Assembly: GCA_963756885.1 (NCBI GenBank)
Contig: CAVWPG010000011.1
Span: forward strand, 510,178-574,177
Length of the DNA stretch: 64,000 bases
Reading direction: 5' to 3'
DNA from: an uncultured Bacteroidales bacterium
Lineage (GTDB): Bacteria > Bacteroidota > Bacteroidia > Bacteroidales > VadinHA17
In this document: positions 1 to 64,000 of the stretch, piece after piece
How the letters are laid out: each line of letters starts with the position of its first letter
Position numbering within the stretch: the first letter of the stretch is position 1
Notes under the pieces: model-generated
What the model was told of the DNA's origin: nothing
Database searches by the model: none
Seen by the model: only the letters and a program-made list of their open reading frames with translations
Program-made: the position numbers and the translations under genes

Positions 1-1148
1 ATGAACTCAGGCTGTGAAGGCATGCTGGTCGTACCCATACCTATTGTGGTAACGGCAGCTGCCTCTGTTCCCTCCTCATCCACTGCTACAAAGGTATTCT
101 GCTTTACAAAGGTCACGTAAATCGACTCATCGGAGATCCCCTGGAAATTAGCCAGCCCTGATAAAAAAGCGTCCACCATGCCCATTGCCTTCAGCTGGTC
201 ATTCAGGTATTTCTCATACGTGAATTTGAATTTCGGCATATATACTTTTATCTTCCCGTAATCATCAGTATTATCGAATCCTGAGGTAATAATATTCCAT
301 TCATCGGAGGTAAATGATGGATAGAACTCATCGAGGGTCCCTCCCGGGACGATTATGTCCATTGTAAAATTGGTCCGCCCGTACGGCAGCTCGGCTGCTC
401 TATAATTGCTTCCATTAACGATCTTAGCCCCTGTTTCCCCGTTCATCGTGGCGACATCGTTCACCTGTCCGCCATCGGGATAAAAGGGGCGGTCGCTGGT
501 AGCTGATTTGTCGAACCGGTTACTCCAGTCTCCCTTGAAGTAGAGGGCGTTCATGATGAACATTACGGCATCAGCCGAAATCTCATCGAGCACCTTTGGT
601 ATTTTTCCGGAGGTGTTGTCACTTGCCCAGCTGTTTATAGCCTGAAGAGACGAGGGAGCCGTAAAATCGAGTGCCCTGACCGTAGCTGTGAAGTCGCTGC
701 TCATAGTGTTGAGGAAGGGGGGCTTGACTGTAAATTCGTTCCGGTAGAATATTGCATTTGCAAGTGTAAATTTTACCATTGGATCAGCATTAAGCAACTG
801 GTCAATAAGGCTTTTATATGCTTCATTGATTTCGCTGATCGTCATTTCCGAGGGGTATTTGAGTGTTCCCTGCAGCTGTGTAAAGGTTTCGCCGCCGCAT
901 CCGTTCAGAAGCATTGTAAGGGCAGTGCTCGCGCTGAGAGGTGAGAGCATCAGATTTCGCTTGTCATCTTCAGAGACTTTTTTAAAGAGTTCTATTCCAA
1001 AATCATTACTGCTCTGAATTGCCGCCGGTGCAGCTTTTGTAAGTTCCAGGCTTTTCGGTGTAAGGTCGGGCTTCGGGGATTGTTTTTCACATGAAATGTA
1101 CATTCCCGTGAATGTTAAGCAAATAGCTAAAATGAGGATCCTTTTCAT
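1..1148 (-). CDS. Serpin-family protease inhibitor with lipoprotein-type signal peptide; the C-terminal end lies beyond the window edge (partial)
   Basis: Absent from the ORF track because there is no stop inside the window. Reverse complement from the ATG at 1148-1146 reads MKRILILAICLTFTGMYISCEK. It continues through LSPLSASTALTMLLNGCGGETFTQL and, near the window edge, FVAVDEEGTEAAAVTTIGMGTTSMP (serpin hinge EEGTEAAA plus reactive-centre loop). The frame stays open for 382 codons. Confidence 0.85.
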   Translation of the reverse strand, partial: MKRILILAICLTFTGMYISCEKQSPKPDLTPKSLELTKAAPAAIQSSNDFGIELFKKVSEDDKRNLMLSPLSASTALTMLLNGCGGETFTQLQGTLKYPSEMTISEINEAYKSLIDQLLNADPMVKFTLANAIFYRNEFTVKPPFLNTMSSDFTATVRALDFTAPSSLQAINSWASDNTSGKIPKVLDEISADAVMFIMNALYFKGDWSNRFDKSATSDRPFYPDGGQVNDVATMNGETGAKIVNGSNYRAAELPYGRTNFTMDIIVPGGTLDEFYPSFTSDEWNIITSGFDNTDDYGKIKVYMPKFKFTYEKYLNDQLKAMGMVDAFLSGLANFQGISDESIYVTFVKQNTFVAVDEEGTEAAAVTTIGMGTTSMPSQPEF

Positions 1149-1527
1149 TTTAAAAAAATTCTTTAATACTGAAAGCACTGATTAAACAAGGCTTTTAGAA
1201 CTAATACGTAAAAAGAAATGTAAACGCTGCAAACAGGGGATTTTTTTACGATGGCCGATATTTCCCGTCAAAGATGCAGTTAAGATGAAGGATTTTTGCA
1301 AATGAAGCCTTGGTGAGATAAAATTCTTATCTTTATTATATATATCTATATACTTAACATCCAGGATAATATGGGGTATTATTTTACAGATATGAAAAGA
1401 AATTTAATTATTTTTATTTTTGCCTTAATTCCAGTACTTAATTCTTAAGTATGTGTTCGGGTCATTGAATCTTTATGCAAGCTTTTAACATTAGCTTTCT
1501 AACTTTGTTTTAGGCATTGGTATCATC

Positions 1528-3972
1528 TTGAAGTATATAGCAAATCCTTTTCAGAGAATGGCCAGCCTGGTACAAGGATACGAATACGACATTTTTATTT
1601 CCTACCGCCACAATGATAACCGTTCTGGCTGGGTAACAGAGTTTGTTGCGGCCTTGCAGGAGGAGCTTGCAACCATTCTGAAGGAACCTGTCTCGGTTTT
1701 CTACGACACCAATCCACACGACGGACTTCTGGAATCCCACAGCGTGGACAAAAGTCTTCGGGGAAAACTTAAGTGCCTGTTATTTATTCCAATAATATCT
1801 CAGACTTATTGTGATACCAAAAGCTTCGCCTGGCAGAATGAGTTTTGTGTGTTTAATAAGCTTGCAAAGGATGATCAGTTCGGAAGGGATATCAGAATTT
1901 CAAACGGGAATGTGGCCAGCAGGGTATTGCCAGTCAGGATCCATGATCTGGATCCTGAGGATAAAGCGCTTCTTGAAAATGAATTGGAGGGGGCCCTCAG
2001 GAGCATAGAGTTTATTTTCAGGACTGCAGGAGTCAACCGCCCGTTGCGTGCAAATGAAGATCATCCCCGCGAAAACCTTAATAAAACATATTACAGGGAT
2101 CAGATTAATAAAGTTGCAAATGCTGTAAAGGAGATAATCAGCGGAATTAAAAGCGCAGAAATTGGATCCGATGATATCCTGCCCGTTAATTCTCCGATTC
2201 CTCAAACCGAAGGATTTCATTTTATAGGAAAATTAAAAAGCCGCAATGTTTTTAGGGCATGTCTTGTTTATTTACTCACCGCCCTTATATTCTGGAGGGT
2301 TCTGCTCATCGGTTCTGATCTGATGAAGCTGACAGAAAATTCTGTGAAACTGATTTGTTTATTGCTTATCGTTATGTTTCCTTTTGCAATGCTGCTGGCA
2401 TGGTTATATGAGAGAGGCCCGACAGGATTCATAAGAACCGGTTCTGTGGCTTCTTTGGAAAATCCCTTCAGCCATGAAAAAAAGAAACCATTAACAAGTA
2501 CGACTTTTATTGCATTATTGGTTGTGACCTCACTTGCAATTTTCCTCCTGTTTCCAATTGAAGGAAAGACAAGTACAAAGAATAGTGCTGCCAGGGAGGA
2601 AAAATCAATTGCAGTTCTCCCTTTCGAGAACCTGAGCAATAACCCTGAGAACGAATATTTCAGCAAGGGTGTGGTTGATGCCATCAACAGATATCTGTCG
2701 CAGATCAGCCAATTGAAAGTTATTTTGCTCACATCCTCTGACGTGTATAAAAACAGTTCCAAATCTTCCAGGGAAATATCAAAAGAACTTGCAGTCTCCA
2801 ACCTGCTCAAGGGAAGTGTTCAGCGATTCAAAAATATGTTCCGGATCGAGGTAGAGCTGATAGATGCTGATACAGAACAGCAATTGTGGGCTGATAAATT
2901 TGATCGTGAAATTGATGACATTTTTAAAATTCAGAGCGAAATTGCCGAGAGCGTCGTAAAAGCATTGAAAAGTACACTATCGGAAGAGGATAAGGCGGTA
3001 TTGAACGAGAAGATGACAAGCAACGCAAAAGCATATGAGCTCTATCTGAAAGGGAATTACGAGATCAGCACTTTTTCGAGAACCGGTATTCACAAGGCCA
3101 TCGATTATTTCAACCAGACAATTGATCTGGACCCGGGTTTTGCACTGGCCTACTCCGGGATCGGATCCTGTATAATGGCAAAAGCAGGTATTTTTGGAGC
3201 TGAATCGAATGCGCTCGATGCACTGTCAGAAGGCATACCCTATATAAATAAGGCACTTGAGTTAGACCCGGGATTAGCGGAAGCGCATGCCCAGAAAGGT
3301 TTCTATTTACTTTATAACAACTGGGACTTTCAGGGTGCTGAACAGGAATATAAGAAGGCAATTTTAACAAACAACAGCTTTGCGCTGGGTTTATATTGTG
3401 ATTATTTGAATTTCGTCAACAGACCTGAAGAGGCATTAATAATTGCTCAGAGGCAGAACCAGTCAGATCCTTTTAACCCTGGCACCAGAATGATCTTTCC
3501 TTTATTTTACCTTGGCCGGTACAAGGAAGCTGCTGAATTTACAAAATCCCGTCAGAAATTATTTCAGAATAATCTGGTCGGAGATGACGGGTTCCTGTTC
3601 CTGAATACAGGCCAGTATGATGAAGCTATCGAATCATTTGAAAAATCATTGAAAAAAGATGGGGTAAGATATCCGAGGATACTTGGGTGGCTGGGGGCAG
3701 CCTATGCACATTCGGGCAGGAAAGATAAAGCCATGGGTATAATTGAAGAACTGCAGGATCGGTGCAAAATAAGTCATGCGGGGTCAGTTGGTTTTTTCAT
3801 AGCTGTAATATATGCGGCACTTGGCAATAATGATGATGCAATGCACTGGCTGGAAGAGGCCTATAAATATCATGAAATGGAAATACCCTGGCTGAAAAGC
3901 GAGCCGCAATTTTATTCTCTGAAGGATAATCCGGAGTTCAAATCCTTACTGTTAAAAGTAGGATTTCCCTGA
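1528..3972 (+). CDS. Membrane-anchored TIR-domain protein: N-terminal TIR, three predicted TM helices, TolB-N-like periplasmic module, C-terminal TPR repeats
   Basis: YDIFISYRHNDNRSGWVTEFV is a TIR start motif, and SFAWQNEF (Glu about aa 105) has the S-x-W-x-x-E context. Hydrophobic helices lie at about aa 241-262, 274-294 and 325-343. KSIAVLPFENLSNNPENEYFSKGV is the motif typical of TolB-like N-terminal modules that precede TPRs. TPR-like repeats include AYELYLKG and ALELDPGLAEAHAQKG. Confidence 0.8.
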   Translation: MKYIANPFQRMASLVQGYEYDIFISYRHNDNRSGWVTEFVAALQEELATILKEPVSVFYDTNPHDGLLESHSVDKSLRGKLKCLLFIPIISQTYCDTKSFAWQNEFCVFNKLAKDDQFGRDIRISNGNVASRVLPVRIHDLDPEDKALLENELEGALRSIEFIFRTAGVNRPLRANEDHPRENLNKTYYRDQINKVANAVKEIISGIKSAEIGSDDILPVNSPIPQTEGFHFIGKLKSRNVFRACLVYLLTALIFWRVLLIGSDLMKLTENSVKLICLLLIVMFPFAMLLAWLYERGPTGFIRTGSVASLENPFSHEKKKPLTSTTFIALLVVTSLAIFLLFPIEGKTSTKNSAAREEKSIAVLPFENLSNNPENEYFSKGVVDAINRYLSQISQLKVILLTSSDVYKNSSKSSREISKELAVSNLLKGSVQRFKNMFRIEVELIDADTEQQLWADKFDREIDDIFKIQSEIAESVVKALKSTLSEEDKAVLNEKMTSNAKAYELYLKGNYEISTFSRTGIHKAIDYFNQTIDLDPGFALAYSGIGSCIMAKAGIFGAESNALDALSEGIPYINKALELDPGLAEAHAQKGFYLLYNNWDFQGAEQEYKKAILTNNSFALGLYCDYLNFVNRPEEALIIAQRQNQSDPFNPGTRMIFPLFYLGRYKEAAEFTKSRQKLFQNNLVGDDGFLFLNTGQYDEAIESFEKSLKKDGVRYPRILGWLGAAYAHSGRKDKAMGIIEELQDRCKISHAGSVGFFIAVIYAALGNNDDAMHWLEEAYKYHEMEIPWLKSEPQFYSLKDNPEFKSLLLKVGFP

Positions 3973-4496
3973 ACTCAGCTTATTCCATTCGAAATTTCAA
4001 ATCCAGCTTAATCTGTTGTCCGGGTTTACGGGTTTTTAATAAACCCATTATTAGTGTCTGTCAAAAATCAAATATCGTTCCTTCAAATCTTTAATACATC
4101 TATGTTATAGCGATTTTTGAGAGAATTACGGTAAATCAGGCGCACTATAAATGACTTTAGTCCTGCAGAATTGGGCTAAAGCCAGACCTTGGGCTGTTTC
4201 TTCACCCGTTGGCTAAAGCCATCGGTAACTGATTTCAACCACCAGTATTATGAACCAAGCTCCCCCTGAATTGTTGGTATCATTATATCAGGCACGAGCA
4301 TATTTGAATTCATATCACTCATTGGATGAAAGCATTATAAGACCGGTAACTGGATATCTGACATGGTGGCATAAACTAATTAAGGGCTTGTAATGCAGGG
4401 ATAATAAGTCTGGTTGCATTGATTGTGTGTCGGATGTTTTTTTTTGGAAGAGGGGAATGGAAACTTTAAAATCTGGTAAACTAAAAAATCAATCGC

Positions 4497-5549
4497 ATGA
4501 GAATTCCTACTGAGCCCATAGGGAGTATTCCGAGACCAACGGAACTTATTGATGCAATATTATCTCCCGTTATAGGGAAAGAGATAGAAAAACTCTATGA
4601 AAAAGCTGTGAAGGAAACACTCACAGGCTTTGAAAAAACAGGTTCTCCTGTCATTACTGATGGTGAGCAGACAAAGCCGAGTTTTTTGACATATCCACTG
4701 CATGGTTTACCAAATCTTGCGGAAGGGGGGATGCGGATTAATTTTTCTGACGGACATTTTCGTCAGCTGCCCGTTTTAACCAGTGGACCTTTTCGGTTTG
4801 CAAATTATGCGGAGCAGTATCTCAGGTATGCCAGGGGGCAGACAAAGAGCCCGTTGAAGCAGGCGGTGATTTCAGCATCGGCATTAAGCTTAATATACCC
4901 CCCTGATGGTATAGAGGGATATTCTCAGTCAGAATTTATTGCAGACTTAATAAATGAATGCGAAAAAGATATCAGACTTTGCCTGAAACAGGGTGCACAT
5001 AAAGTTCAGATGGATTTTACGGAAGGGAGACTTTCCCTGAAGCTTGACCCGTCGGGCGGGGTGCTGAGGCAATTCATTGACTTGAATAACAAGGTTTTTA
5101 ACCGCTTCTCGGCAGAAGAGCGTAAAAAATTGGGAGTTCATGTTTGTCCGGGTGGAGACCTTGACTCTACACACAGCGCTGATGTGGATTATACTGAATT
5201 TCTGCCGGCACTGTTTGATCTGAATGCGGGCAACTTTTACCTTCAGCTGGCAAGCGAACCTGACCATATAAAGGTTTTAAGGACCATTAAGGAATATCTT
5301 AAACCCAATCAGGTTGTATTTATCGGTGTTATTGATGTAATAAATCCAAAAATCGAAACTGCCGAAGAGGTACGAGACAGGATCCTGGAAGCTGTTGAAT
5401 ACATTCCTTTGAACCAGTTGGGAACTACCGATGATTGCGGATTTGCTCCCTTTTGCGATGATAAATCGACGGCCCGGGAAACTGCCTTCGCGAAAATCAG
5501 GGCCAGGGTTGAAGGAACGAAGCTTGCTGAAAATAAATTATTTTCTTAG
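4497..5549 (+). CDS. Cobalamin-independent methionine synthase (MetE C-terminal domain)-like family protein
   Basis: 350-aa ORF. N-terminus is MRIPTEPIGSIPRP. The C-terminal GTTDDCGFAPF motif resembles the Zn-binding Cys region of the MetE catalytic domain family. Confidence 0.65.
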   Translation: MRIPTEPIGSIPRPTELIDAILSPVIGKEIEKLYEKAVKETLTGFEKTGSPVITDGEQTKPSFLTYPLHGLPNLAEGGMRINFSDGHFRQLPVLTSGPFRFANYAEQYLRYARGQTKSPLKQAVISASALSLIYPPDGIEGYSQSEFIADLINECEKDIRLCLKQGAHKVQMDFTEGRLSLKLDPSGGVLRQFIDLNNKVFNRFSAEERKKLGVHVCPGGDLDSTHSADVDYTEFLPALFDLNAGNFYLQLASEPDHIKVLRTIKEYLKPNQVVFIGVIDVINPKIETAEEVRDRILEAVEYIPLNQLGTTDDCGFAPFCDDKSTARETAFAKIRARVEGTKLAENKLFS

Positions 5550-5755
5550 GGTATCCCCTTTACATGCATGGGAACGGAGAATAACAGCCATATTCCGGTT
5601 CCGGTAGTGGTTTAAAGCCGGAATTTGCCTGCAGGATCTGAAGGCATAAGTACTGTTTTGAGACCTGCCGGTTCAATAAAATTTCATATATTGATAGGAT
5701 AAATAATCCTGAGAGATCAATCACTTCGTTCAACCATAATTTTTATTCATTAATT

Positions 5756-6793
5756 ATGTCAAAAAGCATCCCGGTCCAGGAGGTCAGACAGGTGAAAAGG
5801 AATACAGGTTATTTACTGATCAGATTCATGCTCATACTGTCGATAGTTATTCAGGCTGTACCTACAAATGCTCAGCTCGTCGAACAGCAGGCTGTCATTA
5901 AAACTGATTATCTGATTTACTTTCCACCAGGCTACAGTCAGGACACTGCTAAAAAATGGCCGGTGATGATCTACCTGCATGGTGCCGGGTTAAAGGATCG
6001 CACGATAGAAGGACTTAAGGAAGATTATCTGCCCTGGCATTTGTCAAGGGACAAGGTACTCCAATTCATAGTTGTTTCACCTGTCTGCAGGACAAACGGA
6101 TGGAATATTACTCTTCTCAATTCCCTGTATGAGGACATAATTCATAAGTTCCATGTTGATACCGACAAGATTTACCTGACAGGCCATAGCATGGGCGGGT
6201 TTGGAACCTGGGACTGGGCGACCGGGAATCCTGAAAAGTTTGCAGCAATTGTACCGGTTTCGGGTTGCAGCAGCTCGACAGACAGCATAACTGCCTGGAA
6301 ACTGCGGAACATGCCGATATGGGTATTTCATGGCGATAATGACAAGGTTGTTGGTATTGAGTGCAACATTGAAATGGTAAAAGAACTGGAGAAATACAAT
6401 CATAGGGTAAAATTCACGATTTACCCCGGCAGGGGACATGATACATGGGAACAGACCTATACAAATGATGAAATGTTCAAATGGCTATTGGACCAGGACA
6501 GGAAGAAAAACAATCCTGTACAGGTTCATTTGGATAAGGCCATTTACAAAAAATATTCAGGGCAGTATATACTTGATGAAGATACAATTACTGTGGGATC
6601 TACTGGAGAAAGCCTTTATTTAAAGCCTTCGGCAGGAGACCATATTGATCTTCTTGCGGAGTCTGAACTGACTTTTTCCCTTGAGGATAATCCATCCGTC
6701 GGTATTATGTTCAGGAAGAAAAATGGTGCAGTAACAGGTTTTGTAATACTCGATAGCAGGGGAAGGTTTGCCAGAAGGACAGATAAGAACTAG
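5756..6793 (+). CDS. Secreted alpha/beta-hydrolase (esterase / prolyl-oligopeptidase-type) with an extra C-terminal domain
   Basis: Signal-like N-terminus. Nucleophile elbow GHSMGG. Later FHGDNDKVV and GRGHD are consistent with a Ser-Asp-His triad order. The C-terminal roughly 90 aa form a separate small domain. Confidence 0.75.
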   Translation: MSKSIPVQEVRQVKRNTGYLLIRFMLILSIVIQAVPTNAQLVEQQAVIKTDYLIYFPPGYSQDTAKKWPVMIYLHGAGLKDRTIEGLKEDYLPWHLSRDKVLQFIVVSPVCRTNGWNITLLNSLYEDIIHKFHVDTDKIYLTGHSMGGFGTWDWATGNPEKFAAIVPVSGCSSSTDSITAWKLRNMPIWVFHGDNDKVVGIECNIEMVKELEKYNHRVKFTIYPGRGHDTWEQTYTNDEMFKWLLDQDRKKNNPVQVHLDKAIYKKYSGQYILDEDTITVGSTGESLYLKPSAGDHIDLLAESELTFSLEDNPSVGIMFRKKNGAVTGFVILDSRGRFARRTDKN

Positions 6794-6947
6794 CAAGGCT
6801 TTATAACAGAGTGCATCAACTGTATATAATTCCATTGTAATCGGTAGTTCGGTTATTATGAAAATAATCGCGGGAATTTGAAAACCGGCCAGCTCAGAAT
6901 ATTGAAATATTGTTATGCGCCCTGATTCAGCAATGCATTTCTCAGAA

Positions 6948-7772
6948 TCAAAATGTGATCCCCATACAAAATGAAAACGATTTCTGAGAAACCACATCCG
7001 ATAGTTGCCCGCTATTATCCCTGGTGGTATCAAATAAGTTATTATCAAAACCGATACCCAAAGTAAATGCATTATTCCCGCCGAGAGGATATTGCATCCC
7101 TGCCATTACATGAAATGAAAGGTTGAAAGTATTCAATTCCGGCATTGCATTGCCACCGCTTATATTCAGTGAGGGTATCTCTGCCCTGGCTCCGATTATG
7201 ATCTTAGGATCGAACCCGAGATCTGTAAAAAACCTCCCGAATCCTATCTGGCTGGTCTGGAGTTTTACTCCCAGGGGTATTGAGAGATAAGTTATTTTAT
7301 ATGTAACAGCTTCTCCCGGCTGGACTGTAATAATGTTATAGCCATAATCCTTCAGTTCGAAGGTGGTGGCCTCACTGCTTATAAGCCTTCCCCCGGCTTT
7401 AATTATATTTATCCCCGAAGAAAAAGAATAGTTCGGGCTGAAATACCTGTTGTAGGTAAGGCCGAAATTAAATCCGGGAACCACCCCCTCATTGCGGGTA
7501 TAATAACTATCGGTTGAGAACCAGCTTATAAGGGGATCGAAGTGGATTCCCAGGCTGATTGCAGGTTGAGCGGCGACCCTGTTTATATACGGGTTGTTTT
7601 CCTGACGATATCTTTGTGCAGGCTGATATGGTACAATTACCGGATGGTAGGGTGGGGTACGCAGCCATGGATAATAGCCTGGCTGGGCGTCCGTATTCCG
7701 GAACATCAATAACAGGGAAACCGCGAATATAAATGCAAGAGTTCTGGCTGGGTATTTATGATAGATTTTCAT
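6948..7772 (-). CDS. Outer-membrane beta-barrel protein (porin-family-like)
   Basis: Signal peptide ending AQ. Alternating hydrophobic beta-strand pattern rich in G/N/F/Y. C-terminal residue is Phe (FCMGITF). Confidence 0.55.
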   Translation of the reverse strand: MKIYHKYPARTLAFIFAVSLLLMFRNTDAQPGYYPWLRTPPYHPVIVPYQPAQRYRQENNPYINRVAAQPAISLGIHFDPLISWFSTDSYYTRNEGVVPGFNFGLTYNRYFSPNYSFSSGINIIKAGGRLISSEATTFELKDYGYNIITVQPGEAVTYKITYLSIPLGVKLQTSQIGFGRFFTDLGFDPKIIIGARAEIPSLNISGGNAMPELNTFNLSFHVMAGMQYPLGGNNAFTLGIGFDNNLFDTTRDNSGQLSDVVSQKSFSFCMGITF

Positions 7773-8037
7773 TGCTTTCAGGTATAATTTAAAATATCAA
7801 CTAACGCCCGACAGTAGTATTAATGTTATTCTGAAGTATAAAAGCAAATATTAAGCCACGTTTTGGAATAAACTCATAATTAAAATTTTGCCTGGTTAAG
7901 CTCAATATTCCTTTTGCCTTTCTTAACTTTATATAAATAAATTCAATAAGAAGATCTGGAATTTCAATGTTATCCTATTCAGTATTGTTCCCTGATGATT
8001 TTATTTGTTGCCACAGTTACATACTATAAAGATTATC

Positions 8038-10527
8038 ATGAGAAAGTTTTCTCAGCTTCTTTTCTGCATTTTAATTCCTGTTTACTTAAATGCGCAGGAT
8101 TTGAAGAGCGAACTGGCTTTGAGGATAGAGAAATCGGGGGAAAATATCCCTGCAGACCAGTTGTTCCTTCAGCTTGACAGAAATCTCTATCGCCCCGGGG
8201 ATACAGTCAGGTTCCAGGGATATATAAGAGACAGCCGTACTGGAATTTTTGGAACGGAAAGCACTTCGCTATTTGTACTTTTAATTAATTCACAGCGCGA
8301 AACCATAGATAGTGCCAGGTTCAGGATAAACTCCCCGGTTGTTTCCGGATGGCTGGCCGTGCCTGAGAGTTCACCATCAGGAGGCTACTCAGTATTGGCA
8401 TTTACAAGCACGGATATGAATTTTAGTCCGGCTTATATTTTCAGTGCCCCGATCAAAATTGAAAGATTCTCAGCAAAGGGAAATCCACAAAAAAAAGTTG
8501 TAAAAACACCAGATTCGCCGATTTCTGAAAAACCATCTCAGAACTCCAGGATTGATTTGGGATTTTTCCCTGAAGGAGGCACATTTATTTACGGAATAAA
8601 GCAGCGAATTGCCTTTTATGCCAAAAAATCCAACGGCAGAGGTGCTGAAGTCAAAGGTGAAATATTGAATCAAAATGGAGAAAAGATCTGTGATCTCCGC
8701 TCTTCCTCATACGGATCCGGCATTTTTGAATTTACCCCGTTAAATGGGGATTATTATATTGCTTCTCTTGAGGGTAATGAGTATTCCGGTATGAAATTCC
8801 ACTTGCCCAATCCGGAACCTGAAGGAGTATCATTGCGTGTCAATAACACCGGTGACGGGTTGACTGACATTATTCTCAGAGGCAGAAAAATTGAAGGGAT
8901 TTCTTATCTGCTAAGCTTGACAATGAATAATGTTCTTGTATTTGCCGAAGATGTCAGGATGGACACGATATACAAAAAGAAATTACAAACCGATAAATTG
9001 CCGTCTGGCATAGCGTATATTTCATTATATGATAATAATTTAACTCTTATTGCAGAGAGATTGATATTAATAAATAATTACAAAAGGCTAAATATCAAAA
9101 TAGAAACATCATCATCATTTGCAAATCCGGACGAGGAAGCAGAGCTCACACTCTCAACCTTCGATGAGAAAGGAGACAGGATAAGTTCAGTACTGTCAGT
9201 CGCAATTATTGATTCCGCATCAGGTTGTTTTAATTCGATCGTTCCGTCTCAAATTGAGGATACATACCTGTATGACAGAAGTTTTTACGAAAATCTTCCC
9301 TTGCAGATAAAATCCATTGGATTACGAAATTTTGACCTGGGTTCAATTGATGTACTTCTTATGGCTTTTGGACATCGAAATTATCATTCACAAAAAGATA
9401 CTGAAAGTCCTGAACAGGAGTTTGTCAATTACGATTGCATTAAAATCCAGAATGAAGGGCTGCCTCTGACCGGGAGGTCTGCAGTTAATATGATCACTGA
9501 TGCCGGTCCGGATGTTATTTCGCTAAAAGTCAGCAATAAAGGAGAGGCAATTCTTAATTTGGATTCGCTCGACCCTAATGTCAGACAGATAATGTTAATG
9601 CCTGAAAATATATCATCTAAAATTATTAACTCCGTGACCTTCGAATTTCCTTCCAATAAAGAATTTATAGACAAGGCGAAACTACTGGCAAACTTCCCGT
9701 CAAATCCTGCTAATGATTTCCCTGTCATAGTTGAAGGGGAGGAAGGATCAAGCGATGATGATAATTTTATACCAGAACCCGGAGTAAATAACAGTGCACC
9801 GGGGGAGACTGAATCCAAAGAAGATAGCGACTATCATTCCGGGATGTATCAATCAACCGGGGCAATTACAGTATATGGGAAAGATTTTAGTCCGTCATCT
9901 ACCCTGGAAGATATAATATACCGAAGTAATCCCAACAAAATTGTTACGACATCAATATCCGCCGGGACAACAGGGAAACTTGTCTATCTGCGTAATGCAC
10001 CGAATTCCATTAAAGGACATGGTTCAAGTGATGATGGAATTCAACCCGCCTTAATTGTGTTGGATAACAATCAAATTGGAATTACTTATGAGTCTATTGC
10101 CGATATGCCTGCATCTCGTATAGCTTCTGTAACTTTTTTGAGAGGTACTCAGGGATTTACGTTGTACGGAACCAGGGCCATCGGAGGGGTAGTTTTTATA
10201 ACTACTAAATTTGGCAATGAGTTTAAAAAGGATAGACTGAGTACCGTTGCCAGGGAAAATCGCAATGATAATCTGTTTAAACAGGTAAGACTTTTCCGGA
10301 CAGAAAATGAATTTTATATACCGCCAAAAAGGGAGGCGGCTCCTGACCAGAAACATCTGATCCAGTCAACGTTGCTATGGAAAGACCATGTCGTAACTGA
10401 AGATTCAGGAAAGATCACAATTAAGTATCCAAACAATCTGAGAAGCAGAACTGCCATTATAGTAGTGAACGGGATCTCGATTTCAAATCTCATCGGTTCT
10501 CAGACATATACCTATGAAATCCAATAG
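8038..10527 (+). CDS. Large secreted protein with an MG2-like (alpha-2-macroglobulin) N-terminal segment and a TonB-receptor-plug-like C-terminal segment; function unknown
   Basis: Start moved to MRKFSQLLFCILIPVYLNAQ (signal peptide). LFLQLDRNLYRPGDTVRFQGYI is MG2-like. IASVTFLRGTQGFTLYGTRAIGGVVFITTKFG resembles the plug-domain signature. Confidence 0.5.
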   Translation: MRKFSQLLFCILIPVYLNAQDLKSELALRIEKSGENIPADQLFLQLDRNLYRPGDTVRFQGYIRDSRTGIFGTESTSLFVLLINSQRETIDSARFRINSPVVSGWLAVPESSPSGGYSVLAFTSTDMNFSPAYIFSAPIKIERFSAKGNPQKKVVKTPDSPISEKPSQNSRIDLGFFPEGGTFIYGIKQRIAFYAKKSNGRGAEVKGEILNQNGEKICDLRSSSYGSGIFEFTPLNGDYYIASLEGNEYSGMKFHLPNPEPEGVSLRVNNTGDGLTDIILRGRKIEGISYLLSLTMNNVLVFAEDVRMDTIYKKKLQTDKLPSGIAYISLYDNNLTLIAERLILINNYKRLNIKIETSSSFANPDEEAELTLSTFDEKGDRISSVLSVAIIDSASGCFNSIVPSQIEDTYLYDRSFYENLPLQIKSIGLRNFDLGSIDVLLMAFGHRNYHSQKDTESPEQEFVNYDCIKIQNEGLPLTGRSAVNMITDAGPDVISLKVSNKGEAILNLDSLDPNVRQIMLMPENISSKIINSVTFEFPSNKEFIDKAKLLANFPSNPANDFPVIVEGEEGSSDDDNFIPEPGVNNSAPGETESKEDSDYHSGMYQSTGAITVYGKDFSPSSTLEDIIYRSNPNKIVTTSISAGTTGKLVYLRNAPNSIKGHGSSDDGIQPALIVLDNNQIGITYESIADMPASRIASVTFLRGTQGFTLYGTRAIGGVVFITTKFGNEFKKDRLSTVARENRNDNLFKQVRLFRTENEFYIPPKREAAPDQKHLIQSTLLWKDHVVTEDSGKITIKYPNNLRSRTAIIVVNGISISNLIGSQTYTYEIQ

Positions 10528-10680
10528 TTGACAGAGCAGCCGGAAAAGTGAAATTAAACATTTTTTATTCAATAATTATGACCTCGTTAGCGTGGATATC
10601 GAAATTGAAAGGGTTACAATCCAGCCCTGAATAAAATACGGGAACAGAATTTATTTTTAGTATACTCATATCCCCAAGAA

Positions 10681-11745
10681 ATGAAAAAGTCAATACTTGT
10701 TGCAACATTATTGAATTTCTTTATGACTGGCTATACTCAGGTCATAAGCGGTACTGTACTTGACAAGGATACCAAAAGTCCTGTTACTTATGCTGTAATC
10801 TATTTTGAGGGAACATCTATCGCGACTTTTACTGACAGGAATGGCAACTTCATTCTGGATACAAAAAATATTGCTTCAATGCCATTAACGATAAGCGCAT
10901 TAGGTTATTATTCCGTTGGTGTCAATGACTATTCACTTCAACAAAAAATTGCCGTTTATCTCACAAAAAAATTTTTTGAATTGCAGGAAGTTACTGTTGA
11001 AGAAAAAGGGAAACAAAAATTGCGTGAAAAAAATCTTGCAATTTTCAGAAGGGAGTTCCTGGGAAGAACCAGAAATTCAAGGCAATGCCAAATCGTCAAC
11101 GAAGATGATATCAGATTCATCAGTAGTGCAGATAATGACACATTGAAAGCGTTTTCAATTAATCCAATAATGATTAAAAATAAGGGACTGGGTTATAATA
11201 TTACTTATTATCTAGATAAGTTTGAATTCACTAAGTCAAAGACTATCAATCATTTGATTGGAAATTTTTTATTTAGTGAAGATACTGCCTCAATATTGGA
11301 TCCACAGGTTAAAGAACGAAAAAGAAATTATGTATATTTTGGATCAAAAATGCATTTCTTCAGATCTCTCTGGCAAAAAAATCTAAAAGAGGAAGGCTTC
11401 ACTGTTAAAAATGGTGACCGGGAAATCACTGAACAGGAATTAATAAGATATCAAATGAGCCTCGATCCGGACAACGCCAAAAAGTATATTTACTATCCTG
11501 GCCATCTGCCAGTAGATCTGTCGATAATATACGAACCTGGCAAGGCTGAAAGCGCGATGCAGATTTTGGAAAATAACATTTATTTTAATAAGGACGGATA
11601 TTATAAGGGTCACGACATTATCTGGCAGGGAGAGATGGCATTGCATGGAATTGCGGATTTACTGCCATACGATTATAAGCCAACATTGGAAGCTGAGAAC
11701 CTGTACACGCCAAAATTGAATGCTCCGCCTATCCGGAAAAATTAA
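10681..11745 (+). CDS. Carboxypeptidase-regulatory-like domain protein
   Basis: Signal peptide followed by VISGTVLDKDTKSPVTYAVIYFEGTSIATFTDRNGNFILD, a CarboxypepD_reg-type motif. Confidence 0.6.
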   Translation: MKKSILVATLLNFFMTGYTQVISGTVLDKDTKSPVTYAVIYFEGTSIATFTDRNGNFILDTKNIASMPLTISALGYYSVGVNDYSLQQKIAVYLTKKFFELQEVTVEEKGKQKLREKNLAIFRREFLGRTRNSRQCQIVNEDDIRFISSADNDTLKAFSINPIMIKNKGLGYNITYYLDKFEFTKSKTINHLIGNFLFSEDTASILDPQVKERKRNYVYFGSKMHFFRSLWQKNLKEEGFTVKNGDREITEQELIRYQMSLDPDNAKKYIYYPGHLPVDLSIIYEPGKAESAMQILENNIYFNKDGYYKGHDIIWQGEMALHGIADLLPYDYKPTLEAENLYTPKLNAPPIRKN

Positions 11746-12057
11746 TTCTATTCCTGTACAATTGCATATTTTTTCTCCATTTTCTCATTCAAGTACGGAG
11801 TATGTACCTGGATTAGAAACAGGAAGATGTGTTAATGAAAATTATAAGTCATGATTTTCTGACAGATCAGGATAAGCCCTCTTTTCAATTAGGCGACAGA
11901 GGATAGTCTGTTTATTTTACCATATCTTTATCGGGGGGGACAGAGTGATTTAAGTTGCAGGTTGGATCACCTTCAGCCTTTTCCGGGAAGGGAAAACGAT
12001 AAAAACATATACCATTTAACCATAATGGAAATGAGAAGTGCAGGCATCCTGTTGCAT

Positions 12058-14607
12058 ATGATTAAAAAAGGTTGTGCATCATTAGGAACAAAATGCAAAG
12101 CAGGATTATTTCTCTTTTTGTTTGTATCTGGTATATTTAGCACTCTGTCAGCTCAGTACCACTATGAATTTGTCTATCCTGACAGAGCCGGCCTGCTCGC
12201 TGACGGTTGGAATTTCATGGCTCACACATTGTCGGGTATTCAGCGTAATACCGAGCAGACAACCGGGGCAGTAATATCATACGACCAGCAGGTTCACCCG
12301 GGCGTGATTCGGATTCCGGTGGATGAAGGAGATCTGTGGGAGGGAATAAACAGCACCCGTAATACACTTTTCAGAAGTCTGCCTGAAGGATGGACAAGCC
12401 TCAGACTTAAAATAGCTTCCTTCGATCCCTCACAGAATAATCAGCAGGCAACCCTTGTGGCCTACCAGGATGATGACAATTATGTTCAGATATCCCGGAC
12501 TTTTGAAGTCATTAACCGGATAATGTTTACAAGTGAATCCGGGGGGAAGGCGGTCAACCTTAATTCAGTTCCCGAGACAGGCACGACAAATTTATACCTT
12601 CGGCTCGACAGGGATACAATTGCACAGATCATAAGATCATATTATTCATCTGACAACGAGGCCTGGATCAAGGTCGGTGAGGTAGCCCGATCGCTTTCCA
12701 ATGCCAGGCTGGCAATAGAAACCGGAGCATCACCCGGGGGTTTTCCAAATGCAGATTTTGAGTGGGCTGAAGTGAGTACACAACCTTTGCCGCAAGTAGA
12801 GGATAATCTCAGGGCCTCTCCCGGATCGTTGGTCTTCAGCGCCAGGCAGGGTGAAGAATCACATGAAACCAGGTCAGTCTTTATTTCAACATCCGGAGGC
12901 AACATTATCCGATGGAATCAGTCAACCGATGTTCCCTGGCTGACCGCTGATTTACAAAATGGAGTGTCAGATGAGATTTTAAAGGTAAATGCCTTAACTG
13001 CAGGACTTCAAACCGGGATCTATCACGGGAATATTATTTTGGAATCTTCACAGTCAGCCGGGGGGCCTGTCACTATTGCCGTAACATTGATCATAAATCC
13101 TGCGGTGGCTGTTGAACCTTTTACCTGGAAAGACGGGAAAGCCGGAGCAATGAGTGTTTCCGTGGACGATGGCCAGCCATCGGCATTCGATGAACTGAAC
13201 AATAATGGCTTCAGGGGAACATATGTTACGAATGGCTCTGTCCCTCCTTCATTTTATACGTATTATTATCAGGCCGGGATGGAGCTGGGATCGCACCTTA
13301 TAAATCACCCATGCGGGCCGGTTTCAGACGATGACCTGCGGAATGTAGAAATTCTGCCGAATCTGTCGGGCCTGTGCAATTACACACCGGTTACACTTAA
13401 TAAGATCATAACACTGGTCTGGCCGTGTGGTTATACTAACTACAGGGAACAGGATGTTGCCTATGAATTCTTTTTAAGTGCCAGGGGTTATAATATTAAT
13501 AAGCTTGAAGATCCGACTCCTGAGAATTTCATGAATCTTAAAAGCTATAATTCCCATGAGCATACCCCATTTCCTCCATCAGATCTGAAAACAGTTGTTG
13601 ATTCAGCTGTTCTGCTGAAGAAATGGTTCAACCTTGTTCTCCATAATCTGACAAATGATGACGGCGCCATCGATTATGCCCGTTCTAAGGATATCTGGGT
13701 AGCATCAATAGGTACAGTGATCAAATATATATTGCAGCGGGACAGATTTATTCTCAGCGGATACGTTGAAAATTCAGATCGGATAACATTTAATGCTTCA
13801 CGTCTTTCAATGCCTGTATCTGCCTCAAGAAATTTTGAAGAGTCCCTTGAGCCGGGTGATATGACTACTCTGAAGGCAGATATTGATGATAACAGGTTAG
13901 TCGAAAATGTTCTGATCGATGGCGTGAAAAATCCATTTCAGACGGAAGTTATGAATGGGAACAGGGTTCTGTTTTTCAATATGAGGCTGGAGCCTGATAT
14001 TTTCAAAAAGGTGGAAGTTGTTTACAGGCCTCAGCCTGCAATTTTTATCACTCTGAGCTCTGATACCATTGATTTCAATACACTTTTCAACAGGAATCCC
14101 CCTGATCAGTTGCTTCATTTTCAGGCTGGCGGAACAGATCCCGTAAGCTGGAGGGCTTCTGTTTCTGGCGGAGGCCCGAAATGGGGATTGAAAATATCTC
14201 CTTCGTCAGGTCATTCAGACGACACCATTGTAATATCGGTTGATAACAGGGATCTGCCCGTTGGAAGTTACAGGAAGACTGTCACAATCATTTCTCCCGA
14301 TGATAATTTCTATCCCTTTGATATCGCTGTAAACCTTAAAGTGAATCCGGAGATGCTCCATCCAAATTATCCCAATCCGTTTACTTCATTCACCTGGATT
14401 GCATTCGATCTGCCAGAAGACGGACCGGTAGCGCTTGATGTCTTCAATTTGAACGGAGCTAAAGTTGAAACCATTGTCAGCCATTACATGCTGTCTGGCA
14501 ACTACAGTATAAAATGGGATTCGCGCAATTTTCGGCCAGGAATATATATCCTTTCGATAAGAACAAAAAGTTACAGGGAGACTATTAAGATGTTATTACT
14601 GAAATGA
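12058..14607 (+). CDS. Secreted multidomain protein with a T9SS C-terminal sorting domain; the central part resembles a polysaccharide-deacetylase (NodB-like) fold
   Basis: The track ORF starts at a TTG (11962). The ATG at 12058 (MIKKG...LFLFLFVSGIFSTLSAQ) gives a signal peptide. WKDGKAGAMSVSVDDG is NodB-like. The C-terminus HPNYPNPFTSFTWIAFDLPEDGPVALDVFNLNGAKV...ILSIRT is a type-A Por/T9SS sorting domain. Confidence 0.65.
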   Translation: MIKKGCASLGTKCKAGLFLFLFVSGIFSTLSAQYHYEFVYPDRAGLLADGWNFMAHTLSGIQRNTEQTTGAVISYDQQVHPGVIRIPVDEGDLWEGINSTRNTLFRSLPEGWTSLRLKIASFDPSQNNQQATLVAYQDDDNYVQISRTFEVINRIMFTSESGGKAVNLNSVPETGTTNLYLRLDRDTIAQIIRSYYSSDNEAWIKVGEVARSLSNARLAIETGASPGGFPNADFEWAEVSTQPLPQVEDNLRASPGSLVFSARQGEESHETRSVFISTSGGNIIRWNQSTDVPWLTADLQNGVSDEILKVNALTAGLQTGIYHGNIILESSQSAGGPVTIAVTLIINPAVAVEPFTWKDGKAGAMSVSVDDGQPSAFDELNNNGFRGTYVTNGSVPPSFYTYYYQAGMELGSHLINHPCGPVSDDDLRNVEILPNLSGLCNYTPVTLNKIITLVWPCGYTNYREQDVAYEFFLSARGYNINKLEDPTPENFMNLKSYNSHEHTPFPPSDLKTVVDSAVLLKKWFNLVLHNLTNDDGAIDYARSKDIWVASIGTVIKYILQRDRFILSGYVENSDRITFNASRLSMPVSASRNFEESLEPGDMTTLKADIDDNRLVENVLIDGVKNPFQTEVMNGNRVLFFNMRLEPDIFKKVEVVYRPQPAIFITLSSDTIDFNTLFNRNPPDQLLHFQAGGTDPVSWRASVSGGGPKWGLKISPSSGHSDDTIVISVDNRDLPVGSYRKTVTIISPDDNFYPFDIAVNLKVNPEMLHPNYPNPFTSFTWIAFDLPEDGPVALDVFNLNGAKVETIVSHYMLSGNYSIKWDSRNFRPGIYILSIRTKSYRETIKMLLLK

Positions 14608-14936
14608 GGGATCTTCAGGTTTGAGGATATTAGAACCAGCCCGGAGTTATCCTTTTACGGCCACAAGCCTTCAGTAACCTGCAGCGATGTGCTAAACCCC
14701 ACTTCTTTGACCACCTCAGAATCAGATCTGTTGACGCATAACATGCACTAAGACACAACGAGGATTTAATATCAAATTTGGGTGGTCATATCGATCGTCC
14801 TGACATTGCTCAGGGCCGAAGCTTTATCTGAAAAAGCAAAGTATATATGCATTCTGTAATTTTTGCTCACAAACGGTTATCTTAGCTAAATCTTTAAGCA
14901 TGCTGGCAGTAAAACATACAATATTAAATTTTTAAT

Positions 14937-16022
14937 ATGAATAAGACTATCTATAGTGTTATTACAGGAACAGGAAGTTATATCCCGACGAAACATATCA
15001 GAAATGAGGATTTTCTTAGAAATGAATTTTATGATGCAGACGGAAAAAGGCTCGAAAAAGGAAATCAGGAAATAATTGATAAGTTTTTTGATATTACGAC
15101 TATATGCAGAAAGAAGATATGTCACAGACGATTTAGTAACCTCTGATATTGCCTGTTATGCTGCTATTGATGCTATTAAATCTGCAGGCATTGATAAAGA
15201 AGAATTGGATTACATAATTGTTGCGCATAATTTTGGTGATGTAAAGAAGAACAGTAAGCAAATGGATGTTGTACCTTGTTTAGGCTGCCAGGGTAAAACA
15301 TAAATTAGAAATAAAAAACCCCAATACTGTAGCTTATGATATACTTTTTGGCTGTCCGGGTTGGCTGCAAGCTGCTATTCAGGCCGATTATTTAATAAAA
15401 TCAGGGGATGCCAGAAAGGTATTGGTTATCGGGGCTGAGATACTTTCCAGGGTTTCCGATCCGCATGACAGGGACAGTATGTTATATGCTGATGGTGCCG
15501 GAGCTGCTATTTTCGAAGCCCAAGAGAGTGAATATCCGGTTGGGATCCTTGCACATAAAACACGATCGGATACCTTTTTAAATTCCAGAAATGTTATATA
15601 TGGGTAAATCATACAAGAATGACAACAATAAAGAGGATGATAGTTTTTTAAAAATGCATGGCCGGAAGCTTTATCAATATGCAATTGAAAAAGTACCTCA
15701 AACGATAAAAGAATGCCTTGAGAAAAGTAATATTCACATTAGTGAAATTAAAAAAGCGCTAATCCATCAGGCCAACGGGAAAATGGATGAAGCAATATTA
15801 AAACGACTTTTTAGTCTTTATGATATAGTTGATGTGCCAAAAGATATAATGCCGATGACAATTGCATGGTTGGGCAACTCATCTGTAGCTACCATACCGA
15901 CTTTATTGGATCTTATTTTAAAAGATCAGTTAAAACAGCACAAAATAGACAAAGGTGACACTCTTGTTTTCGCATCTGTTGGAGCAGGAATGAATATTAA
16001 TGCATTGGTATACAAAATGTGA
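14937..16022 (+). pseudogene. FabH-like 3-oxoacyl-ACP synthase III, interrupted by three single-nucleotide frameshifts
   Basis: Four track ORFs (14937-15146, 15076-15303, 15422-15607, 15591-16022) plus an untracked frame (LEIKNPNTVAYDILFGCPGWLQAAIQADYLIKSGDARKVLVIGAE, carrying the active-site Cys) together form one KAS III sequence. Frame changes lie near 15105, 15283 and 15588. Confidence 0.75.
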
Positions 16023-16302
16023 TTGAAACAATCGAAGGTAACCTTATGGTAAAATCCGTCCTTCTTTGATTATTATAAGGCAGTCTGATCGCGAATAACA
16101 TATATTAATAAACAGCAGATAATTAACTCAGGATATTGATTAACTGTCTTGTAACCTCATCCAGGTTCATCTGGAGTTAAATTCAATTTGTACGGCTATT
16201 CTGAACAACTAAATAGATTAAGTACTTGAAAATGAACAAAATCATCTTTCAGGTGTTTTTGGTTTAATATAATTGTAATATTAATTAAACAAACTCATAC
16301 CT

Positions 16303-16803
16303 ATGACTACAAAATCATGGTTATTTACTTCACTGATGTTTGTATTCCTTCTGATTTGTTCTGCTGGAATACAGGGACAAACTACTGCATCCAACCTGGA
16401 TAACATTAAATTAATGCAACAGGATCTGGGAACATGGCAAGCAAAAATTGATAAGGATACTATTGTAGTCTGGGAGACCAGGCAATATGGGAAATCATTT
16501 ATAACAAATGAATCTCTCATTATTAAGGGGACTAAATCTCCTTCATATATTAATAATATTAGTCTTGATCCACAAGGTAAGGCACAAGGTTTTGTACTTT
16601 GGCACAATGGAGCCTATTCTACATGGACAGGCTCATGGTCTACTGACAAAAAGCTAAGTGGTGATTTGTTTCAGACTTTTAAACCTGAAACAACCTGGGG
16701 TAAATTTGATCTTGTATATGAAACTCCTGCTAAAATGACTTTTACTATATTTAATACAGATGGGATAAAAACGCGGGAATATAAATTCAATAAAGTAAAA
16801 TAG
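16303..16803 (+). CDS. Hypothetical secreted protein
   Basis: 166-aa ORF with signal peptide LMFVFLLICSAGIQGQ, followed by a terminator. Confidence 0.5.
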   Translation: MTTKSWLFTSLMFVFLLICSAGIQGQTTASNLDNIKLMQQDLGTWQAKIDKDTIVVWETRQYGKSFITNESLIIKGTKSPSYINNISLDPQGKAQGFVLWHNGAYSTWTGSWSTDKKLSGDLFQTFKPETTWGKFDLVYETPAKMTFTIFNTDGIKTREYKFNKVK

Positions 16804-16832
16804 ATTGTTTTTACTTTCATTGGTATTAAATA

Positions 16833-16867
16833 ATGTCCTGAGAATTTATAATTCAGGGCATTTTTTT
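16833..16867 (+). terminator. Rho-independent terminator
   Basis: ATGTCCTGA ... TCAGGGCAT forms a 9-bp stem (one G-U pair), followed by TTTTTTT. Confidence 0.6.
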
Positions 16868-16888
16868 GCGGTTTATATTAAAAATCAA

Positions 16889-17220
16889 TACTAAACGGAT
16901 AAATAGACATATTAGCAAGAGATTGCCTTTGGCGAGCTCGGTTCTTCGCTTCATTCGTTTCGCTCAGAATGACAGCCATTTATAGTTTAGGGGGGATGTT
17001 GAAAAAGTCTTTTTGACAGCACAAAGGTTTACGCACTAAGTCAAGCAATTGTAATTTAGATCTTTACGAGAACATTTATGCTTTAGGGAATTTGTGATTA
17101 TTGATATGTCTCGCTGATGTACGCAGATTGAATAACGCTGAGTCCCGCCGATTAAATTCCTTTAATATCCGCGAATCCCGATGGCTATCGGGACTGCGGT
17201 AACCTCTTATCCGTTTAGTA
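16889..17220. mobile_element. MITE-like non-coding repeat, copy 1 (332 bp) with perfect 14-bp terminal inverted repeats
   Basis: The ends are TACTAAACGGATAA and TTATCCGTTTAGTA. The internal roughly 290 bp is near-identical to 25179-25480. Confidence 0.7.
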
Positions 17221-17290
17221 ATACGAATTGAACGTTTCGTAGGTGCTTTAAGGAAATGTTAGCAGGTCAGGGAATAACGTAAGAGTTATT

Positions 17291-17500
17291 GTGAGACTGA
17301 TTAAAGGCAAAAACGAACATACTTTATGGACTGAAGATTATAGCCGTGCCACGACTGCTGTCAATTTACTTGAAATACAAAGTGATGTGGCCCGACAGGT
17401 TGCTGGAAATATGAAAGTAGCTATTAATCCTGGAGTAAAAAAAAGAATTGAAGTCATATCGACAAAAAATACTGAAGCCTACACATTGTATTTAAAGTAG
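17291..17500 (+). pseudogene. Fragment of a TolB-like/TPR protein paralogous to the 1528-3972 product
   Basis: LWTEDYSRATTAVNLLEIQSDVARQVAGNMKV...TKNTEAYTLYLK aligns with LWADKFDREIDDIFKIQSEIAESVVKALKS...TSNAKAYELYLKG of the TIR-TPR protein. There is no N- or C-terminal continuation. Confidence 0.45.
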
Positions 17501-17792
17501 TATAATCAATATTTACCATTCGATAAGGACAGGAAGTTACTGGGAGACTATTAAGATGTTATTATTTATTTAATAGAACTTCAGGTCGGAGGATGCAGCT
17601 TTTCCTGAGGCCAGCCGCGATCTTCCGATAGCCGGGTGAATTTAAGGGCAAGGCTGGCTTACCATAGCTGGCCCGTCAACTTTCCGGTTACATCTTAATT
17701 CAAATTATGTAATTTTTTACCGTATTTATGTAAAACTGGTTTCTGACATTCTGACAAACTTTGTACTTATTATTAACTAAAAAATTATTATT

Positions 17793-18266
17793 ATGAAAAA
17801 GATTATTATAAGTATGTTGTTGCCCCTTGCCTTGGGCTTTGGTGCAGCGGTTGCCCAGTCGACTCAGTCCATGTCGAAAAAGCCGGAAACTTCGATGACA
17901 CAGGATAAGACTGCCTGGGTACAGGTCGGTGAGAAAAAGGTGAGCCTGAAGACAGGTCATGATGAGCTTATGGTAAAAGATTCGAACAAGTTTCAGGCTA
18001 TCAGGGTAAAAGCCGGAGATCAGCCGATAATGATCACGGACGTTAAACTTTACTATAAGAGCGGAGCTACTCAGGATATAAGTCTTAATACCTCTCTGAG
18101 TGCAAATGGTGAAAGCAAGCCAATAGATCTGTCTGGTGCAAGTCAGGTCATAACGAAAATTGATTTTAAATACAAACCTCCTGAGGGGATGACAAGTATG
18201 AAGGAGGCTAATACCACACTTACGGTTATGGGTCTGGAAGCAAGGCCGGGCACTGCCGCAAGGTAA
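17793..18266 (+). CDS. Hypothetical secreted protein
   Basis: 157-aa ORF with signal peptide MKKIIISMLLPLALGFGAAVAQ, followed by a strong terminator. Confidence 0.55.
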   Translation: MKKIIISMLLPLALGFGAAVAQSTQSMSKKPETSMTQDKTAWVQVGEKKVSLKTGHDELMVKDSNKFQAIRVKAGDQPIMITDVKLYYKSGATQDISLNTSLSANGESKPIDLSGASQVITKIDFKYKPPEGMTSMKEANTTLTVMGLEARPGTAAR

Positions 18267-18287
18267 ATCCAGATTATACTCTTGAAG

Positions 18288-18317
18288 AGCCGTCCTTAGT
18301 ATCGGACGGCTTTTTTT
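18288..18317 (+). terminator. Rho-independent terminator
   Basis: AGCCGTCC (18288-18295) pairs with GGACGGCT (18304-18311), followed by TTTTTTT. Confidence 0.7.
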
Positions 18318-18431
18318 ATGGCAACATTCCGGCAAAGATGTCATTTGCAACAAATTCTGGCGATTATTGTTAATATCATATATTCTGACAATAGCCTTGT
18401 TTTAAAAAGACATTTATCTGAGCAGGATAAA

Positions 18432-19010
18432 ATGAAATTCCAGTTTAAGTATGATATCAATATTGCCTGCAGGGTCGTTATGCAGGAATACCTTGACAGG
18501 ATAGGAGTTCCGTATGAGATAATCGGAATGGCAGAGGTCCGGTTTAATGGCCCTGTCTCTCCCGAACAGTTCCGGGAATGTGAATTATCATTGAAAAAAT
18601 ATGGCATTGAAATAATTGATGATCCAAAGACTGCAATAGTTCAGAAGATTAAGGAAATAATAAAAGAAATAGTATATCTGGAAGAGAAGCAGGATAATTC
18701 AAAGATCTCTGCTTACATTGCTGAAAGGATGAATCTTAGCTATAGCCATCTGTCTAAAATATTTTCTGAAGTCACCTATACCACAGTTGAAAATTTTTTT
18801 GTACTGCAGAGAGTTGAACGGGTAAAACAATTGATTATCGAGGAGAAGCTGACATGTACCGAGGTAGCATGGAAAATGAATTACAGCAGTGTCGCCCATT
18901 TATCCAACCAGTTTAAGAAAACAACAGGATTGACACCAAAAGCATTCCAGACTATAATTGAAAGAAGAAATAACCTCGAATCATCTTCCTCACAGTCTGA
19001 ATCACAATAA
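18432..19010 (+). CDS. AraC-family transcriptional regulator
   Basis: Start moved to MKFQFKY, downstream of the terminator. The C-terminal AraC HTH reads ISAYIAERMNLSYSHLSKIFSE ... TEVAWKMNYSSVAHLSNQFKKTTGLTPKAFQ. Confidence 0.8.
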   Translation: MKFQFKYDINIACRVVMQEYLDRIGVPYEIIGMAEVRFNGPVSPEQFRECELSLKKYGIEIIDDPKTAIVQKIKEIIKEIVYLEEKQDNSKISAYIAERMNLSYSHLSKIFSEVTYTTVENFFVLQRVERVKQLIIEEKLTCTEVAWKMNYSSVAHLSNQFKKTTGLTPKAFQTIIERRNNLESSSSQSESQ

Positions 19011-19018
19011 TTACTGCC

Positions 19019-19498
19019 ATGATAATGGATTCGCTGTTCATACTGCTTGCTGACGATGATGAGGATGACTGTATCTTTTTCAGGGATGCATTGCAGGAAA
19101 TCAGGGTCAAAACAAACCTGACACTTGTGAATGATGGCGAACAATTAATGAAATACCTGGGTAATGAAGATAACCGTGTTCCTGATCTCGTCTTCCTCGA
19201 TTTGAACATGCCGTTTATAAACGGGATCGATTGTTTAATTGATATCAGAAAGAAGAGCAGGCTCAAAGACCTTGCCATTGCAATCTATTCCACCTCTTCC
19301 TCAAATGAAAATGTAGAGGAAGCATTTATTAACGGTGCCAATATTTATATCCAGAAACCGAACGATTTTTCAGTTCTGAAGATAATCCTTGAACATGTTA
19401 TTACACTAAACTGGCAGTATCATACCTCCGGCTTAAAAAAAGAAAATTTTCTTTTGAATATTAATAACATTAAAAGCGATGAAGTTTCTAAAACCTAG
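19019..19498 (+). CDS. Stand-alone response-regulator receiver (CheY-like)
   Basis: ILLADDDEDDCIFF ... PDLVFLDLNMPFINGID ... IAIYSTSS ... YIQKP gives the receiver acidic pocket, the phospho-Asp context and the Lys. Confidence 0.85.
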   Translation: MIMDSLFILLADDDEDDCIFFRDALQEIRVKTNLTLVNDGEQLMKYLGNEDNRVPDLVFLDLNMPFINGIDCLIDIRKKSRLKDLAIAIYSTSSSNENVEEAFINGANIYIQKPNDFSVLKIILEHVITLNWQYHTSGLKKENFLLNINNIKSDEVSKT

Positions 19499-21263
19499 AC
19501 TCCCGGCATTTGTACTGGTGAGTGCTCTGGTAATATCTATTTTCACACTTTTATTTGCAGCAGGTATTTCATATAAGCAGCTTCAAATGGTAACAGAATC
19601 GGAATCCCTGATAGTAAATTCATATAAGATTTCTGCTGCCTTGCTGCAACTCGATCTGGATACCAGGAATGCCGAGACAAACCAGCGTGGATTTTTATTG
19701 ACCAATGATTCAAGTTTTCTGCGATCATATTACGAAGCCATTAAAAAAGTAAACCTATCAACCCTTCAATTGTATTCCCTTATGTCAGATAATTACCAGC
19801 AATCCAGGTTATTAGACACCCTGGCTTTATCTGTTGCAAGGAGGATCAATTTTTTGAATGAGGTATTGAGCCGTAACAATTACAGGGTAAGTACAACTGA
19901 TACGATAAAAAACCTAATACTGAAAGGGAGGGAACAAATGAATCTCAGTCAGACCTTTATTGATTATATAAAAAATGATGAGCTGAGATTACTGAAAAGA
20001 GGTGAATTGTTGCATGAGAAAGATATTAAGTTGCCTCCGCTTTTAATACTATTTATAGTCTTGTTCTCATTATTTATTTTCATCATTTCATTTTACAGGA
20101 TAAACAGAGATCTCAAAGGCCTTGCTATGACCAATAGCAAGTTATTAATAAACAATGAATTATTCGAGCATTCCGAACAAATTGCAGACATAAGTCACTG
20201 GTACTTTAATATTCAGGGGGACGAACTTTATTATTCAAATAATCTTTACCGGCTGCTTGGTTGCGAAGCGGGGGAATTCGAACCAACGTTCCGGAATTTT
20301 CTGGAATTTGTGCATCCTGATGACCGGGCCCTGTTTGTTGAAGGCAACAGAAAGATCATTGATGAATCATCGGAAACACGCATGTCTTTTCGCGTAATCA
20401 GAAAGGATGGAGTTGAACGGCACTTCAGGTCTATTGGAAAGGTAATTTCCGATACCTATGGCAACGAGTTCAGCATAGGCATAAATGCAGATATATCCGA
20501 GCAATATTTCAAGGATAAGCTGATAGAAGAGAAGATATCTGACCTCGAGAGGTCCAACAGGCTGCTTACAACATTTAACCATATCGCTAGCCATGATTTG
20601 CAGGAACCTGTCCGTAAGATCCAGACTTTTATTTCCAGGATCAGTGACAGGGAACTGGAAGCAATTCCGGAAACTGTAAGGGATTACCTCACCGGCATCG
20701 GAAAGGCAGCAGGGAGAATGCACAAATTTATTGAAGATCTGCTGGTTTATTCCAGGACCAATATGGCTGATAGAGTTTATGAAGCAGCTGATTTGAATGA
20801 AATCCTTGAAAACTCAAAGCGGGATCTTTCACAATTAATCGAAGAGAAAAATGCAATAATCAATGCAACCGCCATGCCAACGGCGGATGTTATCCCATTC
20901 CAGATAGAGCAGCTGTTTAATAATCTGATTTCAAACGCAATAAAGTACTCCAGGCCGGATATTATCCCGGTTATATATATAGATTCAAAACTTGCCCTCG
21001 GGAAAGATATTCCGGATGCCGGGTCTAATACTGAAAAGGTATTTTATAATATTTCATTTTCAGATAATGGTATTGGATTTGAACAGCGGTATGCTGAAAA
21101 AATCTTCGAACTATTTTTCAGGCTGCATACCGGGTCAGAGTACACCGGTTCAGGAATAGGCCTGTCAATCTGCAAAATAATTGTTGAAAATCACCGGGGT
21201 TATATCAAAGCTGAAAGCCATCCGGGTAAAGGCTCAACGTTCAGGATCTACCTGCCTGCTTAG
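19479..21263 (+). CDS. Sensor histidine kinase (CHASE3-like, TM, PAS, HisKA, HATPase_c)
   Basis: Overlaps the receiver gene by 20 nt. Has an N-terminal TM and a CHASE3-like helical region, a second TM (LLILFIVLFSLFIFIISF) and a PAS-like segment. H-box is FNHIASHDLQEP, N-box is QLFNNLISNAIKY, and the G-boxes are DNGIGF and GSGIGLS. Confidence 0.85.
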   Translation: MKFLKPRLPAFVLVSALVISIFTLLFAAGISYKQLQMVTESESLIVNSYKISAALLQLDLDTRNAETNQRGFLLTNDSSFLRSYYEAIKKVNLSTLQLYSLMSDNYQQSRLLDTLALSVARRINFLNEVLSRNNYRVSTTDTIKNLILKGREQMNLSQTFIDYIKNDELRLLKRGELLHEKDIKLPPLLILFIVLFSLFIFIISFYRINRDLKGLAMTNSKLLINNELFEHSEQIADISHWYFNIQGDELYYSNNLYRLLGCEAGEFEPTFRNFLEFVHPDDRALFVEGNRKIIDESSETRMSFRVIRKDGVERHFRSIGKVISDTYGNEFSIGINADISEQYFKDKLIEEKISDLERSNRLLTTFNHIASHDLQEPVRKIQTFISRISDRELEAIPETVRDYLTGIGKAAGRMHKFIEDLLVYSRTNMADRVYEAADLNEILENSKRDLSQLIEEKNAIINATAMPTADVIPFQIEQLFNNLISNAIKYSRPDIIPVIYIDSKLALGKDIPDAGSNTEKVFYNISFSDNGIGFEQRYAEKIFELFFRLHTGSEYTGSGIGLSICKIIVENHRGYIKAESHPGKGSTFRIYLPA

Positions 21264-21280
21264 CGAGGGGAAATAAATTC

Positions 21281-21475
21281 TCACGGCTTAGCTGTCTTGC
21301 CGCTATTCTGATCTGAATATTGATAATTTCTGCCAATCAGTATTCTGAGGAGGGTCAAGATAAGTGCCAGCAATAAGAGTATATGTATTTTTGCCCCTGT
21401 ATCGTAGAAGAAAAAACCGATAATCCATGATACTATAAGAATAGCCGTTACAATATTAAGGAAGATCCTGCCCAT
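21281..21475 (-). CDS. Small two-TM membrane protein (lmo0937-like family)
   Basis: The 64-aa sequence MGRIFLNIVTAILIVSWIIGFFFYDTGAKIHILLLLALILTLLRILIGRN is paralogous to the 21773-21928 product. Confidence 0.55.
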   Translation of the reverse strand: MGRIFLNIVTAILIVSWIIGFFFYDTGAKIHILLLLALILTLLRILIGRNYQYSDQNSGKTAKP

Positions 21476-21772
21476 TTAAATATTATCTAAAGTACTTATA
21501 ATAAAATATTTATATTCCATAGTTAAATGTCATTACCACTTATCGAAAATAAATATCTCATTATACAGATTGCTATATAAATGCAATAAAACATTACATA
21601 ATTCCTTCAAAATCTGTAGCCCGATTTGATGGCCTTGTTTTCACCTTCAATGAATTAAAAGTATGTAATGTTTAACCGGGATTATATAATGCTCCCCAGC
21701 CATATTATGTTCACTTTTGAAGATATTAAAGATTAAGGTTTTTATAAGGTGTATTAATTAAAAATCAAGAAG

Positions 21773-21928
21773 ATGGGAACATTACTATATATTATAGCGG
21801 TTATTCTGGTAATAGCCTGGTTAGTGGGTGTTTTTGTGTATAGTTTAAGCGGACTTATTCATATTCTGCTTGTAATCGCAATATTGGCAATATTACTCAG
21901 GTTAATCAGGGGAAACAGGCTTCTGTAA
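21773..21928 (+). CDS. Small two-TM membrane protein (lmo0937-like family)
   Basis: Not in the track because it is under 60 aa. It reads MGTLLYIIAVILVIAWLVGVFVYSLSGLIHILLVIAILAILLRLIRGNRLL, the same pattern as the neighbouring minus-strand ORF. Confidence 0.6.
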   Translation: MGTLLYIIAVILVIAWLVGVFVYSLSGLIHILLVIAILAILLRLIRGNRLL

Positions 21929-22076
21929 ATGTTGCTGATCCACATATGTCAGTTGTTTCCGGTTCGCTTTTTCTCATTCTCTTCGCAGGGCTGGCAATAG
22001 CAATGTCACTCTGATATGGATGCCAGAAAAGGCTGTCCCGGTAGCTTCCCTGATGTTGCCTTAAGTTTCGCACCGG

Positions 22077-24677
22077 TCAAAAAATAGTGAGGCCGTTACC
22101 CGGAACTATATTCAATTTTTTATTATAAACCGACCCCAGATTAAATACGAATCGGATCCTGTTGTCGATGGATTCTCTTATTGATAATAAATTAGATGAT
22201 ACTAAAAATGGGATATATATCTCGAAAAAGTTCCATAATCCGACTTTAATACCGGCTTCCCAAAAGAATGGTGTCCTGTTGCCTGTGCCCAGACCATGAT
22301 CGTTAAGGATAAGATTTATGAAAGGTTTTACAGGCAATATGCCTGCTTTACCCGGAAGGCTGCTTGTGAATGTGGCTGAAACAAGCCATTTGCTGAATCC
22401 AAGGGTGTCATTTACAGGTGTAATCAGTCCACCCTCTGTTATAGTCATCTGCCTGGAAAAGAAAGTTTCAGGGAAAGTGCTGAAGCGATCGAAATAATTT
22501 TCCTGAAACAGATATTCTTCCCTTCCATCGCGGGCGGCTGCCGAAAAATCATAGAACGGATTCAGGGAATTATTCATAATTATACCTGAGAAAAGCCTCA
22601 GATCCAACCCGTTTCCCTTGCCCCGGTAGCTGATTCTGTAGTCAAATTCAAGCGAGGTTTTCAGATATTGGATATTCGATTCAAGTGAGGTGGTAAGTTT
22701 AAAAGGGTTCAGGACACTTGTTTTTTCCAGTACCCAACCCAGCTGTATAAATGAGCTTTTCTTCCCGATTTCAGGTCTTTCCGGGAAATTAAGCCCTGAA
22801 GTCGTAATAAAATTACAATAGGTCAAATTGTTAATTTCATTTACCATTTGGTTGTTCCTGAAATAAAGAGTCAGTCCTGTGTTAGTCATCAGGTACGATT
22901 GACCGGCAGGAGCGCCAAAATGAGAAGCGTTGAAAGATATTGTCACCAGTCTGGTGAGTTTATTATATGTTCTGATATTCCAGGAAATTTTTCCAAATCC
23001 TGTCAGATCTCTGTTCCTGAAGGATATAAATGGGACAATATTATACTCAAAGGGCTTTGTAAGCTCAAGCCCGTTGTTTACTGATGCCCCTGTCATAAAT
23101 CCATCTTCCCTGGTCCAGTTGAAGGCAGGGAAGTAAATCAGGGTTCTTTTCTCCGGATCTTCAGAGGTATACAGCAATTGGGCATTGACAGGATCAGATT
23201 TAGGGAAAACAGCTGATTCCCGGATGTTGTTATTAAGGTAGTTGATCTCAGGAATTAGATGCTTCGGATTGATTTTTATTTCAGTATAATCACCATCCGG
23301 AATATCTATCCATTTTTCCTTTCCAAATCCGTCATACCACTTTTCATAGCCTATCGAATCTCCAATGAGACACGAAATCACAACGGGGGAAACCATTGTC
23401 CCCTTATTCCTTACCAGGATGCGTTTATTCTCCTGTCTGACTATCTTATAATCAAATTGATTTGTTGTGCTCAGGAAATCCCTGAAGAACCAGGATAAAT
23501 CTTTATCTGACTGAGATAAAAATATCTGATGAAGATCCTCAGGCTGAGGATGTTTTGAATTCCAGACTCTGTAGTATTCATGCATTATGGAATCAAATGC
23601 CTGATCGCCCAGGTAAGCTCTCAGATAAGTAAATCCCTGGGCAGCCTTAAAGTAGATTATATCGGAGTAATTTCTGGCCGTATACTCCATGGCAGGCAGA
23701 TCCACAGGTTGTTCGAGCCCATTCCGGGCCTGTTCCATCCATCCCAGTTCTGCCGTACGTTCAACAGGAAGTTGATCTATGTGTATAAACTTAGCCAGTT
23801 TCCTGTTTTTTAAATATACTTCCCAGAATTTTTTACCGGGATAATGCGCTGTCGTATACCGCATTTCGTAGGATGATGTTATGCCTTCATCCATAAAGGG
23901 ATACCTTCGTTCGTCCGATCCGAGAGCGCTGTAAAACCAGCTATGGCAAATTTCGTGGGCAATTACCTGGTCGAGGCTATACGAATCTGCCGAAAGGGCA
24001 ATAACTGTGAGTCCGGGATATTCCATACCATCGCCGGATGGCAATGAACTCTGGACAGCAGTAAAGGATTTGTACGGATAATCGCCAATCCATTTGGAGT
24101 AATTTATTATTGCACTGTCAATATATCTAATGGCGTCTTTCCACAAATAAGCCTGAATCTGAGGAAACATTGCCCAGGTAGTAATTTCCCTTCCTGATTC
24201 CGGAAGGGTGATCTTCCCTTTCAGAACATGAAACCGCTTGTCGGCAAACCACGCAAAATCGTGAATCCGGCTTCCTTTATAACGGATAGTTTTCAACCGT
24301 TGTGACGAAGGGGGGAAAATATCCCCTGAATAGTAGATATTGTTTTTCCATGAAGTATCAGCAGCCAGTTGATTCAGCATTTCCAGCTCATCGGCAGACT
24401 GCAGATCGCCCGTGGCTCCAACTATATAATTAGCAGGCAGAGTTATACTTACGTCAAAGCTTCCAAATTCGGAATAGAATTCTCCCTGGTCAAGATATGG
24501 CATCTGGTGCCAGCCCGATCTGTCATAAACAGCCGGCTTGGGATACCATTGAGAAATCTGGTAGGATTGATCTATATGACCTAAACGCGATGTAACTCCC
24601 TTTGGAATTTTAATATGAAAAGGGGTAGTTAATTGAATAGTGTCGCCCGGTTTTAATACATCAGGCAGGTTTATCAT
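22077..24677 (-). CDS. M1-family zinc metallopeptidase, main body
   Basis: VIAHEICHSWFY (HExxH) is followed by FMDEGITSSYE (downstream Glu ligand). The N-terminal beta domain continues in another frame (see 24694-25101). Confidence 0.75.
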   Translation of the reverse strand: MINLPDVLKPGDTIQLTTPFHIKIPKGVTSRLGHIDQSYQISQWYPKPAVYDRSGWHQMPYLDQGEFYSEFGSFDVSITLPANYIVGATGDLQSADELEMLNQLAADTSWKNNIYYSGDIFPPSSQRLKTIRYKGSRIHDFAWFADKRFHVLKGKITLPESGREITTWAMFPQIQAYLWKDAIRYIDSAIINYSKWIGDYPYKSFTAVQSSLPSGDGMEYPGLTVIALSADSYSLDQVIAHEICHSWFYSALGSDERRYPFMDEGITSSYEMRYTTAHYPGKKFWEVYLKNRKLAKFIHIDQLPVERTAELGWMEQARNGLEQPVDLPAMEYTARNYSDIIYFKAAQGFTYLRAYLGDQAFDSIMHEYYRVWNSKHPQPEDLHQIFLSQSDKDLSWFFRDFLSTTNQFDYKIVRQENKRILVRNKGTMVSPVVISCLIGDSIGYEKWYDGFGKEKWIDIPDGDYTEIKINPKHLIPEINYLNNNIRESAVFPKSDPVNAQLLYTSEDPEKRTLIYFPAFNWTREDGFMTGASVNNGLELTKPFEYNIVPFISFRNRDLTGFGKISWNIRTYNKLTRLVTISFNASHFGAPAGQSYLMTNTGLTLYFRNNQMVNEINNLTYCNFITTSGLNFPERPEIGKKSSFIQLGWVLEKTSVLNPFKLTTSLESNIQYLKTSLEFDYRISYRGKGNGLDLRLFSGIIMNNSLNPFYDFSAAARDGREEYLFQENYFDRFSTFPETFFSRQMTITEGGLITPVNDTLGFSKWLVSATFTSSLPGKAGILPVKPFINLILNDHGLGTGNRTPFFWEAGIKVGLWNFFEIYIPFLVSSNLLSIRESIDNRIRFVFNLGSVYNKKLNIVPGNGLTIF

Positions 24678-24693
24678 GCAGATATCCGGATGT

Positions 24694-25101
24694 TCAGTCG
24701 AGCAGATGCCACCCTACCTGCCTGGAATTTACCTTAAAATCCATCGAATCGATATAGCCTCTCAGCTCCTTATCCCTGAATAGCTTTTCCTTTCCCTGCG
24801 TTCGGAATATTTCCTTTGCCAGATCAGTATTATTCCCTGAATATCCGTTTGGCCAAAGGTGGAAATACAGAAAGCCAAGTGTGTCGGGTGAGTTGTTGAT
24901 ATATCGGATTACTTCGAAAGCGTTCAGTTCATGATCTGTATCATTAAGTTTAACGTAAATCTGATAATCAACCTCCTGCTGAAAATATTCCTGTGACGAG
25001 GCGCTTTGTGAATACAAGTGGAATAATATAAGAATGGGGAAAACATATTTTACCTGGGTTGGGAACTTGACTTTTTCAGTTGATCTGGTCATTTGCAGCA
25101 T
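24694..25101 (-). CDS. N-terminal fragment (signal peptide plus first beta-domain) of the same M1 peptidase, in a different frame
   Basis: QEVDYQIYVKLNDTDHELNAFEVIRYINNSPDTLGFLYFHLWPNGY is a typical M1 N-terminal domain. It ends 16 nt before the next ORF's ATG. The downstream frame is already open upstream of that ATG (STEHPDICM), so a single frameshift near 24695-24712 would join the two. Confidence 0.65.
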   Translation of the reverse strand: MLQMTRSTEKVKFPTQVKYVFPILILFHLYSQSASSQEYFQQEVDYQIYVKLNDTDHELNAFEVIRYINNSPDTLGFLYFHLWPNGYSGNNTDLAKEIFRTQGKEKLFRDKELRGYIDSMDFKVNSRQVGWHLLD

Positions 25102-25178
25102 GGCGTACGACTGGAATCAGTGAAGTTGATATCAGGCAGATCCAATTATTTTAGTCCAAAATAAATAAAATCTTTGAT

Positions 25179-25586
25179 TACTAAACGGATAAATGGTCAA
25201 ATTAGTAAGAGATTCTTCGCTTCACTTCGTTTCGCTCAGAATGACAGCCATTTATGGTTTAGGGGGGATGTTGAAAAAGTCTTTTTGACCGCACAAAGGT
25301 TTACGCGCAAAGACAAGCAATTGTAATTTAGATCTTTACGAGAACATTCATGCTTTAGGGAATTTGTGATTATTGATATGTCTCGCTGATGTACGCAGAT
25401 TGAATAACGCTGAGTCCCGCCGATTAAATTCCTTTAATATCCGCGAATCCCGATGGCTATCGGGACTGCAGTAACCTCTGCGGTTATTGGAATTTGACTT
25501 TTTCAACAACCCCTACCAAAAACTCCATAAATACTTGTCATTCTGACCGAAGCGAAGAATCTCAACCTATTAATCGGACAGTAGTG
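25179..25586. mobile_element. MITE-like non-coding repeat, copy 2 (408 bp), flanked by a 12-bp direct duplication
   Basis: AAAATCTTTGAT occurs immediately before 25179 and immediately after 25586. The terminal regions are imperfect inverted repeats (...AGAGATTCTTCGCTTC / GAAGCGAAGAATCTCA...). The core matches 16889-17200. Confidence 0.75.
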
Positions 25587-25696
25587 AAAATCTTTGATAA
25601 ATTAATCGCACATTAATTTATAAACCTTTCTTTTTTCCCTCTTTTTATCCTTCTTTTTCCTGATCCTTCCTTTTGCTTAATACCACTCCTTATAGA

Positions 25697-26758
25697 CTAC
25701 CTTTCATTTCTTCCTTTCTGCTCTGGCTGTATTTTCTTCTGGGGATTTTTATTATGACCCCGGTGTTGAGTATTGCCAGGTTGGTTTTGTTTTTCATAGG
25801 TTGCATGATGCCGGATTTTGTACTGTTGTTGTCCGTGTCGCATTTCTTCTGTTTGTTGATTCTGTTTATTTTCCGGGTGCCTTTGCCGGATTGGCGGAGG
25901 TTGAGTCATAACATTATTTTGCCGGATATTATTATTTCTTTTACCTTCAGGATGAATATCCTTCGAATCAATAACCTTTGGTGGTCTAGTCCTTGTCTGG
26001 TTTTCAAACTGAGGTCTGTATATTTGTACCTGCCGGTTGCTGATCTTTTGACCTGGTCTGTTATTATCAAGAACAGCAACGTTCGGGATCTTTCTCCCAA
26101 TAGTATTCTGTACCTCATTTGGACTGGGTCCGGCAACATATGTTACATTCCTTCTGGCATCTGCATAAGTATTATTTATAACTTTTGTATTCCTGATTAC
26201 TTGTTCATTATCTCTCCTGTTTATATAGTATTTTCCTGGATTTTCTCTGTCAAAATCCTTTTCACGAACAAAATTCCACCTTCCCGGATCGCGACTTTCA
26301 CTGTTCAGGCTCATCTCCACGCTTATACCAGGGCGCATTGGAGCCCAACCATAATAACCGCCGCCACTTCTCCATACTACCCATGCCGGCCCCCATTCAT
26401 CGCCAGGTATCCAGAACCATCCCCGGTAGCTGTCATAATCCCAGCGGCCGTAGTGAAAAGGAGCCCAACCCCATTTGTAGTCAGAAAGCCACATCCAGCC
26501 ATACTCTGTCATTACCCAGTGGCCAGATGTGGAATATGGTACAAAATCTGGCCCTGCACCCGGAATCCATACATAACCATAATCGGGGTCATTAACCCAT
26601 TCCCCGTATGGGCTTAAGTCGTCATAAAATACCTGGAAACTTACATGCCCCTGTTCTTCGGCTGCGGGTTGTTGCAGATCTGAATAAGTCCCTTGATCCA
26701 CACATGAGCAACTGCATACCAAAAAGAACATCAGTAATATTATAAGAGTGTTCTTCAT
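25697..26758 (-). CDS. Secreted Trp/Gly/Tyr-rich repeat protein with a basic Pro/Gln/Asn-rich tail; function unknown
   Basis: Signal peptide plus Cys (lipoprotein-like). Repeats include GYVWIPG, YGWMWLSDYKWGWAPFHYGRWDYDSYRGWFWIPGDEWGPAWVVW and GYYGWAPM. Confidence 0.55.
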   Translation of the reverse strand: MKNTLIILLMFFLVCSCSCVDQGTYSDLQQPAAEEQGHVSFQVFYDDLSPYGEWVNDPDYGYVWIPGAGPDFVPYSTSGHWVMTEYGWMWLSDYKWGWAPFHYGRWDYDSYRGWFWIPGDEWGPAWVVWRSGGGYYGWAPMRPGISVEMSLNSESRDPGRWNFVREKDFDRENPGKYYINRRDNEQVIRNTKVINNTYADARRNVTYVAGPSPNEVQNTIGRKIPNVAVLDNNRPGQKISNRQVQIYRPQFENQTRTRPPKVIDSKDIHPEGKRNNNIRQNNVMTQPPPIRQRHPENKQNQQTEEMRHGQQQYKIRHHATYEKQNQPGNTQHRGHNKNPQKKIQPEQKGRNER

Positions 26759-26810
26759 TGTAATACAATTAGTTAAAAATGATAAGTTCTATATTGAATA
26801 TCACATATCA

Positions 26811-27140
26811 TCAGATCAGAAGGATAAGAATTACTATTAGCAAGATTGTCCCGCTGCTGAAATAAATAACGTATCCGTCATATCTCTTTTTAATTGTTTT
26901 CAGCTCTTTTCTTATTTCCCGTTTTTCTTTTACGGTCATTTTGCTTCTATCCATTTTCTTTATCTCTTCCACCCTTCTGGTCAGACGTTGAGCCTCCTCA
27001 TCCGATAATTTATATTCTTTTTTATTTTTATCCTTATCGGCAGGCTTATCAGCTGTATTCTTTTCAGGGTTTAATGATACTGCAGGAGCGGCGCTCAATG
27101 TGAGTATCATTAAATAAGCCATTATAATTAACTTTTTCAT
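26811..27140 (-). CDS. Small secreted/anchored protein with a charged coiled segment and a C-terminal TM helix
   Basis: 109 aa with a signal peptide, a Lys/Glu-rich middle and a C-terminal GTILLIVILILLI. Confidence 0.45.
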   Translation of the reverse strand: MKKLIIMAYLMILTLSAAPAVSLNPEKNTADKPADKDKNKKEYKLSDEEAQRLTRRVEEIKKMDRSKMTVKEKREIRKELKTIKKRYDGYVIYFSSGTILLIVILILLI

Positions 27141-27802
27141 ATTTTTATTTTTTAGTTAATAATTCAATCATTATCAAAGCATTAAATTATTTTGTAAAAT
27201 TACTTCGTGCAGGTTGATAAACTTTTACACAATTAGGGGATTAGATTGTATAATTTAAAAGGCATGATTTGTATTTCCCGATTCCGGTACCCATTTTCTG
27301 AATCAGCGGTTTATTCTGCTTTCAGATAACATATAAGCAGGTTGCCTCTGTCATATTAACATTCATTTGTAAATCATAAGTTTAACACTGACCTCCGGCG
27401 GTCAGAAACTACCTGCGGGAGGCAACCGGGGCCTTTGGCTTATCCAAACACCTTAGAATCCGCTCACACTGACCACCATAAACCGGGATAATTTGTCCGG
27501 ATTATTCCTGTGATATACGGACATCCGGATCTGTCAGGAGCGGTATCAGAATTGTGACGATGAACGTTTTTAAATGTGATTTGTTTATGGTAGATGTTTT
27601 GTTCCATACGGGAAATGATAACCTGTTATAAAGAAGTAGGCGATCTTAATTAACCAAATCGAAGGTTAGTTGTTCTGTGTTCTATTGCAAATTGCATCAG
27701 GACCATTACGGCCATATCTTATTGATCTCCAAACAAGTGTTATGGCTGGTTTCGATTTAATAATCAAAATTAGTTCTGTAAATTAACGAAAGGGAATCAA
27801 TT

Positions 27803-28231
27803 ATGTCAAGCGAAGATGAAGTCCGCAATGCATCAAATCAGTTTTATTCAGCGCTAAACAAAATGACAAATGGAAGTGCTCAATCCCTGTCAGATATCTG
27901 GTCGCACAGTTCGGATGTTACCACTATGCATCCGATTGGGGGACGGCAGATTGGATGGAAGGACGTTTGGGCAACATGGGACCAGACCGCCCAGGTTGCT
28001 TCAGAAGGTAAGGTCAGGCTTGAGGATCAGTACATCCATGTAGCCGGGGATATGGCTTATGAAATTGGCGTCGAGAATGCGGGTTTCAGCATAGCCGGAC
28101 AAAAGGTCACTGATCAGGTTCGCGTAACGAACATCTATCAGAAAGAAGGTGGATACTGGAAGATTGTCCACCATCATACCGATCTCTCCCCAGCAATGGT
28201 TGAAATTCTTCATAAATTGCAAACCACGTAA
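27803..28231 (+). CDS. SnoaL-like / NTF2-fold (DUF4440-like) protein
   Basis: 142 aa. Contains VRNASNQFYSALN...SLSDIWSHSSDVTTMHPIGG...VTNIYQKEGGYWKIVHHHTD, typical of the NTF2-like family. Confidence 0.7.
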   Translation: MSSEDEVRNASNQFYSALNKMTNGSAQSLSDIWSHSSDVTTMHPIGGRQIGWKDVWATWDQTAQVASEGKVRLEDQYIHVAGDMAYEIGVENAGFSIAGQKVTDQVRVTNIYQKEGGYWKIVHHHTDLSPAMVEILHKLQTT

Positions 28232-28638
28232 GGACAAAATGTAATGAAACCTGATAATCGCTCAGGTTTATGGTTTCAGGAGTGTTTTTGGTATTCAACC
28301 GGAGGGTGCTGGAAATAGCAGGCACTTCCGGTTTGATCACAGGATAGTCTCACTCTTTAGCGAAGGGTAGAGATCTGTCTGAAATCAGTATTTACCACAC
28401 AGGCGAGGGAATTTCTTTTTCACAGTATACTTTTTCCGGCTGTTGGAGCGGACTAATTATTTTGCTGAAGGAATAATATGCTTAATTTTTGACTGCACCA
28501 TGAGAGTATCAACTTGCAGATTCAGAGAACCAACATATCCTGCTTATAATTGGGGAAAGAATATAATATCTCCTTTTTTTTGATCTCCATACTGGCCGGA
28601 TTCGATCCGGGATCACGCTTATCTGCTATGCGGTTTTC

Positions 28639-29967
28639 CTACATAATTCTTTTGTTATTTTTAATTGTAACAATGAAAGCATCAGGGTATCCATTTTTTC
28701 TGCAAATACTCTTAAATTCATTGGCAGGAGGCTTGGAGGCAAATTCTCCTACCGAGTAGCAGTATATTTCGTTATATAAATATTCGTATGTGCTATAAGT
28801 TTTTCCTTCAATAATAATCTGGTTATCCGTTCGTTGTTTTTTACTTGTAAGGATCTGGATTCTGTAAATTGTCAAATCCTTAAATTCATCTGCTACAGGT
28901 ATTTCTGTTTCATGAATTTCAGATCTATTCTTTGTTCTGGTTTCTGCTGGCACATTTTTAACCGGATTCTGAGGCAATGTTTCAGAAATGACAGAATCTT
29001 CTATCATATTGCCAGTTTTGTTTAATGAATCTGGTATCTCGCTTTTGCCCTGATTGTTCTCTTTTAAAGCATCTGATAAGGTAGTGGTTGCCTGCATTTC
29101 ATTTCCATTTCCAAAGGCTGAATTATTTTCGCCTCCTTTTGATCTGTTAAAGAAGTAAAACAGGGACAGGATGCCCAGAGCGATTACCACTAAAATGATT
29201 ATGATGGGCAGGACTTTTCTTTTTTTTGATTTTAACGGTGGGGTTTTGTGGATCGCTGATGATGTTTCAGGGACAAGCTTAGCTGTTATAAGTTCACGCA
29301 TGTCCTTTGGAATTTCATCAAGGATCCCTTTCTCTTTCCGGATTTCATCGGGGTTTAGCGAAGGAGGTATTACTGCTTCAGTTTTTATCCCATGAGCCTG
29401 ATCATATGCAGGCACTTCTTCAACAGGTATTTCTGTATCAAATATTTTATTCTGAGGCATCTCTTCTTCGGGCTTCTCCTCAGAAAGAATTTCATATTCA
29501 TGATTAATTTCATGCGGTTGTTCTTCCTCTTTCACAGCATCAGCGGGAATCTCTTCAGCTGGTATTTTTTCCTGAGGTTGTTCTTTATCTTCCAAGACCC
29601 CAGATGAGAACCCATCCTGTGGTATAATTTCCTGAGAAATGTCCTTCTCTGTCAGCAGCTCAGTATATATCCCTTCTTCGGGTTTTATTTCCTGGGACAA
29701 CTTTTTCTCCGGAATCCCATCGGCAGGTGTCCCGGTCAAAGCATTTGTCTCTGCTGGCTTTTCTTCAACAATTTTCATTTCAGAAGGATTCCCGTCATAC
29801 TTTTCCTCAACAGGGTTTTCATCGAATATTTTGTACTTCTCATACAGCTTTTTTAAAAGTGCTTCTTCCTGTCCTTTGTATTTGGTTAACAGGTAACTGA
29901 CTTCCGATACTTTGTCAGGATTGTATTTTAAATAGAAGTCAGTAAGCAACTTTGGATAGTCTTTCAT
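28639..29967 (-). CDS. Operon gene 7: bitopic membrane protein with cytoplasmic Glu/Pro-rich repeats and a C-terminal SPOR-like peptidoglycan-binding domain
   Basis: Helical N-terminal motif LLTDFYLKYNPDKVSEVSYLLTKYKGQEEALLKKLYEKYKI. About 180 aa of degenerate E/P/I repeats. One TM (VLPIIIILVVIALGILSLFYFF). C-terminus YRIQILTSKKQR...YCYSVGEFASKPPANEFKSICRKNGYPDAFIVTI is SPOR-like. Confidence 0.65.
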   Translation of the reverse strand: MKDYPKLLTDFYLKYNPDKVSEVSYLLTKYKGQEEALLKKLYEKYKIFDENPVEEKYDGNPSEMKIVEEKPAETNALTGTPADGIPEKKLSQEIKPEEGIYTELLTEKDISQEIIPQDGFSSGVLEDKEQPQEKIPAEEIPADAVKEEEQPHEINHEYEILSEEKPEEEMPQNKIFDTEIPVEEVPAYDQAHGIKTEAVIPPSLNPDEIRKEKGILDEIPKDMRELITAKLVPETSSAIHKTPPLKSKKRKVLPIIIILVVIALGILSLFYFFNRSKGGENNSAFGNGNEMQATTTLSDALKENNQGKSEIPDSLNKTGNMIEDSVISETLPQNPVKNVPAETRTKNRSEIHETEIPVADEFKDLTIYRIQILTSKKQRTDNQIIIEGKTYSTYEYLYNEIYCYSVGEFASKPPANEFKSICRKNGYPDAFIVTIKNNKRIM

Positions 29968-30027
29968 TTTGATTTGAGTTTGCTTTGAGTCGTTGATTCA
30001 GGTTTGGCTGCCAGATATTTTATCATT

Positions 30028-31002
30028 TCAGTGAAGCAGATTGACAATTTCTGAGATTCCAAAATTGCCATCCAGGTTTTGGATTTCAATTTTACCATTT
30101 AACAGATCAAAAAAGAAATCACGGATCTTTCCCATTGAGAGTGATGCTGGTTCTCCATTTGAATCCAGCCCCAAATCATAAGTCATCAGAAGCTGAGAGC
30201 CCAGGCTTGCTGCAGTTAACAAGAAATGATTCTGAAATTTTTCAGTGTCCAGCAGATCTGCAGCCAATACCTTTCCTACCACGGTGTAACTTCTCAGGTT
30301 TTTCTGAGTTTCGTCGTTCGTTAATGTCGTTTTTACTTCATCTGTTTCAATGTTCATTTCTATTTTGCCGGAGTTTGTTGCCTGAGGCAAACCTCTGTAA
30401 AGAGAACCTAAGTCTGCTAAACTTAAATTATAAAATTTTGTACCAGGCAATGTTATTATTTTTTCGATAGAAAAGGCACTGGGCAAGAGTAACCAAACCA
30501 CTTGTGCAGCCTTTATTGATGGAGCATTAAATGTCCCTGCAACCGAATTGGTCAGATCAATGGTTTGAGTTGCAAATACGCCACCAATTACGACGCTGTT
30601 TTCAAGGATAACTTCGTCAGCATAAATACTGCCTGCAACAAATGAATTATAAAGTGTTACGGTTTTGGCGTTTATATCAGAATAAAAAATTATGTTGCAG
30701 TTTGGTGCTCTTGAAACAATGGAATTGGCAGAGCCAACGCACTTTTTAAACAGGATATTTCCACTTGCTTCACTATTTATGTAGAGTTCACTTTGGGCAA
30801 AAACTGCTCCCTGTATTTCTGAATTCCCCTGTTGAATTTCGAGTTTATGGGCGAATACAGGGCCTTCAATTATAGTGTTGCCTTGGATTGAAATTGTTCT
30901 GCTTAGTTCAGAATATTTCTCAGGCAAAATAGAGCCTTTAACCAGATTATCCTTAAGCTGGATATTCATTTCATTAAACCGAATTTCTTTTAGTTCTGTC
31001 AT
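30028..31002 (-). CDS. Operon gene 6: beta-helix-repeat protein (bactofilin-like N-terminal half) with an unassigned C-terminal domain
   Basis: Repeated short strand motifs read IQGNTIIEGPVFAHKLEIQQGNSEIQGAVFAQSELYINSEASGNILF...VAGSIYADEVILENSVVIGGVFATQTIDLTNSVAGTF. No TM helix. Confidence 0.45.
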   Translation of the reverse strand: MTELKEIRFNEMNIQLKDNLVKGSILPEKYSELSRTISIQGNTIIEGPVFAHKLEIQQGNSEIQGAVFAQSELYINSEASGNILFKKCVGSANSIVSRAPNCNIIFYSDINAKTVTLYNSFVAGSIYADEVILENSVVIGGVFATQTIDLTNSVAGTFNAPSIKAAQVVWLLLPSAFSIEKIITLPGTKFYNLSLADLGSLYRGLPQATNSGKIEMNIETDEVKTTLTNDETQKNLRSYTVVGKVLAADLLDTEKFQNHFLLTAASLGSQLLMTYDLGLDSNGEPASLSMGKIRDFFFDLLNGKIEIQNLDGNFGISEIVNLLH

Positions 31003-31012
31003 AATCTTTTCA

Positions 31013-32080
31013 TTAACTATTCATTATGCTCATTACATTTATTGAATCAAGGTCAGCAATTCTCTGAACCATTTCTTTTAACCTGACTGTATGTTGATCA
31101 TGGCCCGGGAAAGCCTTGTTCAATTCTGAATTAAAATGCATTTTCAGATTTGCAGTATAATCCGGCTTTATGGTATTCCAGGAAATTGTATTCGCAGAGA
31201 ATTGCTCATTAAGTGCAGACTTGATCAAATTATCCTGAAATGCAGTCGAAAATTCCGGAATATACAAATCCCTGCCAATTTGATTTTTTTCATTACGGGT
31301 TTCCATGAAACATACGGGAGAATACTGCCGGTCGGTAATGTTCTCATTCAGCATGCTTTTTTGGATAGTGTTATTTAGCTTCTTCTGTTGCCATAAAAAT
31401 ATCTTAGCTTTGTTGAGAGTATCCAAAGCTCTTTTCTTTGCGTAGGATACACTTATTTTTGACTGAAGTTCACCGCTTTCCCTGCCAAAAATTGCAACGG
31501 TATTTACCATGTCATTGCCTATAGTTCTTATAATATGGTCAGCCAATTCTTTTTGAAACAGGAAAGCAGGCTTGTCTAATTCATAAATTCTATTGTAAAG
31601 TTCCTTATTCAAGTCGTCAAAAATTTTATAATACCGGCTCGAAATTCTAAGGAAGTCTCCTTCCATTTGCTTTTTCTTCGAAAGGCAGGATTGGCACAGC
31701 TCTTTCAGGTGCATCAGATGAGCATCAATATTTTGTGAAAGCTCTGCAATCTGCTGACTTATTTCAGAGCGTATAAAGCCAAAGAATCCGCTGATAATTG
31801 TGTCTGCAACTTTTTCAGAGTTGCTGTCAATTGACTCTACCTGTGCAACTTCAGTTGCAACTACTGAACCTGTCAGCAAATTTACATGTGTATTGCACTG
31901 ATCAACGCTACTGTCAAAAGAGTCAGTATCCACATGTATATTGACATTAACAGGAACATATTCTGTATAATGAACTGTTGCTGAAGTAGTACCTCCATTT
32001 TGTGATGCAGGATAAGAGACATTTACAGTTTTTGAACCACTGACAGTTATTGTTTCACTATAACTTCTGGAATAGCTCAT
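31013..32080 (-). CDS. Operon gene 5: unknown-family protein, paralog of gene 4
   Basis: 355 aa. Shares with the 303-aa neighbour the block GFFGFIRSEISQQIAELSQNIDAHLMHL...SSRYYKIFDDLNKELYNRIYELDKP. No TM helix and no catalytic motif seen. Confidence 0.6.
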   Translation of the reverse strand: MSYSRSYSETITVSGSKTVNVSYPASQNGGTTSATVHYTEYVPVNVNIHVDTDSFDSSVDQCNTHVNLLTGSVVATEVAQVESIDSNSEKVADTIISGFFGFIRSEISQQIAELSQNIDAHLMHLKELCQSCLSKKKQMEGDFLRISSRYYKIFDDLNKELYNRIYELDKPAFLFQKELADHIIRTIGNDMVNTVAIFGRESGELQSKISVSYAKKRALDTLNKAKIFLWQQKKLNNTIQKSMLNENITDRQYSPVCFMETRNEKNQIGRDLYIPEFSTAFQDNLIKSALNEQFSANTISWNTIKPDYTANLKMHFNSELNKAFPGHDQHTVRLKEMVQRIADLDSINVMSIMNS

Positions 32081-32091
32081 ACGCTTATCAA

Positions 32092-33003
32092 TTATAGGGT
32101 TAGATAGCCAACAGACTGGAATAATTCCGTAGTTAGATTTCTTACTCTAAGCGGCTTGGAAGAAGAGGAGACGAGTTTGCTGAATTCGCTTATAACTTCC
32201 TGATCCGGAACAGATTTTTCTTTCCATTCAATTTTCTGTAAAAAATCTAAGGCAGAATTCCTGATAGCTGATTTTGAAAAATTATTCAATCCATCTTCAG
32301 GTACAATTATTTCATAGCTGTTATCAGCTTTATTCCTGTTGCAATCGCAAATTGCAATTGGTATGTAGACAGTTGCACTTACAGTAAATCTATCATCATT
32401 TATCAGTATCTGATCGGTAAGTTTCTTTTGATTAATCATTTCGAAGAGAAAACTTCCCATTGATTTTATAACATTCAAGCCACGATATTTTGTATTTGAA
32501 GCAATTATTTTCTGGCTTACCGATAATGATTCCAATTGTGTAACTGGTATTGTCGCAGTGAGGTATTTTGTCCGGTTTGACAGCTTGTCAATTTCTTTGA
32601 CAGCAAAGTCAATGGTGGGTTTATCAAGTTCAAATACTCTCAGTTTTAAATTGGCATTTAAACCATTGAATAATTTCATATACCTGCCGGAAATCATATT
32701 ATAATCTTTTTGCATACGATTTTTTATGCTTAGCAACGCATTTTTTTGCTGTACCAATTGCATTACATGAGAATCGACCTCGCTTTGAAGTTTTGCCATT
32801 TTTTGCGAGATCTGAGAACGAATCAAGGAATAAAACCCTTTATTCACATTGTTGCAGACATGATCTGCTGCTTTTTCTTCTGCCAGGATGACTGCTGTTT
32901 GCATAGCAACTACAGCAACGGTAGTTGCTTCAACATGTCGTGAAACACTTTTTATTTCTGTCGCCATTGGCGTTGTGTCTACAGTATAATTGAATGTTGC
33001 CAT
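32092..33003 (-). CDS. Operon gene 4: unknown-family protein, paralog of gene 5
   Basis: 303 aa. Carries GFYSLIRSQISQKMAKLQSEVDSHVMQL...SGRYMKLFNGLNANLKLRVFELDKP. About 34 of 75 aligned positions are identical to gene 5 by eye. Confidence 0.6.
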   Translation of the reverse strand: MATFNYTVDTTPMATEIKSVSRHVEATTVAVVAMQTAVILAEEKAADHVCNNVNKGFYSLIRSQISQKMAKLQSEVDSHVMQLVQQKNALLSIKNRMQKDYNMISGRYMKLFNGLNANLKLRVFELDKPTIDFAVKEIDKLSNRTKYLTATIPVTQLESLSVSQKIIASNTKYRGLNVIKSMGSFLFEMINQKKLTDQILINDDRFTVSATVYIPIAICDCNRNKADNSYEIIVPEDGLNNFSKSAIRNSALDFLQKIEWKEKSVPDQEVISEFSKLVSSSSKPLRVRNLTTELFQSVGYLTL

Positions 33004-33090
33004 GATCCTTAAAATTAGAACGGGTAAATAATCTTCACATTATGATATTTTAATCTGAAACTGTTACTTCACATATCTTCATTTCCGACA

Positions 33091-35382
33091 TTACAAATCA
33101 TCATCAGAAATATCTGTTTCCTCCTCATTATTCACTGAGCTATCCCTGTCAGAGTCAGACCTATTACCCTCATCTGCCTCATTTTGATCATCCTTGTCCA
33201 TCTCAGTTTTAGCCTTAATTTCAGGTACTTCATCATCAGGTTCTGATTCTTTATCTGAAACCTCTTCATAATTATCCTTCTGAATAGTATCCTCACCAAT
33301 TTCCGGTTCCTCAATTTCCAAATCTGGTTCTTTAATTGCAGCTTCATCTTTTTTGTCATAGTCGGGATTCTCTGCATCCATCACTTGCTCTTCACTTTCA
33401 GGGTTGGGTTTTACGTCAGGGTTTTCAATATTCTCCGGATCAGAAATCTCACCATTTGCTTTAATATCATTTTCATCAATATTTTCAGGGCTTCCCGCAG
33501 GTAAATCTTGCCCCATATTATTACCTTGTGCATCTTGATCCCCGTCAAGATCCGTCAGAGAGTTCTTTGCTATAACTGGCAGATTCAGGGATAAATGCTC
33601 ATAAGTGATCTCTTCAACGTTTGGGATCGGAGGAAGATCTGAAATTTTTGCAAAAAGCGGATTAACACCGATAAGTGGCTTTCTTCTGCTTTCCAGGTTA
33701 TTTGCTTCACTTGCTGCCACTGCTGTATCTTTTGAGTTCCCATCACGAAGCAATGCATCGTAATAGTCAATGTGTTCGAATTTCTCTGCTTTTAAATCAA
33801 TATCTTCCTTGAGTCTCTCCATAAAGTTTTCAAAATCGAGCTGGACATTTTGAAATTCTCTTGATTGCAATTCAAAGGCTGCAAAAACCTCAGCTGAATT
33901 TTGAGTGGCAGAAACAACTGTTGAATCAAGGGAACCGCCTGACTCAGCCATGCTGTCTTCAGTTTTTTTCAAGGAAGTCAGGGTATTATATGCTGCAACA
34001 TAGTCTCTCAGACTGGCCCTCATCAAATTTATCAGGTCAGCACTTTCGGAGCGGTTTCTTCCATAGAAGTCTTCAGTATCCTGATGCCATTTATTCAGGT
34101 AACTGATCTTTTGGTCCTTGATATGGTTATATATTTTAAGTCTTTCAATCCTTGTTTCATTCATAAGATTTTGAACAATTGGAGCAACGATTTCTTCATG
34201 TATCTGGTGAACTCCAAACGGGAAGTTTGTGCTGCTGCCGTCTTCGCCCGTCCACATTCCGGAGATTAGGTTAAATTTAACTTTTGAACTTTCCTTTAAC
34301 TGGAAGGGGACATATTCTGATGCCGATTCCCCATAATTGAAATCTTCATTTCTGATTCTTTCTATTTCTGATGCTTCAAGTACAGGAGAATAATGGTTAT
34401 ATGGAGATTTAAGAATTTTGTACAGGAGTTTGTTGGATTCGAAAATAATTTTATCTGTTGAAGCAACTTTTAAAGCAGATATTGCCTGAACTGAATTTGC
34501 CATTGTTATCATCAAGCCTCGCAGAACATCTTCAAATTGAGCAGTATCTCTTGACAATGAATCTTTGAGTTTGTTTAATTCCTGGAATTTGGAGATTTGA
34601 GTACTGTAATTATTTATATCGAATACCTCAAAAACCGGAGATTCTTTTGGAACCTCTGTCGTGGCAAACTCCTTTATAAAATTTAAATAACTGCTATTAT
34701 TTTCAACCAGAGGCAATTCAACAGAGATTACATCCAGATCATCCATGCAATAAGAAATTGTCCGTAAGGATCTTTCCAGTCTCCCAAAGTAATCGTGTTG
34801 ATTTAAGTGTTGCATTGAACGGGAATATTGTTGAGTTTCGATCTCTTCAATTTCTTCTGAACCCTCCACAATAGGGGCCTCATCAGATAACTTTTCCAAT
34901 TCAGAAATCGTCTTTATCAATAAATCGTTTTGTTTTGAAAGTTGTAGTTTTACCTCTGACTCACCTACCATACCGGTATGGTCAACAATGAAACTTTTAT
35001 TCTCATATTTAATCTGACTGGCAACCGGAACATATGCAATCCCCAGCTTACTGACCCTGTAGTCTCTGAATATCTCTTTATGCTGCTTTTTAAATACATC
35101 AATCCTTTCATCCAGCGATATGATTTTCTTTTTTAAACCATTCTCCTTGACTGTAAAATAAATAAAAGTGAATATTAGGATGCATAAGAACCATTTAAGG
35201 CGCCTGGTTTTTAAAAGGTCAGTATCCAAAATGGATAGTTCTTCCTTAAGTTTCGCAATCTCTTTTTCAATATGTTCTTCCTCGTGTACTATTTTTTCAG
35301 CCATTTGCACATAATAGTTGAATAATATCTTTGCCTGATCCTGGAAAAGATTGTTTGATTCAGGAGTAATTTTGCCTTTCAT
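33091..35382 (-). CDS. Operon gene 3: 763-aa protein with N-terminal coiled coil, one TM helix, a large unassigned domain and a roughly 170-aa Asp/Glu-rich tail
   Basis: EKEIAKLKEELSILDTDLLK is followed by WFLCILIFTFIYFTV (TM). The C-terminus runs from DLDGDQDAQ to NNEEETDISDDDL and is dominated by D/E/P/N. Confidence 0.6.
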   Translation of the reverse strand: MKGKITPESNNLFQDQAKILFNYYVQMAEKIVHEEEHIEKEIAKLKEELSILDTDLLKTRRLKWFLCILIFTFIYFTVKENGLKKKIISLDERIDVFKKQHKEIFRDYRVSKLGIAYVPVASQIKYENKSFIVDHTGMVGESEVKLQLSKQNDLLIKTISELEKLSDEAPIVEGSEEIEEIETQQYSRSMQHLNQHDYFGRLERSLRTISYCMDDLDVISVELPLVENNSSYLNFIKEFATTEVPKESPVFEVFDINNYSTQISKFQELNKLKDSLSRDTAQFEDVLRGLMITMANSVQAISALKVASTDKIIFESNKLLYKILKSPYNHYSPVLEASEIERIRNEDFNYGESASEYVPFQLKESSKVKFNLISGMWTGEDGSSTNFPFGVHQIHEEIVAPIVQNLMNETRIERLKIYNHIKDQKISYLNKWHQDTEDFYGRNRSESADLINLMRASLRDYVAAYNTLTSLKKTEDSMAESGGSLDSTVVSATQNSAEVFAAFELQSREFQNVQLDFENFMERLKEDIDLKAEKFEHIDYYDALLRDGNSKDTAVAASEANNLESRRKPLIGVNPLFAKISDLPPIPNVEEITYEHLSLNLPVIAKNSLTDLDGDQDAQGNNMGQDLPAGSPENIDENDIKANGEISDPENIENPDVKPNPESEEQVMDAENPDYDKKDEAAIKEPDLEIEEPEIGEDTIQKDNYEEVSDKESEPDDEVPEIKAKTEMDKDDQNEADEGNRSDSDRDSSVNNEEETDISDDDL

Positions 35383-35406
35383 AGTATTCCGGATTTATGA
35401 TTACTT

Positions 35407-36117
35407 TTAGTCTGAAAAAACCTGCTTACGTTCTTTACACGTCCTTTCACAATTTTTAATATTGTCCTGAATATTATCAATGTTTAGAGGAAGGTTAACA
35501 AAACAGTCATCTAACTTTCTCATTTCTTCAACGAACTGTTTTTCAAGTTCGGTTGCTCTGTTATTATTACATGGAGAAAGGAATCTGATATTTTCCTGTA
35601 AATTATTTATTCTTTGAATTATATCTTCCGGGATATCTGTCATCCTATCTAATTTTAACTGCAATTCCCTTGTTGTCTTTTTCATTTCATCAATTTTAAT
35701 CAGTATCTGTTGTTCTTCCTGATGAATCTCATGTACTTTTTCAGAAGAAGAAAATGCCAGGAACAGACCTGTAAGAAGAAGGAAAAGAAGAATCCCATGG
35801 ATAATCAATTGAGAGGTGAAAGAGATAGGATTGACGGTATTGAAAATAATCATTGCCCCAGCTCCGGTTAGCATATACAAGGTGGTAAAGGCCCATCTTA
35901 TCCCGATTGAGCCTATTTTTTTCTGTGGTTTGTCTTTTAGGTCAATCCATGGAATAAAGATGTCGAAAAAAGAAAAAATATAGATTAATGAAGTCACAGC
36001 AATATTAAGCTTAAGTATTTCAGGTTGAAGATTTTTCCCGAAATGAATCAAGCAGATGATTATCAATCCTTCCCCCAATAGAAAGAGTAACAGGGAAAAT
36101 ATTCTTTTAGCATTCAT
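35407..36117 (-). CDS. Operon gene 2: four-TM membrane protein with a C-terminal cytoplasmic coiled coil
   Basis: Hydrophobic helices at about aa 6-25, 37-56, 72-92 and 100-122. These are followed by EKVHEIHQEEQQILIKIDEMKKTTRELQLKLDRM and further heptad-like sequence. Confidence 0.6.
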   Translation of the reverse strand: MNAKRIFSLLLFLLGEGLIIICLIHFGKNLQPEILKLNIAVTSLIYIFSFFDIFIPWIDLKDKPQKKIGSIGIRWAFTTLYMLTGAGAMIIFNTVNPISFTSQLIIHGILLFLLLTGLFLAFSSSEKVHEIHQEEQQILIKIDEMKKTTRELQLKLDRMTDIPEDIIQRINNLQENIRFLSPCNNNRATELEKQFVEEMRKLDDCFVNLPLNIDNIQDNIKNCERTCKERKQVFSD

Positions 36118-36133
36118 TTTAGAGGTTTTTGAT

Positions 36134-37384
36134 TTATCGTTTTAAACCGCATTTTGGACAGAATTTAACGTTTGAGGCCAACGCTGTACCGCATCTGGTA
36201 CATTTATCATCTGCCTGCTGTTGCCCGCAATTACCGCAGAATGAGCTGCCAGGTGCAAGAGGAGAATTGCAATTTGAACATAGGCTAAGATCTCCTTGTA
36301 ATGTAGCACCGCAACTCACACATCGTTTTGCGTTTCTATCATTATCTGTACCGCACTTTGGACAGGCATCATACGGATCGCCGCAATGCGGGCAGAAGCG
36401 ATTGGTACTTGCAAATTTCCTTGAGCAATTTGAGCAATAAACTTCCCTGATCTGATTTGCCGGTTGAGTTGCGCCCCCTTGTGGGGACTGATTTGAGCCT
36501 CCAAACGAAGGCTGGGTGTATTGAGGTTGCAAAACACCTCCGGCGCCGCCCAAACCTCCTATCATATTGCTGGCTATTACAGCACCCAATATTCCGGAAT
36601 TATTGTTTGAGATGCCATCGATGGCATTATTAGCAGTACCAAATGCCTGCTCCTGTTGCCATGTATAACCTCCAATGGATTGGGCACTTTGTCTGGAAAT
36701 TGCATCCAATACCCTTCTTCCAACATCGGTAGAGTTATCGACTTCAATGCTTGTAATATAGAATTGTGTCAATTCAAGTCCGATATTTTCCCAGAAGGGG
36801 AGCATAATATTTTTTAAATGCTCTGAAATACTCTCAAGGTGTGCTGAAATCTGCTTTAACCCAATTCTGTTTTTTATCATGAATTGTAAAAGAGTCGATT
36901 TAGTCTTGGATGAAAACTCTCCAAAAAATTGATCAGTTAGGTCATTTTGATCAAATATATTTTTGGTTCCGACTATTTTGATAAGGAATCTTTCAGCATC
37001 GTTTATTTTTAACCCGTACCTGCCATTGGCCACAAGTGGAATTCCTGTATTGTAATCCGCATCATGAATATCCATTCTGTTTATAGCCCAATCAATATTG
37101 TAAGGTTGCAACTTATTCACAAACCATACTTCGGCTGTAAATGGATTTTTACCCCCGAAAGGGAGACCGTACAAGCTTCTTAACACCGGAAGATTTTCAG
37201 TATTAAGGGTATGTTTGCCCGGCCCAAATTTCCCAATGATTTGTCCTTTGGAAAATAATATTGCTTCTTGTGATTCCTGTACAATAAGCTGAGTAAACGT
37301 ACTGAGATTGGTCTCGGGATATCTGAAAGCATATATAGTTTGATTTCCCTGAGGTGACCAGTTGACCAGATCAATTATTGCCAT
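36134..37384 (-). CDS. Operon gene 1: SPFH/band-7-like (YdjI / COG4260-type) domain fused through a Gly/Gln-rich linker to four zinc ribbons
   Basis: The N-terminus IDLVNWSPQGNQTIYAFRYPETNLSTFTQLIVQESQEAILFSKGQIIGKFGPGKHTLNTENLPVL...AEVWFVNK matches the YdjI-type SPFH pattern. The linker is GGLGGAGGVLQPQYTQPSFGGSNQSPQGG. The C-terminus carries eight CxxC pairs (CSNC, CPHC, CPKC, CVSC, CSNC, CGNC, CTRC, CPKC). Confidence 0.75.
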   Translation of the reverse strand: MAIIDLVNWSPQGNQTIYAFRYPETNLSTFTQLIVQESQEAILFSKGQIIGKFGPGKHTLNTENLPVLRSLYGLPFGGKNPFTAEVWFVNKLQPYNIDWAINRMDIHDADYNTGIPLVANGRYGLKINDAERFLIKIVGTKNIFDQNDLTDQFFGEFSSKTKSTLLQFMIKNRIGLKQISAHLESISEHLKNIMLPFWENIGLELTQFYITSIEVDNSTDVGRRVLDAISRQSAQSIGGYTWQQEQAFGTANNAIDGISNNNSGILGAVIASNMIGGLGGAGGVLQPQYTQPSFGGSNQSPQGGATQPANQIREVYCSNCSRKFASTNRFCPHCGDPYDACPKCGTDNDRNAKRCVSCGATLQGDLSLCSNCNSPLAPGSSFCGNCGQQQADDKCTRCGTALASNVKFCPKCGLKR

Positions 37385-38135
37385 AACTAATTAATTAATC
37401 ATTTATATTTAAAATAAAAATCGCGTTTTTGGAATTGCAAGAAAGTGATTCCCTGGATTTTGAACGCTGCACTATTTGTAAAGATACAATCAGGTAAATT
37501 ATGTGTTTTATTAAAGCAAAACAGAAAATGCATTGAGCTAAAGCAAATCCTCCGAAATGCCTTATGGTATAATCAACCAACATATTTGCTATATTTCACC
37601 ATGAGATGACTCAATGTAAGTATTCAAATAATAAGTATTTATCTCCATTATAGATCGATCATGTAATTCCAGTCAATTTTAACCAGGATGTCCGGCTAAC
37701 GCAGGTAAATACTTTTTCGAAAACTTCAAACTTAGGTTGTAGATACTTTCTTTAAATTGAATTGCGGCGTTTTACTCAAAATTAAATAATGCAAAGCAAA
37801 GTTCAAGACTTCGGATAGGATAAAATATTAACAATCATTTTGTTAATAAATATTTGATTCAAGACCTTATTAGCCATCATATCTCTATAAAGTAAGGCTT
37901 CGTATGCATACATTTAAATATTGTAATAATCAATATTCCAGTAAATTAATCAAGCAGGATGATGATTTGGAAAAAGGTGTCTCATACATACTGTAAAATA
38001 GCGTGACTATAATAAATATGGCTGCAATAATTAAGCCTGTGTTGGATGGAGAGTATATGCATCCCGTCTACATGATTCATCAGATAACATTTATTTATCA
38101 AAATGTTTAGCAGATCGTACAGCAAAAGATCAAAG

Positions 38136-38207
38136 AAATATTTCGGCGAGGGTGACGCTGTGGGTAAAGCATTGGATATTCAGGTAGAGGGAAGTTTTGA
38201 AACCAGA
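38136..38207 (+). pseudogene. Short remnant of an FtsX/MacB-type permease gene
   Basis: KKYFGEGDAVGKALDIQVEGSFET matches KKYFGNGDAVGKTFDVQVEGSYET of the 60748-63141 product. DNA identity is roughly 80 percent by eye, and no flanking coding continuity remains. Confidence 0.5.
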
Positions 38208-38267
38208 TTCAGGCGATTGTTGTGTTTTTTGTTCTTTCGGAACAATAAAGTGTCCCCCGGTTCAGGA

Positions 38268-38672
38268 GTTTGGCAAGTGTACTTGTTGAAGAACCGGGCC
38301 CCGCTTTGGTGGAATGCGCCCGCCGAAGGCAATCTCTTGCTGATTTAACCATTTATCCGTTTAGTAATGAAAAGCTATACAAGTTATAATTTCAACCGGC
38401 AGGGCATCTTATGTGGCATAGACCTGTACGGGATTATGACCCAAAAATCTTTCCTGGGTAAAATCTGGTTGCTTTTATTACCTGCTTTGCCAATTGATGT
38501 TTATTTTTGCCAGATTTATTTTCAGAAATATGCAAAATCAGGGTAATCAGACTTCAGCTGCAATAGATAGCGATATAGCAGGGAAAACAGTATTTTATAT
38601 ATTATTATATATTAGCTTTTATCATCTCTTTAACGACACTATTCAGTATATTATCTCTTATATATATGGCAT
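38268..38672 (+). repeat. Direct repeat copy A: duplicate of the fsr upstream region plus the first ~48 codons (mutated, truncated)
   Basis: Aligns base-for-base with 45485-45889 at an offset of 7217. There is 1 mismatch in the first 276 nt and at least 17 substitutions in the last 129 nt. The track ORF 38494-38688 is the mutated fragment (FYILLYISFYHLF versus FSILLSISFSHLL). Confidence 0.9.
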
Positions 38673-38689
38673 AAGATGGTTGGTTTGAA

Positions 38690-38927
38690 CACTTTCGGCA
38701 ATGAAGATTTGCATTTTTATATTTATCTTAAATTCATGAGTTTAACACTCATTTTAAATGGTCAGTTTGTACTGGCAGGAGGTGGTTACAGCTTACGTAT
38801 AAACCATAATCATGATGTGGCAGAAAATACTGCAATAATGTACTCGCTTCTTGGGTGTTGTGCTGAAACAGATGTAAATCCCAGAGAAGTGGCTGACAGA
38901 GGTGATAATAAGAATACCTTATTATAA
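38690..38927 (+). mobile_element. IS66-family transposase C-terminal remnant
   Basis: The ORF reads ...SLTLILNGQFVLAGGG...AENTAIMYSLLGCCAETDVNPRE. This resembles the IS66 TnpC C-terminal pattern RPLxLGRKNxLFAGS...AxxAAxxYSLxxTxKxNGxxP. It is truncated and lacks the catalytic part. Confidence 0.55.
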
Positions 38928-39379
38928 GAACGATTACAGCCTTGATATGGCAGTATCTCCTGCCTCATAACTGGAAGGGAGCATGTGATACTCCAGAAAA
39001 CTCTAATGGAAATCCAATAATTAATGGATATCATTGGAAAAAGTTAAACTGTCCAATCATTTTCTAAAGAATTTCAAAGAACTGCAACAAAGTTGTACTG
39101 GAAATTAAACATGGCAAGATAACTATTTATGAGCTAACTATGTAAGAGTTGGATAAGAGATGTCTAGGGAGAAAAGGATGATGGCATAAGGTTAATAGCT
39201 TAAGGAAGAGGTAAGGAGATTTTCTGGGATATGAAATAGGCTGAGAACTGCTTAAAGATTTGGATTTCTTTATACTTTCAGCTTAAAGATTAAAAAAGGG
39301 CAGCAGGTTGAAGGGGAACAATGATCTCTTTTTTATCTTTAGGGGCGAATAATTATTTTTAAATTAAAACTGCTACATC

Positions 39380-39466
39380 ATGAGTAATTTTAAGGAACTG
39401 AAAGTCTGGCAGAAAAGCATGAAGGCAGAACAGGTAGTTTTAAAATATATCTCTAATTATATTTTC
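39380..39466 (+). pseudogene. Possible N-terminal stub of a four-helix-bundle (23S rRNA-intervening-sequence-type) protein
   Basis: MSNFKELKVWQKSMKAEQV resembles the FKDLKVWQKA start of that family, but the ORF stops after 28 aa. Confidence 0.35.
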
Positions 39467-39484
39467 TGATTAATATATATCAAT

Positions 39485-42400
39485 ATGTTTAGTGTTAAGG
39501 TTATTATAGATTTTGTAATTAATAACTTCCAAATTAGTCTTTCTTTCAATTTGAAAAGTATGTTTATAATTTGCTTTTTAATTCTTTCAATCTTCTCCTC
39601 TTCAATAAGCATCTATGCTCAAAATTACAATGTAAAGATCTTTACAACTAATGACGGATTAGCAAATAATAATGTCAGGGCAATAGCTGAAGATAGTTCT
39701 GGATTTCTTTGGATAGGTATCTGGGATGGATTAAGTAGGTTTGATGGACATGAGTTCAGAAACTACTTTCATGTAACTGATGATTCTATCTCTCTTTTGT
39801 ATTTTACAATCAGAAAGCTCTGTGTGGATTGTGAAAATAATCTTTGGATTTTCACGGAAAAGAGGTGAGTAGTTTTATTTAACAGGAATGCAGAAAATTT
39901 CAAACTAGTAAAAGAAATTAATGGCATGTCTTTGGAAGACGATATAGACATATGCGTAGATGAGAATGGTTATTTTTGGATAATAGATCAGAATGGATTG
40001 TACAGACACGAGCTTAAAGCAGATAAATATGAGAAATTAAGGATACTTCGCTCTGACGGATACAAATTAAATCTTGATGAAGCTTCTGCCTGGATATAGT
40101 CATTGATAATAAGAAGTTGTGGATTGCAAGCATGTAGTATGTGAAAGAATTTACTCTTGGTAATGGATTAGTTACATTAGAAAAAAGTTTTTCTCTTGTC
40201 AGAAAATATTACAGGGTTATCTATTTTGATCATATTGAATGGTTTAGATTCTTTCAATCAGAATAAGGAGAAAAATGGGTACTTTCAAATGTTGGACTTT
40301 TTAAATTCAAAGAAGAGTCTGCAATATTAGAAGAATTCAATGGGGAAACTGAGCTTAAAGACTTAAAGAACAGGAATAGAATTGTCTGGGGTAAGATGAG
40401 TAATGGTATTTTCTTTTATTCTACTGAGAACTAGGAACTCATACACGTTCAGTCAGAAATCTTACAATTGCTAATTTCAATGATGTGTGCAAACTAGAAT
40501 TATATTTGGCTCTCTAACGTATCAAATGATGGAGTTTTGCTAGGGTTATATAGAGTGGTATTTTCACTAAAATTCTTCACAAATACCTTTATAGAAACAT
40601 CTAATTCAAAACAGATAGCAGTTTACTCTATAGCTCAGGATATAAACAGAGATATTTGGGTAGGAGTCAGGGGGAACAATCATATAATTAAAATAAATAA
40701 ATCAGGAGGGATTAAAGGCATAGATTTTTTAGATCAGGATTTCTATAGCAAATCAGGTTATATCAGATCATTGATTACTGTTCAGGATGGCATCTGGGTA
40801 GGATATTACATGGGTATGTTACAATTTTATGATTACAAAACAGGTCAATTTGTTGATCATCATATCGGATTTTTCACTTTTAGGGCAATATCTCTAAATA
40901 ATGAGAATAATATAATTATTGGCATCACAGGCAAACTATTACTTTATAACTCTCGTAACAGTAAGCTCAAAACACTATGGGTACAACAAGAAAAGGCACT
41001 TCTATCTATAAGGTATATTATGACGCTTCTGGAGTCATATGGGCAGGGATGTCAGACAGTAAACTTCTTAAATACACTATTAAATAAGGAGATTAACATG
41101 TATATAAAATAAATAATGATAATTGTAATATAGAAGACATACAAATAGATGACAACGGTGAATTGTGGTTGGCTCTTCTTGGAGGTGGTGTCTGCAGGTA
41201 TAATATAGATACAGGAGTAACTAAATATTATACTACTTCATCAGGTTTATCTAATAATACAACTTACTGTATATTAAAAGATAAATCAGGTGGAATTTGG
41301 GTATCAACCAATAATGGGATATCATAATAAACTCTAAAACGGGGTTAATAAGAAACTTTAATCAAACTGATGGTCTTTTAATCTCGGAATTTAATTACAG
41401 TGCAAGTTATGCAAACAGCAACGGTGAATTTTTCTTTGGAGGGATGGGGGGGTTTGATAGATTATATCTTGATAGTATTGAAAACGCCATAACGGAAACC
41501 ATAAAATACAAGGTTCTATTAACAGATTTCAGTGTATCAGGGGAAAGAAAGGTGCTTACAAAAGCACTCAATGATTCAGATACAATAACACTTGCTAAGG
41601 GAGAGACCAATTTTCAGCTTTCTTTTTCATCTAGCGATTTTCTAAATTCTGATAAAACACATTTCAGATACATGTTAAGCTATATAAATCAGAACTGGAT
41701 TGAGACTGACTCACATGTAAGGAGTGTTAACTTTTACAACCTCAAACAGGGTAGCTATTTCTTTGAAATTCAAGTAACTAATTTAAATGGAGAATGGACA
41801 GCAGATAAAAAGATAGTTTTCAATATTAAGCCTTTCTTCTATCAGACATTGTTATTTCATATTTCAGCTCTGTTGTTTATCATTTTAGTTTTTGTCGGCA
41901 TTATTGTTTTATATATCAGGCAGTTTAAACAAAAAGAGAAGCAAAAACAAGATACTCTTAAACTACAGTCTCTCCGTGGTCAGATGAATGCTCATTTTAT
42001 TTTCAACTCGCTAAATTCTATTAATTACTTTATTTCCAATAATGATAAATTGTCCGCTAACCGGTATATAGCTGATTTTTCACGATTAATCAGGTCTATA
42101 CTTTCGAATTTTGGTAAAGATTATATTACATTTAAGAACGAAGTTGACTCAATAAAGGATTATGTAAATATTGAATATTTGAGATTTGGAGATAAATTCG
42201 ATTTTGAGGTTATTGTAGATCTGTCTAATTATAATTCTGATTTTGAAATATTTACAGGCTTAGTTTAGCTATTTATAGAAAATGCTATCTGGCATGGAGT
42301 GAGAGCTCTGGAATCACGAAAAGGGATTATTAAAATTTATTTTTATTGTGTTGGAACAAATAGGATAAAATGCTCTGTTGAGGATAACGGAATTGGATGA

Positions 42401-42600
42401 GATGATTCGCTTAACAGTAAAACTGATCATGATAATCATAAATCAAGAGGTATCGATATTGTTAATGAAAGGTTACAGATAATAAGCAAATTAAGGGGAG
42501 TTAACTATGCTCTCGAAATATCTGATCTTTACTATGATAAGGTAGATACCGGAACTAAGGTTGAAGTTGATATATCTGTAAAATGGATAAAAAGGAGTAT
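39485..42600 (+). pseudogene. Decayed sensor kinase: Reg_prop/Y_Y_Y beta-propeller sensor plus LytS-type His_kinase and HATPase, with many frameshifts and in-frame stops
   Basis: Recognisable pieces are TNDGLANNNVRAIAEDSSGFLWIGIWDGLSRFDGHEFRNY (Reg_prop), GELWLALLGGGVCRYNIDTGVTKYYTTSSGLSNNTTYCILKDKSGGIWVSTNNGIS, a TM segment, LRGQMNAHFIFNSLNSINYFI (His_kinase) and LFIENAIWHGV...VEDNGIG (HATPase). These lie in at least four frames, and TAG, TGA and TAA all occur in-frame. Confidence 0.75.
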
Positions 42601-42603
42601 AAA

Positions 42604-43346
42604 ATGATAAGGGCAATTGTTATTGATGATGAAAAACTATATAGTGAAGTCATATGCAATTATTTGAAAGAGTATTGTAGTGATGTGCAGGTTATTAATA
42701 CAGCTTCATCTGTTAAGGCAGGCTATACTATTATTAAAAGATTTAAGCCTGATCTTGTTTTTCTAGACATTGAACTTGGTGAGGGTACAGGTTTCGACCT
42801 GCTAAGAATGTTTGATATGATAACATTTAAAATAATTTTTGTAACGGCATTTTCAGAACATGCAATGAAAGCATTCAGGGTTAATGCTATAGATTATTTG
42901 CTAAAAACAGTTAAAATTGATGAATTGAAAGATGCAGTAGAAAGAGTAAAAGTAACCAGATGGGGATACGATTATCAGGATAAATAAGAACTTTCATTAA
43001 AAGTATATCTCTAAAAACATCAGGTGAGCTAAAGCTTATAATTTCTCACCTAAAAGGATATGATATTTTAAAAGTGAACGAAATTATAATGTGAAAAGCT
43101 GATGGGTATTGCACAGAATTTTTTCTTACAGGCAAGAGAGTGGTCATCAGCGCAAAAAATCTGAAACAATACGAAACTTTTCTTCTAGGACAATTCTTCT
43201 TTAGGTCCCATAACTCGTACCTTATTAATTTAAATCACATTTGCAGCTACACGAAGCAAGGAGTTATTGATCTGACTGAAGGAAGAAAAGCTAGCCTTTT
43301 AGATCAAAACAGAAATAAATTAATACAAATACTCAAGGCCAGATAA
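42604..43346 (+). pseudogene. LytTR-family response regulator, disrupted
   Basis: The receiver is intact (MIRAIVIDDE...PDLVFLDIELGEGTGFD...FVTAF). The LytTR domain continues in another frame (ILKVNEIIM*KADGYCTEFFLTGKRVVISAKNLKQYE...FFFRSHNSYLINLNHI) with a TGA where the family has Cys. Confidence 0.7.
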
Positions 43347-43496
43347 TAATATTGTGAATTTCTGAAAACCTTAAGTTATAGGTTGTTTTAGGGGAGTCAT
43401 TAGATTATTTATACAGTATATTAGTTTAACAATAGATTCATGTCTGGAATGGTTAGTTTTCATGTGTCAATTTACTAATTAACCTAAACTTGTGTT

Positions 43497-44600
43497 ATGA
43501 AAACAAAAATCACCTTTTAGATTGTTTTTTTTAGTATTATTTTAACTATATTCAGTTGTACTAAAGAGTATAATATTAATACTCTAACAATATCAACTTC
43601 AGACGTAAAGGATATAGATACTACTTCTGCCACAATTGGTGGAAATATAGTCTCTGATACTGGCACATCAATATCGGAACATGGTGTATTTTGGGGCACT
43701 TTAAACAACTTTGAAAATAATGGAACTAAACTGATAATAGGTAACGGGTCAGGCGAGTTTTCCTATACTTTAACTGGACTTTCTCCAAGCACAACATATT
43801 TTGTTAAAGCGTATGCTATAAGCAATATTGGCACAGTATATGGTACTCAGGTAAGTTTTACTACGATTTCTGAAAGAATAATGTTTATAGAAAATTATTC
43901 CAAGTTTTTAGAAATCTCTGTTACTGCGGGTCAACCAGTAGAAATCACAGTCTCAAATTCAATTTTCTCTCAGGACATATCTCTAGCTTACAATGATCCA
44001 ATGTTATTAGGAATATTTGGTATTTCAAATGGGCAGGATGGGTCTGAATTTGTTGGCAAATTATTTAAAGGAACAAACTATTATAATTCAGATTCTCAGA
44101 CCTGGAGTTTCGTCTCAAATTAGAATTCTGATAAAATTTGGGTGGCAGCTTTTGGTATGGATTTAGCTTCAAATACGCAAGGAAAATTTGATTTAACAGT
44201 TAATGGCACACTCTATGAGATATTGCCAAATAATATTATATTTCTTGAAAATATAAAAGAAGCAGAAAAACTTACATATGATGGGTCATCAGTTTCATGT
44301 GAAATATCAAATTCTATTGTTTTTCGGATTCAGGAGATGAATGTAAGGAAGATGCTATATTATTAGCAATGTTAGGAGTTTCAAACGGGCAGGACGGTTC
44401 TGAACTGATAGGTGAGGTATTTAAAGGAACGAATTATTATAATTCCTTAAAACAGATCTGGAATTTTACTTCAAATACAAGCATTCAGAATTTGTGGGCA
44501 ATTCCTGTTGGAATAAAGTTATATCAAATTTAACAAGGGAATTTGAGCTTAACATAAATAATGTTTACTATGTAATCACTCCTTGAGGTGAGATTTTAAA
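43497..44600 (+). pseudogene. Decayed lipoprotein with a fibronectin-like repeat domain and an internal duplication
   Basis: MKTKITF*IVFFSIILTIFSC has an in-frame TAG at codon 8. It is followed by DTTSATIGGNIVSDTGTSISEHGVFWG...LSPSTTYFVKAYAISNIGTVYGTQVSFTT, the same domain type as the N-terminus of 54133-55449. GISNGQDGSEFVGKLFKGTNYYNSDSQTWSFVSN is repeated as GVSNGQDGSELIGEVFKGTNYYNSLKQIWNFTSN, with stops and frameshifts. Confidence 0.5.
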
Positions 44601-45445
44601 TTTCTTGAATAATTTGAATAATAAAAGACAAGTTGAGGGTTTACCTGGAGCATATGCATGTGAATGTAGCAAATATGACTTGTATAGAATGGTTTCAGCT
44701 ATAATCTTCTAATTTGACTGCATATGCTTGGAACGTAGAGCCACTTCAGTTAAAACAGGACTGGGGACTAAAGGGGAACAGTGTTCCCTTTTTTTATTTA
44801 TGGACCTATCTCTGTTTCCTGATTTTGTTTCCCGGTAAGCATCTGATAAATCACATCTAATTTATATAGCATGGTGGGAAAAACGGTCAAAATGACAACC
44901 TAAGATTGGAGCAAATGGACAACTCTCTTTAGTATTGCTTTTTTATCATGATTTATTAGGCTCGAATGCTTAATGTAGAGGGTATATAAGAATACCTATC
45001 ATGTATGTCTAACAATTTACTTATTATGTATATACTACTTGAAAAGTATACCACCTTCTCGCTGAAAAGTATACCTATTTTGATTTTTCGAGGGTTGTAG
45101 TAATAGATAAATTCTATAATAACTAAATTGAGCACAAAACCAATAAGATATGAATCTTAAGTAATGTATTGTGCGGCTCTTATATACAAATCAGTTTCTG
45201 TTAATCATTAGCTATTCTTGTTGGTTAAAACCACAACGCACTGACTTTTAAAAACAGGATCATTTTTTCGGTTAAAATCTGCCTCTTTTTCTCAGAAACC
45301 TGGTTGAACTCTGTCTCAAAAAGAAAACAAATACATTTTAATTCAATCAATTATCATTGCAGATGTATTTTGAAAATGCCTAACCGGAACCCATTTTAAG
45401 ATATTTCTCAAAGTCATATGCTATATACTTATCTGTAAATGGTAT

Positions 45446-45583
45446 TACTACTGTCCGGCTAAGGTTTGAGATTCTGAGCGAAGCGTTTGGCAAGTGTACT
45501 TGTTGAAGAACCGGGCCCCGCTTTGGTGGAATGCGCCCGCCGAAGGCAATCTCTTGCTGATTTAACCATTTATCCGTTTAGTA
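45446..45583. mobile_element. Short (138 bp) member of the same MITE-like family, inverted orientation
   Basis: TACTACTGTCCGGCTAAGGTTTGAGATTCTGAGCGAAGCG matches the right arm of copy 2. The end GCAATCTCTTGCTGATTTAACCATTTATCCGTTTAGTA matches the reverse complement of the left arm. A left-truncated duplicate sits at 38268-38366. Confidence 0.55.
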
Positions 45584-45889
45584 ATGAAAAGCTATACAAG
45601 TTATAATTTCAACCCGCAGGGCATCTTATGTGGCATAGACCTGTACGGGATTATGACCCAAAAATCTTTCCTGGGTAAAATCTGGTTGCTTTTATTACCT
45701 GCTTTGCCAATTGATGTTTATTTTTGCCAGATTTATTTTCAGAAATATGCAAAATCAGGGCAATCAGACTTCAGCCGCAATAGCCAGCGATATAGCAGGG
45801 AAAACAGTATTTTCCATATTATTATCCATTAGCTTTTCCCATCTCCTTAACGACACCATTCAGTCCATTATCCCTTCCATATATCCTGT
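45485..45889 (+). repeat. Direct repeat copy B (functional fsr promoter region and 5' coding end)
   Basis: See copy A at 38268-38672. Confidence 0.9.
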
Positions 45890-46967
45890 AGTTAAGGATT
45901 CTTTTCACCTTAACTTCTCCCAAATAGGGATCATTACCCTTGTATTTCAGTTAACAGCCTCTTTGTTTCAGCCGCTTATCGGATTGTATACCGATCGTAA
46001 GCCGCAACCTTATTCTCTTGCTGCCGGCATGGTTATTTCACTCTTGGGGTTAATCATTCTTTCCCAGGCAAAAAATTATACAATGCTTTTAGTCTCGGTA
46101 GCTGTAATGGGTACAGGATCGTCTGTTTTTCATCCTGAGGCATCAAAGGTTGCCTATATGGCTTCGGGTGGCCGCAGGGGATTGGCCCAATCCATTTTCC
46201 AGGTAGGCGGCAACCTGGGAGGATCGCTGGGGCCCATACTTGCAGCTATGATCATCGTTCCTTTTGGGCAGTCGAGTATCCTTTGGTTTTCAATACTCGC
46301 AATGCTTGCAATTATTGTGCTTTTAAATGTTGGAAGCTGGTATACTCATCATATGAACAGGGAGAGGGGGAAAGTTACTGAGATAGCAGAAGGACATGGT
46401 TTGTCGAAAGCAAAATTCACATGGTCCGTGATTATTCTGCTGGTCCTTATTTTTTCAAAGTATTTCTATCTGGCATCCATAACCAGTTATTTTACTTTTT
46501 ACCTGATGCATAAATTTAATGTATCGGTACAAGCTTCACAGGTGCAACTGTTCCTGTTTCTTTTTGCAGTAGCCGCCGGAACCCTCCTGGGCGGACCCAT
46601 TGGTGACCGGGTAGGACGAAAGTATGTTATCTGGTTCTCTATTCTCGGTGTCGCCCCCTTTACTCTATTGTTGCCTTATGCCAGCCTTTTCTGGACCACA
46701 GTGCTAAGTGTAGTGATTGGTGTAATACTTGCCTCTGCATTTTCAGCGATCCTGGTTTATGCACAGGAACTTATTCCGGGCAAGATAGGAATGATTTCAG
46801 GATTATTCTTTGGTTTTGCCTTTGGCATGGGAGGATTGGGATCGGCTTTGCTCGGAATGCTGGCTGATAAAACCAGCATCGACTATGTTTACCATGTTTG
46901 TGCTTTCCTTCCGCTTCTGGGTATACTGACCGTCTTACTGCCCGATATCGGAACAAAAAGAAAATAG
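45747..46967 (+). CDS. fsr: MFS transporter of the Fsr (fosmidomycin-resistance) type
   Basis: Start moved to MQNQGNQ. There is long collinear similarity to E. coli Fsr as I remember it: SHLLNDTIQSIIPSIYP, FQLTASLFQPLIGLYTD, GTGSSVFHPEASKVAYMASGGRRGLAQSIFQVGGNLGGSLGP, IFSKYFYLASITSYFTFYLM, GDRVGRKYVIWFSILGVAPFTLLLPYASL, LASAFSAILVYAQELIPGKIGMISGLFFGFAFGMGGLG and CAFLPLLG. Confidence 0.9.
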   Translation: MQNQGNQTSAAIASDIAGKTVFSILLSISFSHLLNDTIQSIIPSIYPVVKDSFHLNFSQIGIITLVFQLTASLFQPLIGLYTDRKPQPYSLAAGMVISLLGLIILSQAKNYTMLLVSVAVMGTGSSVFHPEASKVAYMASGGRRGLAQSIFQVGGNLGGSLGPILAAMIIVPFGQSSILWFSILAMLAIIVLLNVGSWYTHHMNRERGKVTEIAEGHGLSKAKFTWSVIILLVLIFSKYFYLASITSYFTFYLMHKFNVSVQASQVQLFLFLFAVAAGTLLGGPIGDRVGRKYVIWFSILGVAPFTLLLPYASLFWTTVLSVVIGVILASAFSAILVYAQELIPGKIGMISGLFFGFAFGMGGLGSALLGMLADKTSIDYVYHVCAFLPLLGILTVLLPDIGTKRK

Positions 46968-47161
46968 ATCCGAGAAGCTCTCAGGATGCAATAGCCGGTG
47001 GCCCTGAGCCCTTGCTCCCCGCCTCAACGACCTGTTCTCCCTGGTCGAATTATGGAAGAACTTTGAGCTCTGCTCAAAATCCGGCAAACCCATACACATT
47101 GCAGAGTTCACTGCATAGTCATTTGCCAGTCAGAAGTGAAAATACATTGGAACATTGGATC

Positions 47162-49423
47162 CTATTGTGGCAAAATAAAAGTATAGGTATACTTAATAGT
47201 AAAAAGAGATTTATTCATAAAAGGAAGTTCCGGATACTCACGTTTCAAATGGGAATTATAATCACCGTTATACACTATATAGAAATCGTTTCCTTCGCGG
47301 GGATTATAGCGGAACCTGATATTGTTGACGCCGAATTTTTCACTGCTGCTATACTGGAAGTACATCAGCAGCGACAGCCTGGTGGTAAAGGTAGATTCAG
47401 ATTTGAATCCTACCAGATGGGATCTGAAATGCTGATCACGATCCCCGATATCAACCCGGCTGTATTGGTAGTTTAATCCAAGATTAATATTTGATGAGAT
47501 CCTGAAATTAACCTGGGCCGGAGTCAGGTCGGTGTATGTTCCATCGTAATATTCTCCCAGGCTTATCATATATTTAAGGGATATCAGCTTGTTCATAGGA
47601 CTGCTGAAGCCGGTTTCGAAATTATAATAATCATAGGATCCTGCCGGGATAAAGACATCATCCGACAAATCGAACTGTTCTGTAAGGCAATCGTGGTGCC
47701 TGAAAATGTCAAACCAGCCGCCATATCCATTTTTAAAGGTCAGATTATAACCGACTGAATAGATCGAAAGAAAGGTCCTCCAGTCAGCATTGGATTTGTT
47801 GATCCATGCCCAGGCATTTACAGACTGACTGAGCAGCTTTTTATTTTTATCTTTATACACCCAGCCGTAGCCTGTCTGACCATAAAACTCGGTATAGTTT
47901 TCCATTTGTTCAAAGCCCATCTGGGGATCATAATATTCCCCGGCCCGGGCAAAAGTAAAATCATAGTTCAGACCGACCGTTGCGCGGTTTTGCCAGTCAA
48001 AAAAGACTTTGGAATGATTCAGAGGGTTTCCGGTGTATTGTAAGTTGTTATCGAAGGTATAAACATAGTTCGTTGTTATGTAATTATTTTTAAACGGATT
48101 TAAGATCATATCTGCTGCAGTATTGATGTTGTAATTACCCATTGCATCAATTTTGCTCGTTACCATGCCACCGGCATAGCTGGTTTCATTAAAAACTTGT
48201 TTTCTCAGTCTTAAGACGCCATGATTGGTTGAATATAAATGAGTTATAGAATCGGTATCCGGATCGGTGTAATCAAATCCGGTAGTCTGCATATCAAGAA
48301 AACCAATATCCCATTTACCTGCCCTTCCGACTACCCTGGCCCCTCCAATGATCGGAACAATTTCTCCTTCGTATAATCCTATGCGCCGGCTGTAAAATAC
48401 CTGATCGAGATAACCGGTATGGATGTTAAAAATGCTGGCCCGCTCCACAAAGAACTGCCTCTTCTCGGGGAAAAAAAGTGAAAACCGGGTAAGGTTAACC
48501 ATCTGGTCGTCCACTTCAACCTGGGCAAAATCGGTGTTCAGAGTAAGGTCGGCAGTAATATTGCTGGTCAGCGAATATTTTACATCAAGGCCGGCATTGA
48601 GTTTGGGCTTGTCAATAGTCTTATAGGCTGATCCTGTCTCATTGAGTTCATGTGAATGCTCGTAACTTCCAAGTATATACGGTTTTATATAAAGCGGGTT
48701 TTTCCTTTTTATTCCTTTTAAAATGATTTTATGAGCCTGCGATGGTTTCCAGACACCGAAACTGCCGAATTCATTGCTTATGTCGGGGAAATTATTCCAT
48801 TCCTGTTTGCTGGAGATCTGCCGCCAGATTGACATTCCCATGATCACCCTGCCCTCTTTTTCCTGGAACCGCAGGCTGGAGAAAGGTATGCGGATTTCAA
48901 TATGAAGGACATTTCCGATAATATTGGTTTTTACATCCCAGAATGTATCCCAGCTCCGGTTGAATGGCATCATTCCCAGGGGTACCTGGGCATCGTTATC
49001 GATGGTAAAATCCGATCTCAGTCCGGAGGGATTGGTCTCAAAGCACAATGCATTCTCATTGTCATTGAAAGTATCGAGCAGGAGCCCGAAATTATCACTG
49101 CCTCCGTCCGCGCCATCCCTTTTTTTTGTGGTTGACCGTATTGTACTTCCGTTTTCATAGTACAGCCTGGCCCCCAGGTAGAAAAACTCATCGTCAAAGG
49201 TTACAAATACATCCGATCTTTCGGAAGGCATGCTTCCATGGTTGGGCTTGAACATGGTCATTGGGATTGACGGAAGACTGTCCCAGAGCGGTTCATTACA
49301 TATACCGTCGAAACTGATTTTCCCGGTCATCTTTTGGATTTCAAGCAACTTCTCACTTCCCTGCCCTGAAACATGCAGGACTGCAGGCATTAATAAAAGG
49401 GTAGCAAGAATATATTTTTTCAA
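47162..49423 (-). CDS. Secreted / outer-membrane-associated protein with a CBM9-like N-terminal domain and a large beta-rich C-terminal domain (DUF5916-like)
   Basis: Signal peptide. KISFDGICNEPLWDSLPSIPMTMFKPNHG...FFYLGARLYY is CBM9-like. The long C-terminus is rich in Y/F/N/G and ends with an aromatic-rich strand. Confidence 0.5.
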   Translation of the reverse strand: MKKYILATLLLMPAVLHVSGQGSEKLLEIQKMTGKISFDGICNEPLWDSLPSIPMTMFKPNHGSMPSERSDVFVTFDDEFFYLGARLYYENGSTIRSTTKKRDGADGGSDNFGLLLDTFNDNENALCFETNPSGLRSDFTIDNDAQVPLGMMPFNRSWDTFWDVKTNIIGNVLHIEIRIPFSSLRFQEKEGRVIMGMSIWRQISSKQEWNNFPDISNEFGSFGVWKPSQAHKIILKGIKRKNPLYIKPYILGSYEHSHELNETGSAYKTIDKPKLNAGLDVKYSLTSNITADLTLNTDFAQVEVDDQMVNLTRFSLFFPEKRQFFVERASIFNIHTGYLDQVFYSRRIGLYEGEIVPIIGGARVVGRAGKWDIGFLDMQTTGFDYTDPDTDSITHLYSTNHGVLRLRKQVFNETSYAGGMVTSKIDAMGNYNINTAADMILNPFKNNYITTNYVYTFDNNLQYTGNPLNHSKVFFDWQNRATVGLNYDFTFARAGEYYDPQMGFEQMENYTEFYGQTGYGWVYKDKNKKLLSQSVNAWAWINKSNADWRTFLSIYSVGYNLTFKNGYGGWFDIFRHHDCLTEQFDLSDDVFIPAGSYDYYNFETGFSSPMNKLISLKYMISLGEYYDGTYTDLTPAQVNFRISSNINLGLNYQYSRVDIGDRDQHFRSHLVGFKSESTFTTRLSLLMYFQYSSSEKFGVNNIRFRYNPREGNDFYIVYNGDYNSHLKREYPELPFMNKSLFTIKYTYTFILPQ

Positions 49424-49712
49424 TACTGTATTTATGCTTTTAAATTTCCGTTAAGATATCAGAACTGTTCAGCTTTACAAAAGGATTTTCCTTTTAATTT
49501 AATTGTAAAATCCGGTAACCCTGAGCAGCTCCCGCATTATTAATCTGAGGATATAATGACTTATTTAATCTCATGATTTACAGATTAATGAGAGATCTAT
49601 AATTTCTTAGGCAAAATGAGCTCAGCATGACCGGTCCTGGAGGGGTATACCTGGACACAAAAAAGGTTATTTTTGCGCCATGAAAGGAGTTTTGAAATAA
49701 TCACATGCTGGC

Positions 49713-50375
49713 ATGAAAAAGAGGAACACAAAGTACGGGGATCCGGTTCCATTAACTTCCGGTGATTTGTTTTATCAGAAATTTAACTTCATCAGGACAA
49801 TAGCGAGGAATATTATCTTACCAGGCTTGATTCTGTTTTCAGCGGGTTGTTCTTCGCATGATCATCTTAAATTTCAGGGGATCCCCATCACTGGCGACCT
49901 CATAAAATTTACAGAAATGTTAAAGGAGAAGGGATATATTGAAGTGAAGGCTGATGGAGATGATCAGATGAAATTTAAGGGCAGATTCCTGGAAAGGGAT
50001 TGCAATGTTTATCTTTCCATGACTAAGAAGAGCCGGACTCCATATCTGGTGAGGGTAGATATGGCTAAAGAGCCTCATGATTCAGTAAAATACAGTTATG
50101 AAAGGCTTAAGCAGCATTGTGAATCAATATTGGGCACCGGGGCAAGCAAGTATCAGCAATTCAATAATTCCTCAAGGTTTTTATTCAATGAGCCAAAACT
50201 GGTGAGGGATCCGCAGGATGGGGATTATACGCGGTATTTAAGCCGTATCGGCAGTGTATACCTGGAAGTGAAGCTTGATTACCTCTCGATAACATACCTT
50301 GATAAGAAGAACTGCCAGCTCTCAGTGGCCGAGGGGGGGAAGGAAATAAACCCTGAGAGTGACAGGGGATTTTAG
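49713..50375 (+). CDS. Hypothetical lipoprotein
   Basis: 220 aa with lipobox LILFSAGC. No recognisable domain. Confidence 0.45.
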   Translation: MKKRNTKYGDPVPLTSGDLFYQKFNFIRTIARNIILPGLILFSAGCSSHDHLKFQGIPITGDLIKFTEMLKEKGYIEVKADGDDQMKFKGRFLERDCNVYLSMTKKSRTPYLVRVDMAKEPHDSVKYSYERLKQHCESILGTGASKYQQFNNSSRFLFNEPKLVRDPQDGDYTRYLSRIGSVYLEVKLDYLSITYLDKKNCQLSVAEGGKEINPESDRGF

Positions 50376-50469
50376 CTTTCTTCAGCTGAGGCTATAAATA
50401 GAAAGCAGCTCAGTGTTCACTAAATTATTTCCCGGATCAAATAAACATCTTACACTAAATCCTCTCCTT

Positions 50470-50708
50470 GTGTTGCCAGGTAATGTTCCTGATGCGACAA
50501 ATGAAAGTGGTTTTACAGCTCTGCCTGATGGGTGGAGAGGGCCATATGGTTTTGATTCAGCTCTCGACCGGGGTTTTGGTGGTCGTCTACTGTGAATGAT
50601 ATCTCCACTGCATGGCACATTATATTATTCACATATGATGCTACTGTAAACAAGCCTGCCAACGATAAAAAAAATGGTTTCAGTGTCAGATGCATCAAGG
50701 ATGAATAA
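50470..50708 (+). pseudogene. C-terminal fragment of a FISUMP-domain (Fibrobacter succinogenes major paralogous domain) gene, with a frameshift
   Basis: GNVPDATNESGFTALPDGWRG is followed, in another frame, by FWWSSTVNDISTAWHIILFTYDATVNKPANDKKNGFSVRCIKDE. Compare NESGFTALPGS...WWSST...GYSVRCLKDN in 54133-55449. No N-terminal part is present. Confidence 0.6.
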
Positions 50709-50870
50709 CCCGGCACATCTTTTTCCAGGAAATATCTAAAAGGTCTAACTAATTTAGAGCCTTCCAGTGAATGTTTTTTACTAATAATCTTTATTATTAG
50801 TCTTATTACTTACTATTTTGTAGAATATATAAAATTTTTATTTTATATTTGCTCTACAAATTAAAAACAA

Positions 50871-51233
50871 ATGACAGTAACACATTTAGGAAACTTTGAA
50901 GAAGTCATTTTACTTGTGACAGGAATTCTGGGAGAGGAAGCATATGCTTTTAGAATTGCAGCGGAAGTCAGGAACCAAACAGGCAGGGCATCATCAATCG
51001 GTGCAGTACACTCAACTCTTAACCGTTTGGAGAATAAAGGATTTTTAACCTCTCAATTTGGAAAACCTACTGTCGAAAGAGGTGGAAGGAGAAAGCGAGT
51101 TTACACTATTACCGCTTATGGACAACGCATGTTGGCTGAATCCCGTGATTTCAAATTATCCCTTTGGAAGCAATATCCTGATTTTATCACTGATAGTTTG
51201 ACATATGGGATATTAAATTTAAGAAGAATTTGA
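50871..51233 (+). CDS. PadR-family transcriptional regulator
   Basis: FEEVILLVTGILGEEAYAFRIAAEVRNQTGRASSIGAVHSTLNRLENKGFLTSQFG...GGRRKRVYTITAYGQ is a winged-helix PadR pattern. Confidence 0.85.
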   Translation: MTVTHLGNFEEVILLVTGILGEEAYAFRIAAEVRNQTGRASSIGAVHSTLNRLENKGFLTSQFGKPTVERGGRRKRVYTITAYGQRMLAESRDFKLSLWKQYPDFITDSLTYGILNLRRI

Positions 51234-53872
51234 GACCACTCAATCATAAACCACCCTGGTTGGCCAAAAAAGCTCTTCTTAGCTTTCTCAGGGATGATAT
51301 TAGCGAAGAAGTGGAGGGAGACCTGGAGGAGTTGTTCTATTCAGATCTCGAAAAGTTATCTCCTTTACGGGCTAAATTAAACTATTGGTACCAGGTATTA
51401 AACTACCTGAGACCTTTCGCTATCAGAAACATAAAAGGAATATTATCCAGTACATACTACACACCAATGTTAAAGCACAACTTAACTATTTCTTTCAGGA
51501 TTTTCAAGCGATATAAAATGTCATTCCTTATCAACCTGATCGGTCTTACGACCGGTCTTACCTGTGCCATCCTGATTTACCTGTGGGTACATGATGAACG
51601 TGAGGTCGATCACTATAATGAGAATAATGACAGGCTTTATGAGGTATTGCAAAATGTGGTATCACCTAATGGTATCCAGACAGGTACAGGCACGCCTGGA
51701 ATCCTGGCTGAAGCATTGGAAAAGGAAATGCCCGAAGTGCAGTATGCATCTTCGGTTGTCCCGGCTGAATGGTTTTCAGATAAGGGGGTCATCACTTTTA
51801 AAGATACTCGTCTCCGCGCCAGTGTCCAGTATGCCGATACTGACTTTTTCAAATTATTCACCTGTCCATTTATTTTTGGCGATAAGTCAAAGGCATTATT
51901 AAATAAAAACGACATCGCCATCAGCGAAAAGCTGGCCGACAGACTTTTTCAGACAGGGGAAGATGTCCTGGGGAAAATTGTTGAATGGAACGAGGGACAA
52001 ACTTCCGGATTATTCAAAATCACTGGTGTTTTTAAAGAGACACCGGCAAATGCAACCAATCATTATGACTTGCTTATCAACTACGATGTATTCCTCGACA
52101 GTCATACCTGGCTAAGGGAATGGGGTAATTCGGATCCCAGTACGTTTGTTCTGCTAAGGAAGAATGCAGACCCGAACCAGTTAAATTTAAAGATCCGTGA
52201 TTTTATAAAAACAAAGTATAAGGATTCCAATCAAAAACTGTTTTTGCAGAGATATTCCGACAGGTACCTTTATGGGCATTATGAGAATGGGAAGGTAGAA
52301 GGAGGAAGGATTGAATATGTGAGACTTTTTTCTATCGTAGCTATTATTATTCTGATCATAGCCTGCATTAATTTCATGAATCTTGCTACAGCAAGGGCTT
52401 CGAGAAGGTTAAAGGAAATCGGTGTTAAAAAAGCAATAGGTGCTGGCAGAAAAACACTTATTCTTCAATATTTTGAAGAATCATTGCTCCTTTCGGCAAT
52501 ATCAATGGCTATAGCGTTAATACTTGTTTTACTTATCCTTCCGGGATTTAACGGGTTTACTAGCAAAAATTTAAGCCTTAATATAACAAGTGTGCTGCCG
52601 GTATTAGTCGAAATTATACTGGTTACAGGAATTTTGGCAGGCAGCTACCCGGCTTTATACTTGTCAGGCTTTCGACCCATTGATGTGTTAAAAGGTAAAA
52701 TTCATGGAACAGTCAGCGAATTCTGGGCCCGCAGGGGCCTGGTAATTTTCCAGTTCGCAATGGCGGTGATCCTGATAGTGGCTGTTGTTATTATATACAA
52801 ACAGATCAATTATGTGCAGTCCAGGAACCTGGGCTATAACCGGGATAATATAATCCATTTTGAACTGGAATTGCAGCCTGATAACAACCCGGATTATTTC
52901 AATAATGGAGGTGCTCTCGAAAAACAGGTGGAAGCCTTTCTCAATGAAGCCAGAAATGTTCCCGGGGTATTGGATGCAGCTAATTATTATCATAACCTGA
53001 CCGGCGATCATGGCGGCATGGGAGGGATCGACTGGGAGCCTGGTGATGAAGATGGAAAAAATGCTTTCAACAACCTTGAAGTGGGCTATGATTTCATCCG
53101 CACGTTCGGGATAACCATAAAGGAAGGCAGGCCTTTTTCCAGGGAATACGCCAGCGATCCTTCGGCTGTTATTTTTAATGAGGCCGCCATTAAACTGATG
53201 GGGCTTAAGGACCCAGTGGGAAAAACCATCCGGGTATGGGGCCAGGAAAAGCATATCATTGGAGTTACCAGTGATTTTAATTATGAATCCTTGTATCAAA
53301 AAGTAAAACCTTGTATAATTCAACTGGTTCCACTAGGGTATAAAATAGCAGTAAGGATCAAAAACAAAAGTGAGCAGGAAACTATTACCGGGCTGACGAA
53401 GCTTTACCATGAATTCTATCCCGGACTGGCTTTCGACTACCGCTTTGTAGATGATGATTATCAGGCACTTTATGTATCCGAGAAAAGGATATCGGTGCTT
53501 GCCCGATATTTTTCATTATTGGCTATTATCATTTCATCCCTTGGTCTTTTTGGTCTTGCGGCCTTTACGGCTGAAAGAAGAGTAAAAGAGATCGGGATGC
53601 GGAAAATATTTGGCTCCGGAGAATGGAATATCATCTTCCTGCTGTCGGGAGATTTTACGTTTACGGTCCTGGCAGCTATTATTATTGGCTTGCCAATTAG
53701 TTATTTTGCAGTTTCTTCCTGGCTGGAAATCTTTGCATATAAAATTAAATTAGAATGGTGGTATTTTGCAGGGGCAGGGATTGTAACCCTGTTAATTGCC
53801 TGGTCGGCGGTAGGTATTCAAACCCTCAGGGCGTCAAGAATTGAGCTGGTACAATGCCTGAAGGATGAATAA
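51230..53872 (+). CDS. FtsX/MacB-like ABC-transporter permease with an N-terminal PadR-associated prefix domain
   Basis: The TTG start overlaps the PadR stop (TTGA). Two FtsX 4-TM modules flank large periplasmic MacB_PCD-like domains. It is a paralog of 60748-63141. Confidence 0.85.
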   Translation: MRPLNHKPPWLAKKALLSFLRDDISEEVEGDLEELFYSDLEKLSPLRAKLNYWYQVLNYLRPFAIRNIKGILSSTYYTPMLKHNLTISFRIFKRYKMSFLINLIGLTTGLTCAILIYLWVHDEREVDHYNENNDRLYEVLQNVVSPNGIQTGTGTPGILAEALEKEMPEVQYASSVVPAEWFSDKGVITFKDTRLRASVQYADTDFFKLFTCPFIFGDKSKALLNKNDIAISEKLADRLFQTGEDVLGKIVEWNEGQTSGLFKITGVFKETPANATNHYDLLINYDVFLDSHTWLREWGNSDPSTFVLLRKNADPNQLNLKIRDFIKTKYKDSNQKLFLQRYSDRYLYGHYENGKVEGGRIEYVRLFSIVAIIILIIACINFMNLATARASRRLKEIGVKKAIGAGRKTLILQYFEESLLLSAISMAIALILVLLILPGFNGFTSKNLSLNITSVLPVLVEIILVTGILAGSYPALYLSGFRPIDVLKGKIHGTVSEFWARRGLVIFQFAMAVILIVAVVIIYKQINYVQSRNLGYNRDNIIHFELELQPDNNPDYFNNGGALEKQVEAFLNEARNVPGVLDAANYYHNLTGDHGGMGGIDWEPGDEDGKNAFNNLEVGYDFIRTFGITIKEGRPFSREYASDPSAVIFNEAAIKLMGLKDPVGKTIRVWGQEKHIIGVTSDFNYESLYQKVKPCIIQLVPLGYKIAVRIKNKSEQETITGLTKLYHEFYPGLAFDYRFVDDDYQALYVSEKRISVLARYFSLLAIIISSLGLFGLAAFTAERRVKEIGMRKIFGSGEWNIIFLLSGDFTFTVLAAIIIGLPISYFAVSSWLEIFAYKIKLEWWYFAGAGIVTLLIAWSAVGIQTLRASRIELVQCLKDE

Positions 53873-54132
53873 TTTACTAAATCATAATCTGTAGAACATA
53901 ATTAATTACCACCCTTCCAGGCTGTCCAATAATTTTTGAGATGGTTCACTTCAGCTTTAACAACTCAGGAACCACTGAAAATCAACAGTGATAGTTCCAT
54001 CTTTCATGTCTGAAAAGATATTGGCAGATGGATCTTTCACATGGAATAAATTAAATTGCTTTTGTCTTTTTGCTGATGTAACTTTGATATTATTGATTCT
54101 GCAAATTATCTTTTTATCTAAATGATACTGCT

Positions 54133-55449
54133 ATGAATCACTCAATCAAAATCCTCGTAATTATTATCATTTTTATTAGTTCGACCCCTTTCTTTGATTC
54201 CTGTCAGAAAAAAGAGACTATTCCTGCTCTGACAACTGTAAGTGTTTCGGAAATAACCCAGATAAGTGCAGTTTCCGGAGGTAATGTGACAAGCGATGGA
54301 AGAGCTGAGGTGACTGTCCGTGGTGTATGCTGGGCAACTTCTCATAATCCGACAACCGGCTCAGACAAAACGGAGGATGGTACCGGCACTGGTCTATTCA
54401 CCAGTAATCTAACAGGATTGACGGTAAATACGACTTATTTTGTTCGTGCTTATGCTACCAATAACCAGGGGACAAGTTACGGCGATGAGGTTTCATTTGC
54501 AACAAGCCAAATAGCCCTTGTAACACTTACAACAGCTGAAGTAACCGGAATTACGCCTACAACTGCATTTTCAGGAGGATATATTACAGATGACGGAGGT
54601 GGAACAATTACTGCCAGTGGTGTCTGCTGGAGTACAGTGCAAAATCCGGCACTTGCCGATAATTTTACAACAGATGGATCAGAAATTGATGGTTATTCAA
54701 GCGCCATAACAGGCTTAATTGCAAATACAACTTATTATGTTCGGGCATATGCCACTAACGAGGCAGGTACTGCCTATGGGAACCAGCTGAGTTTTACGAC
54801 TACAGGAATCAGTGCAATTATTTTTAATTCTAATTTGACTTATGGAACTGTTTCAGATATTGACGGAAATGTCTATAAAACTATCCAGATTGGTACCCAG
54901 ACCTGGATGGCAGAAAACTTAAAAACTACTAAATGCAATGATGGTACATCTGTGCCTAATGTAACCGATTTAAATGAGTGGAATGCCCTTACATCTCCAG
55001 GATATTGCTGGTGCCTTAATGATGCTTCAACATATAAAGCTGTTTATGGGGCATTATATAATTGGTATGCAGCAGATGCAGGTAATTTATGTCCTTCAGG
55101 ATGGCATGTTCCGTCATATGATGAATGGAATACATTAGTAACCTACCTTGGTGGGGTTGACGTTGCCGGTGGTAAGTTAAAAGAAACCGGCACTACCCAT
55201 TGGAACAGCCCTAACGAAGGAGCAACAAATGAATCAGGCTTTACAGCTCTTCCGGGTTCAATGCGTGACATCGCTGCCGACTTTGCTTATGGTGATCAAA
55301 TTGGTATTTATGGTAATTGGTGGAGTTCAACCGTTGTTGATCCAGTAAATCGCTATGTATTAGGAATGACCAATTTTGTCGCTTCGGTTTCAGTTAACGG
55401 TACTTACTACGTTTCTGGTTATTCCGTTCGCTGTTTGAAGGATAATTGA
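54133..55449 (+). CDS. FISUMP-domain lipoprotein with two fibronectin-like N-terminal repeats
   Basis: Lipobox FFDSC. Repeated GG.V/ITSDG...GVCW...NTTYFVRAYATN..GT.YG. C-terminal part reads DIDGNVYKTIQIGTQTWMAENLK...ATNESGFTALPGS...GYSVRCLKDN. Confidence 0.75.
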   Translation: MNHSIKILVIIIIFISSTPFFDSCQKKETIPALTTVSVSEITQISAVSGGNVTSDGRAEVTVRGVCWATSHNPTTGSDKTEDGTGTGLFTSNLTGLTVNTTYFVRAYATNNQGTSYGDEVSFATSQIALVTLTTAEVTGITPTTAFSGGYITDDGGGTITASGVCWSTVQNPALADNFTTDGSEIDGYSSAITGLIANTTYYVRAYATNEAGTAYGNQLSFTTTGISAIIFNSNLTYGTVSDIDGNVYKTIQIGTQTWMAENLKTTKCNDGTSVPNVTDLNEWNALTSPGYCWCLNDASTYKAVYGALYNWYAADAGNLCPSGWHVPSYDEWNTLVTYLGGVDVAGGKLKETGTTHWNSPNEGATNESGFTALPGSMRDIAADFAYGDQIGIYGNWWSSTVVDPVNRYVLGMTNFVASVSVNGTYYVSGYSVRCLKDN

Positions 55450-56179
55450 TCAGTGGTCACGATAATTTATAACCTGTCCAAGGAATCAGCTCCGGGCTCT
55501 ATAATTGCCTCGGGATTAGGCTTTGGGTGGAACAACCAACGTCGTTGACCACTCTTCACCGGAATTAATTGACCATGAAAAGACTCCCGGTAGACCACCT
55601 CTATTTATTGTTTGATAAAACGTGGTTAGAGTCAAACCCAAGTGTAAGATCCGTGCTTCTCTGACCGCTTCGAAAATCGGTCTGCCTTCTCCGAACATTG
55701 AAAATAAAACAGCAAGGCCTCGTTACACAAAACTTATAAAAGAAAAGGTGTCAAACTATTGGCAGAAAAACTGGGAATGTTAATTCTACTATGAACAAAG
55801 TACTTACTTCAATGAAAAACAATAAAATCCATCAATGGTATGACATGCCAGATCCTCAAATCCAGCAAATGTTAGAGTGGTACAAATGCACAATGAAGTA
55901 TTTAATTTAACTGGATAACTAATATTCAAATTCAAGAACTCGAAAAGGTTATCAAAGCCTTCCTCAGCGATTATCAATATGAACGCAAACACTTATCTCT
56001 GGCCAAGTTTACTCGAACGGAGTTATAGTTGCGAACACGAAATGAAGAAAATGATCTTGGACAAAGACATTACCTTTTAAGCTCTTTCAGACATCTTACA
56101 CTAAAACCTCTCCTTGTGTCGCTAGGTAATGTTCCTAACGATTTGTAATTAATATAACGGTTAAAATAAATGATTCAAA

Positions 56180-57099
56180 TCAAACATATAACGCTCTTTC
56201 CAGAGACCTGACCATTTCCTTATGCTTTTTGGAATTTTCTTTCTTCAATCTTATAATATTCTGTAACTTCCAGTTAATAGCAGGGAGTTCTTTAGCGTTC
56301 CTGACTTTGAATTTTCCCCAATCAGGAATTCCTTCTTTAAAACTCATTAAGAGCAACCTGTCTTTTTCAGTAAGCTTTAAATGAATATCATTTACTAATT
56401 GTTCTCTGGTTCGTTCGAAATCCTCATAGGTAAATGGGATATCGACCATACCTGAAAACTGCGTTTTAAAAGCATGTCGTTGATCAAGATAAGTTGGCCG
56501 GATAACCTCATTGATTGGCCTCATATGCGACAGAAGTGCAATAAGAAATCCAACCTTTATATCCTCAGCAAGACCTTCGTTATCCAGAAGTAATCTTACA
56601 TCAAAAAGGTCACGCGGATGTTGCCGGTCTAACGCGGCGCACAATTTTCCACCGTATAATTCAGCAATAGGAACGACGTTAATAGCTGCAAATCTTCCAA
56701 AAGTCTCTTCTACAACTTTATGAAGCCTCATAAGACTTGGCTTATTCAAACTCCCTCGTGTTATTGTATTAACCTCAATTTTAATCTGGGCTCCAGGTAA
56801 CTGACAATTGATCTTAACATCCTGGCCTTATCGTGAAGCGGGCGTTACACTGATTCCGGGAATCGATTTTTCCAGGCAGCTTTAATCCGGCCTAATCCAT
56901 CAGAAATAGTTCTTAATGCCGTTTCTCTGTCATCTATAGGCAGATAAGTCAAATCAATATCAACAGATAACCTTGGCATATTTCGTATGAACAGGTTTAT
57001 TGCTGATCCTCCTTTAAGAGCAAATATTGTTTCTTTTGCAACAAATGGTATTGTCTGCAATAACAAATCGACTTGTGCTTTATACTTTGGATCGATCAT
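56180..57099 (-). pseudogene. AbiEii/AbiGii-family nucleotidyltransferase toxin (type IV TA), disrupted
   Basis: The N-terminal 84-aa ORF reads IFALKGGSAINLFIRNMPRLSVDIDLTY. The C-terminal 189-aa ORF reads AINVVPIAELYGGKLCAALDRQHPRDLFD. The connecting piece (INCQLPGAQIKIEVNTITRG) lies in a third frame behind a TAA. Confidence 0.75.
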
Positions 57100-57863
57100 A
57101 ATTGAGCTAATTCCCGGGGTACTGTAATCCGAAACTTCGGATCATAAACTCCATTCTTAACGACACTACGATCTCCCTGACCAAGATCAACAGACGACAC
57201 TTCAAGGAATTGAGCCCATTGATGATTTGCCTTATTTGACATATACAAGAATAGCCGCTTTACTTTTATGGAATTGCATCCTTCAAGGAGCTTTTGCAAT
57301 ATACCAGGCCTCAGATTAACTAATCCGGACATTATTTGATAAGTCTCCATCAGATCAAGATTCTCGGGAGTAAGATAGAGACATTCGAATATTGCTCTTT
57401 CAGTAGAAGCTATGGTTAGAGAGAATTGTTTCTCGTTATAATCATCCATTCCAACACCCTTGGGGAGAAATGATGTTCTGGTATGATTTATGGGTTCTCT
57501 CCAGGAGTACTTTTTAAACCATGCGGGTATTCTGGTTTTCAAGTCGGAGAAAAGATATATTGATTCTGCACCTGTACGAACATAATGGGAGAATCCTAAC
57601 ATCGATAAGGCTGTAAGCCCTCCGATATATAATGGAAGATTGGCTTGTTTCTGTAATGAATATAGTGCTCCCTGCCATGTAACCGTTTCGTTCGGGCGTT
57701 TGAATGCTCCAACTCCAACAGATTCCAGCCAGCCACTTTTTCTATATCGTTGTTGCAGGTCATAGGAAAAACCATTAGCTTTGAGCCACGAAGCAAGAAT
57801 TATTGTTCCCGGAAGATGTAAATCCAAGAGTTTCTTTAATTTTATTTCATTATTAGTACTCAC
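57096..57863 (-). CDS. AbiEi-family antitoxin/transcriptional regulator (type IV TA)
   Basis: The 255-aa ORF contains LLDLHLPGTIILASWLKANGFSYDLQQRYRKSGWLESVGVGAFKR. It overlaps the toxin start by 4 nt. Confidence 0.75.
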   Translation of the reverse strand: MSTNNEIKLKKLLDLHLPGTIILASWLKANGFSYDLQQRYRKSGWLESVGVGAFKRPNETVTWQGALYSLQKQANLPLYIGGLTALSMLGFSHYVRTGAESIYLFSDLKTRIPAWFKKYSWREPINHTRTSFLPKGVGMDDYNEKQFSLTIASTERAIFECLYLTPENLDLMETYQIMSGLVNLRPGILQKLLEGCNSIKVKRLFLYMSNKANHQWAQFLEVSSVDLGQGDRSVVKNGVYDPKFRITVPRELAQL

Positions 57864-58315
57864 AGTACAAATATCGTATTATTTTTAAAGGAAACGAATT
57901 AATAATCGTTTTTATAATATTGTGTAAAAGCCGGAAGGCTTGACCACATTTGGCCGGTCAATTTATCTTTTGACTAAATCGTTTGGCTACAAATGTTTAT
58001 CTCTGGTTTCAGATGGTCAATTTTCTCCGGCTGGAAGTGGTCAAGGGAACTGGCTTTTCCAAACATGATCATCTGCTGATAAAATCTTGGCACTAAACTT
58101 GCCCAACCAAAAAGATACCCACTAGAGGTATTGTAAGTGACTGATATTGAGAAATCCGTCCTTCTGAATATTCCGGACTATACTTCTGTGACCACTTCAA
58201 AAGACGGTCTGAAAACCTTTGACATACATAGCAAAAAAATAAGAATTTAATCCTTATCATTTACAGTCACCTTGCCCGTCAAGTCCAGACATGATACTCA
58301 ATTTGGGCTTGCCAA

Positions 58316-59389
58316 TTAATCACTTATTAGGTTGATAAACAGATCTTTTAATTGTGTAATTGATTGACCCCAGGTTTTAATTGGATAAGTAGGGTATTTG
58401 AAGGTACCATCGTCTGGGGGTATTTGGAAAATTTTACCTAAAAGCTCACGATACCTTGATTTGTATTGAATCTGTTCATCATTCTGTATTAACCATGCAT
58501 AGTTTAACTGTAGTGTGCCGTCTGTGAATACGGAAAGAAGTGATTTCGGGCTGATTTTGTTAAATATTGGATTGAATGATCCTCTTTTTATTCCACTACC
58601 CCAACTGATATTGTAGGCATGATCAACAAAAAAACTATATAGTTCTCTGATTTGGGACTCTTCCTTCTCTTTAAGATTATTATGCAGCTCATTAAAAAAG
58701 GACTCATAATCCCATTTTCTCCTGTTATTGGAACCCGAGAGTATATTAACATCTTTTTTTACTTCAGCTCCGAAGAGCTTGGGAATGGTTATTTCATAAT
58801 CTTCATACTTATAAAATTCAAGCTCGACGCCATAAAGGTCAAAACTCGAATTTCTGTTCAGAAATGATATCAAATCCTTCAACCTTTGTTCAATTCCATC
58901 CATAAGGACGACGAAGCGGAACTTCCCATCGAAGAGATTTTGATGGAACCTGTCTATTAGGACTTGGGAATCTTCTTTACTTAGCTCGAAGAACTGACTG
59001 AGTTTATCATTAAACGGCAACTTGAAATGTGCGAAAATCTTACCTTCGATAGCTTGTTTAAAATCCTCCAGGTGATCTGGATTTTCAGAAATCGATGCAC
59101 CGTAATCCAGTATTTGAGCAACAACCAATCGTTTGTCAGGATTTTTATAAAGTTTCGTTTCAATAATGTATACTTCGCCTCTTTCGTCTGTGCCAATAGC
59201 ATCTATTGGCCCACTTCTGGTAGGAACCTCCCTAGCTAAAATCAGCAACCTTATGTCCTCATCAATATCATATAAAGGAACAGTATCAGGATTCTCATGT
59301 ATGAAGTTCTGAAGATTGTCCTCATACGCAAAACTGGATTTTGAAATCCTGTGGGCTTCTTTACCATTTTTGGTTATAATGATTGCCAT
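58316..59389 (-). CDS. PD-(D/E)xK nuclease-like protein (NucS/DUF91-like N-terminal core) with extra C-terminal domains
   Basis: EDNLQNFIHENPD...LILAREVPTRSGPIDAIGTDERGEVYIIETKLYKNPDKRLVVAQILDY fits the D...E-x-K...Q-x-x-x-Y pattern of this nuclease fold. The remainder is unassigned. Confidence 0.5.
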   Translation of the reverse strand: MAIIITKNGKEAHRISKSSFAYEDNLQNFIHENPDTVPLYDIDEDIRLLILAREVPTRSGPIDAIGTDERGEVYIIETKLYKNPDKRLVVAQILDYGASISENPDHLEDFKQAIEGKIFAHFKLPFNDKLSQFFELSKEDSQVLIDRFHQNLFDGKFRFVVLMDGIEQRLKDLISFLNRNSSFDLYGVELEFYKYEDYEITIPKLFGAEVKKDVNILSGSNNRRKWDYESFFNELHNNLKEKEESQIRELYSFFVDHAYNISWGSGIKRGSFNPIFNKISPKSLLSVFTDGTLQLNYAWLIQNDEQIQYKSRYRELLGKIFQIPPDDGTFKYPTYPIKTWGQSITQLKDLFINLISD

Positions 59390-59751
59390 TGTTTTTTGGG
59401 TAAATTGTTAATAATCAAAGATAAGTATTAAAAATTATCTTTTCATTGATCACAAACCTCCTGTAACCTGAAACGAAGTATAAATCCGTCCTTCTTTGGC
59501 CACTTGAAAAAGGTCTGATTACACTTAACATACATTTATATATAAACAAAAATCATTTTAATCTGGATGTGAAATTCATGTTGTACAGGATTAAAAGGAC
59601 AAGATATGTTGCCCTAACAGTAAACCTTCCTGTTTACACCGATTTACTTGACTTTGGTTCTTCAGAGGTGTAACTTGCATAAAATTAAATTCTTTTCAAT
59701 AAGAAAACATCTTCTAGAATACTTCAATGGACTCTAAGGATTCTGTGCATT

Positions 59752-60096
59752 TTGGCTATTCTTTTTATAAGCTTATTTGCGTTGGATTCCTTTTCATCAG
59801 AACGCACATTTTGGCAAAATACAGGTGCTTTTCTGATGCATCTTATACCATCATTGGTTATGTTTGGCATACTTATGGTCGCTTGGAAATGGGAAAATAT
59901 TGGCGGTATTATACTTATAATTGTCGTGGTGGCTTTGTCTGTTTTCATTTTCAATCTTAATTACAATCAAAGACATTTTACACTGTGGCAAAGTATCATG
60001 AATGTTTCAATACTTTGTTTACCTTTTGTTATTGCGGGAATATTGTTTATTATTAGCCACCATGCAAATAAGAAAGAACTTACTGGTGTTAAATAA
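59752..60096 (+). CDS. Small polytopic membrane protein, unknown function
   Basis: 114 aa with four hydrophobic segments. It overlaps two alternative short ORFs that look less protein-like. Confidence 0.4.
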   Translation: MAILFISLFALDSFSSERTFWQNTGAFLMHLIPSLVMFGILMVAWKWENIGGIILIIVVVALSVFIFNLNYNQRHFTLWQSIMNVSILCLPFVIAGILFIISHHANKKELTGVK

Positions 60097-60286
60097 CCGT
60101 TTCCCCACACTTCAGAACGCATCTCATGTAGCTTAAACGACGTGTAAAATCCTTCATTCTTTGACCACTATAAGGCTGTCTGACAATTTTTTAACATGCA
60201 TGAGTAAACAACAATCATTTAATTTTAAAACAGGAAAATCTCAAGTTGGTTTAAATTAAAACGAACCTTCAAAGAATAACCCTTGT

Positions 60287-60323
60287 AAAAAAAAGGTTTT
60301 AAAGGTCAGCACTTCTGGCCTTT
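60287..60323 (-). terminator. Probable rho-independent terminator of the 60342-60728 gene
   Basis: 9-bp stem AAAGGCCAG/CTGACCTTT (one G-U pair). On the minus strand it is followed, after 6 nt, by T8. Confidence 0.4.
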
Positions 60324-60341
60324 GCATATAGATTAAATTGC

Positions 60342-60728
60342 TTAGGGTTTCCAGGTATTGTCCCCGGGCATTTTTAAATATTTATCAAATTGGCTACCCG
60401 TAAGGATTTTTTTTAAGGTTTCGTTGAATGCTTCCTTATTAATCTTTAATTGCTCAAGCTTCTCTGGCTCCTCCGCCACACCCATTTTTATTTCGTCAAG
60501 AGATTTGGTATTGGCCAGATAGGCATCATAAACTTTCTTGGAAGTGCTATCATTTAAGCCAAGTTCTTTTTTCAATCGATTGGTAAATTCCTGAGCGCGT
60601 GGTATAGCATCATTTACAGAATGCCATTCATTTCCTGATTTCTTTGGTTTTGTATCAGGCTCCCTGGTTTGGGCTGATATGTAGAGGCTGACCAAAATTA
60701 AGACTGAGAGTAAGATGCATTTTTTCAT
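60342..60728 (-). CDS. Small secreted helical protein encoded directly downstream of the FtsX permease
   Basis: Start moved to MKKCILLSVLILVSLYISAQ (signal peptide). The rest is a Lys/Glu-rich helical sequence. Confidence 0.5.
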   Translation of the reverse strand: MKKCILLSVLILVSLYISAQTREPDTKPKKSGNEWHSVNDAIPRAQEFTNRLKKELGLNDSTSKKVYDAYLANTKSLDEIKMGVAEEPEKLEQLKINKEAFNETLKKILTGSQFDKYLKMPGDNTWKP

Positions 60729-60747
60729 ATCGCAGTAATTTAAGTTA

Positions 60748-63141
60748 TTATTCATTTATTAATGATTCAACCGGGTTTGCCAGAGCAGCTTTAACTGCCT
60801 GAATACTTATTGTCAGTGCCGCAATCAGTATAGCGAGCAGGCCTGCAAATAGAAAGATCCATAGCGTTATTTCAATTCGGTAAGCAAAATTTTGAAGCCA
60901 GAGACGAACAGAATACAAGGCTAACGGAATGGCAATGACAAATGAAATGGAGATATATTTAATAAAATCATGAAAAATCAAGTTAATGATCTGGTTCACT
61001 GAAGCGCCCAGGACTTTCCGGATTCCAATCTCTTTTGTCCGTCTTTTGGTAGTTAGGGTGGTTAATGCGAATAAGCCTATGCAAGAAATAAAAATAGCAA
61101 GACAAGCTGCTACCGTAATTATTTGTTTCCATTTATTCTCTTTCTTATAGTAATCCCGGTTTAATTGTTCCACAAAAGAATATTGGAATGGATCAGAAGG
61201 GACCATTTTTAGAATAAGGCCTTCCAACAATTTCACAGTTTCAGGAATACGTCCGTCGTTGACCCGGATAAGGAATTTTCCTAAAGGCAATTTTGGTTCA
61301 TAAGTGAGAACTTCAGGTTTTATTCTTTCTTTCAAAGATTCAGAATTATAATCCTTTACAACGCCTACAACTGTAATTCTTCTATCTCCCCAACCCGGAA
61401 TATTCATATGGTCTATTGTTTTACCTATAGGCTCGCTCCATCCTGCTTGCTTCACAAAAGTTTGATTGACAAGTACTGAATTAATTGAATCGGCCGGGAA
61501 ATCCTTTGAGAAATTTCTTCCTGCATCAACTGAAATATGTAAAGTTGGCACGAAGTCTTCATCTACATGTTCATATGTAGCCAGGAATTCTTTCCCATCT
61601 GCTTTAGTCGGCCCACCAAAATGACCGATATTTTTTGGAGCTACCATCTCAACTCCCGGTATTCGTAATATCTCTGTTTTCAATATTCGGGTCAGCGATT
61701 TATTAAAGATTGCTTTTCCGACAGTGACTTCCAGTAAATTTTTGTCATTATAGCCTAAATCCTTTTTTGTTAAGTAGTTGAATTGAGTACAGATGATCAG
61801 GGTAAAAATGATAAGAAATGTGGCAAGTGAAAATTGAATTACTACTAAACTTTTTGACAGCCAATTCCTTCCGGAGTATTTTAATGGGTTGTTAAGGGTT
61901 TTTGTCGGGGTATAACCTGATAATATCAAAGCAGGGTAGAACCCAGCGGCAAAACCTGTAAATAAAAACAAACCCATAAATCCTATGACCAACTTTAAAT
62001 CAAAAAGATAACTGAGACTTAAATGTTTATTTGCTAATTCATTGAAGAAAGGCAAAGCAAGCTCAGCCAGGATCAGAGCAAATAGAAATGCGATAAAACA
62101 TACTGAAAATGACTCACTTATAAATTGTCTGAATAGTTGAATCCTTTGTCCTCCAAATACTTTGCGAACCCCTATTTCCTTATTTCTAGTTAGTGTCTGG
62201 GCCACAGATAGATTGATAAAATTGATACAGGCAATAAGTAAGATAAAGACAGCTATCCCGGATAGAATATAGCTGTAAATTGGTGAACTGCTTTCAGGTG
62301 TTCCTTTAAATTCAGTGTTTAGATGCATGTGTGAAAAAGGCTGGAGTCCCCATATAGTCTTAGTACCATACCCCATGCTCTTTATTTCCTCAATTTCTGA
62401 TCTGGCTTGTACTTGATATACCTGTTCCAATTTGCTGGTGACGGCCTGGTAGTCAGATTTTGGATTTAGAACAAAATATGTAGGAAACGAGACCCAATGC
62501 CATCCATTATCAGGGTGGACCTCTTCCAAATAGTTAAATGGAAGAACCATTTTAAATTTAATGGTAGAATTTTGCGGAGGGTCTTCTGCAATTCCTGACA
62601 CCTTAAATGTTTCATAGCTGCCTTCCACCTGAACATCGAATGTTTTACCCACAGCATCCCCGTTGCCGAAATATTTCTTTGCAGTCTCTTCTGTAATTAC
62701 AACCGAATGGATATCTGATAATACATTTTTGGGGTTACCTGAAAGGAGAGGGAATGTGAATACCGAAAAGAAATTATCATCTGCCCAAAGAATATTTTCT
62801 TTGAAGACATCGTTATTTATTTTTGTTGTTAATTGATTACCCTTTACTCTTACAAACTCCTGAATATCCGGAATTTCTCTTTTAAAGGCAGGTCCCTGGA
62901 CCATAGCCGCGATGGCAAACTTTTCCTTTTTCCCATCTTTTTCAATCCTGGTACAGGTTAATTGATAAATCTGATCTATCTTCTTATGGAAATGATCAAA
63001 ACTAATCTCATCCCTGATATAAAGAAAAATGAGCATGCAACTGGCTAGTCCCACTGCCAGGCCGGTTATGTTGATGACAGAAAGTGCCTTATGACGGAAT
63101 ATATCGCGAAAGCTATTGGTTAAATAATCCTTTAACTTCAT
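60748..63141 (-). CDS. FtsX/MacB-like ABC-transporter permease
   Basis: Start moved to MKLKDYLTNSFRDIFRHKALSVINITGLAVG, the typical N-terminus of this family. Has two FtsX modules and periplasmic MacB_PCD-like domains. Confidence 0.85.
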   Translation of the reverse strand: MKLKDYLTNSFRDIFRHKALSVINITGLAVGLASCMLIFLYIRDEISFDHFHKKIDQIYQLTCTRIEKDGKKEKFAIAAMVQGPAFKREIPDIQEFVRVKGNQLTTKINNDVFKENILWADDNFFSVFTFPLLSGNPKNVLSDIHSVVITEETAKKYFGNGDAVGKTFDVQVEGSYETFKVSGIAEDPPQNSTIKFKMVLPFNYLEEVHPDNGWHWVSFPTYFVLNPKSDYQAVTSKLEQVYQVQARSEIEEIKSMGYGTKTIWGLQPFSHMHLNTEFKGTPESSSPIYSYILSGIAVFILLIACINFINLSVAQTLTRNKEIGVRKVFGGQRIQLFRQFISESFSVCFIAFLFALILAELALPFFNELANKHLSLSYLFDLKLVIGFMGLFLFTGFAAGFYPALILSGYTPTKTLNNPLKYSGRNWLSKSLVVIQFSLATFLIIFTLIICTQFNYLTKKDLGYNDKNLLEVTVGKAIFNKSLTRILKTEILRIPGVEMVAPKNIGHFGGPTKADGKEFLATYEHVDEDFVPTLHISVDAGRNFSKDFPADSINSVLVNQTFVKQAGWSEPIGKTIDHMNIPGWGDRRITVVGVVKDYNSESLKERIKPEVLTYEPKLPLGKFLIRVNDGRIPETVKLLEGLILKMVPSDPFQYSFVEQLNRDYYKKENKWKQIITVAACLAIFISCIGLFALTTLTTKRRTKEIGIRKVLGASVNQIINLIFHDFIKYISISFVIAIPLALYSVRLWLQNFAYRIEITLWIFLFAGLLAILIAALTISIQAVKAALANPVESLINE

Positions 63142-63455
63142 TTGGCATATAACAACTTGGTAATGATTACGAATATCTTCATATGGCAAAAATACCGCAA
63201 GTAACTGCCGGTTTGTGTTAACATTGGGTTAATACTGGAAAAAACGCCGGGATTGACCAGCCTTCTCCGGCACTGCCAAACCATCTTATTTAATTGGTTG
63301 ATAATAGGATAAAGTGGTCAGCCAGAACCGGTGACAGCTGGTCTGGCGATCCGTTTTGTCCACCTTAGCATCTAATAATCTTTCGGTCAAAATCTTCCAT
63401 TTTTCGTCCAAAACCTGGCGTAAACCTGGCGTATTAGAAAATCAGATAGTAAAAT

Positions 63456-63692
63456 TTACAAGAATCTTTTCCTGGCAAATGCTTTACCCGATCCTGATTT
63501 TAGGTATCTCTCGAATTCATAGGCTTTGTATTTATCATGGAAAGCAGAATAGTAGATAAGTGTAACTGGCAACCTGTCTTTTGTATATGTATTCTCTCTT
63601 TTGAAATGACGATTTAGCCGATCATCCAGATCGGATGTACAGCCTGTATAATAAGAATTATCAGCACACTTTAAAATATATACAAACCACAT
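63456..63692 (-). CDS. GIY-YIG nuclease-family protein (small, YhbQ-like)
   Basis: MWFVYILKCADNSYYTGCTSDLDDRLNRH carries the GIY-YIG core (VYIL...YYTG). The track ORF extends 22 codons further upstream (to 63758), but the family normally starts at the beta-strand. Confidence 0.75.
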   Translation of the reverse strand: MWFVYILKCADNSYYTGCTSDLDDRLNRHFKRENTYTKDRLPVTLIYYSAFHDKYKAYEFERYLKSGSGKAFARKRFL

Positions 63693-63870
63693 AGTTACAG
63701 CGATGACAGAAGCTTCATAAGGTATCTTGGCAGAGTAACTAATGAAACATATAATCAAAAATAAAAAAAATTATTCAGAGACGAAAATATAGGTGGTTTT
63801 TTACTTCAGGCTTCAGTGGGCTGCGCCCACCGAAGCCCGAAGAAGATTTAGCGACAGCTAAGTATCTTAT

Positions 63871-63907
63871 AAAGCAAAAGCCCTCCTACGCTAAAGCTTC
63901 GGAGGGC
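63871..63907 (-). terminator. Rho-independent terminator downstream of the tRNA
   Basis: On the minus strand, GCCCTCC ... GGAGGGC forms a 7-bp stem with a 14-nt loop, followed by TTTTGCTTT. Confidence 0.5.
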
Positions 63908-63910
63908 GAA

Positions 63911-63987
63911 GGTGGGCCCAGCTGGGATCGAACCAGCGACCCCCTGATTATGAGTCAGGTGCTGCTAACCATCTGAGCTATGGGCCC
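63911..63987 (-). tRNA. tRNA with CAT anticodon (Met; an Ile2/lysidine identity cannot be excluded from sequence alone)
   Basis: The reverse complement is GGGCCCA TA GCT...AGC A CCTGA CTCATAA TCAGG GGGTC GCTGG TTCGATC CCAGC TGGGCCC A CC. It has a 7-bp acceptor stem, a 5-bp anticodon stem with loop CT-CAT-AA, and a canonical T arm. The D arm is slightly irregular. Confidence 0.85.
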
Positions 63988-64000
63988 CGACCGTAAAAAC

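Follow-up and report, generated by a model that had tools for sequence, protein, structure and literature searches.

Tandem paralogs of an undescribed protein family lie in a conserved six-gene cassette with an SPFH protein and a bactofilin-like protein

Two adjacent genes of an uncultured Bacteroidales bacterium encode proteins, here called A and B, that are best explained as the products of an ancient duplication within an undescribed cytoplasmic protein family. They are genes four and five of a six-gene cassette (g1-g2-g3-A-B-g6) that is conserved in at least four phyla and has as its sole firm anchor the YdjI-type SPFH protein g1; neither the family nor five-sixths of the cassette had been described, and the literature searched contained no account of the cassette. 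The window analysed here is a stretch of 64,000 nucleotides of contig CAVWPG010000011.1 (GenBank assembly GCA_963756885.1), to which all coordinates refer.

A and B are homologous over the whole length of A

Paralog A (33003..32092, minus strand, 303 aa) and paralog B (32080..31013, minus strand, 355 aa) are open reading frames separated by 11 nt. Searches returned 1094 and 783 homolog matches for the two proteins and, because each has hundreds of conserved homologs, both can be considered real genes. The initial annotation, made from the window sequence, had proposed that the two products share an alignable core, and formal pairwise comparison bears this out. BLASTP aligned A with B over 237 aa at 31% identity (E=7e-31), and their Smith-Waterman score was 283, whereas 300 shuffled versions of B scored 39.8 +/- 6.0 (z=41). 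Within the quoted core (A 56-129, B 98-171), 34 of 74 positions are identical, close to the 34 of about 75 counted by eye, and the VDT segment described upstream of it was located in both paralogs, at A8 and B50.

Profile-profile comparison of the subfamily alignments A1 (26 sequences, for A) and A2 (33 sequences, for B) extended over 285 columns, from A 5-297 to B 47-344, with a probability of 99.9% and E=1e-34. The C-terminal halves are therefore homologous, and homology covers all of A. The earlier description of differing N-terminal extensions holds, since the chief difference between the proteins is about 45 additional N-terminal residues on B, which AF2 renders as a beta-hairpin, whereas the description of differing C-terminal halves does not. 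The stretch TVSATVYIPIAICDC, cited as strand-like in that annotation, is located at A207. Judged by sequence, A and B are clear paralogs. Mean column identity is 91% in A1, composed of 26 close homologs of A, and 69% among the B homologs of A2, so that B is less conserved than A. The very strong conservation of A is as expected of a subunit of a tightly packed assembly.

The family is small and lacks characterised relatives

Searches of Pfam, NCBIfam, PADLOC and PHROGs gave no significant match to A or B, and PDB sequences gave none to A, to B or to a profile of 138 diverse relatives. A Pfam scan of these 138 members at E<=1 produced scattered coiled-coil noise only (Baculo_PEP_C in 27, Fib_alpha in 16 and FliD_C in 14), and scans against PADLOC and NCBIfam yielded no consistent match, the PADLOC matches being weak and of coiled-coil type (LeoBC in 11 relatives, ZorA in 8; best E=9e-5). 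A weak match to sll1863_fam, present in 9 of the 138 members, leads only to an uncharacterised stress protein. The relatives are annotated as "hypothetical protein" in their source databases. The initial annotation had failed to place the family; across these collections no confident profile match to a characterised family emerged for A, B or the 138 relatives, and Foldseek brought no significant match to light.

The family itself proved to be well delimited. HMMER was run exhaustively against 1.84 billion cluster representatives (clusters at 50% identity) and retrieved 657 proteins at E<=1e-3, of which 421 reached E<=1e-30; the family thus amounts to 657 such clusters, mainly from Bacteroidota. 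Among the best 150 of the 657, lengths range from 146 to 402 aa and are mostly about 300-400 aa, the shorter ones being apparent fragments, and none of these matches bleeds into a larger family. When 185,579 species genomes were scanned with a pattern-limited search, 74 loci were identified. Most belong to Bacteroidota (Bacteroidales, Marinilabiliales, Flavobacteriales, Chitinophagales and Sphingobacteriales), and the others come from MAGs of Fibrobacteria, Acidobacteriota and Clostridia.

A and B are predicted to be long-helical proteins with a small C-terminal domain

Neither a signal peptide nor a transmembrane segment is predicted in A or B, and both proteins are basic (A, pI about 9.2 in the window and median pI 9.3; B, median pI 8.2). 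The N-terminus of A consists of a short strand (FNYTVDT) and a conserved hydrophobic helix rich in Ala, Val and Thr (24-41). Invariant Gly56 then precedes a long amphipathic helix (57-126) with ELDKP at its end, followed by a second helical region and an alpha/beta C-terminal domain of about 100 aa. B has the same layout, preceded by its predicted N-terminal hairpin. Across the 138 diverse members a single column is invariant, the Gly of the GF(Y/F) motif, and the helix after it displays a strong hydrophobic periodicity of 3.6-3.67 residues.

AF2 models were computed from a 59-sequence alignment combining both subfamilies and were poor for A (pLDDT 61, pTM 0.24) as well as for B (pLDDT 70, pTM 0.23). 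In A, helices were assigned at low confidence to 11-126, 162-202, 241-257, 268-275 and 282-296. In B, likewise at low global confidence, strands 3-22 and 31-50 are followed by helices 58-188 and 203-244 and then by two short strands and three helices; within helix 58-188, pLDDT exceeds 85 only over about 100-160. Foldseek searches with these low-confidence models returned no significant match for either protein. The helical nature of the conserved core, proposed earlier, agrees with the confident part of the B model and with the hydrophobic periodicity. The proposed helical hairpin found no such agreement, as the AF2 models, whose global confidence is low, show a single long helix, and covariation was too noisy to judge.

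Covariation was analysed by mean-field DCA on 504 family sequences. A first run was dominated by gap and subfamily artefacts. When the analysis was restricted to columns that are helical and free of gaps (Neff about 167), i+3/i+4 pairs were seldom among the top-ranked couplings, and long-range DCA pairs are therefore not trustworthy; only couplings within the C-terminal domain looked coherent. Taken from the models and the alignments, the probable layout begins with one or more beta strands at the N-terminus, continues with about 190 residues of amphipathic helix around the invariant glycine, and closes with a small C-terminal domain of alpha/beta type.

A six-gene cassette is conserved in unrelated genomic contexts

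In the window, g1, g2, g3, A, B, g6 and g7 form a minus-strand run with gaps of 10-87 nt, and the placement of the pair at the centre of an operon in the initial annotation fits this tight arrangement. When the window proteins were searched against the 74 loci by tblastn, g1 through g6 were colinear in essentially every sufficiently long locus. Neither g7 (29967..28639, minus strand, 442 aa), a lineage-specific gene outside the cassette, nor the window's flanking genes were ever found beside the cassette. All-against-all clustering of every ORF of the 74 loci likewise recovered only the six cassette families as recurrent, with no further conserved neighbours. More divergent A/B members also sit in the same cassette, and a five-gene variant without g2 occurs in one locus (L089).

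The order A-then-B was observed in 67 of 72 loci, the remaining ones being cut by contig ends, and the gap between the two genes has a median of 6 nt and ranges from -11 to 25 nt, one outlier aside. Loci with this order come from Bacteroidota, Fibrobacteria, Acidobacteriota and Clostridia. In the last three groups each copy is more similar to its ortholog in the window than to the opposite paralog, and the duplication therefore predates the spread of the cassette.

The flanks are heterogeneous. Among 148 ORFs sampled around 62 loci there were 4 integrases and 2 transposases, the others being a mixture of ribosomal, biosynthetic and transport genes of housekeeping type. A tyrosine integrase adjoins the cassette in Labilibaculum, and genes for a methyltransferase, UvrD and AAA_15 lie near it in one further locus (L077). 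No relatives were detected in plasmid, phage or IMG/VR collections. A distribution this patchy, together with flanks that vary and integrases that sometimes lie next door, fits an accessory or mobile trait, and such a trait could just as well be a conflict system.

The neighbours include a soluble SPFH protein, putative membrane proteins and a bactofilin-like protein

The first gene, g1 (37384..36134, minus strand, 416 aa), encodes a soluble SPFH protein with zinc ribbons. Its Band_7_1 domain (PF13421) was matched at E=7e-36 and 124.3 bits against a cutoff of 24, which places it among SPFH proteins; a linker rich in Gly and Gln leads to about four zinc ribbons at the C-terminus (Zn_Ribbon_1 and DZR matches), and no transmembrane segment is predicted. 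It is present and colinear in 63 of the 74 loci at 38-86% identity, and its orthologs in 10 contigs carry the same annotated domains.

The product of g2 (36117..35407, minus strand, 236 aa) is a small membrane protein with 3-4 predicted N-terminal TM helices (TM-like segments at 3-28, 37-58 and 97-126) and a predicted cytoplasmic coiled-coil tail. It has no family match in Pfam, NCBIfam, PADLOC or PHROGs and was detected in 65 of the 74 loci. Of the cassette proteins it is the least conserved. The larger g3 (35382..33091, minus strand, 763 aa) is present in all 74 loci and has no detectable family; it combines an N-terminal coiled coil and one short hydrophobic segment (about 63-79) with a conserved region of about 500 aa and a variable acidic tail containing 36% Asp+Glu. 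No Pfam or PDB match was obtained for g3 and 27-28 of its orthologs. Both g2 and g3 were considered as possible relatives of A/B and rejected, as hhalign of the family profile against each was negative.

The last gene, g6 (31002..30028, minus strand, 324 aa), was found in 65 of 74 loci and encodes a protein whose N-terminal half is a bactofilin-like beta-helix (about 40-160) and whose C-terminal domain is conserved. The window protein matches Bactofilin (PF04519) at 17.8 bits and E=0.004, below the gathering score of 27.9 bits, and 18 of 30 orthologs give sub-threshold matches as well (best E=1e-4). Its best PDB profile match is BacA (2n3d, E=0.17). These sub-threshold sequence matches are suggestive of a related beta-helix but do not place g6 among the bactofilins. 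In charge, g3 and g6 are acidic (median pI 4.5 and 5.2), in contrast to the basic A and B. No recognisable enzyme domain was detected anywhere in the cassette.

A and B show the strongest co-evolution in the cassette

Mirror-tree analysis was performed on the distance matrices of 48 complete loci plus the window. A and B gave the highest correlation of all cassette pairs (0.969) and also the highest partial correlation after removal of the cassette-wide trend (0.617), followed by A-g6 (0.46), g1-g3 (0.44) and B-g6 (0.38). These values fit a sub-module of A, B and g6 and a membrane sub-module of g1, g2 and g3. Part of the A-B signal may stem from the common fold or from rate patterns shared by paralogs and not from contact. 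The view in the initial annotation of the pair as a hetero-oligomeric building block is thus consistent with the gene order and with the top-ranking A-B correlation, short of proof.

A possible membrane scaffold with an analogy to pspA-ydjGHI

The fixed co-occurrence of A and B with SPFH and bactofilin-like proteins argues that they are probably two scaffold subunits. For these subunits we infer heteromer formation, membrane association and a role in stress or remodelling. In the mechanism that we tentatively favour from gene context and co-evolution, at somewhat short of an even chance, A and B would co-assemble as an obligate heteromer that, with the bactofilin-like g6, would form a polymeric helical scaffold lining the inner membrane on its cytoplasmic side. 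The SPFH protein g1 and the putative membrane proteins g2 and g3 would recruit and organise this scaffold, and the module would stabilise or remodel the membrane under envelope stress. A and B would thereby fill the role of PspA in the pspA-ydjGHI (samGHI) system of Bacillus subtilis, to which they have no detectable homology.

The B. subtilis system is the closest parallel. YdjI, the one relative of g1 that has been studied, has the same Band_7_1 and zinc ribbon architecture (PMC11237479). [quoted passage not shown] The ydjGHI operon has since been renamed samGHI, YdjI becoming SamI (bioRxiv 10.64898/2026.02.06.704340). Both systems encode, in one operon, a soluble Band_7_1 SPFH protein with one or more C-terminal zinc ribbons, two membrane proteins and a soluble helical protein, whose self-assembly has been seen in B. 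subtilis and is a hypothesis for A/B. The cassette differs in that A and B are not detectable PspA homologs, in having two paralogous helical proteins and a bactofilin-like protein, and in gene order. In addition, YdjH and YdjG have been described with TPM and zinc-ribbon/NTF2-like domains (PMC11237479), which sets them apart from g2 and g3, neither of which has any Pfam match.

Parallels with other systems are more partial. Like the bactofilins (PF04519; BacA, BacM, CcmA), g6 is predicted to form a repetitive beta-helix, with weak Bactofilin matches and BacA as best PDB profile match; it differs in that all its matches fall below the Pfam gathering score and in its large conserved extra C-terminal domain, within a total of about 324 aa. 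We know of no bactofilin that pairs with A/B-like proteins, and none of the papers searched mentions SPFH and bactofilin together. As in the flotillin/NfeD and HflK/C-FtsH systems, the gene for the SPFH protein is accompanied by genes for its own membrane partners, and the protein presumably organises a membrane microdomain or cage. In contrast to these systems, the cassette lacks NfeD, a protease and a flotillin-type coiled-coil domain, and g1 is a member of the Band_7_1 branch without an anchor in the membrane.

Alternative readings of A, B and the cassette

A and B might instead be extremely divergent members of the ESCRT-III/PspA/Vipp1 group; together they would build composite A-type/B-type filaments, which the SPFH protein would recruit. 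The ESCRT-III superfamily (PspA, Vipp1/IM30, Snf7/CHMP, CdvB) is also helical, and a genomic link to SPFH proteins recurs in it (PMC7619361, PMC10936438) and is known from context in further work (PMC8581546, PMC11237479). The paired paralogs recall A/B-type ESCRT-III, whose paired paralogs form heteropolymers in archaea and eukaryotes (PMC7619361, PMC10936438). Single-sequence phmmer also aligned B 105-219 to residues 22-139 of E. coli PspA (4whe), at a marginal E=0.024. However, the match disappeared when family profiles were used: A1, A2 and the diverse 138-sequence alignment A5 retrieved nothing from the PDB, and in hhalign comparisons with E. coli PspA the probability was 0.3% for A5 and 3.5% for A2. 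The 25 Pfam families most often matched by the 138 relatives at E<=1, which extend down to families matched by 3 members, include neither PspA_IM30 nor Snf7; Foldseek returned no ESCRT-III chain, and no significant sequence or profile match places A or B with PF04012, PF03357 or a solved member. A and B are also longer than ESCRT-III proteins and, as judged from sequence and low-confidence models, differ from them in their N-terminal strands, single invariant Gly-Phe motif and alpha/beta C-terminal domain. The phmmer match was rejected as evidence of homology to PspA because neither profiles, the Pfam scan nor hhalign reproduced it, and the PspA parallel is therefore an analogy of gene context only. 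We consider membership in this superfamily quite unlikely.

Other readings change what the cassette is for. It could be a horizontally mobile conflict system, acting in anti-phage defence or abortive infection, in which A and B are effectors that permeabilise membranes and a scaffold of the SPFH and bactofilin-like proteins restrains them. The conserved hydrophobic helix 24-41 of A, the patchy distribution, the flanks unrelated in every genome, the identity of A across labelled Bacteroidota orders, and the integrase, methyltransferase, UvrD and AAA_15 genes mentioned above would all suit such a system. Yet none of the six window proteins has a significant match in PADLOC-DB v2 (the match of g1 to Unk_05, at E=0.032 and 12 bits, is insignificant), the A/B relatives give only coiled-coil noise there, the 148 sampled flanking ORFs show no clear enrichment in defence genes, the cassette is absent from the plasmid, phage and IMG/VR collections, and no sensor, nuclease, NTPase or other enzyme is recognisable in it, which together make this reading unlikely. 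A similarly small chance attaches to A and B being adaptors or spacers of a bactofilin-centred cytoskeletal element with a constitutive function in shape, polarity or complex positioning and not in stress. A, B and g6 are indeed the tightest co-evolving sub-module, g6 is bactofilin-like and all cassette parts appear structural, but the bactofilin assignment of g6 is below threshold, and it would be unusual for a core morphogenetic element to be carried by so small a share of species and in genomic contexts that are unrelated. Bipartite alpha-helical pore-forming toxins of the ClyA/YaxAB/XaxAB type are likewise tandem paralogs with long helical stalks, and NCBIfam includes xenorhabdolysin models. 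The tandem arrangement at 300-355 aa, the long helices, the hydrophobic segment and the predicted beta-hairpin of B, with weak Foldseek matches to pore-toxin stems, recall these toxins, but the Foldseek matches are insignificant (all E>0.4) and of generic hairpin type only. With no toxin-family match in NCBIfam or Pfam, no signal peptide or secretion gene, and the pair embedded in an operon for a putative cytoplasmic membrane scaffold, a toxin is extremely improbable.

A bolder form of the scaffold reading, which we regard as possible but doubtful, is that the cassette represents a previously unknown, enzyme-free, horizontally spreading membrane scaffold in which A and B form an SPFH-docked heteromeric polymer whose fold is unrelated to ESCRT-III, bactofilins, SPFH proteins and other known bacterial cytoskeletal families. 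Should g1 have A and B as its cargo or partner, SPFH platforms would organise more than one kind of membrane-coating polymer, and bacteria would possess a second, independent paired-paralog helical scaffold. The few cultured carriers, among them Labilibaculum filiforme 59.16B, Capnocytophaga sp. oral taxon 863 F0517, Dysgonomonas termitidis CCUG 66188 and Bacteroidales bacterium CF, would then offer a handle on the envelope biology of Bacteroidota. A stays about 77% identical between MAGs and isolates labelled as different orders of Bacteroidota, a level of conservation that marks it as a good structural target.

Boundaries and variants of the cassette

Downstream of g6, the bactofilin-like gene that ends the six-gene cassette, a further gene on the same minus strand, g7 (window 28639-29967), begins after only 60 nt. 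It encodes a 442-aa protein with one transmembrane segment and an acidic, repeat-rich N-terminal half. When g7 was sought in the 74 related cassette-bearing loci, it was found in none of them; g7 is therefore a lineage-specific passenger that lies outside the cassette rather than a member of it.

The cassette and its edges vary among related loci (L089 1773-6381 and L082 4311-5396). A five-gene variant in L089 lacks g2, the gene for the multi-TM protein, and carries a g3-like gene directly after g1, the SPFH/zinc-ribbon gene. Several loci have a small ORF (87-106 aa) that overlaps the beginning of g1, and the cassette of Labilibaculum filiforme is directly preceded by a tyrosine integrase gene.

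A repeat-flanked segment upstream of g1

In the window, g1 is preceded by about 2.1 kb (37385-39480) without a called gene, for which an Rfam scan at gathering thresholds returned no match. This stretch contains one copy of a direct repeat of about 300-400 nt (38268-38667 and 45485-45884, 99% identity). The two copies enclose a 7.2-kb segment of low GC content (31-34%) and high GC skew that encodes a Y_Y_Y histidine kinase and a LytTR regulator. The repeats could have arisen by duplication of a promoter or of the 5′ part of a gene, or could mark the ends of an inserted element. A second pair of direct repeats (16954-17207 and 25226-25479; 254 nt, 97% identity) is spaced 8.3 kb apart.

The Y_Y_Y/His_kinase gene (39485-42604, plus strand) is spread over four frame segments, which implies three frameshifts; the cassette genes are intact. 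Its counterpart in L075, a related contig with 98.8% identity to the window, is intact and encodes 1041 aa, and the protein identity of the window segments to this copy is only 90-94%. The window copy is either a pseudogene or the product of an assembly error.

A putative toxin-antitoxin pair

Elsewhere in the window, a minus-strand gene (57096-57863) encodes an AbiEi-type antitoxin or regulator (PF11459, E=2e-54). It adjoins a 357-aa ORF on the same strand (58316-59389) that has no Pfam match and may be its unrecognised partner in a type IV toxin-antitoxin pair.

What the first reader, a model, noticed from the sequence alone, without database searches (positions are those of the whole stretch)
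36134..37384. SPFH domain fused to a quadruple zinc-ribbon array via a Gly/Gln-rich linker
The first 270 aa follow the YdjI-type SPFH pattern (QLIVQESQEAILFSKGQIIGKFGPGKHTLNTENLPVL). After a low-complexity G/Q/S/P linker, the last roughly 100 aa carry eight CxxC pairs arranged as four ribbons. In the Bacillus ydjGHI arrangement the Zn-ribbon membrane protein and the SPFH protein are separate genes, as I recall. A fusion would support a direct physical partnership. Four ribbons in a row suggest a multivalent binding platform for protein, nucleic acid or lipid-proximal partners.
Basis: partly seen in the sequence, partly recalled or inferred. Interest (0 to 1): 0.6.

Follow-up and report, generated by a model that had tools for sequence, protein, structure and literature searches.

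The report
SPFH zinc-ribbon protein leading mobile operon
This is a real, strongly conserved gene for a membrane-scaffold (SPFH) protein with four zinc fingers on a flexible tail; such tails are normal for its family, but in Bacteroidota the gene always travels with five uncharacterised partner genes as a horizontally mobile six-gene block of unknown function.

Summary
ORF 36134-37384 (minus strand, 416 aa) has a Band_7_1/YdjI-type SPFH domain, a Gly-rich hydrophobic segment, a Q/P/S linker and four CxxC-x10-CxxC zinc ribbons. All 16 cysteines are conserved in about 200 orthologues, so it is not a mis-joined ORF.

SPFH plus low-complexity linker plus C-terminal zinc ribbon is the published architecture of B. 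subtilis YdjI itself. Among 119 diverse family representatives, tails carry 0 to 5 or more ribbons, or SHOCT or GYF_2 domains instead. The fusion is therefore not new, and four ribbons is a minority variant.

The new part is the context. The gene leads a strictly colinear six-gene cassette (window 30028-37384):
- SPFH-4ZnR
- a 4-TM protein
- a roughly 750-aa coiled-coil protein with one hydrophobic segment and an acidic tail
- two paralogous helical proteins
- a bactofilin-like protein

The cassette occurs in every sufficiently long locus of about 90 examined. Its flanks are unrelated between loci, its phylogeny conflicts with taxonomy, and it sometimes sits beside integrases, IS elements or defence genes. 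The five partners match no Pfam, PDB, PADLOC or PHROG family, and AlphaFold2 gave no confident model for the two partners tried. No PspA was detected.

Most likely it is a membrane-tethered scaffold system. A defence role is not excluded.

The parts
36134..37384 (-). Gene A: SPFH-4xZn-ribbon protein, 416 aa, first gene of the cassette.
   Evidence: ORF. Domains. Full-length conservation.
36731..37327 (-). SPFH domain of the Band_7_1/YdjI type, aa 20-218.
   Evidence: Pfam PF13421, E=7e-36, 124.3 bits against a cut-off of 24. Mean identity to the window sequence is 0.78 across 82 orthologues.
36620..36730 (-). Conserved post-SPFH segment, aa 219-255, ending in the G.TWQQEQ.F motif.
   Evidence: Conservation profile. 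The TWQQ motif was the pattern used to retrieve loci.
36446..36619 (-). Gly-rich hydrophobic 'glycine-zipper-like' segment (aa about 262-285), followed by a variable Q/P/S/G linker running to aa 313.
   Evidence: Composition, and a maximum 19-residue hydropathy of 1.34 centred near aa 264. This is the least conserved part of the protein. A similar G-rich segment occurs in 82 of 119 family representatives.
36137..36445 (-). Array of four zinc ribbons, aa 314-416, each CxxC-x10-CxxC. Ribbons 1 and 2 form a tightly spaced, highly conserved pair. Ribbons 3 and 4 are more variable.
   Evidence: In one search, mean identity to the window sequence is 0.75 for ZnR1 and 0.79 for ZnR2, against 0.59 for ZnR3 and 0.64 for ZnR4. 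The closest solved sequence match is DZANK1, a double zinc ribbon protein, E=2.5e-6.
35407..36117 (-). Gene B: 236 aa, four predicted TM helices plus a 110-aa cytoplasmic helical domain with a conserved R(F/Y)xSP motif. It is the likely membrane anchor. It starts 16 nt after gene A ends.
   Evidence: Sequence. No family hit. Present in nearly every locus that extends past gene A. B-like proteins also follow distant SPFH relatives.
33091..35382 (-). Gene C: 763 aa. It has an N-terminal coiled coil, one short hydrophobic segment (about aa 62-80), a conserved mostly helical region of about 530 aa, and a hypervariable acidic tail.
   Evidence: Alignments with many invariant residues. No PDB or Pfam match. 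The AlphaFold2 model is poor, pLDDT 45. Tail diversity.
32092..33003 (-). Gene D: 303 aa, a long-helix protein and paralogue of E.
   Evidence: BLASTP of D against E gives 31% identity, E=7e-31. Joint alignment. No family or PDB hit. The AlphaFold2 model is poor, pLDDT 61.
31013..32080 (-). Gene E: 355 aa, paralogue of D with an extra beta-rich N-terminal extension.
30028..31002 (-). Gene F: 324 aa, with a probable bactofilin-like beta-helix in the N-terminal half and an unknown C-terminal domain. It is the last gene of the cassette.
   Evidence: Pfam Bactofilin is below threshold but recurs in 20 of 22 diverse orthologues, best E=1.1e-4. DNA homology to other loci ends about 20 nt before its stop codon.

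Best explanation
Gene A encodes a soluble, YdjI/SamI-type (Pfam Band_7_1) SPFH scaffold protein. Its C-terminal adaptor module is a four-ribbon zinc-finger array carried on a flexible Gly/Gln/Pro linker. It is the lead gene of an autonomous, horizontally mobile six-gene operon, A-B-C-D-E-F, found across Bacteroidota.

Proposed mechanism:
1. The 4-TM protein B, possibly with C, tethers oligomers of A to the cytoplasmic face of the inner membrane. This would mirror YdjG/YdjH tethering YdjI in Bacillus.
2. The linker projects the four ribbons as a multivalent protein-docking platform. Ribbons 1-2 are a fixed, conserved pair and ribbons 3-4 are more variable.
3. That platform concentrates the soluble, probably polymer-forming partners at the membrane. 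These are the paralogous long-helix proteins D and E and the bactofilin-like F.
4. The result would be a sub-membrane scaffold serving membrane surveillance or remodelling. It would be functionally analogous to the PspA-YdjGHI (SamGHI) system but built from unrelated parts.

Shown here: the domain architecture, its conservation, the operon and its mobility, and the B-like partner in distant relatives.
Inferred: tethering by B, ribbon-partner docking, polymer formation, and the physiological role.
For: Architecture:
- Band_7_1, E=7e-36, plus four ribbons.
- No strong TM segment in A; maximum hydropathy is 1.34.

Conservation:
- All 16 Cys are invariant in 119 of 120 close homologues, and 82 of 83 genome orthologues keep all eight CxxC pairs.
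- Ribbons 1-2 are as conserved as the SPFH core.

Operon:
- Intergenic gaps are 16, 24, 87, 11 and 10 nt, all on one strand.
- The A-F order is the same in every sufficiently long locus of about 90 examined.
- DNA homology between loci is confined to the six genes.

A-B dyad beyond the cassette:
- A relative at 41% identity is still followed by B (profile E=3e-33) and C (E=8e-131).
- SPFH genes in Bacteroides finegoldii and Butyrivibrio are followed by B-like proteins, with B-profile E=8e-9 and 1e-8 in a 7-sequence search.

B topology: four hydrophobic helices, a Lys-rich loop between TM2 and TM3, and a C-terminal helical domain (read from the sequence).

F: a bactofilin signal in 20 of 22 orthologues.

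D and E: paralogues dominated by long helices.

Precedent from the literature:
- Band-7 proteins are proposed as chaperone-like assemblers of sub-membrane complexes (PMC11237479).
Against: - No interaction, localisation or phenotype data exist for any of the six proteins.
- No PspA/ESCRT-III homologue is detectable. hhalign of the D family against E. coli PspA gives probability 0.2%, and there is no Pfam hit.
- No TPM or YdjG-like protein is present, so the analogy to the Bacillus system rests on gene A alone.
- The folds of B to F are unknown. The AlphaFold2 models of D and C were unusable, with pLDDT 61 and 45.
- The bactofilin call for F is below the Pfam threshold.
- The post-SPFH helical region is only about 35 aa, far shorter than the coiled coils that build HflK/C or flotillin cages. 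Cage formation cannot be assumed.
- The Capnocytophaga orthologue that lost ribbon 3 keeps all five partners. This argues against a simple one-ribbon-one-partner code.
- Sporadic, horizontally transferred distribution, and occasional defence-island locations, fit a conflict system at least as well as a housekeeping stress system.
Confidence: 0.5

Rival explanations
1. The six-gene cassette is an anti-phage or anti-mobile-element conflict system. The SPFH/zinc-ribbon protein would act as a membrane-proximal sensor or scaffold. The membrane proteins B and C, or an unrecognised enzymatic domain in C, would act as the effector, for example by membrane depolarisation or abortive infection.
For: - Sporadic distribution: a confirmed relative in 253 of 185,579 species representatives. 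This is a lower bound from two peptide patterns.
- Flanks are unrelated between loci: 208 Pfam families among 141 flanking ORFs, none seen in more than 2.
- Protein identity is incongruent with taxonomy. Chitinophagales versus Dysgonamonadaceae is 99%, and Capnocytophaga isolates are nearest a Bacteroidales genome at 85%.
- Dysgonomonas termitidis has two copies. One lies beside BrxL, a kinase/PP2C cluster, a PLD-SNF2 helicase and an MmeI-type restriction-modification gene. The other is interrupted by an IS110 element.
- Integrases lie next to the cassette in Lutibacter, Labilibaculum and a JGI contig.
- PADLOC hits among flanking ORFs include ThsB-like TIR (2), mad2/mad8 (2), LeoA (2), a DRT reverse transcriptase, a type II restriction enzyme, PDC-S01 and PDC-S26.
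Against: - None of the six proteins hits any PADLOC model or any PHROG family.
- No recognisable nuclease, NADase, protease, kinase or NTPase is present.
- C has no relative on any PLSDB plasmid or INPHARED phage. No relative of A was found in IMG/VR. Only relatives of A below 34% identity occur on plasmids.
- Most flanks are ordinary metabolic genes.
- The defence-gene fraction in the flanks, roughly 8-12 of 141, was not compared with a matched control. Some of those hits (GajB/UvrD, type I methyltransferase) can be housekeeping genes.
- Sequence conservation is high for a system expected to be in an arms race.
Confidence: 0.3
2. The four ribbons bind nucleic acid rather than partner proteins. 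They would tether DNA or RNA to an SPFH membrane platform, or sense it there.
For: - The family profile weakly matches small archaeal Zn-ribbon RNA-binding and ribosomal proteins, E about 0.015-0.05.
- The ribbons carry conserved Lys/Arg residues (KK, R, AKR, KF, KR).
- Many orthologues of partner C end in a helix-extension-helix motif that Pfam matches to Rho_N, LEM or Ish1.
Against: - All these matches are far below significance.
- The best solved match, DZANK1 at E=2.5e-6, is not a known nucleic-acid binder.
- In the wider family the ribbon tail is interchangeable with SHOCT and GYF_2. Those domains are generally regarded as protein or peptide interaction and oligomerisation modules (PMC3581485, and general knowledge).
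Confidence: 0.15
3. One reading: the protein is a gene fusion of a YdjG-like zinc-ribbon membrane protein with a YdjI-like SPFH protein, and so reports a direct YdjG-YdjI partnership.
For: - Ribbon proteins do recur next to SPFH genes of this family. Examples are a stand-alone ZnR protein in B. finegoldii, a ZnR-coiled-coil protein in Butyrivibrio, and a ZnR-TM protein in locus L095.
- Three C orthologues also end in ribbons.
Against: - YdjI itself already has the C-terminal zinc finger.
- The tail here has none of the other YdjG features. Those are the NTF2-like domain and the TM segment described in PMC11237479.
- Ribbon tails of 1 to 5 or more units are widespread across the family.
Confidence: 0.05
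4. The Cys-rich tail is an artefact, namely a separate ORF mis-joined to the SPFH gene by a frameshift or assembly error.
For: None. Two representatives in the clustered library (P0242 and P0284) look like out-of-frame translations of a ribbon region. This shows that such errors occur elsewhere.
Against: The window has a single uninterrupted frame. The same 412-425-aa single ORF appears in 120 database proteins and 83 genome loci from independent assemblies.
Confidence: 0.01

Closest known systems
Bacillus subtilis YdjI (SamI) of the pspA-ydjGHI (samGHI) operon
   Same: - Same Pfam family (Band_7_1).
- Same overall plan: an SPFH domain, no membrane anchor of its own, a low-complexity region, then a C-terminal zinc finger or ribbon.
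- Encoded together with integral membrane proteins.
   Different: - Four ribbons here, whereas PMC8581546 mentions a single Zn-finger motif for YdjI.
- The partners are unrelated. There is no PspA, no TPM-domain YdjH and no YdjG.
- Instead there is a 4-TM protein, a 750-aa coiled-coil protein, two helical paralogues and a bactofilin-like protein.
- The SPFH gene comes first in the operon rather than last.
- The system is Bacteroidota-wide and horizontally mobile.
Other Band_7_1 (PF13421, COG4260-type) proteins with C-terminal SHOCT, GYF_2 or 1-5 zinc ribbons
   Same: - SPFH core, frequent Gly-rich hydrophobic segment, low-complexity linker and a small C-terminal adaptor module.
- A B-like 4-TM protein is encoded immediately downstream in the cases examined.
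   Different: - This clade has a fixed four-ribbon array, with a signature ZnR1-ZnR2 pair (V(Y/F)CSNC..K....FCPHCG..Y..CPKCG.DN...A.RC..CG).
- It has recruited four further genes, C to F.
Flotillin, HflK/C and stomatin SPFH cage or microdomain proteins
   Same: SPFH superfamily: Pfam Band_7 at E=3.6e-4 and stomatin chains at E about 0.08-0.3. A sub-membrane scaffolding role is expected.
   Different: - No N-terminal TM or hairpin anchor.
- Only about 35 aa of post-SPFH helix instead of the long coiled coils that form cage walls.
- No NfeD or FtsH partner.
- No solved structure of a Band_7_1 member was found by sequence.
Bactofilins (polymer-forming beta-helix cytoskeletal proteins), for gene F
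   Same: A repeated sub-threshold Pfam Bactofilin match over aa 60-152 in 20 of 22 orthologues, and a very weak match to BacA (2n3d), E=1.5.
   Different: - Scores are below the Pfam cut-off (17.8 against 27.9 bits).
- F has an extra conserved C-terminal domain of about 170 aa with no known relative.
DZANK1-type double zinc ribbon (Pfam DZR) arrays
   Same: The tail aligns to the double-ribbon region of DZANK1, E=2.5e-6, profile positions 312-411. Pfam DZR matches twice.
   Different: DZANK1 is a eukaryotic ankyrin-repeat protein. The resemblance is at the level of the generic ribbon motif only.

Membership tests
Pfam Band_7_1 (PF13421) / YdjI-type SPFH family | A significant match to the family profile over most of its length. 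| tested here: met
   E=7e-36, 124.3 bits against a cut-off of 24, profile positions 4-198 of 211. There are 2606 relatives at E<=1e-3 in the representative library.
Pfam Band_7_1 (PF13421) / YdjI-type SPFH family | No membrane anchor of its own, unlike flotillin or HflK/C. | tested here: met
   There is no N-terminal hydrophobic segment. The maximum 19-residue hydropathy is 1.34, in the Gly-rich segment near aa 264 and below the usual TM threshold. The role of that segment is unresolved.
Pfam Band_7_1 (PF13421) / YdjI-type SPFH family | A low-complexity linker followed by a small C-terminal adaptor (Zn ribbon, SHOCT or GYF_2). | tested here: met
   The architecture is published for YdjI.
PspA-YdjGHI (SamGHI) envelope-stress system | An operon partner of the PspA/IM30/ESCRT-III family. 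| tested here: not met
   No Pfam or NCBIfam PspA hit for any cassette protein. hhalign of the D family against E. coli PspA gives probability 0.2%. A fold-level test was impossible because the models were poor.
PspA-YdjGHI (SamGHI) envelope-stress system | Membrane partners of the YdjG type (ZnR + NTF2-like + TM) and the YdjH type (TPM domain). | tested here: not met
   No TPM, NTF2-like or ribbon domain was found in B or C. B is a distinct 4-TM family.
PspA-YdjGHI (SamGHI) envelope-stress system | Induction by envelope stress (sigma-W in Bacillus) and membrane foci that depend on the membrane partners. | not testable with these tools
   This needs expression and localisation experiments. No motif shared by all loci was seen upstream of A.
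Zinc ribbon (Pfam Zn_Ribbon_1 / DZR) | Two CxxC knuckles per unit, with a significant profile match. | tested here: met
   Four units of CxxC-x10-CxxC. Zn_Ribbon_1 scores 69 bits against a cut-off of 25, and DZR 67.1 bits against 27.3.
Zinc ribbon (Pfam Zn_Ribbon_1 / DZR) | Binding of one Zn2+ per ribbon. | not testable with these tools
   Needs ICP-MS or a PAR assay on the purified tail. The expected ratio is 4 Zn per chain.
Bactofilin (PF04519), for gene F | A profile match above the gathering threshold. | tested here: inconclusive
   17.8 bits against a cut-off of 27.9 for the window protein. However, 20 of 22 diverse orthologues match at E<0.1, best 1.1e-4.
Known anti-phage defence systems (PADLOC-DB 2.0) | A match of component proteins to a defence-system model. 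| tested here: not met
   No hit at E<=0.01 for any of the six proteins. The single match was Unk_05, E=0.032.
Anti-phage defence systems in general | Enrichment in defence islands or mobile elements, with sporadic and horizontally transferred distribution. | tested here: inconclusive
   Horizontal transfer and variable flanks are clear. Defence or mobile-element neighbours occur in some loci. Most loci have ordinary neighbours, and no matched control was run.
Flotillin / HflK/C-type SPFH cages | An N-terminal membrane anchor plus long C-terminal coiled coils. | tested here: not met
   There is no anchor and only about 35 aa of post-SPFH helix before the Gly-rich segment.

The most novel reading that the evidence does not exclude
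The six-gene block (window 30028-37384) is a previously undescribed, horizontally mobile, membrane-associated system of Bacteroidota. In it, a YdjI-like SPFH scaffold uses a four-ribbon tail to assemble a bactofilin-like protein and two novel helical paralogues on two novel membrane proteins. It would be either a PspA-independent membrane-remodelling and repair machine, or a new kind of membrane-based anti-phage system. In either case five of its six protein families would be new to the databases searched here.
Probability: 0.35. Interest if true: 0.7.

Novelty: new variant of a known kind. Interest (0 to 1): 0.45.

Why it matters

What is worth following is the fixed six-gene cassette.
- It links an SPFH scaffold to a bactofilin-like protein and to four protein families with no match in Pfam, NCBIfam, PADLOC or PHROGs. 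The three families searched against PDB sequences also had no match, and AlphaFold2 with the available alignments failed for the two families tried.
- It moves between orders of Bacteroidota, including oral (Capnocytophaga) and gut (Alistipes, Muribaculaceae, Barnesiella, Prevotellaceae) lineages.

If it is a PspA-independent membrane-maintenance machine, it would show how bacteria lacking the classical Psp system organise sub-membrane scaffolds, and what the ubiquitous small zinc-ribbon tails are for. If it is a defence system, it would add a membrane-scaffold-based mechanism.

Cultured carriers exist, so both ideas can be tested directly.

Tried and rejected
1. AlphaFold2 on D, using 25 sequences at 75-94% identity plus the paralogue. 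Mean pLDDT was 60.7 and pTM 0.25, with one implausible 134-residue helix. AlphaFold2 on C aa 1-620, using 51 sequences at 66-82% identity. Mean pLDDT was 45.1. Both models were too poor, so I ran no fold search. Only close homologues were admissible in the alignments, which probably limited quality.

2. Profile searches of the C, D and F families against all PDB sequences found nothing. The only matches were acidic-tail noise from calreticulin and BacA at E=1.5.

3. Tested whether D and E are PspA-like. hhalign against E. coli PspA gave probability 0.2%. Scanning 42 D and E orthologues against Pfam gave only scattered coiled-coil noise, with DisA-linker in 8 of 42. There is no sequence evidence for the idea. 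It is not excluded at the fold level.

4. PADLOC, PHROGs and NCBIfam searches on all six proteins gave no meaningful hit.

5. Searched for the cassette on phages and plasmids. IMG/VR had none for A, and PLSDB and INPHARED had none for C. Only distant SPFH relatives occur on plasmids.

6. Looked for a conserved promoter or operator upstream of A in 73 loci. No motif was shared by all. One subclade shares an element of about 130 nt. The sigma-70 and terminator scans were uninformative, because Bacteroidota promoters are not covered.

7. Tested synteny of the window's flanks with other loci. tblastx found nothing, and the 442-aa gene downstream of F is not conserved.

8. First attempt at a genome scan with a 20-sequence alignment failed because no stretch was conserved enough. 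A 9-sequence alignment worked.

9. Considered a 'one ribbon per partner' rule. The Capnocytophaga orthologue lacking ribbon 3 keeps all partners, so the rule is not supported.

10. A UniRef label, 'TerB-C domain-containing', on one C orthologue was not reproduced by Pfam.
Full report
**1. The observation**

The window has an uninterrupted ATG-initiated ORF on the minus strand at 36134..37384, encoding 416 aa.

Pfam places a Band_7_1 (PF13421) SPFH domain on aa 20-218, with E=7e-36 and 124 bits against a cut-off of 24. It also finds four Zn_Ribbon_1 and two DZR matches on aa 314-413.

The protein has exactly 16 cysteines. All lie in eight CxxC pairs that form four units of identical geometry, CxxC-x10-CxxC, at 317/331, 341/355, 369/383 and 395/409.

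Two segments lie between the SPFH core and the ribbons. The first is a mildly hydrophobic Gly-rich stretch, SGILGAVIASNMIGGLGGAGGVL, with maximum hydropathy 1.34. The second is a Q/P/S/G linker.

The only correction is that the conserved core ends near aa 255, not aa 270.

**2. It is not an artefact**

The best 120 of 3,652 database homologues are 412-419 aa long and align over 100% of the query at 78-96% identity. They carry the same Pfam set, and 119 of them have eight CxxC pairs. Fifteen cysteine columns are invariant and the sixteenth is 99% conserved.

In 83 orthologues recovered from named genomes, 82 have four ribbons. One, in Capnocytophaga periodontitidis, has lost ribbon 3.

Conservation is uneven. 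ZnR1 and ZnR2 (mean identity to the window sequence 0.75 and 0.79) are as conserved as the SPFH core (0.78). ZnR3 and ZnR4 (0.59 and 0.64) and the linker (0.48) are looser.

**3. Is the fusion unusual? No.**

[quoted passage not shown] I searched the SPFH part (aa 1-280) against 1.84 billion cluster representatives. This gave 2,606 relatives. Among the 119 full-length proteins in the best 150, the number of CxxC pairs in the tail was distributed as follows:

| CxxC pairs | Proteins |
|---|---|
| 0 | 53 |
| 1-3 | 6 |
| 4 | 25 |
| 6 | 24 |
| 8 | 8 |
| 10-11 | 3 |

Of 51 ribbon-less members, 21 end in SHOCT and 10 in GYF_2. The SHOCT link agrees with the SHOCT paper (PMC3581485). A Gly-rich hydrophobic segment precedes the tail in 82 of 119.

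The family plan is therefore SPFH, then a Gly-rich segment, then a flexible linker, then an interchangeable small adaptor. Four ribbons is a minority variant of a known architecture.

**4. The surroundings**

Gene A is followed on the same strand by five ORFs, with gaps of 16, 24, 87, 11 and 10 nt:
- **B**, 236 aa: four hydrophobic helices and a cytoplasmic helical domain.
- **C**, 763 aa: an N-terminal coiled coil, one short hydrophobic segment, a large conserved region and an acidic tail.
- **D**, 303 aa, and **E**, 355 aa: paralogues at 31% identity, E=7e-31.
- **F**, 324 aa.

None of B to F has a significant hit in Pfam, NCBIfam, PADLOC or PHROGs. Family profiles of C, D and F find nothing in PDB sequences. 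F gives a sub-threshold Bactofilin match that recurs in 20 of 22 diverse orthologues.

**5. The cassette is conserved as a unit**

Contigs encoding close homologues from Lutibacter, Paludibacter, Labilibaculum, Barnesiella, Dysgonomonas and metagenomes all show A-B-C-D-E-F in the same order.

A scan of one genome per species found confirmed relatives in 253 species. In the 80 best loci, at 55-86% identity, tblastn found all six genes colinear wherever the contig was long enough. The next window gene, of 442 aa, was never found.

The carriers are almost all Bacteroidota. They include Bacteroidales (Alistipes, Muribaculaceae, Prevotellaceae, Tannerellaceae), Flavobacteriales (Capnocytophaga), Chitinophagales, Sphingobacteriales and one Melioribacteraceae.

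Nucleotide homology between the window and 12 loci starts at most 31 nt upstream of A's ATG. It ends between about 20 and 50 nt before F's stop codon.

**6. The cassette is mobile**

- Flanks are unrelated between loci. 141 flanking ORFs gave 208 Pfam families, none present in more than two loci. The window's own flanks match none of 86 loci.
- Protein identity conflicts with taxonomy. Chitinophagales versus Dysgonamonadaceae is 99%. Lutibacter versus Sphingobacteriales is 92%. Capnocytophaga isolates are closest to Bacteroidales bacterium CF at 84-85%. Two Paludibacter lineages carry different versions. Binning errors in metagenome-assembled genomes could explain some of these cases, but not the isolate genomes.
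- Dysgonomonas termitidis has two copies with an identical C protein. One is interrupted by an IS110 element. The other sits among BrxL, a kinase/PP2C cluster, a transposase, a PLD-SNF2 helicase and an MmeI-type enzyme.
- Integrases adjoin the cassette in Lutibacter, Labilibaculum and a JGI contig.
- Some flanks carry defence genes: TIR/ThsB-like, MADS, DRT, a restriction enzyme, and PDC candidates. Most are ordinary genes, and I ran no matched control.
- No relative of A was found in IMG/VR, and no relative of C was found in PLSDB or INPHARED.

**7. An older core: the A-B dyad**

A relative at 41% identity (P0248) is still followed by B (profile E=3e-33) and C (E=8e-131).

Much more distant SPFH genes are also followed by a B-like 4-TM protein sharing the R(F/Y)xSP motif, and then by a zinc-ribbon protein:
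- In Bacteroides finegoldii the SPFH protein has a GYF_2-type tail and no ribbons.
- On Butyrivibrio plasmid pNP21 it has two ribbons.

The B-profile E-values are 8e-9 and 1e-8 in a 7-sequence search, and phmmer gives 1e-6 for Butyrivibrio.

So the SPFH protein and a B-type membrane protein look like an ancestral pair. Ribbons appear either on the SPFH tail, on a neighbouring protein, or on both.

**8. What could not be resolved**

AlphaFold2 on D and on C aa 1-620 gave mean pLDDT of 61 and 45. I therefore ran no fold search.

The attractive idea that D and E are PspA/ESCRT-III analogues has no sequence support. hhalign gives probability 0.2%, and there is no consistent Pfam signal in 42 orthologues.

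The topology of C is unclear, because both flanks of its hydrophobic segment are Lys/Arg-rich (read from the sequence).

**9. Mechanism**

The best-supported model, with confidence about 0.5, has three steps:
1. A is a soluble YdjI-like scaffold tethered under the membrane by B, possibly with C.
2. Its flexible linker presents four ribbons as a multivalent docking array.
3. The array concentrates D, E and the bactofilin-like F into a sub-membrane assembly for membrane surveillance or remodelling.

The Bacillus precedent is that YdjI needs YdjG/YdjH for membrane foci and recruits PspA. This supports the logic of the model, not homology of the partners.

The main rival, at about 0.3, is a conflict or defence system. 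Mobility, patchy distribution and some defence-island locations favour it. The absence of any recognisable effector, and the absence from defence databases, weigh against it.

Whether the ribbons bind protein or nucleic acid is open. The only solved-sequence match of note is the double-ribbon region of DZANK1, E=2.5e-6.

**10. Comparison and novelty**

As a protein, A is a member of PF13421 with a known type of tail. As a system, it is not the pspA-ydjGHI operon, because PspA, TPM and YdjG-like partners were tested for and not found.

No paper in the searchable library mentions SPFH together with bactofilin. PF13421 is mentioned in only one paper, which says nothing about this context.

I rate the finding a new variant of a known kind. 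The fusion itself is ordinary. The conserved, mobile cassette of five dark protein families is the part worth pursuing.

Noticed in passing
window 39485-43346 (+): A Y_Y_Y/His_kinase sensor gene is broken into at least five ORFs in different frames (39485-39868, 39926-40099, 40537-41112, 41163-41327, 41444-42268). The adjacent response regulator is split in two (42583-42987, 43140-43346). These are either pseudogenes or assembly frameshifts.
   Followed up: partly
window 37385-39484: A 2.1-kb stretch directly upstream of the cassette has no ORF longer than 83 aa, no Rfam family and no tRNA. Its content is unexplained.
   Followed up: partly
window 33091-33540 (tail of gene C); loci L001-L086: The C-terminal tail of protein C is hypervariable:
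- Poly-Asp/Glu runs reach up to 75% acidic residues.
- Many orthologues end in a 45-aa motif, EELxxLxDExLxxI..LGIEY..FDREEAIxxIL, which Pfam matches weakly to Rho_N, LEM or Ish1.
- Three (L030, L032, L034) end in zinc ribbons.
- Three (L024, L027, L040) end in a basic GKxKGFxxLKGKFGI motif.
- Capnocytophaga and Muribaculaceae orthologues lack the tail.

The window copy has only the acidic tail.
   Followed up: partly
window about 34123-34143 (gene C, aa 414-420): Invariant R414-x5-H420 (RLKIYNH) lies within a block of invariant residues in all 51 aligned C orthologues. The spacing is HEPN-like. It could be coincidence and was not tested.
   Followed up: no
L087 and L088 (Dysgonomonas termitidis, contig BAAHYD010000002.1): There are two copies of the cassette in one genome, with an identical C protein. 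One has an IS110 transposase inserted between D and E. The other sits beside BrxL, a Ser/Thr kinase, small zinc-ribbon proteins, FGE-sulfatase and a PP2C cluster, and an MmeI-type restriction-modification gene.
   Followed up: partly
L099-L104 (JGI metagenome contigs): In one lineage the cassette is bracketed by two paralogous CbbX/EccA-type AAA+ ATPase genes. They are 682 aa and 295 aa, 43% identical, and match CbbX at E about 1e-50. The upstream gene overlaps A's start by 14 nt. These could be accessory remodelling ATPases or simply the insertion site. In L100 genes A and B are fragmented.
   Followed up: partly
L097 (Bacteroides finegoldii 'plasmid 5') and L098 (Butyrivibrio pNP21): These are distant variants of the SPFH plus B-like dyad.
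- B. finegoldii: HTH regulator, a hypothetical protein, YidD, SPFH-GYF_2, a B-like 4-TM protein, then a stand-alone zinc-ribbon protein.
- Butyrivibrio: SPFH-2xZnR, a B-like protein, then a ZnR-coiled-coil protein of 464 aa, next to toxin-antitoxin and restriction subunit genes.
   Followed up: partly
L001, L007, L010, L014, L031 (about 130 nt upstream of gene A): A subclade shares a conserved upstream element containing a repeated CCGACACACAA and the sequence GCTTCGCAAAAGTCAAAGAGCCATTT. It is not clearly present in the window. It could be an operator or promoter, or the edge of the mobile unit.
   Followed up: no
window 36446-36619 (gene A, aa 256-313): A Gly-rich hydrophobic 'glycine-zipper-like' segment recurs in 82 of 119 family representatives. 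Its hydropathy is below the usual TM threshold. Whether it inserts into the membrane, drives oligomerisation or is simply a flexible spacer is unexplained.
   Followed up: partly
L008 (MAG labelled Pseudobacteroides sp.) and protein P0167 (MAG labelled Bacilli bacterium): Cassette genes identical or nearly identical to Bacteroidales versions occur in bins assigned to Firmicutes. L008 is a 4-kb contig, so the likeliest cause is a binning error rather than inter-phylum transfer.
   Followed up: no

Follow-up and report, generated by a model that had tools for sequence, protein, structure and literature searches.

Between two copies of a direct repeat, the DNA of an uncultured Bacteroidales bacterium analysed here (a stretch of 64,000 nucleotides, hereafter the window) carries a block of broken genes, and the question that this locus raises is how an entire set of genes came to be ruined there. 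The initial annotation had taken it for an old insertion or duplication junction, the cargo of which had been left to decay; the duplication and the dead genes stand up to our analysis, while the slow decay does not.

The duplicated fsr promoter and the genes behind it

The two copies of the repeat (Table 1) align without gaps at an offset of 7217 over 400 nt. The repeat and its offset had been recognized before, at a length of 405 bp, which has to be shortened since the junction of copy A in intact alleles of the locus runs from ...ATATAT into GGCAT and thus reveals the final 5 nt as chance matches. As had been claimed, the repeat holds the promoter and the 5' end of fsr (its first 46 codons) and only the distal fsr copy is intact; the product of the latter, a full-length MFS_1 protein, has 591 confirmed relatives, the closest of them 86-91% identical and found in Bacteroidales MAGs, although the name fsr is only the label given in the initial annotation and the function is putative. 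The TAnnTTTG box and the ATG are conserved in contigs L001-L003, L086 and L090. Given the distance between box and start site that we assume for this promoter type, transcription from copy A is predicted to start at about 38513-38516, with the fsr ATG at 38530. Over their first 276 nt the two copies differ at a single position, and over the last 124 nt at 17, where without exception (17/17) a C of the intact fsr copy has given way in copy A to T (11) or to A (6). Copy B and copy A of the intact allele, when compared with each other, show one mismatch in 400 nt. The scrap of an FtsX permease reported just upstream is likewise genuine, as the segment that it matches falls within the FtsX gene at 60748-63189 of the window.

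Table 1. Features of the locus, in positions of the whole window.
Feature	Position	Strand	Remarks
FtsX/MacB permease scrap	38131-38203	+	just 5' of copy A; 84-87% DNA identity to 62609-62681
Repeat copy A	38268-38667	+	~170 nt lineage-specific upstream DNA, fsr promoter, fsr codons 1-46 (truncated)
Bacteroidetes-type -7 promoter box TATTTTTG (TAnnTTTG), copy A	38502-38509	+	motif search
Hypermutated tract	38544-45304	+	268 window-private changes, 226 at + strand cytosines
IS66-family transposase C-terminal remnant	38780-39110	+	PF13817 E=0.005 on intact allele
Pseudogene, propeller/Y_Y_Y LytS-type histidine kinase (1041 aa when intact)	39485-42607	+	Pfam; intact in L081, L083, L085
Pseudogene, LytTR response regulator (254 aa when intact)	42583-43346	+	Pfam
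Pseudogene, Fn3-like protein (363 aa when intact)	43497-44586	+	internal 95-nt repeat at 43995, 44351
Terminator-like hairpin followed by T run	44770-44792	+	3' of last cargo gene
Repeat copy B	45485-45884	+	unmutated; runs on into intact fsr
Intact fsr-type MFS transporter, 406 aa	45747-46967	+	PF07690 E=2e-42

The cargo had been described as an IS66 remnant followed by a sensor kinase and a LytTR regulator, both full of stops and frameshifts, and the counts agree with this: the kinase pseudogene carries nine premature stops and three frameshifts (C/A deletions), the regulator one of each, and the gene of the Fn3-like protein two of each. Reg_prop, Y_Y_Y and His_kinase domains and pieces of Response_reg and LytTR were detected in the fragments of the window, all of them broken; a His_kinase (PF06580) sensor followed by Response_reg and LytTR, found both in these fragments and in the intact alleles, identifies a LytS/LytTR two-component system. 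The IS66 remnant, of which only the last ~100 codons are left, is dead in all alleles. Its match to PF13817 lies under the family cut-off, and a phmmer search recovered 136 relatives, some of them full-length at 492-568 aa, with which it aligns along the conserved tail ...YSLLGCC...DVNPREWLT...LLPHNWK that assigns it to IS66.

Comparison with related assemblies, a check that the initial annotation had proposed, recovered the locus from three other public contigs (L081/L084, ENA ERZ25039463; L083, ERZ25039539; L085, Logan ERR11523651) with the block present and with the kinase, the regulator and the Fn3-like protein intact. Copy A followed by the block is found in the two nanopore-style assemblies among these (L081/L084 and L083), and L085 holds most of the block. 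The flanks of these contigs differ from the window by 0.04-0.12%, i.e., they are about 99.9% identical to it. The block amounts to an ordinary two-component locus that was functional until recently and lies behind a dead IS66 tail; it comprises the kinase, the LytTR regulator and the Fn3-like protein. The mutated allele, on the other hand, occurs in a single public contig, and among the public assemblies searched the broken ORFs are confined to the 603,253-bp source contig. Of the changed residues in the kinase, an outgroup (P0001) shares 52 with the intact allele and three with the window; judged by these residues, the window is the derived state. In its IS66 remnant the window retains ~12 residues of the family consensus that are gone from all three contigs with the intact allele. 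This shows its block to be a sister of the intact alleles rather than their direct descendant, and gives it the look of a DNA lineage that is real and separate.

Strand, context and extent of the changes

Changes private to the window were called from a three-way alignment of the window, L081 and L083. The 6.9 kb block contains 268 of them and the 9.0 kb flank four (p=7e-92), an 88-fold difference in density, and the flanking transcribed genes are free of such damage. The changes affect one base on one strand: 226 of the 1134 + strand cytosines are altered vs 10 of the 1261 guanines (p=5e-65), and only ~5 changes are found at A. At cytosines, C>A (107, or 47%) and C>T (102) are joined by 10 C>G changes and seven C deletions. 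In the step from the intact allele to the window the number of CC dinucleotides on the + strand falls from 207 to 70, while GG stays at 334 (334-336 for the block of the window). From 39 to 43 kb, the 1-kb bins are down to 2-7 CC per kb as compared with a window average of ~42, and no other bin of the window has fewer than 15 CC or GG. This depletion of CC had not been mentioned in the initial annotation, which had described the block as more AT-rich than its surroundings from inspection by eye. The latter impression is confirmed by windowed GC (29-33% in the block vs 37-46% in the flanks); the block of the intact allele is itself at 34.4% GC, and the damage accounts for only ~2.7 GC points of the AT-richness. 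GC skew reaches +0.17 for the whole block and up to +0.33 in 500-nt windows.

The probability of a change depends on the neighbouring bases, with hit rates of 72% for CCG, 71% for CCC, 50% for TCC, 49% for TCG and 48% for CCA and of only 2-5% for ACA, GCA, ACT and GCT (2% for the first two). The neighbours also govern the choice between A and T, and the new base tends to make a TpA step: the 3' C of CC turns mostly into T (75 T vs 23 A), and C>A clusters at TCG, at CCG and, within CC, at the 5' C. Within a given trinucleotide, hits are stochastic (~55%) and a wider context adds no predictive power. A single hit suffices to abolish the CC context, and yet double hits (28/160) are as frequent as expected if both cytosines were changed independently (27.5), which indicates mutation in a single pass. 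Since the IS66 remnant makes the block of the window a sister allele, the notion of one episode rests on this statistic and not on genealogy.

The tract has a sharp 5' edge, as none of the 15 susceptible sites in 38268-38543 is changed and 30 of the following 47 are (p ~2e-7), and its first change lies no more than ~30 nt past the predicted transcription start of the duplicated promoter, on the non-template strand. Toward the 3' end the proportion of susceptible sites changed declines (64, 78, 48, 47, 42 and 33%), and no change is found beyond 45304. Changes go on at 33% for 500 nt beyond the terminator-like hairpin, which weakens a purely transcriptional explanation.

Possible origins of the tract

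We postulate, with a probability of about 0.45, that a single bout of damage to the cytosines of an exposed single strand ruined the block, with error-prone bypass fixing the changes. This reading takes up what we directly observe, namely the comparison of alleles, the spectrum, strand bias and context dependence of the changes, the edge at the predicted start, the gradient and the single pass; the finding of the mutated allele in a single public contig and the freedom of the flanking transcribed genes from such damage speak against it. The + strand (coding, non-template) of ~6.8 kb would have been single-stranded for some time, possibly as the strand displaced by transcription or by an R-loop from the duplicated fsr promoter, or else within a long single-strand gap, the complementary strand of which would have been refilled from the 45.3-kb side toward 38.5 kb. 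Exposed cytosines, chiefly those in CC, TC and CG contexts, may then have been N3-alkylated, lost by base excision, or deaminated by an enzyme with subsequent excision of the uracil; bypass of these lesions would have produced C>T, C>A, few C>G and single-C deletions, and the changes would be heritable rather than technical. Clusters of changed cytosines on one strand, such as the 226 C vs 10 G within 6.8 kb, are expected of a deaminase acting on single-stranded DNA, but such an enzyme should yield C>T with transversions in the minority, whereas C>A makes up 47% here. To our knowledge, no deaminase or mutagen has a signature with equal C>A and C>T and a neighbour-dependent choice between them. 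Within the 64-kb window no gene for a deaminase, a reverse transcriptase or an error-prone polymerase was found (for reverse transcriptase, ORFs of at least 150 aa were scanned). As regards the lesions, 3-methylcytosine in single-stranded DNA is known to give C to A, G or T changes (PMC8610418).

The main alternative, somewhat less probable in our view, is that the pattern is a technical artefact of nanopore-only metagenome assembly. A single aberrant long read, or a few of them, could have bridged repeat, block and repeat and supplied the sequence of the block, normal reads having been drawn to an intact companion contig so that the aberrant stretch was never polished; alternatively, modified or damaged cytosines of one strand could have been basecalled as A, T or nothing, in which case the "mutations" would not be heritable. 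The confinement of the allele to one contig would fit, and so would the fact that both intact-allele contigs end right at the return to copy B (45468 and 45484), which suggests that the locus troubles assemblers. Moreover, L083 has seven flank SNPs and a patch at 44.8-45.3 kb in common with the window and carries errors more densely in its flanks than in its block, and it thus resembles a companion contig competing for reads, while the context-dependent A or T, the skipped Cs and some neighbouring miscalls resemble the basecalling of a non-standard base. The related assemblies look like Flye/Medaka output from nanopore reads only; comparable projects have used Flye and one Medaka round without short-read polishing (PMC12313526), and for R10.4.1 assemblies modification-induced, strand-specific errors at C or G sites are documented (PMC11610603). 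Like the changes described here, those miscalls fall on one strand and reach the assembly, but they are sparse, tied to methylation motifs and genome-wide, with at most hundreds per genome, whereas the 226 changes of the block hit ~20% of all Cs in one 6.8-kb patch and none in the 9 kb of flank. A poor read would also give general noise and indels, and yet G, A and the lengths of homopolymers are nearly error-free (1/155 runs of at least 4 nt changed); reads of the unaffected - strand should rescue a two-strand consensus. The stochastic hits within each trinucleotide and the coincidence of the sharp edge with the predicted transcription start argue against an artefact as well, and noise cannot make the ancestral residues of the IS66 remnant.

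Mutagenic copying, in which one strand would have been resynthesized once with low fidelity wherever a G:C pair was needed, seems to us improbable. It could have taken the form of R-loop-primed DNA synthesis under dCTP depletion, or of reverse transcription of a transcript initiated at the promoter, the cDNA then recombining into the chromosome. Such a process would fit a tract that is confined to one strand, sets in where the transcript is predicted to begin and leaves G, A and T untouched, and it would also fit the statistics of a single pass and the heavy toll on C runs, as if two scarce nucleotides had been needed consecutively; the best coverage near the 5' end would reflect copies all running off at the transcript start. 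However, the ORFs scanned in the window include no reverse transcriptase gene, about half of the changes could arise only through mispairs of the pyrimidine:pyrimidine or purine:purine kind, which polymerases seldom make, 6.8 kb far exceeds the known tracts of mutagenic retrohoming, and copying leaves unexplained why this locus alone is affected.

We consider it very improbable that the block was recombined in from a more distant lineage, in which it had long been a pseudogene subject to that lineage's mutation bias. Tract ends like those of recombination within otherwise identical DNA would agree with an import, as would an IS66 remnant that marks a sister allele rather than a descendant of an L083-type block; by its flank SNPs the window goes with L083, so that the flank does not share the history of the block. 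Nevertheless, ordinary divergence alters C and G of a strand alike, and not in a ratio of 226 to 10, the divergence at bases other than C is only ~0.4% outside the IS66 remnant, and the independence of the CC double hits speaks against stepwise accumulation.

Slow decay of an old junction by neutral mutation is hardly credible. It would account for dead genes and an AT-rich block, and the IS66 remnant does mark an old rearrangement, but the genes are found intact elsewhere between flanks that match those of the window to at least 99.9%, and gradual decay, which would also have to reach 88 times the density of the flank, yields neither a one-strand bias, nor a context dependence, nor a sharp 5' edge, nor a fading toward the 3' end. 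Recoding by an alternative genetic code or editing, which has nothing beyond the in-frame stops in its favour, can be dismissed, since the intact homologues have sense codons in place of the stops, each of the three stop codons (TAG, TAA and TGA) is represented along with seven frameshifting deletions, and the flanking genes use the standard code; the test for recoding laid out in the initial annotation thus speaks against it.

Comparison with known hypermutation systems

If the tract was indeed caused by damage to exposed cytosines, it resembles APOBEC kataegis and the damage done to resected DNA in yeast by sulfite or alkylation; in yeast, APOBEC3G or sulfite leaves substitutions at the cytosines of whichever strand forms the single-stranded overhang (PMC3521656). 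In each case dense one-strand C substitutions extend over kilobases, arise in one episode and inactivate several genes. The yeast clusters consist of C>T and C>G in TC or CC contexts set by the enzyme, whereas here C>A equals C>T, C>G is rare and CG is also changed; furthermore, in contrast to the yeast and APOBEC clusters, we deal with a bacterium in nature. APOBEC3G acting on HIV-1 prefers CC, makes only C>U and leaves a density graded by the time spent single-stranded. The tract shares with it the CC preference, the 3' C turning mostly into T, the graded density and the lethal damage to coding capacity, but half of the changes are C>A and there is no retroviral replication cycle. Somatic hypermutation by AID covers 1-2 kb, targets WRC motifs on both strands and proceeds in many rounds, and uracil excision can give transversions. 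As in AID-driven or transcription-associated mutagenesis, the tract starts just 3' of a predicted promoter, thins out farther away from it and affects the non-template strand; unlike AID targets, it is 6.8 kb long, was mutated in a single pass, favours CC, TC and CG contexts and passes a terminator-like hairpin.

A bacterial source of clustered C changes in survivors is offered by toxins such as DddA and SsdA, bacterial deaminase toxins being known to mutagenize surviving cells (PMC7901873). DddA targets 5'-TC in double-stranded DNA and leaves C:G>T:A changes on both strands, while SsdA acts on single-stranded DNA (PMC7901873, PMC12494967) with little context preference; neither accounts for C>A or for the confinement to a single locus. 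Diversity-generating retroelements likewise achieve a near-saturating substitution of one base on one strand in a single copying step, but they mutate adenines and need a reverse transcriptase and template and variable repeats of ~100-150 nt, whereas here cytosines are targeted over 6.8 kb and genes are destroyed. A retroelement of this type was rejected as a candidate, given the changed bases (C in 226/268, A in only ~5) and the lack of a reverse transcriptase domain among the ORFs scanned in the window. Fungal RIP also links dense, C-directed mutation to a duplication, makes TpA and silences genes. RIP, however, produces only C>T, at CpA and in both repeat copies, whereas here the changes fall on the unique DNA between the repeats, which themselves stay mostly free of them, and half of the changes are C>A; a RIP-like process was rejected on the basis of 107 C>A vs 102 C>T, hit rates of 2% at ACA and GCA, and the lack of mutations in copy B and in the first 276 nt of copy A.

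Going further, one may speculate, although we regard this as unlikely, that Bacteroidales cells can naturally suffer cytosine hypermutation that runs through a whole transcription unit in a single episode, on one strand, and that is set off where a rearrangement has duplicated a promoter. Such a process would parallel kataegis or RIP in a bacterium, with a new signature, C>A and C>T being equal at CC, TC and CG and making TpA, and it would have silenced a three-gene locus in one step.

The intact alleles have in common a cluster of N>T changes of their own at 38838-39114, just 3' of the same promoter. Should natural hypermutation of this kind exist, the cluster would point to the same hypermutable zone a second time and independently.

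Intact sister alleles of the block

All the genes between the two repeat copies are broken in the window, as the initial annotation had claimed: the LytS-type kinase carries nine premature stops and three frameshifts, the LytTR regulator one of each, and the Fn3-like protein two of each. Recoding is ruled out, since TAG, TAA and TGA are all present as premature stops. An exact-sequence look-up of the flanking SPFH/zinc-ribbon protein led us to an intact allele on a 27.5-kb contig, L081 (ENA ERZ25039463), which spans positions 26134-45468 of the window. On it the propeller/Y_Y_Y/His_kinase sensor (1041 aa) and the Fn3-like protein (363 aa) are complete, and the LytTR response regulator is called at 247 aa, as against 254 aa in other gene calls. 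Two further contigs likewise have the intact kinase, L083 (ENA ERZ25039539) and L085 (Logan ERR11523651), the latter with 2 mismatches to L081 over 6281 nt. The broken reading frames occur solely on the 603,253-bp source contig of the window, a record present in both NCBI and ENA, and exact-protein look-ups with these frames, with fsr and with the 763-aa flank protein returned no record beyond it; hence, the mutated allele has been seen only once. Searches of JGI metagenomes with a 48-mer from the block and a 33-mer from the repeat gave 0 matches each.

When homologues of the intact kinase were sought by a word-indexed search, only relatives of at most 75% identity came up, and these served as outgroups. 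At 52 changed residues they have the residue of the intact allele and at 3 that of the window, and thus the window represents the derived state. L083 is the closest background to the window, since the two have seven SNPs of the flanks in common, as well as a divergent patch of intergenic sequence at 44.8-45.3 kb. Within this patch about 30 differences of all kinds, including indels, separate L081 from the window and L083, which share it; this is ordinary strain-level or recombinational variation within the block.

Spectrum and extent of the mutated tract

With L081 and L083 jointly as the reference, 4 window-private changes were found in 9.0 kb of flank (0.04%) and 268 in 6.9 kb of the block (3.9%). 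The latter comprise C>A (107), C>T (102), C>G (10), C deletions (7), G>A (9), T>A or T>G (15) and a remainder of 18 (T>C, changes at A, G>T and other indels), so that 226 of 1134 cytosines but 10 of 1261 guanines were changed (p=5e-65). The proportion changed was 72% in the CCG context, 71% in CCC, 50% in TCC, 49% in TCG and 48% in CCA, as against 2-5% in ACA, GCA, ACT and GCT; overall, about 55% of the sites in susceptible trinucleotides were changed, and wider context had no additional predictive power. The replacement base depended on the neighbours (65 A versus 14 T after a 5' T, 75 T versus 23 A after a 5' C, and 41 T versus 11 A before A), and hence TpA steps arise wherever possible. Neighbour copying, neighbour complement and dislocation were considered as substitution rules, and none fits the context table. 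Judged by their signatures, UV, cisplatin, 8-oxoguanine and O6-alkylguanine were each rejected as the sole cause because of the mixture of C>A and C>T; the distribution over both cytosines of CC also misfits.

The AT-richness of the block, initially judged by eye, was borne out by computation (29-33% GC versus 37-46% around). Its plus strand holds 70 CC versus 334-336 GG dinucleotides, and the CC count drops to 2-7 per kb at 39-43 kb (window average about 42); nothing close to this asymmetry is seen in the remaining 1-kb bins of the 64-kb window. The strongest ordinary strand-composition outlier, which covers a DUF6600 gene, is far weaker than the block, and its skew is probably a coding-strand property.

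The left edge of the tract is sharp: none of the 15 susceptible sites at 38268-38543 is changed (p ~2e-7), and the last of them (38511) still precedes the predicted transcription start. On the right the boundary is soft, since just five susceptible sites are left between the final change and copy B; the tract continues past a terminator-like hairpin. Double changes affect 28 of 160 CC dinucleotides, with 27.5 expected under independence, although either single change abolishes the CC context. Hence, the context must have been read from the original sequence, which points to one pass and not to stepwise accumulation. Given these one-strand, context-dependent changes, along with the intact sister alleles, the proposal of an insertion or duplication junction with decaying cargo holds for the duplication, which the alignment of the repeat supports, but not for the decay.

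Coordinates of features in the window
Feature	Position	Strand	Remark
-7 box, copy A	38502		perfect match to Bacteroidetes -7 box TATTTTTG; in conserved part of repeat
-7 box, copy B	45719		as in copy A
Predicted transcription start, copy A	~38513-38516		from the spacing to the -7 box that we take to apply
fsr ATG, copy A	38530
fsr ATG, copy B	45747
First change of tract	38544
Tract segment	38.5-39.5 kb		64% of susceptible sites changed
Tract segment	39.5-41 kb		78%
Tract segment	41-42.5 kb		48%
Tract segment	42.5-44 kb		47%
Tract segment	44-44.8 kb		42%
Tract segment	44.8-45.5 kb		33%
Final change of tract	45304
IS66 remnant	38838-39114
Direct repeat within Fn3-like gene	43995-44089 / 44351-44445		95 nt, 78% identity, spacing 356 nt
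Terminator-like hairpin	44770-44792
Divergent intergenic patch	44822-45263		shared by window and L083
Strand-composition outlier	26001-27000	- (gene)	C 256, G 164; CC 82, GG 38
Dispersed ~45-nt element (CCCGCCGAAGGCAATCTCTTGCTGATTTAACCATTTATCCGTTTAGTA)	38321-38368		inside repeat
Further copy of element	25177-25214	-	87-92% identity (both further copies)
Further copy of element	16889-16934	-
tRNA gene	63913-63987	-	sole Rfam match of window

Origin of the changes

The best-supported account is cytosine damage on single-stranded DNA followed by error-prone copying, in which both the lesion type and the bypass step are putative. Cytosines would have been damaged while their strand was single-stranded and then copied in an error-prone manner, which would account for the restriction to one strand, the almost unchanged G and A, the single-C deletions, the single-pass statistic and the saw-tooth profile. 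Two geometries would fit. The non-template strand could have been displaced by transcription or an R-loop starting at the duplicated promoter, so that the tract would begin sharply at the transcription start and thin out further away; or a long gap in the minus strand could have been refilled from its right-hand 3' end, so that the left end would be exposed longest and would stop abruptly where the old strand takes over again. In yeast, APOBEC3G or sulfite produces clusters on single-stranded DNA that affect cytosines only (PMC3521656), 3-methylcytosine within single-stranded DNA leads to C to A/G/T changes (PMC8610418), and bacterial deaminase toxins mutagenise survivors (PMC7901873, PMC12494967); however, none of these three systems reproduces the spectrum of the window. 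No gene for a relevant enzyme lies in the 64-kb window.

The main rival, a serious possibility though less probable than not, is that the tract would be an artefact of a nanopore-only assembly. The names of contigs in related assemblies follow Flye style, the closest MAGs originate from a Danish long-read soil project that used Nanopore only, Flye --meta and one Medaka round (PMC12313526), and it is known that modified bases can cause strand-specific miscalls that persist into R10.4.1 assemblies (PMC11610603). Moreover, two independent long-read contigs with the intact block stop on the return to copy B, L081 at 45468, 17 nt before its first base, and L083 at 45484, exactly at it. A 400-nt repeat is not expected to break a long-read assembly; hence, the locus is possibly heterogeneous in the population and may include an excised circle, block-less alleles or the 7,217-nt unit in tandem. 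One aberrant read bridging the locus could in that case have determined how the main contig was assembled. The ends of Logan contigs (38317, 38513 and 44787) were considered as graph forks of a second allele and rejected, since the offsets mismatch k=31 and coverage gaps explain the ends equally well. In L083, positions 1-8500 (29.5-38 kb of the window) contain flank genes split by many small indels, with the SPFH gene in pieces of 245 and 161 aa and the 763-aa gene cut to 551 aa, while the block is much cleaner; this would fit a low-coverage companion contig competing for reads. Evidence against an artefact comes from the clean homopolymers (1 of 155 runs changed), the near absence of changes at G and A, the stochastic occurrence of changes within a given context, the match of the tract edge to the predicted transcription start and the ancestral residues in the IS66 remnant.

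In this remnant the polarity between the window and the intact-allele contigs is reversed for non-C changes. A word-indexed search with the IS66 peptide gave only self-matches, and the remnant was aligned with 23 relatives from a full HMMER search. The window retains the family-consensus residues IMYSLLG, NPRE-WLTE, LLPHNWK and SNGNP and an unbroken frame into ...GYHWKKLNCPIIF, like the IS66 relative P0148, whereas L081, L083 and L085 have in common the derived states IL, V, KK, Q, NYL and FIVNS. These three contigs carry about 14 derived changes, mostly N>T (A>T 3, G>T 3, C>T 2), and a 1-nt deletion at 38987. Hence, the window block is a sister of the intact alleles and not a miscopy of one, and since sequencing noise could not restore family-consensus residues, the alignment favours a real, separate DNA lineage. 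The N>T changes of the intact alleles would represent either a second biased cluster, lying within 600 nt 3' of the duplicated promoter, or, alternatively, local gene conversion from another IS66 copy.

If real, the tract belongs to a known kind of event, the strand-coordinated cytosine hypermutation cluster, with an unfamiliar signature and in a natural bacterial population. It would be a kilobase-scale, one-strand event in a bacterial chromosome whose unmutated sister alleles are still in the environment, offering 226 events of known ancestral state as a clean spectrum, a defined start beside a promoter and a gradient reporting strand exposure. It would further indicate an activity directed at cytosines with a signature so far undescribed, and show that bacterial genes can vanish in a single burst instead of by slow decay, so that the age of a pseudogene could not simply be read from the number of its lesions. 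If it is an artefact, a public MAG contains a 6.8-kb stretch at 4% systematic error, which turned three good genes into "pseudogenes", and a per-kb scan of CC versus GG would detect similar stretches in other long-read assemblies.

The duplicated fsr promoter

Alignment confirmed a gap-free direct repeat at an offset of 7217 nt, and the duplication thus stands; its length is, however, 400 nt according to the intact allele, the remaining 5 of the 405 bp first reported being chance matches. Copy A thus occupies 38268-38667 and copy B 45485-45884. The repeat consists of about 170 nt that are lineage-specific, about 90 nt conserved 5' of fsr in relatives, and fsr codons 1-46. Copies A and B differ at 18 positions, 1 in the first 276 nt and 17 in the last 124 nt, and at all of these 17 the C of the intact fsr copy has given way to T or A in copy A. 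The FtsX scrap reported upstream of copy A was likewise recovered.

In a 90-93% identical relative, L090 (ENA ERZ25039462, region 7986-8894), DUF5916 neighbours fsr, which is also the arrangement in the window, but a UbiE-type methyltransferase lies 5' of fsr. Homology to the window ends at 45656, and hence only the lineage of the window has the block and the left 170 nt of the repeat. The contigs with fsr or DUF5916 that were compared (L086-L091, L090 among them) belong to different species or strains at 85-93% identity and lack the block, their homology 5' of fsr breaking off at 45656-45690. Among species-representative genomes, the nearest fsr matches were Bacteroidales MAGs, 86-91% identical and without flank synteny.

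An Rfam scan of the whole window matched a tRNA alone, and thus no known RNA element within the repeat. The dispersed element inside the repeat, which has two more copies on the opposite strand, has no Rfam match. The internal direct repeat of the Fn3-like gene reflects repeated protein modules. A Rikenellaceae MAG (L007) carries two tandem full-length fsr copies (2049-3328 and 4862-6142), which indicates that duplication at fsr recurs in the group; such a duplication may be the origin of the 5' fragment in the window.
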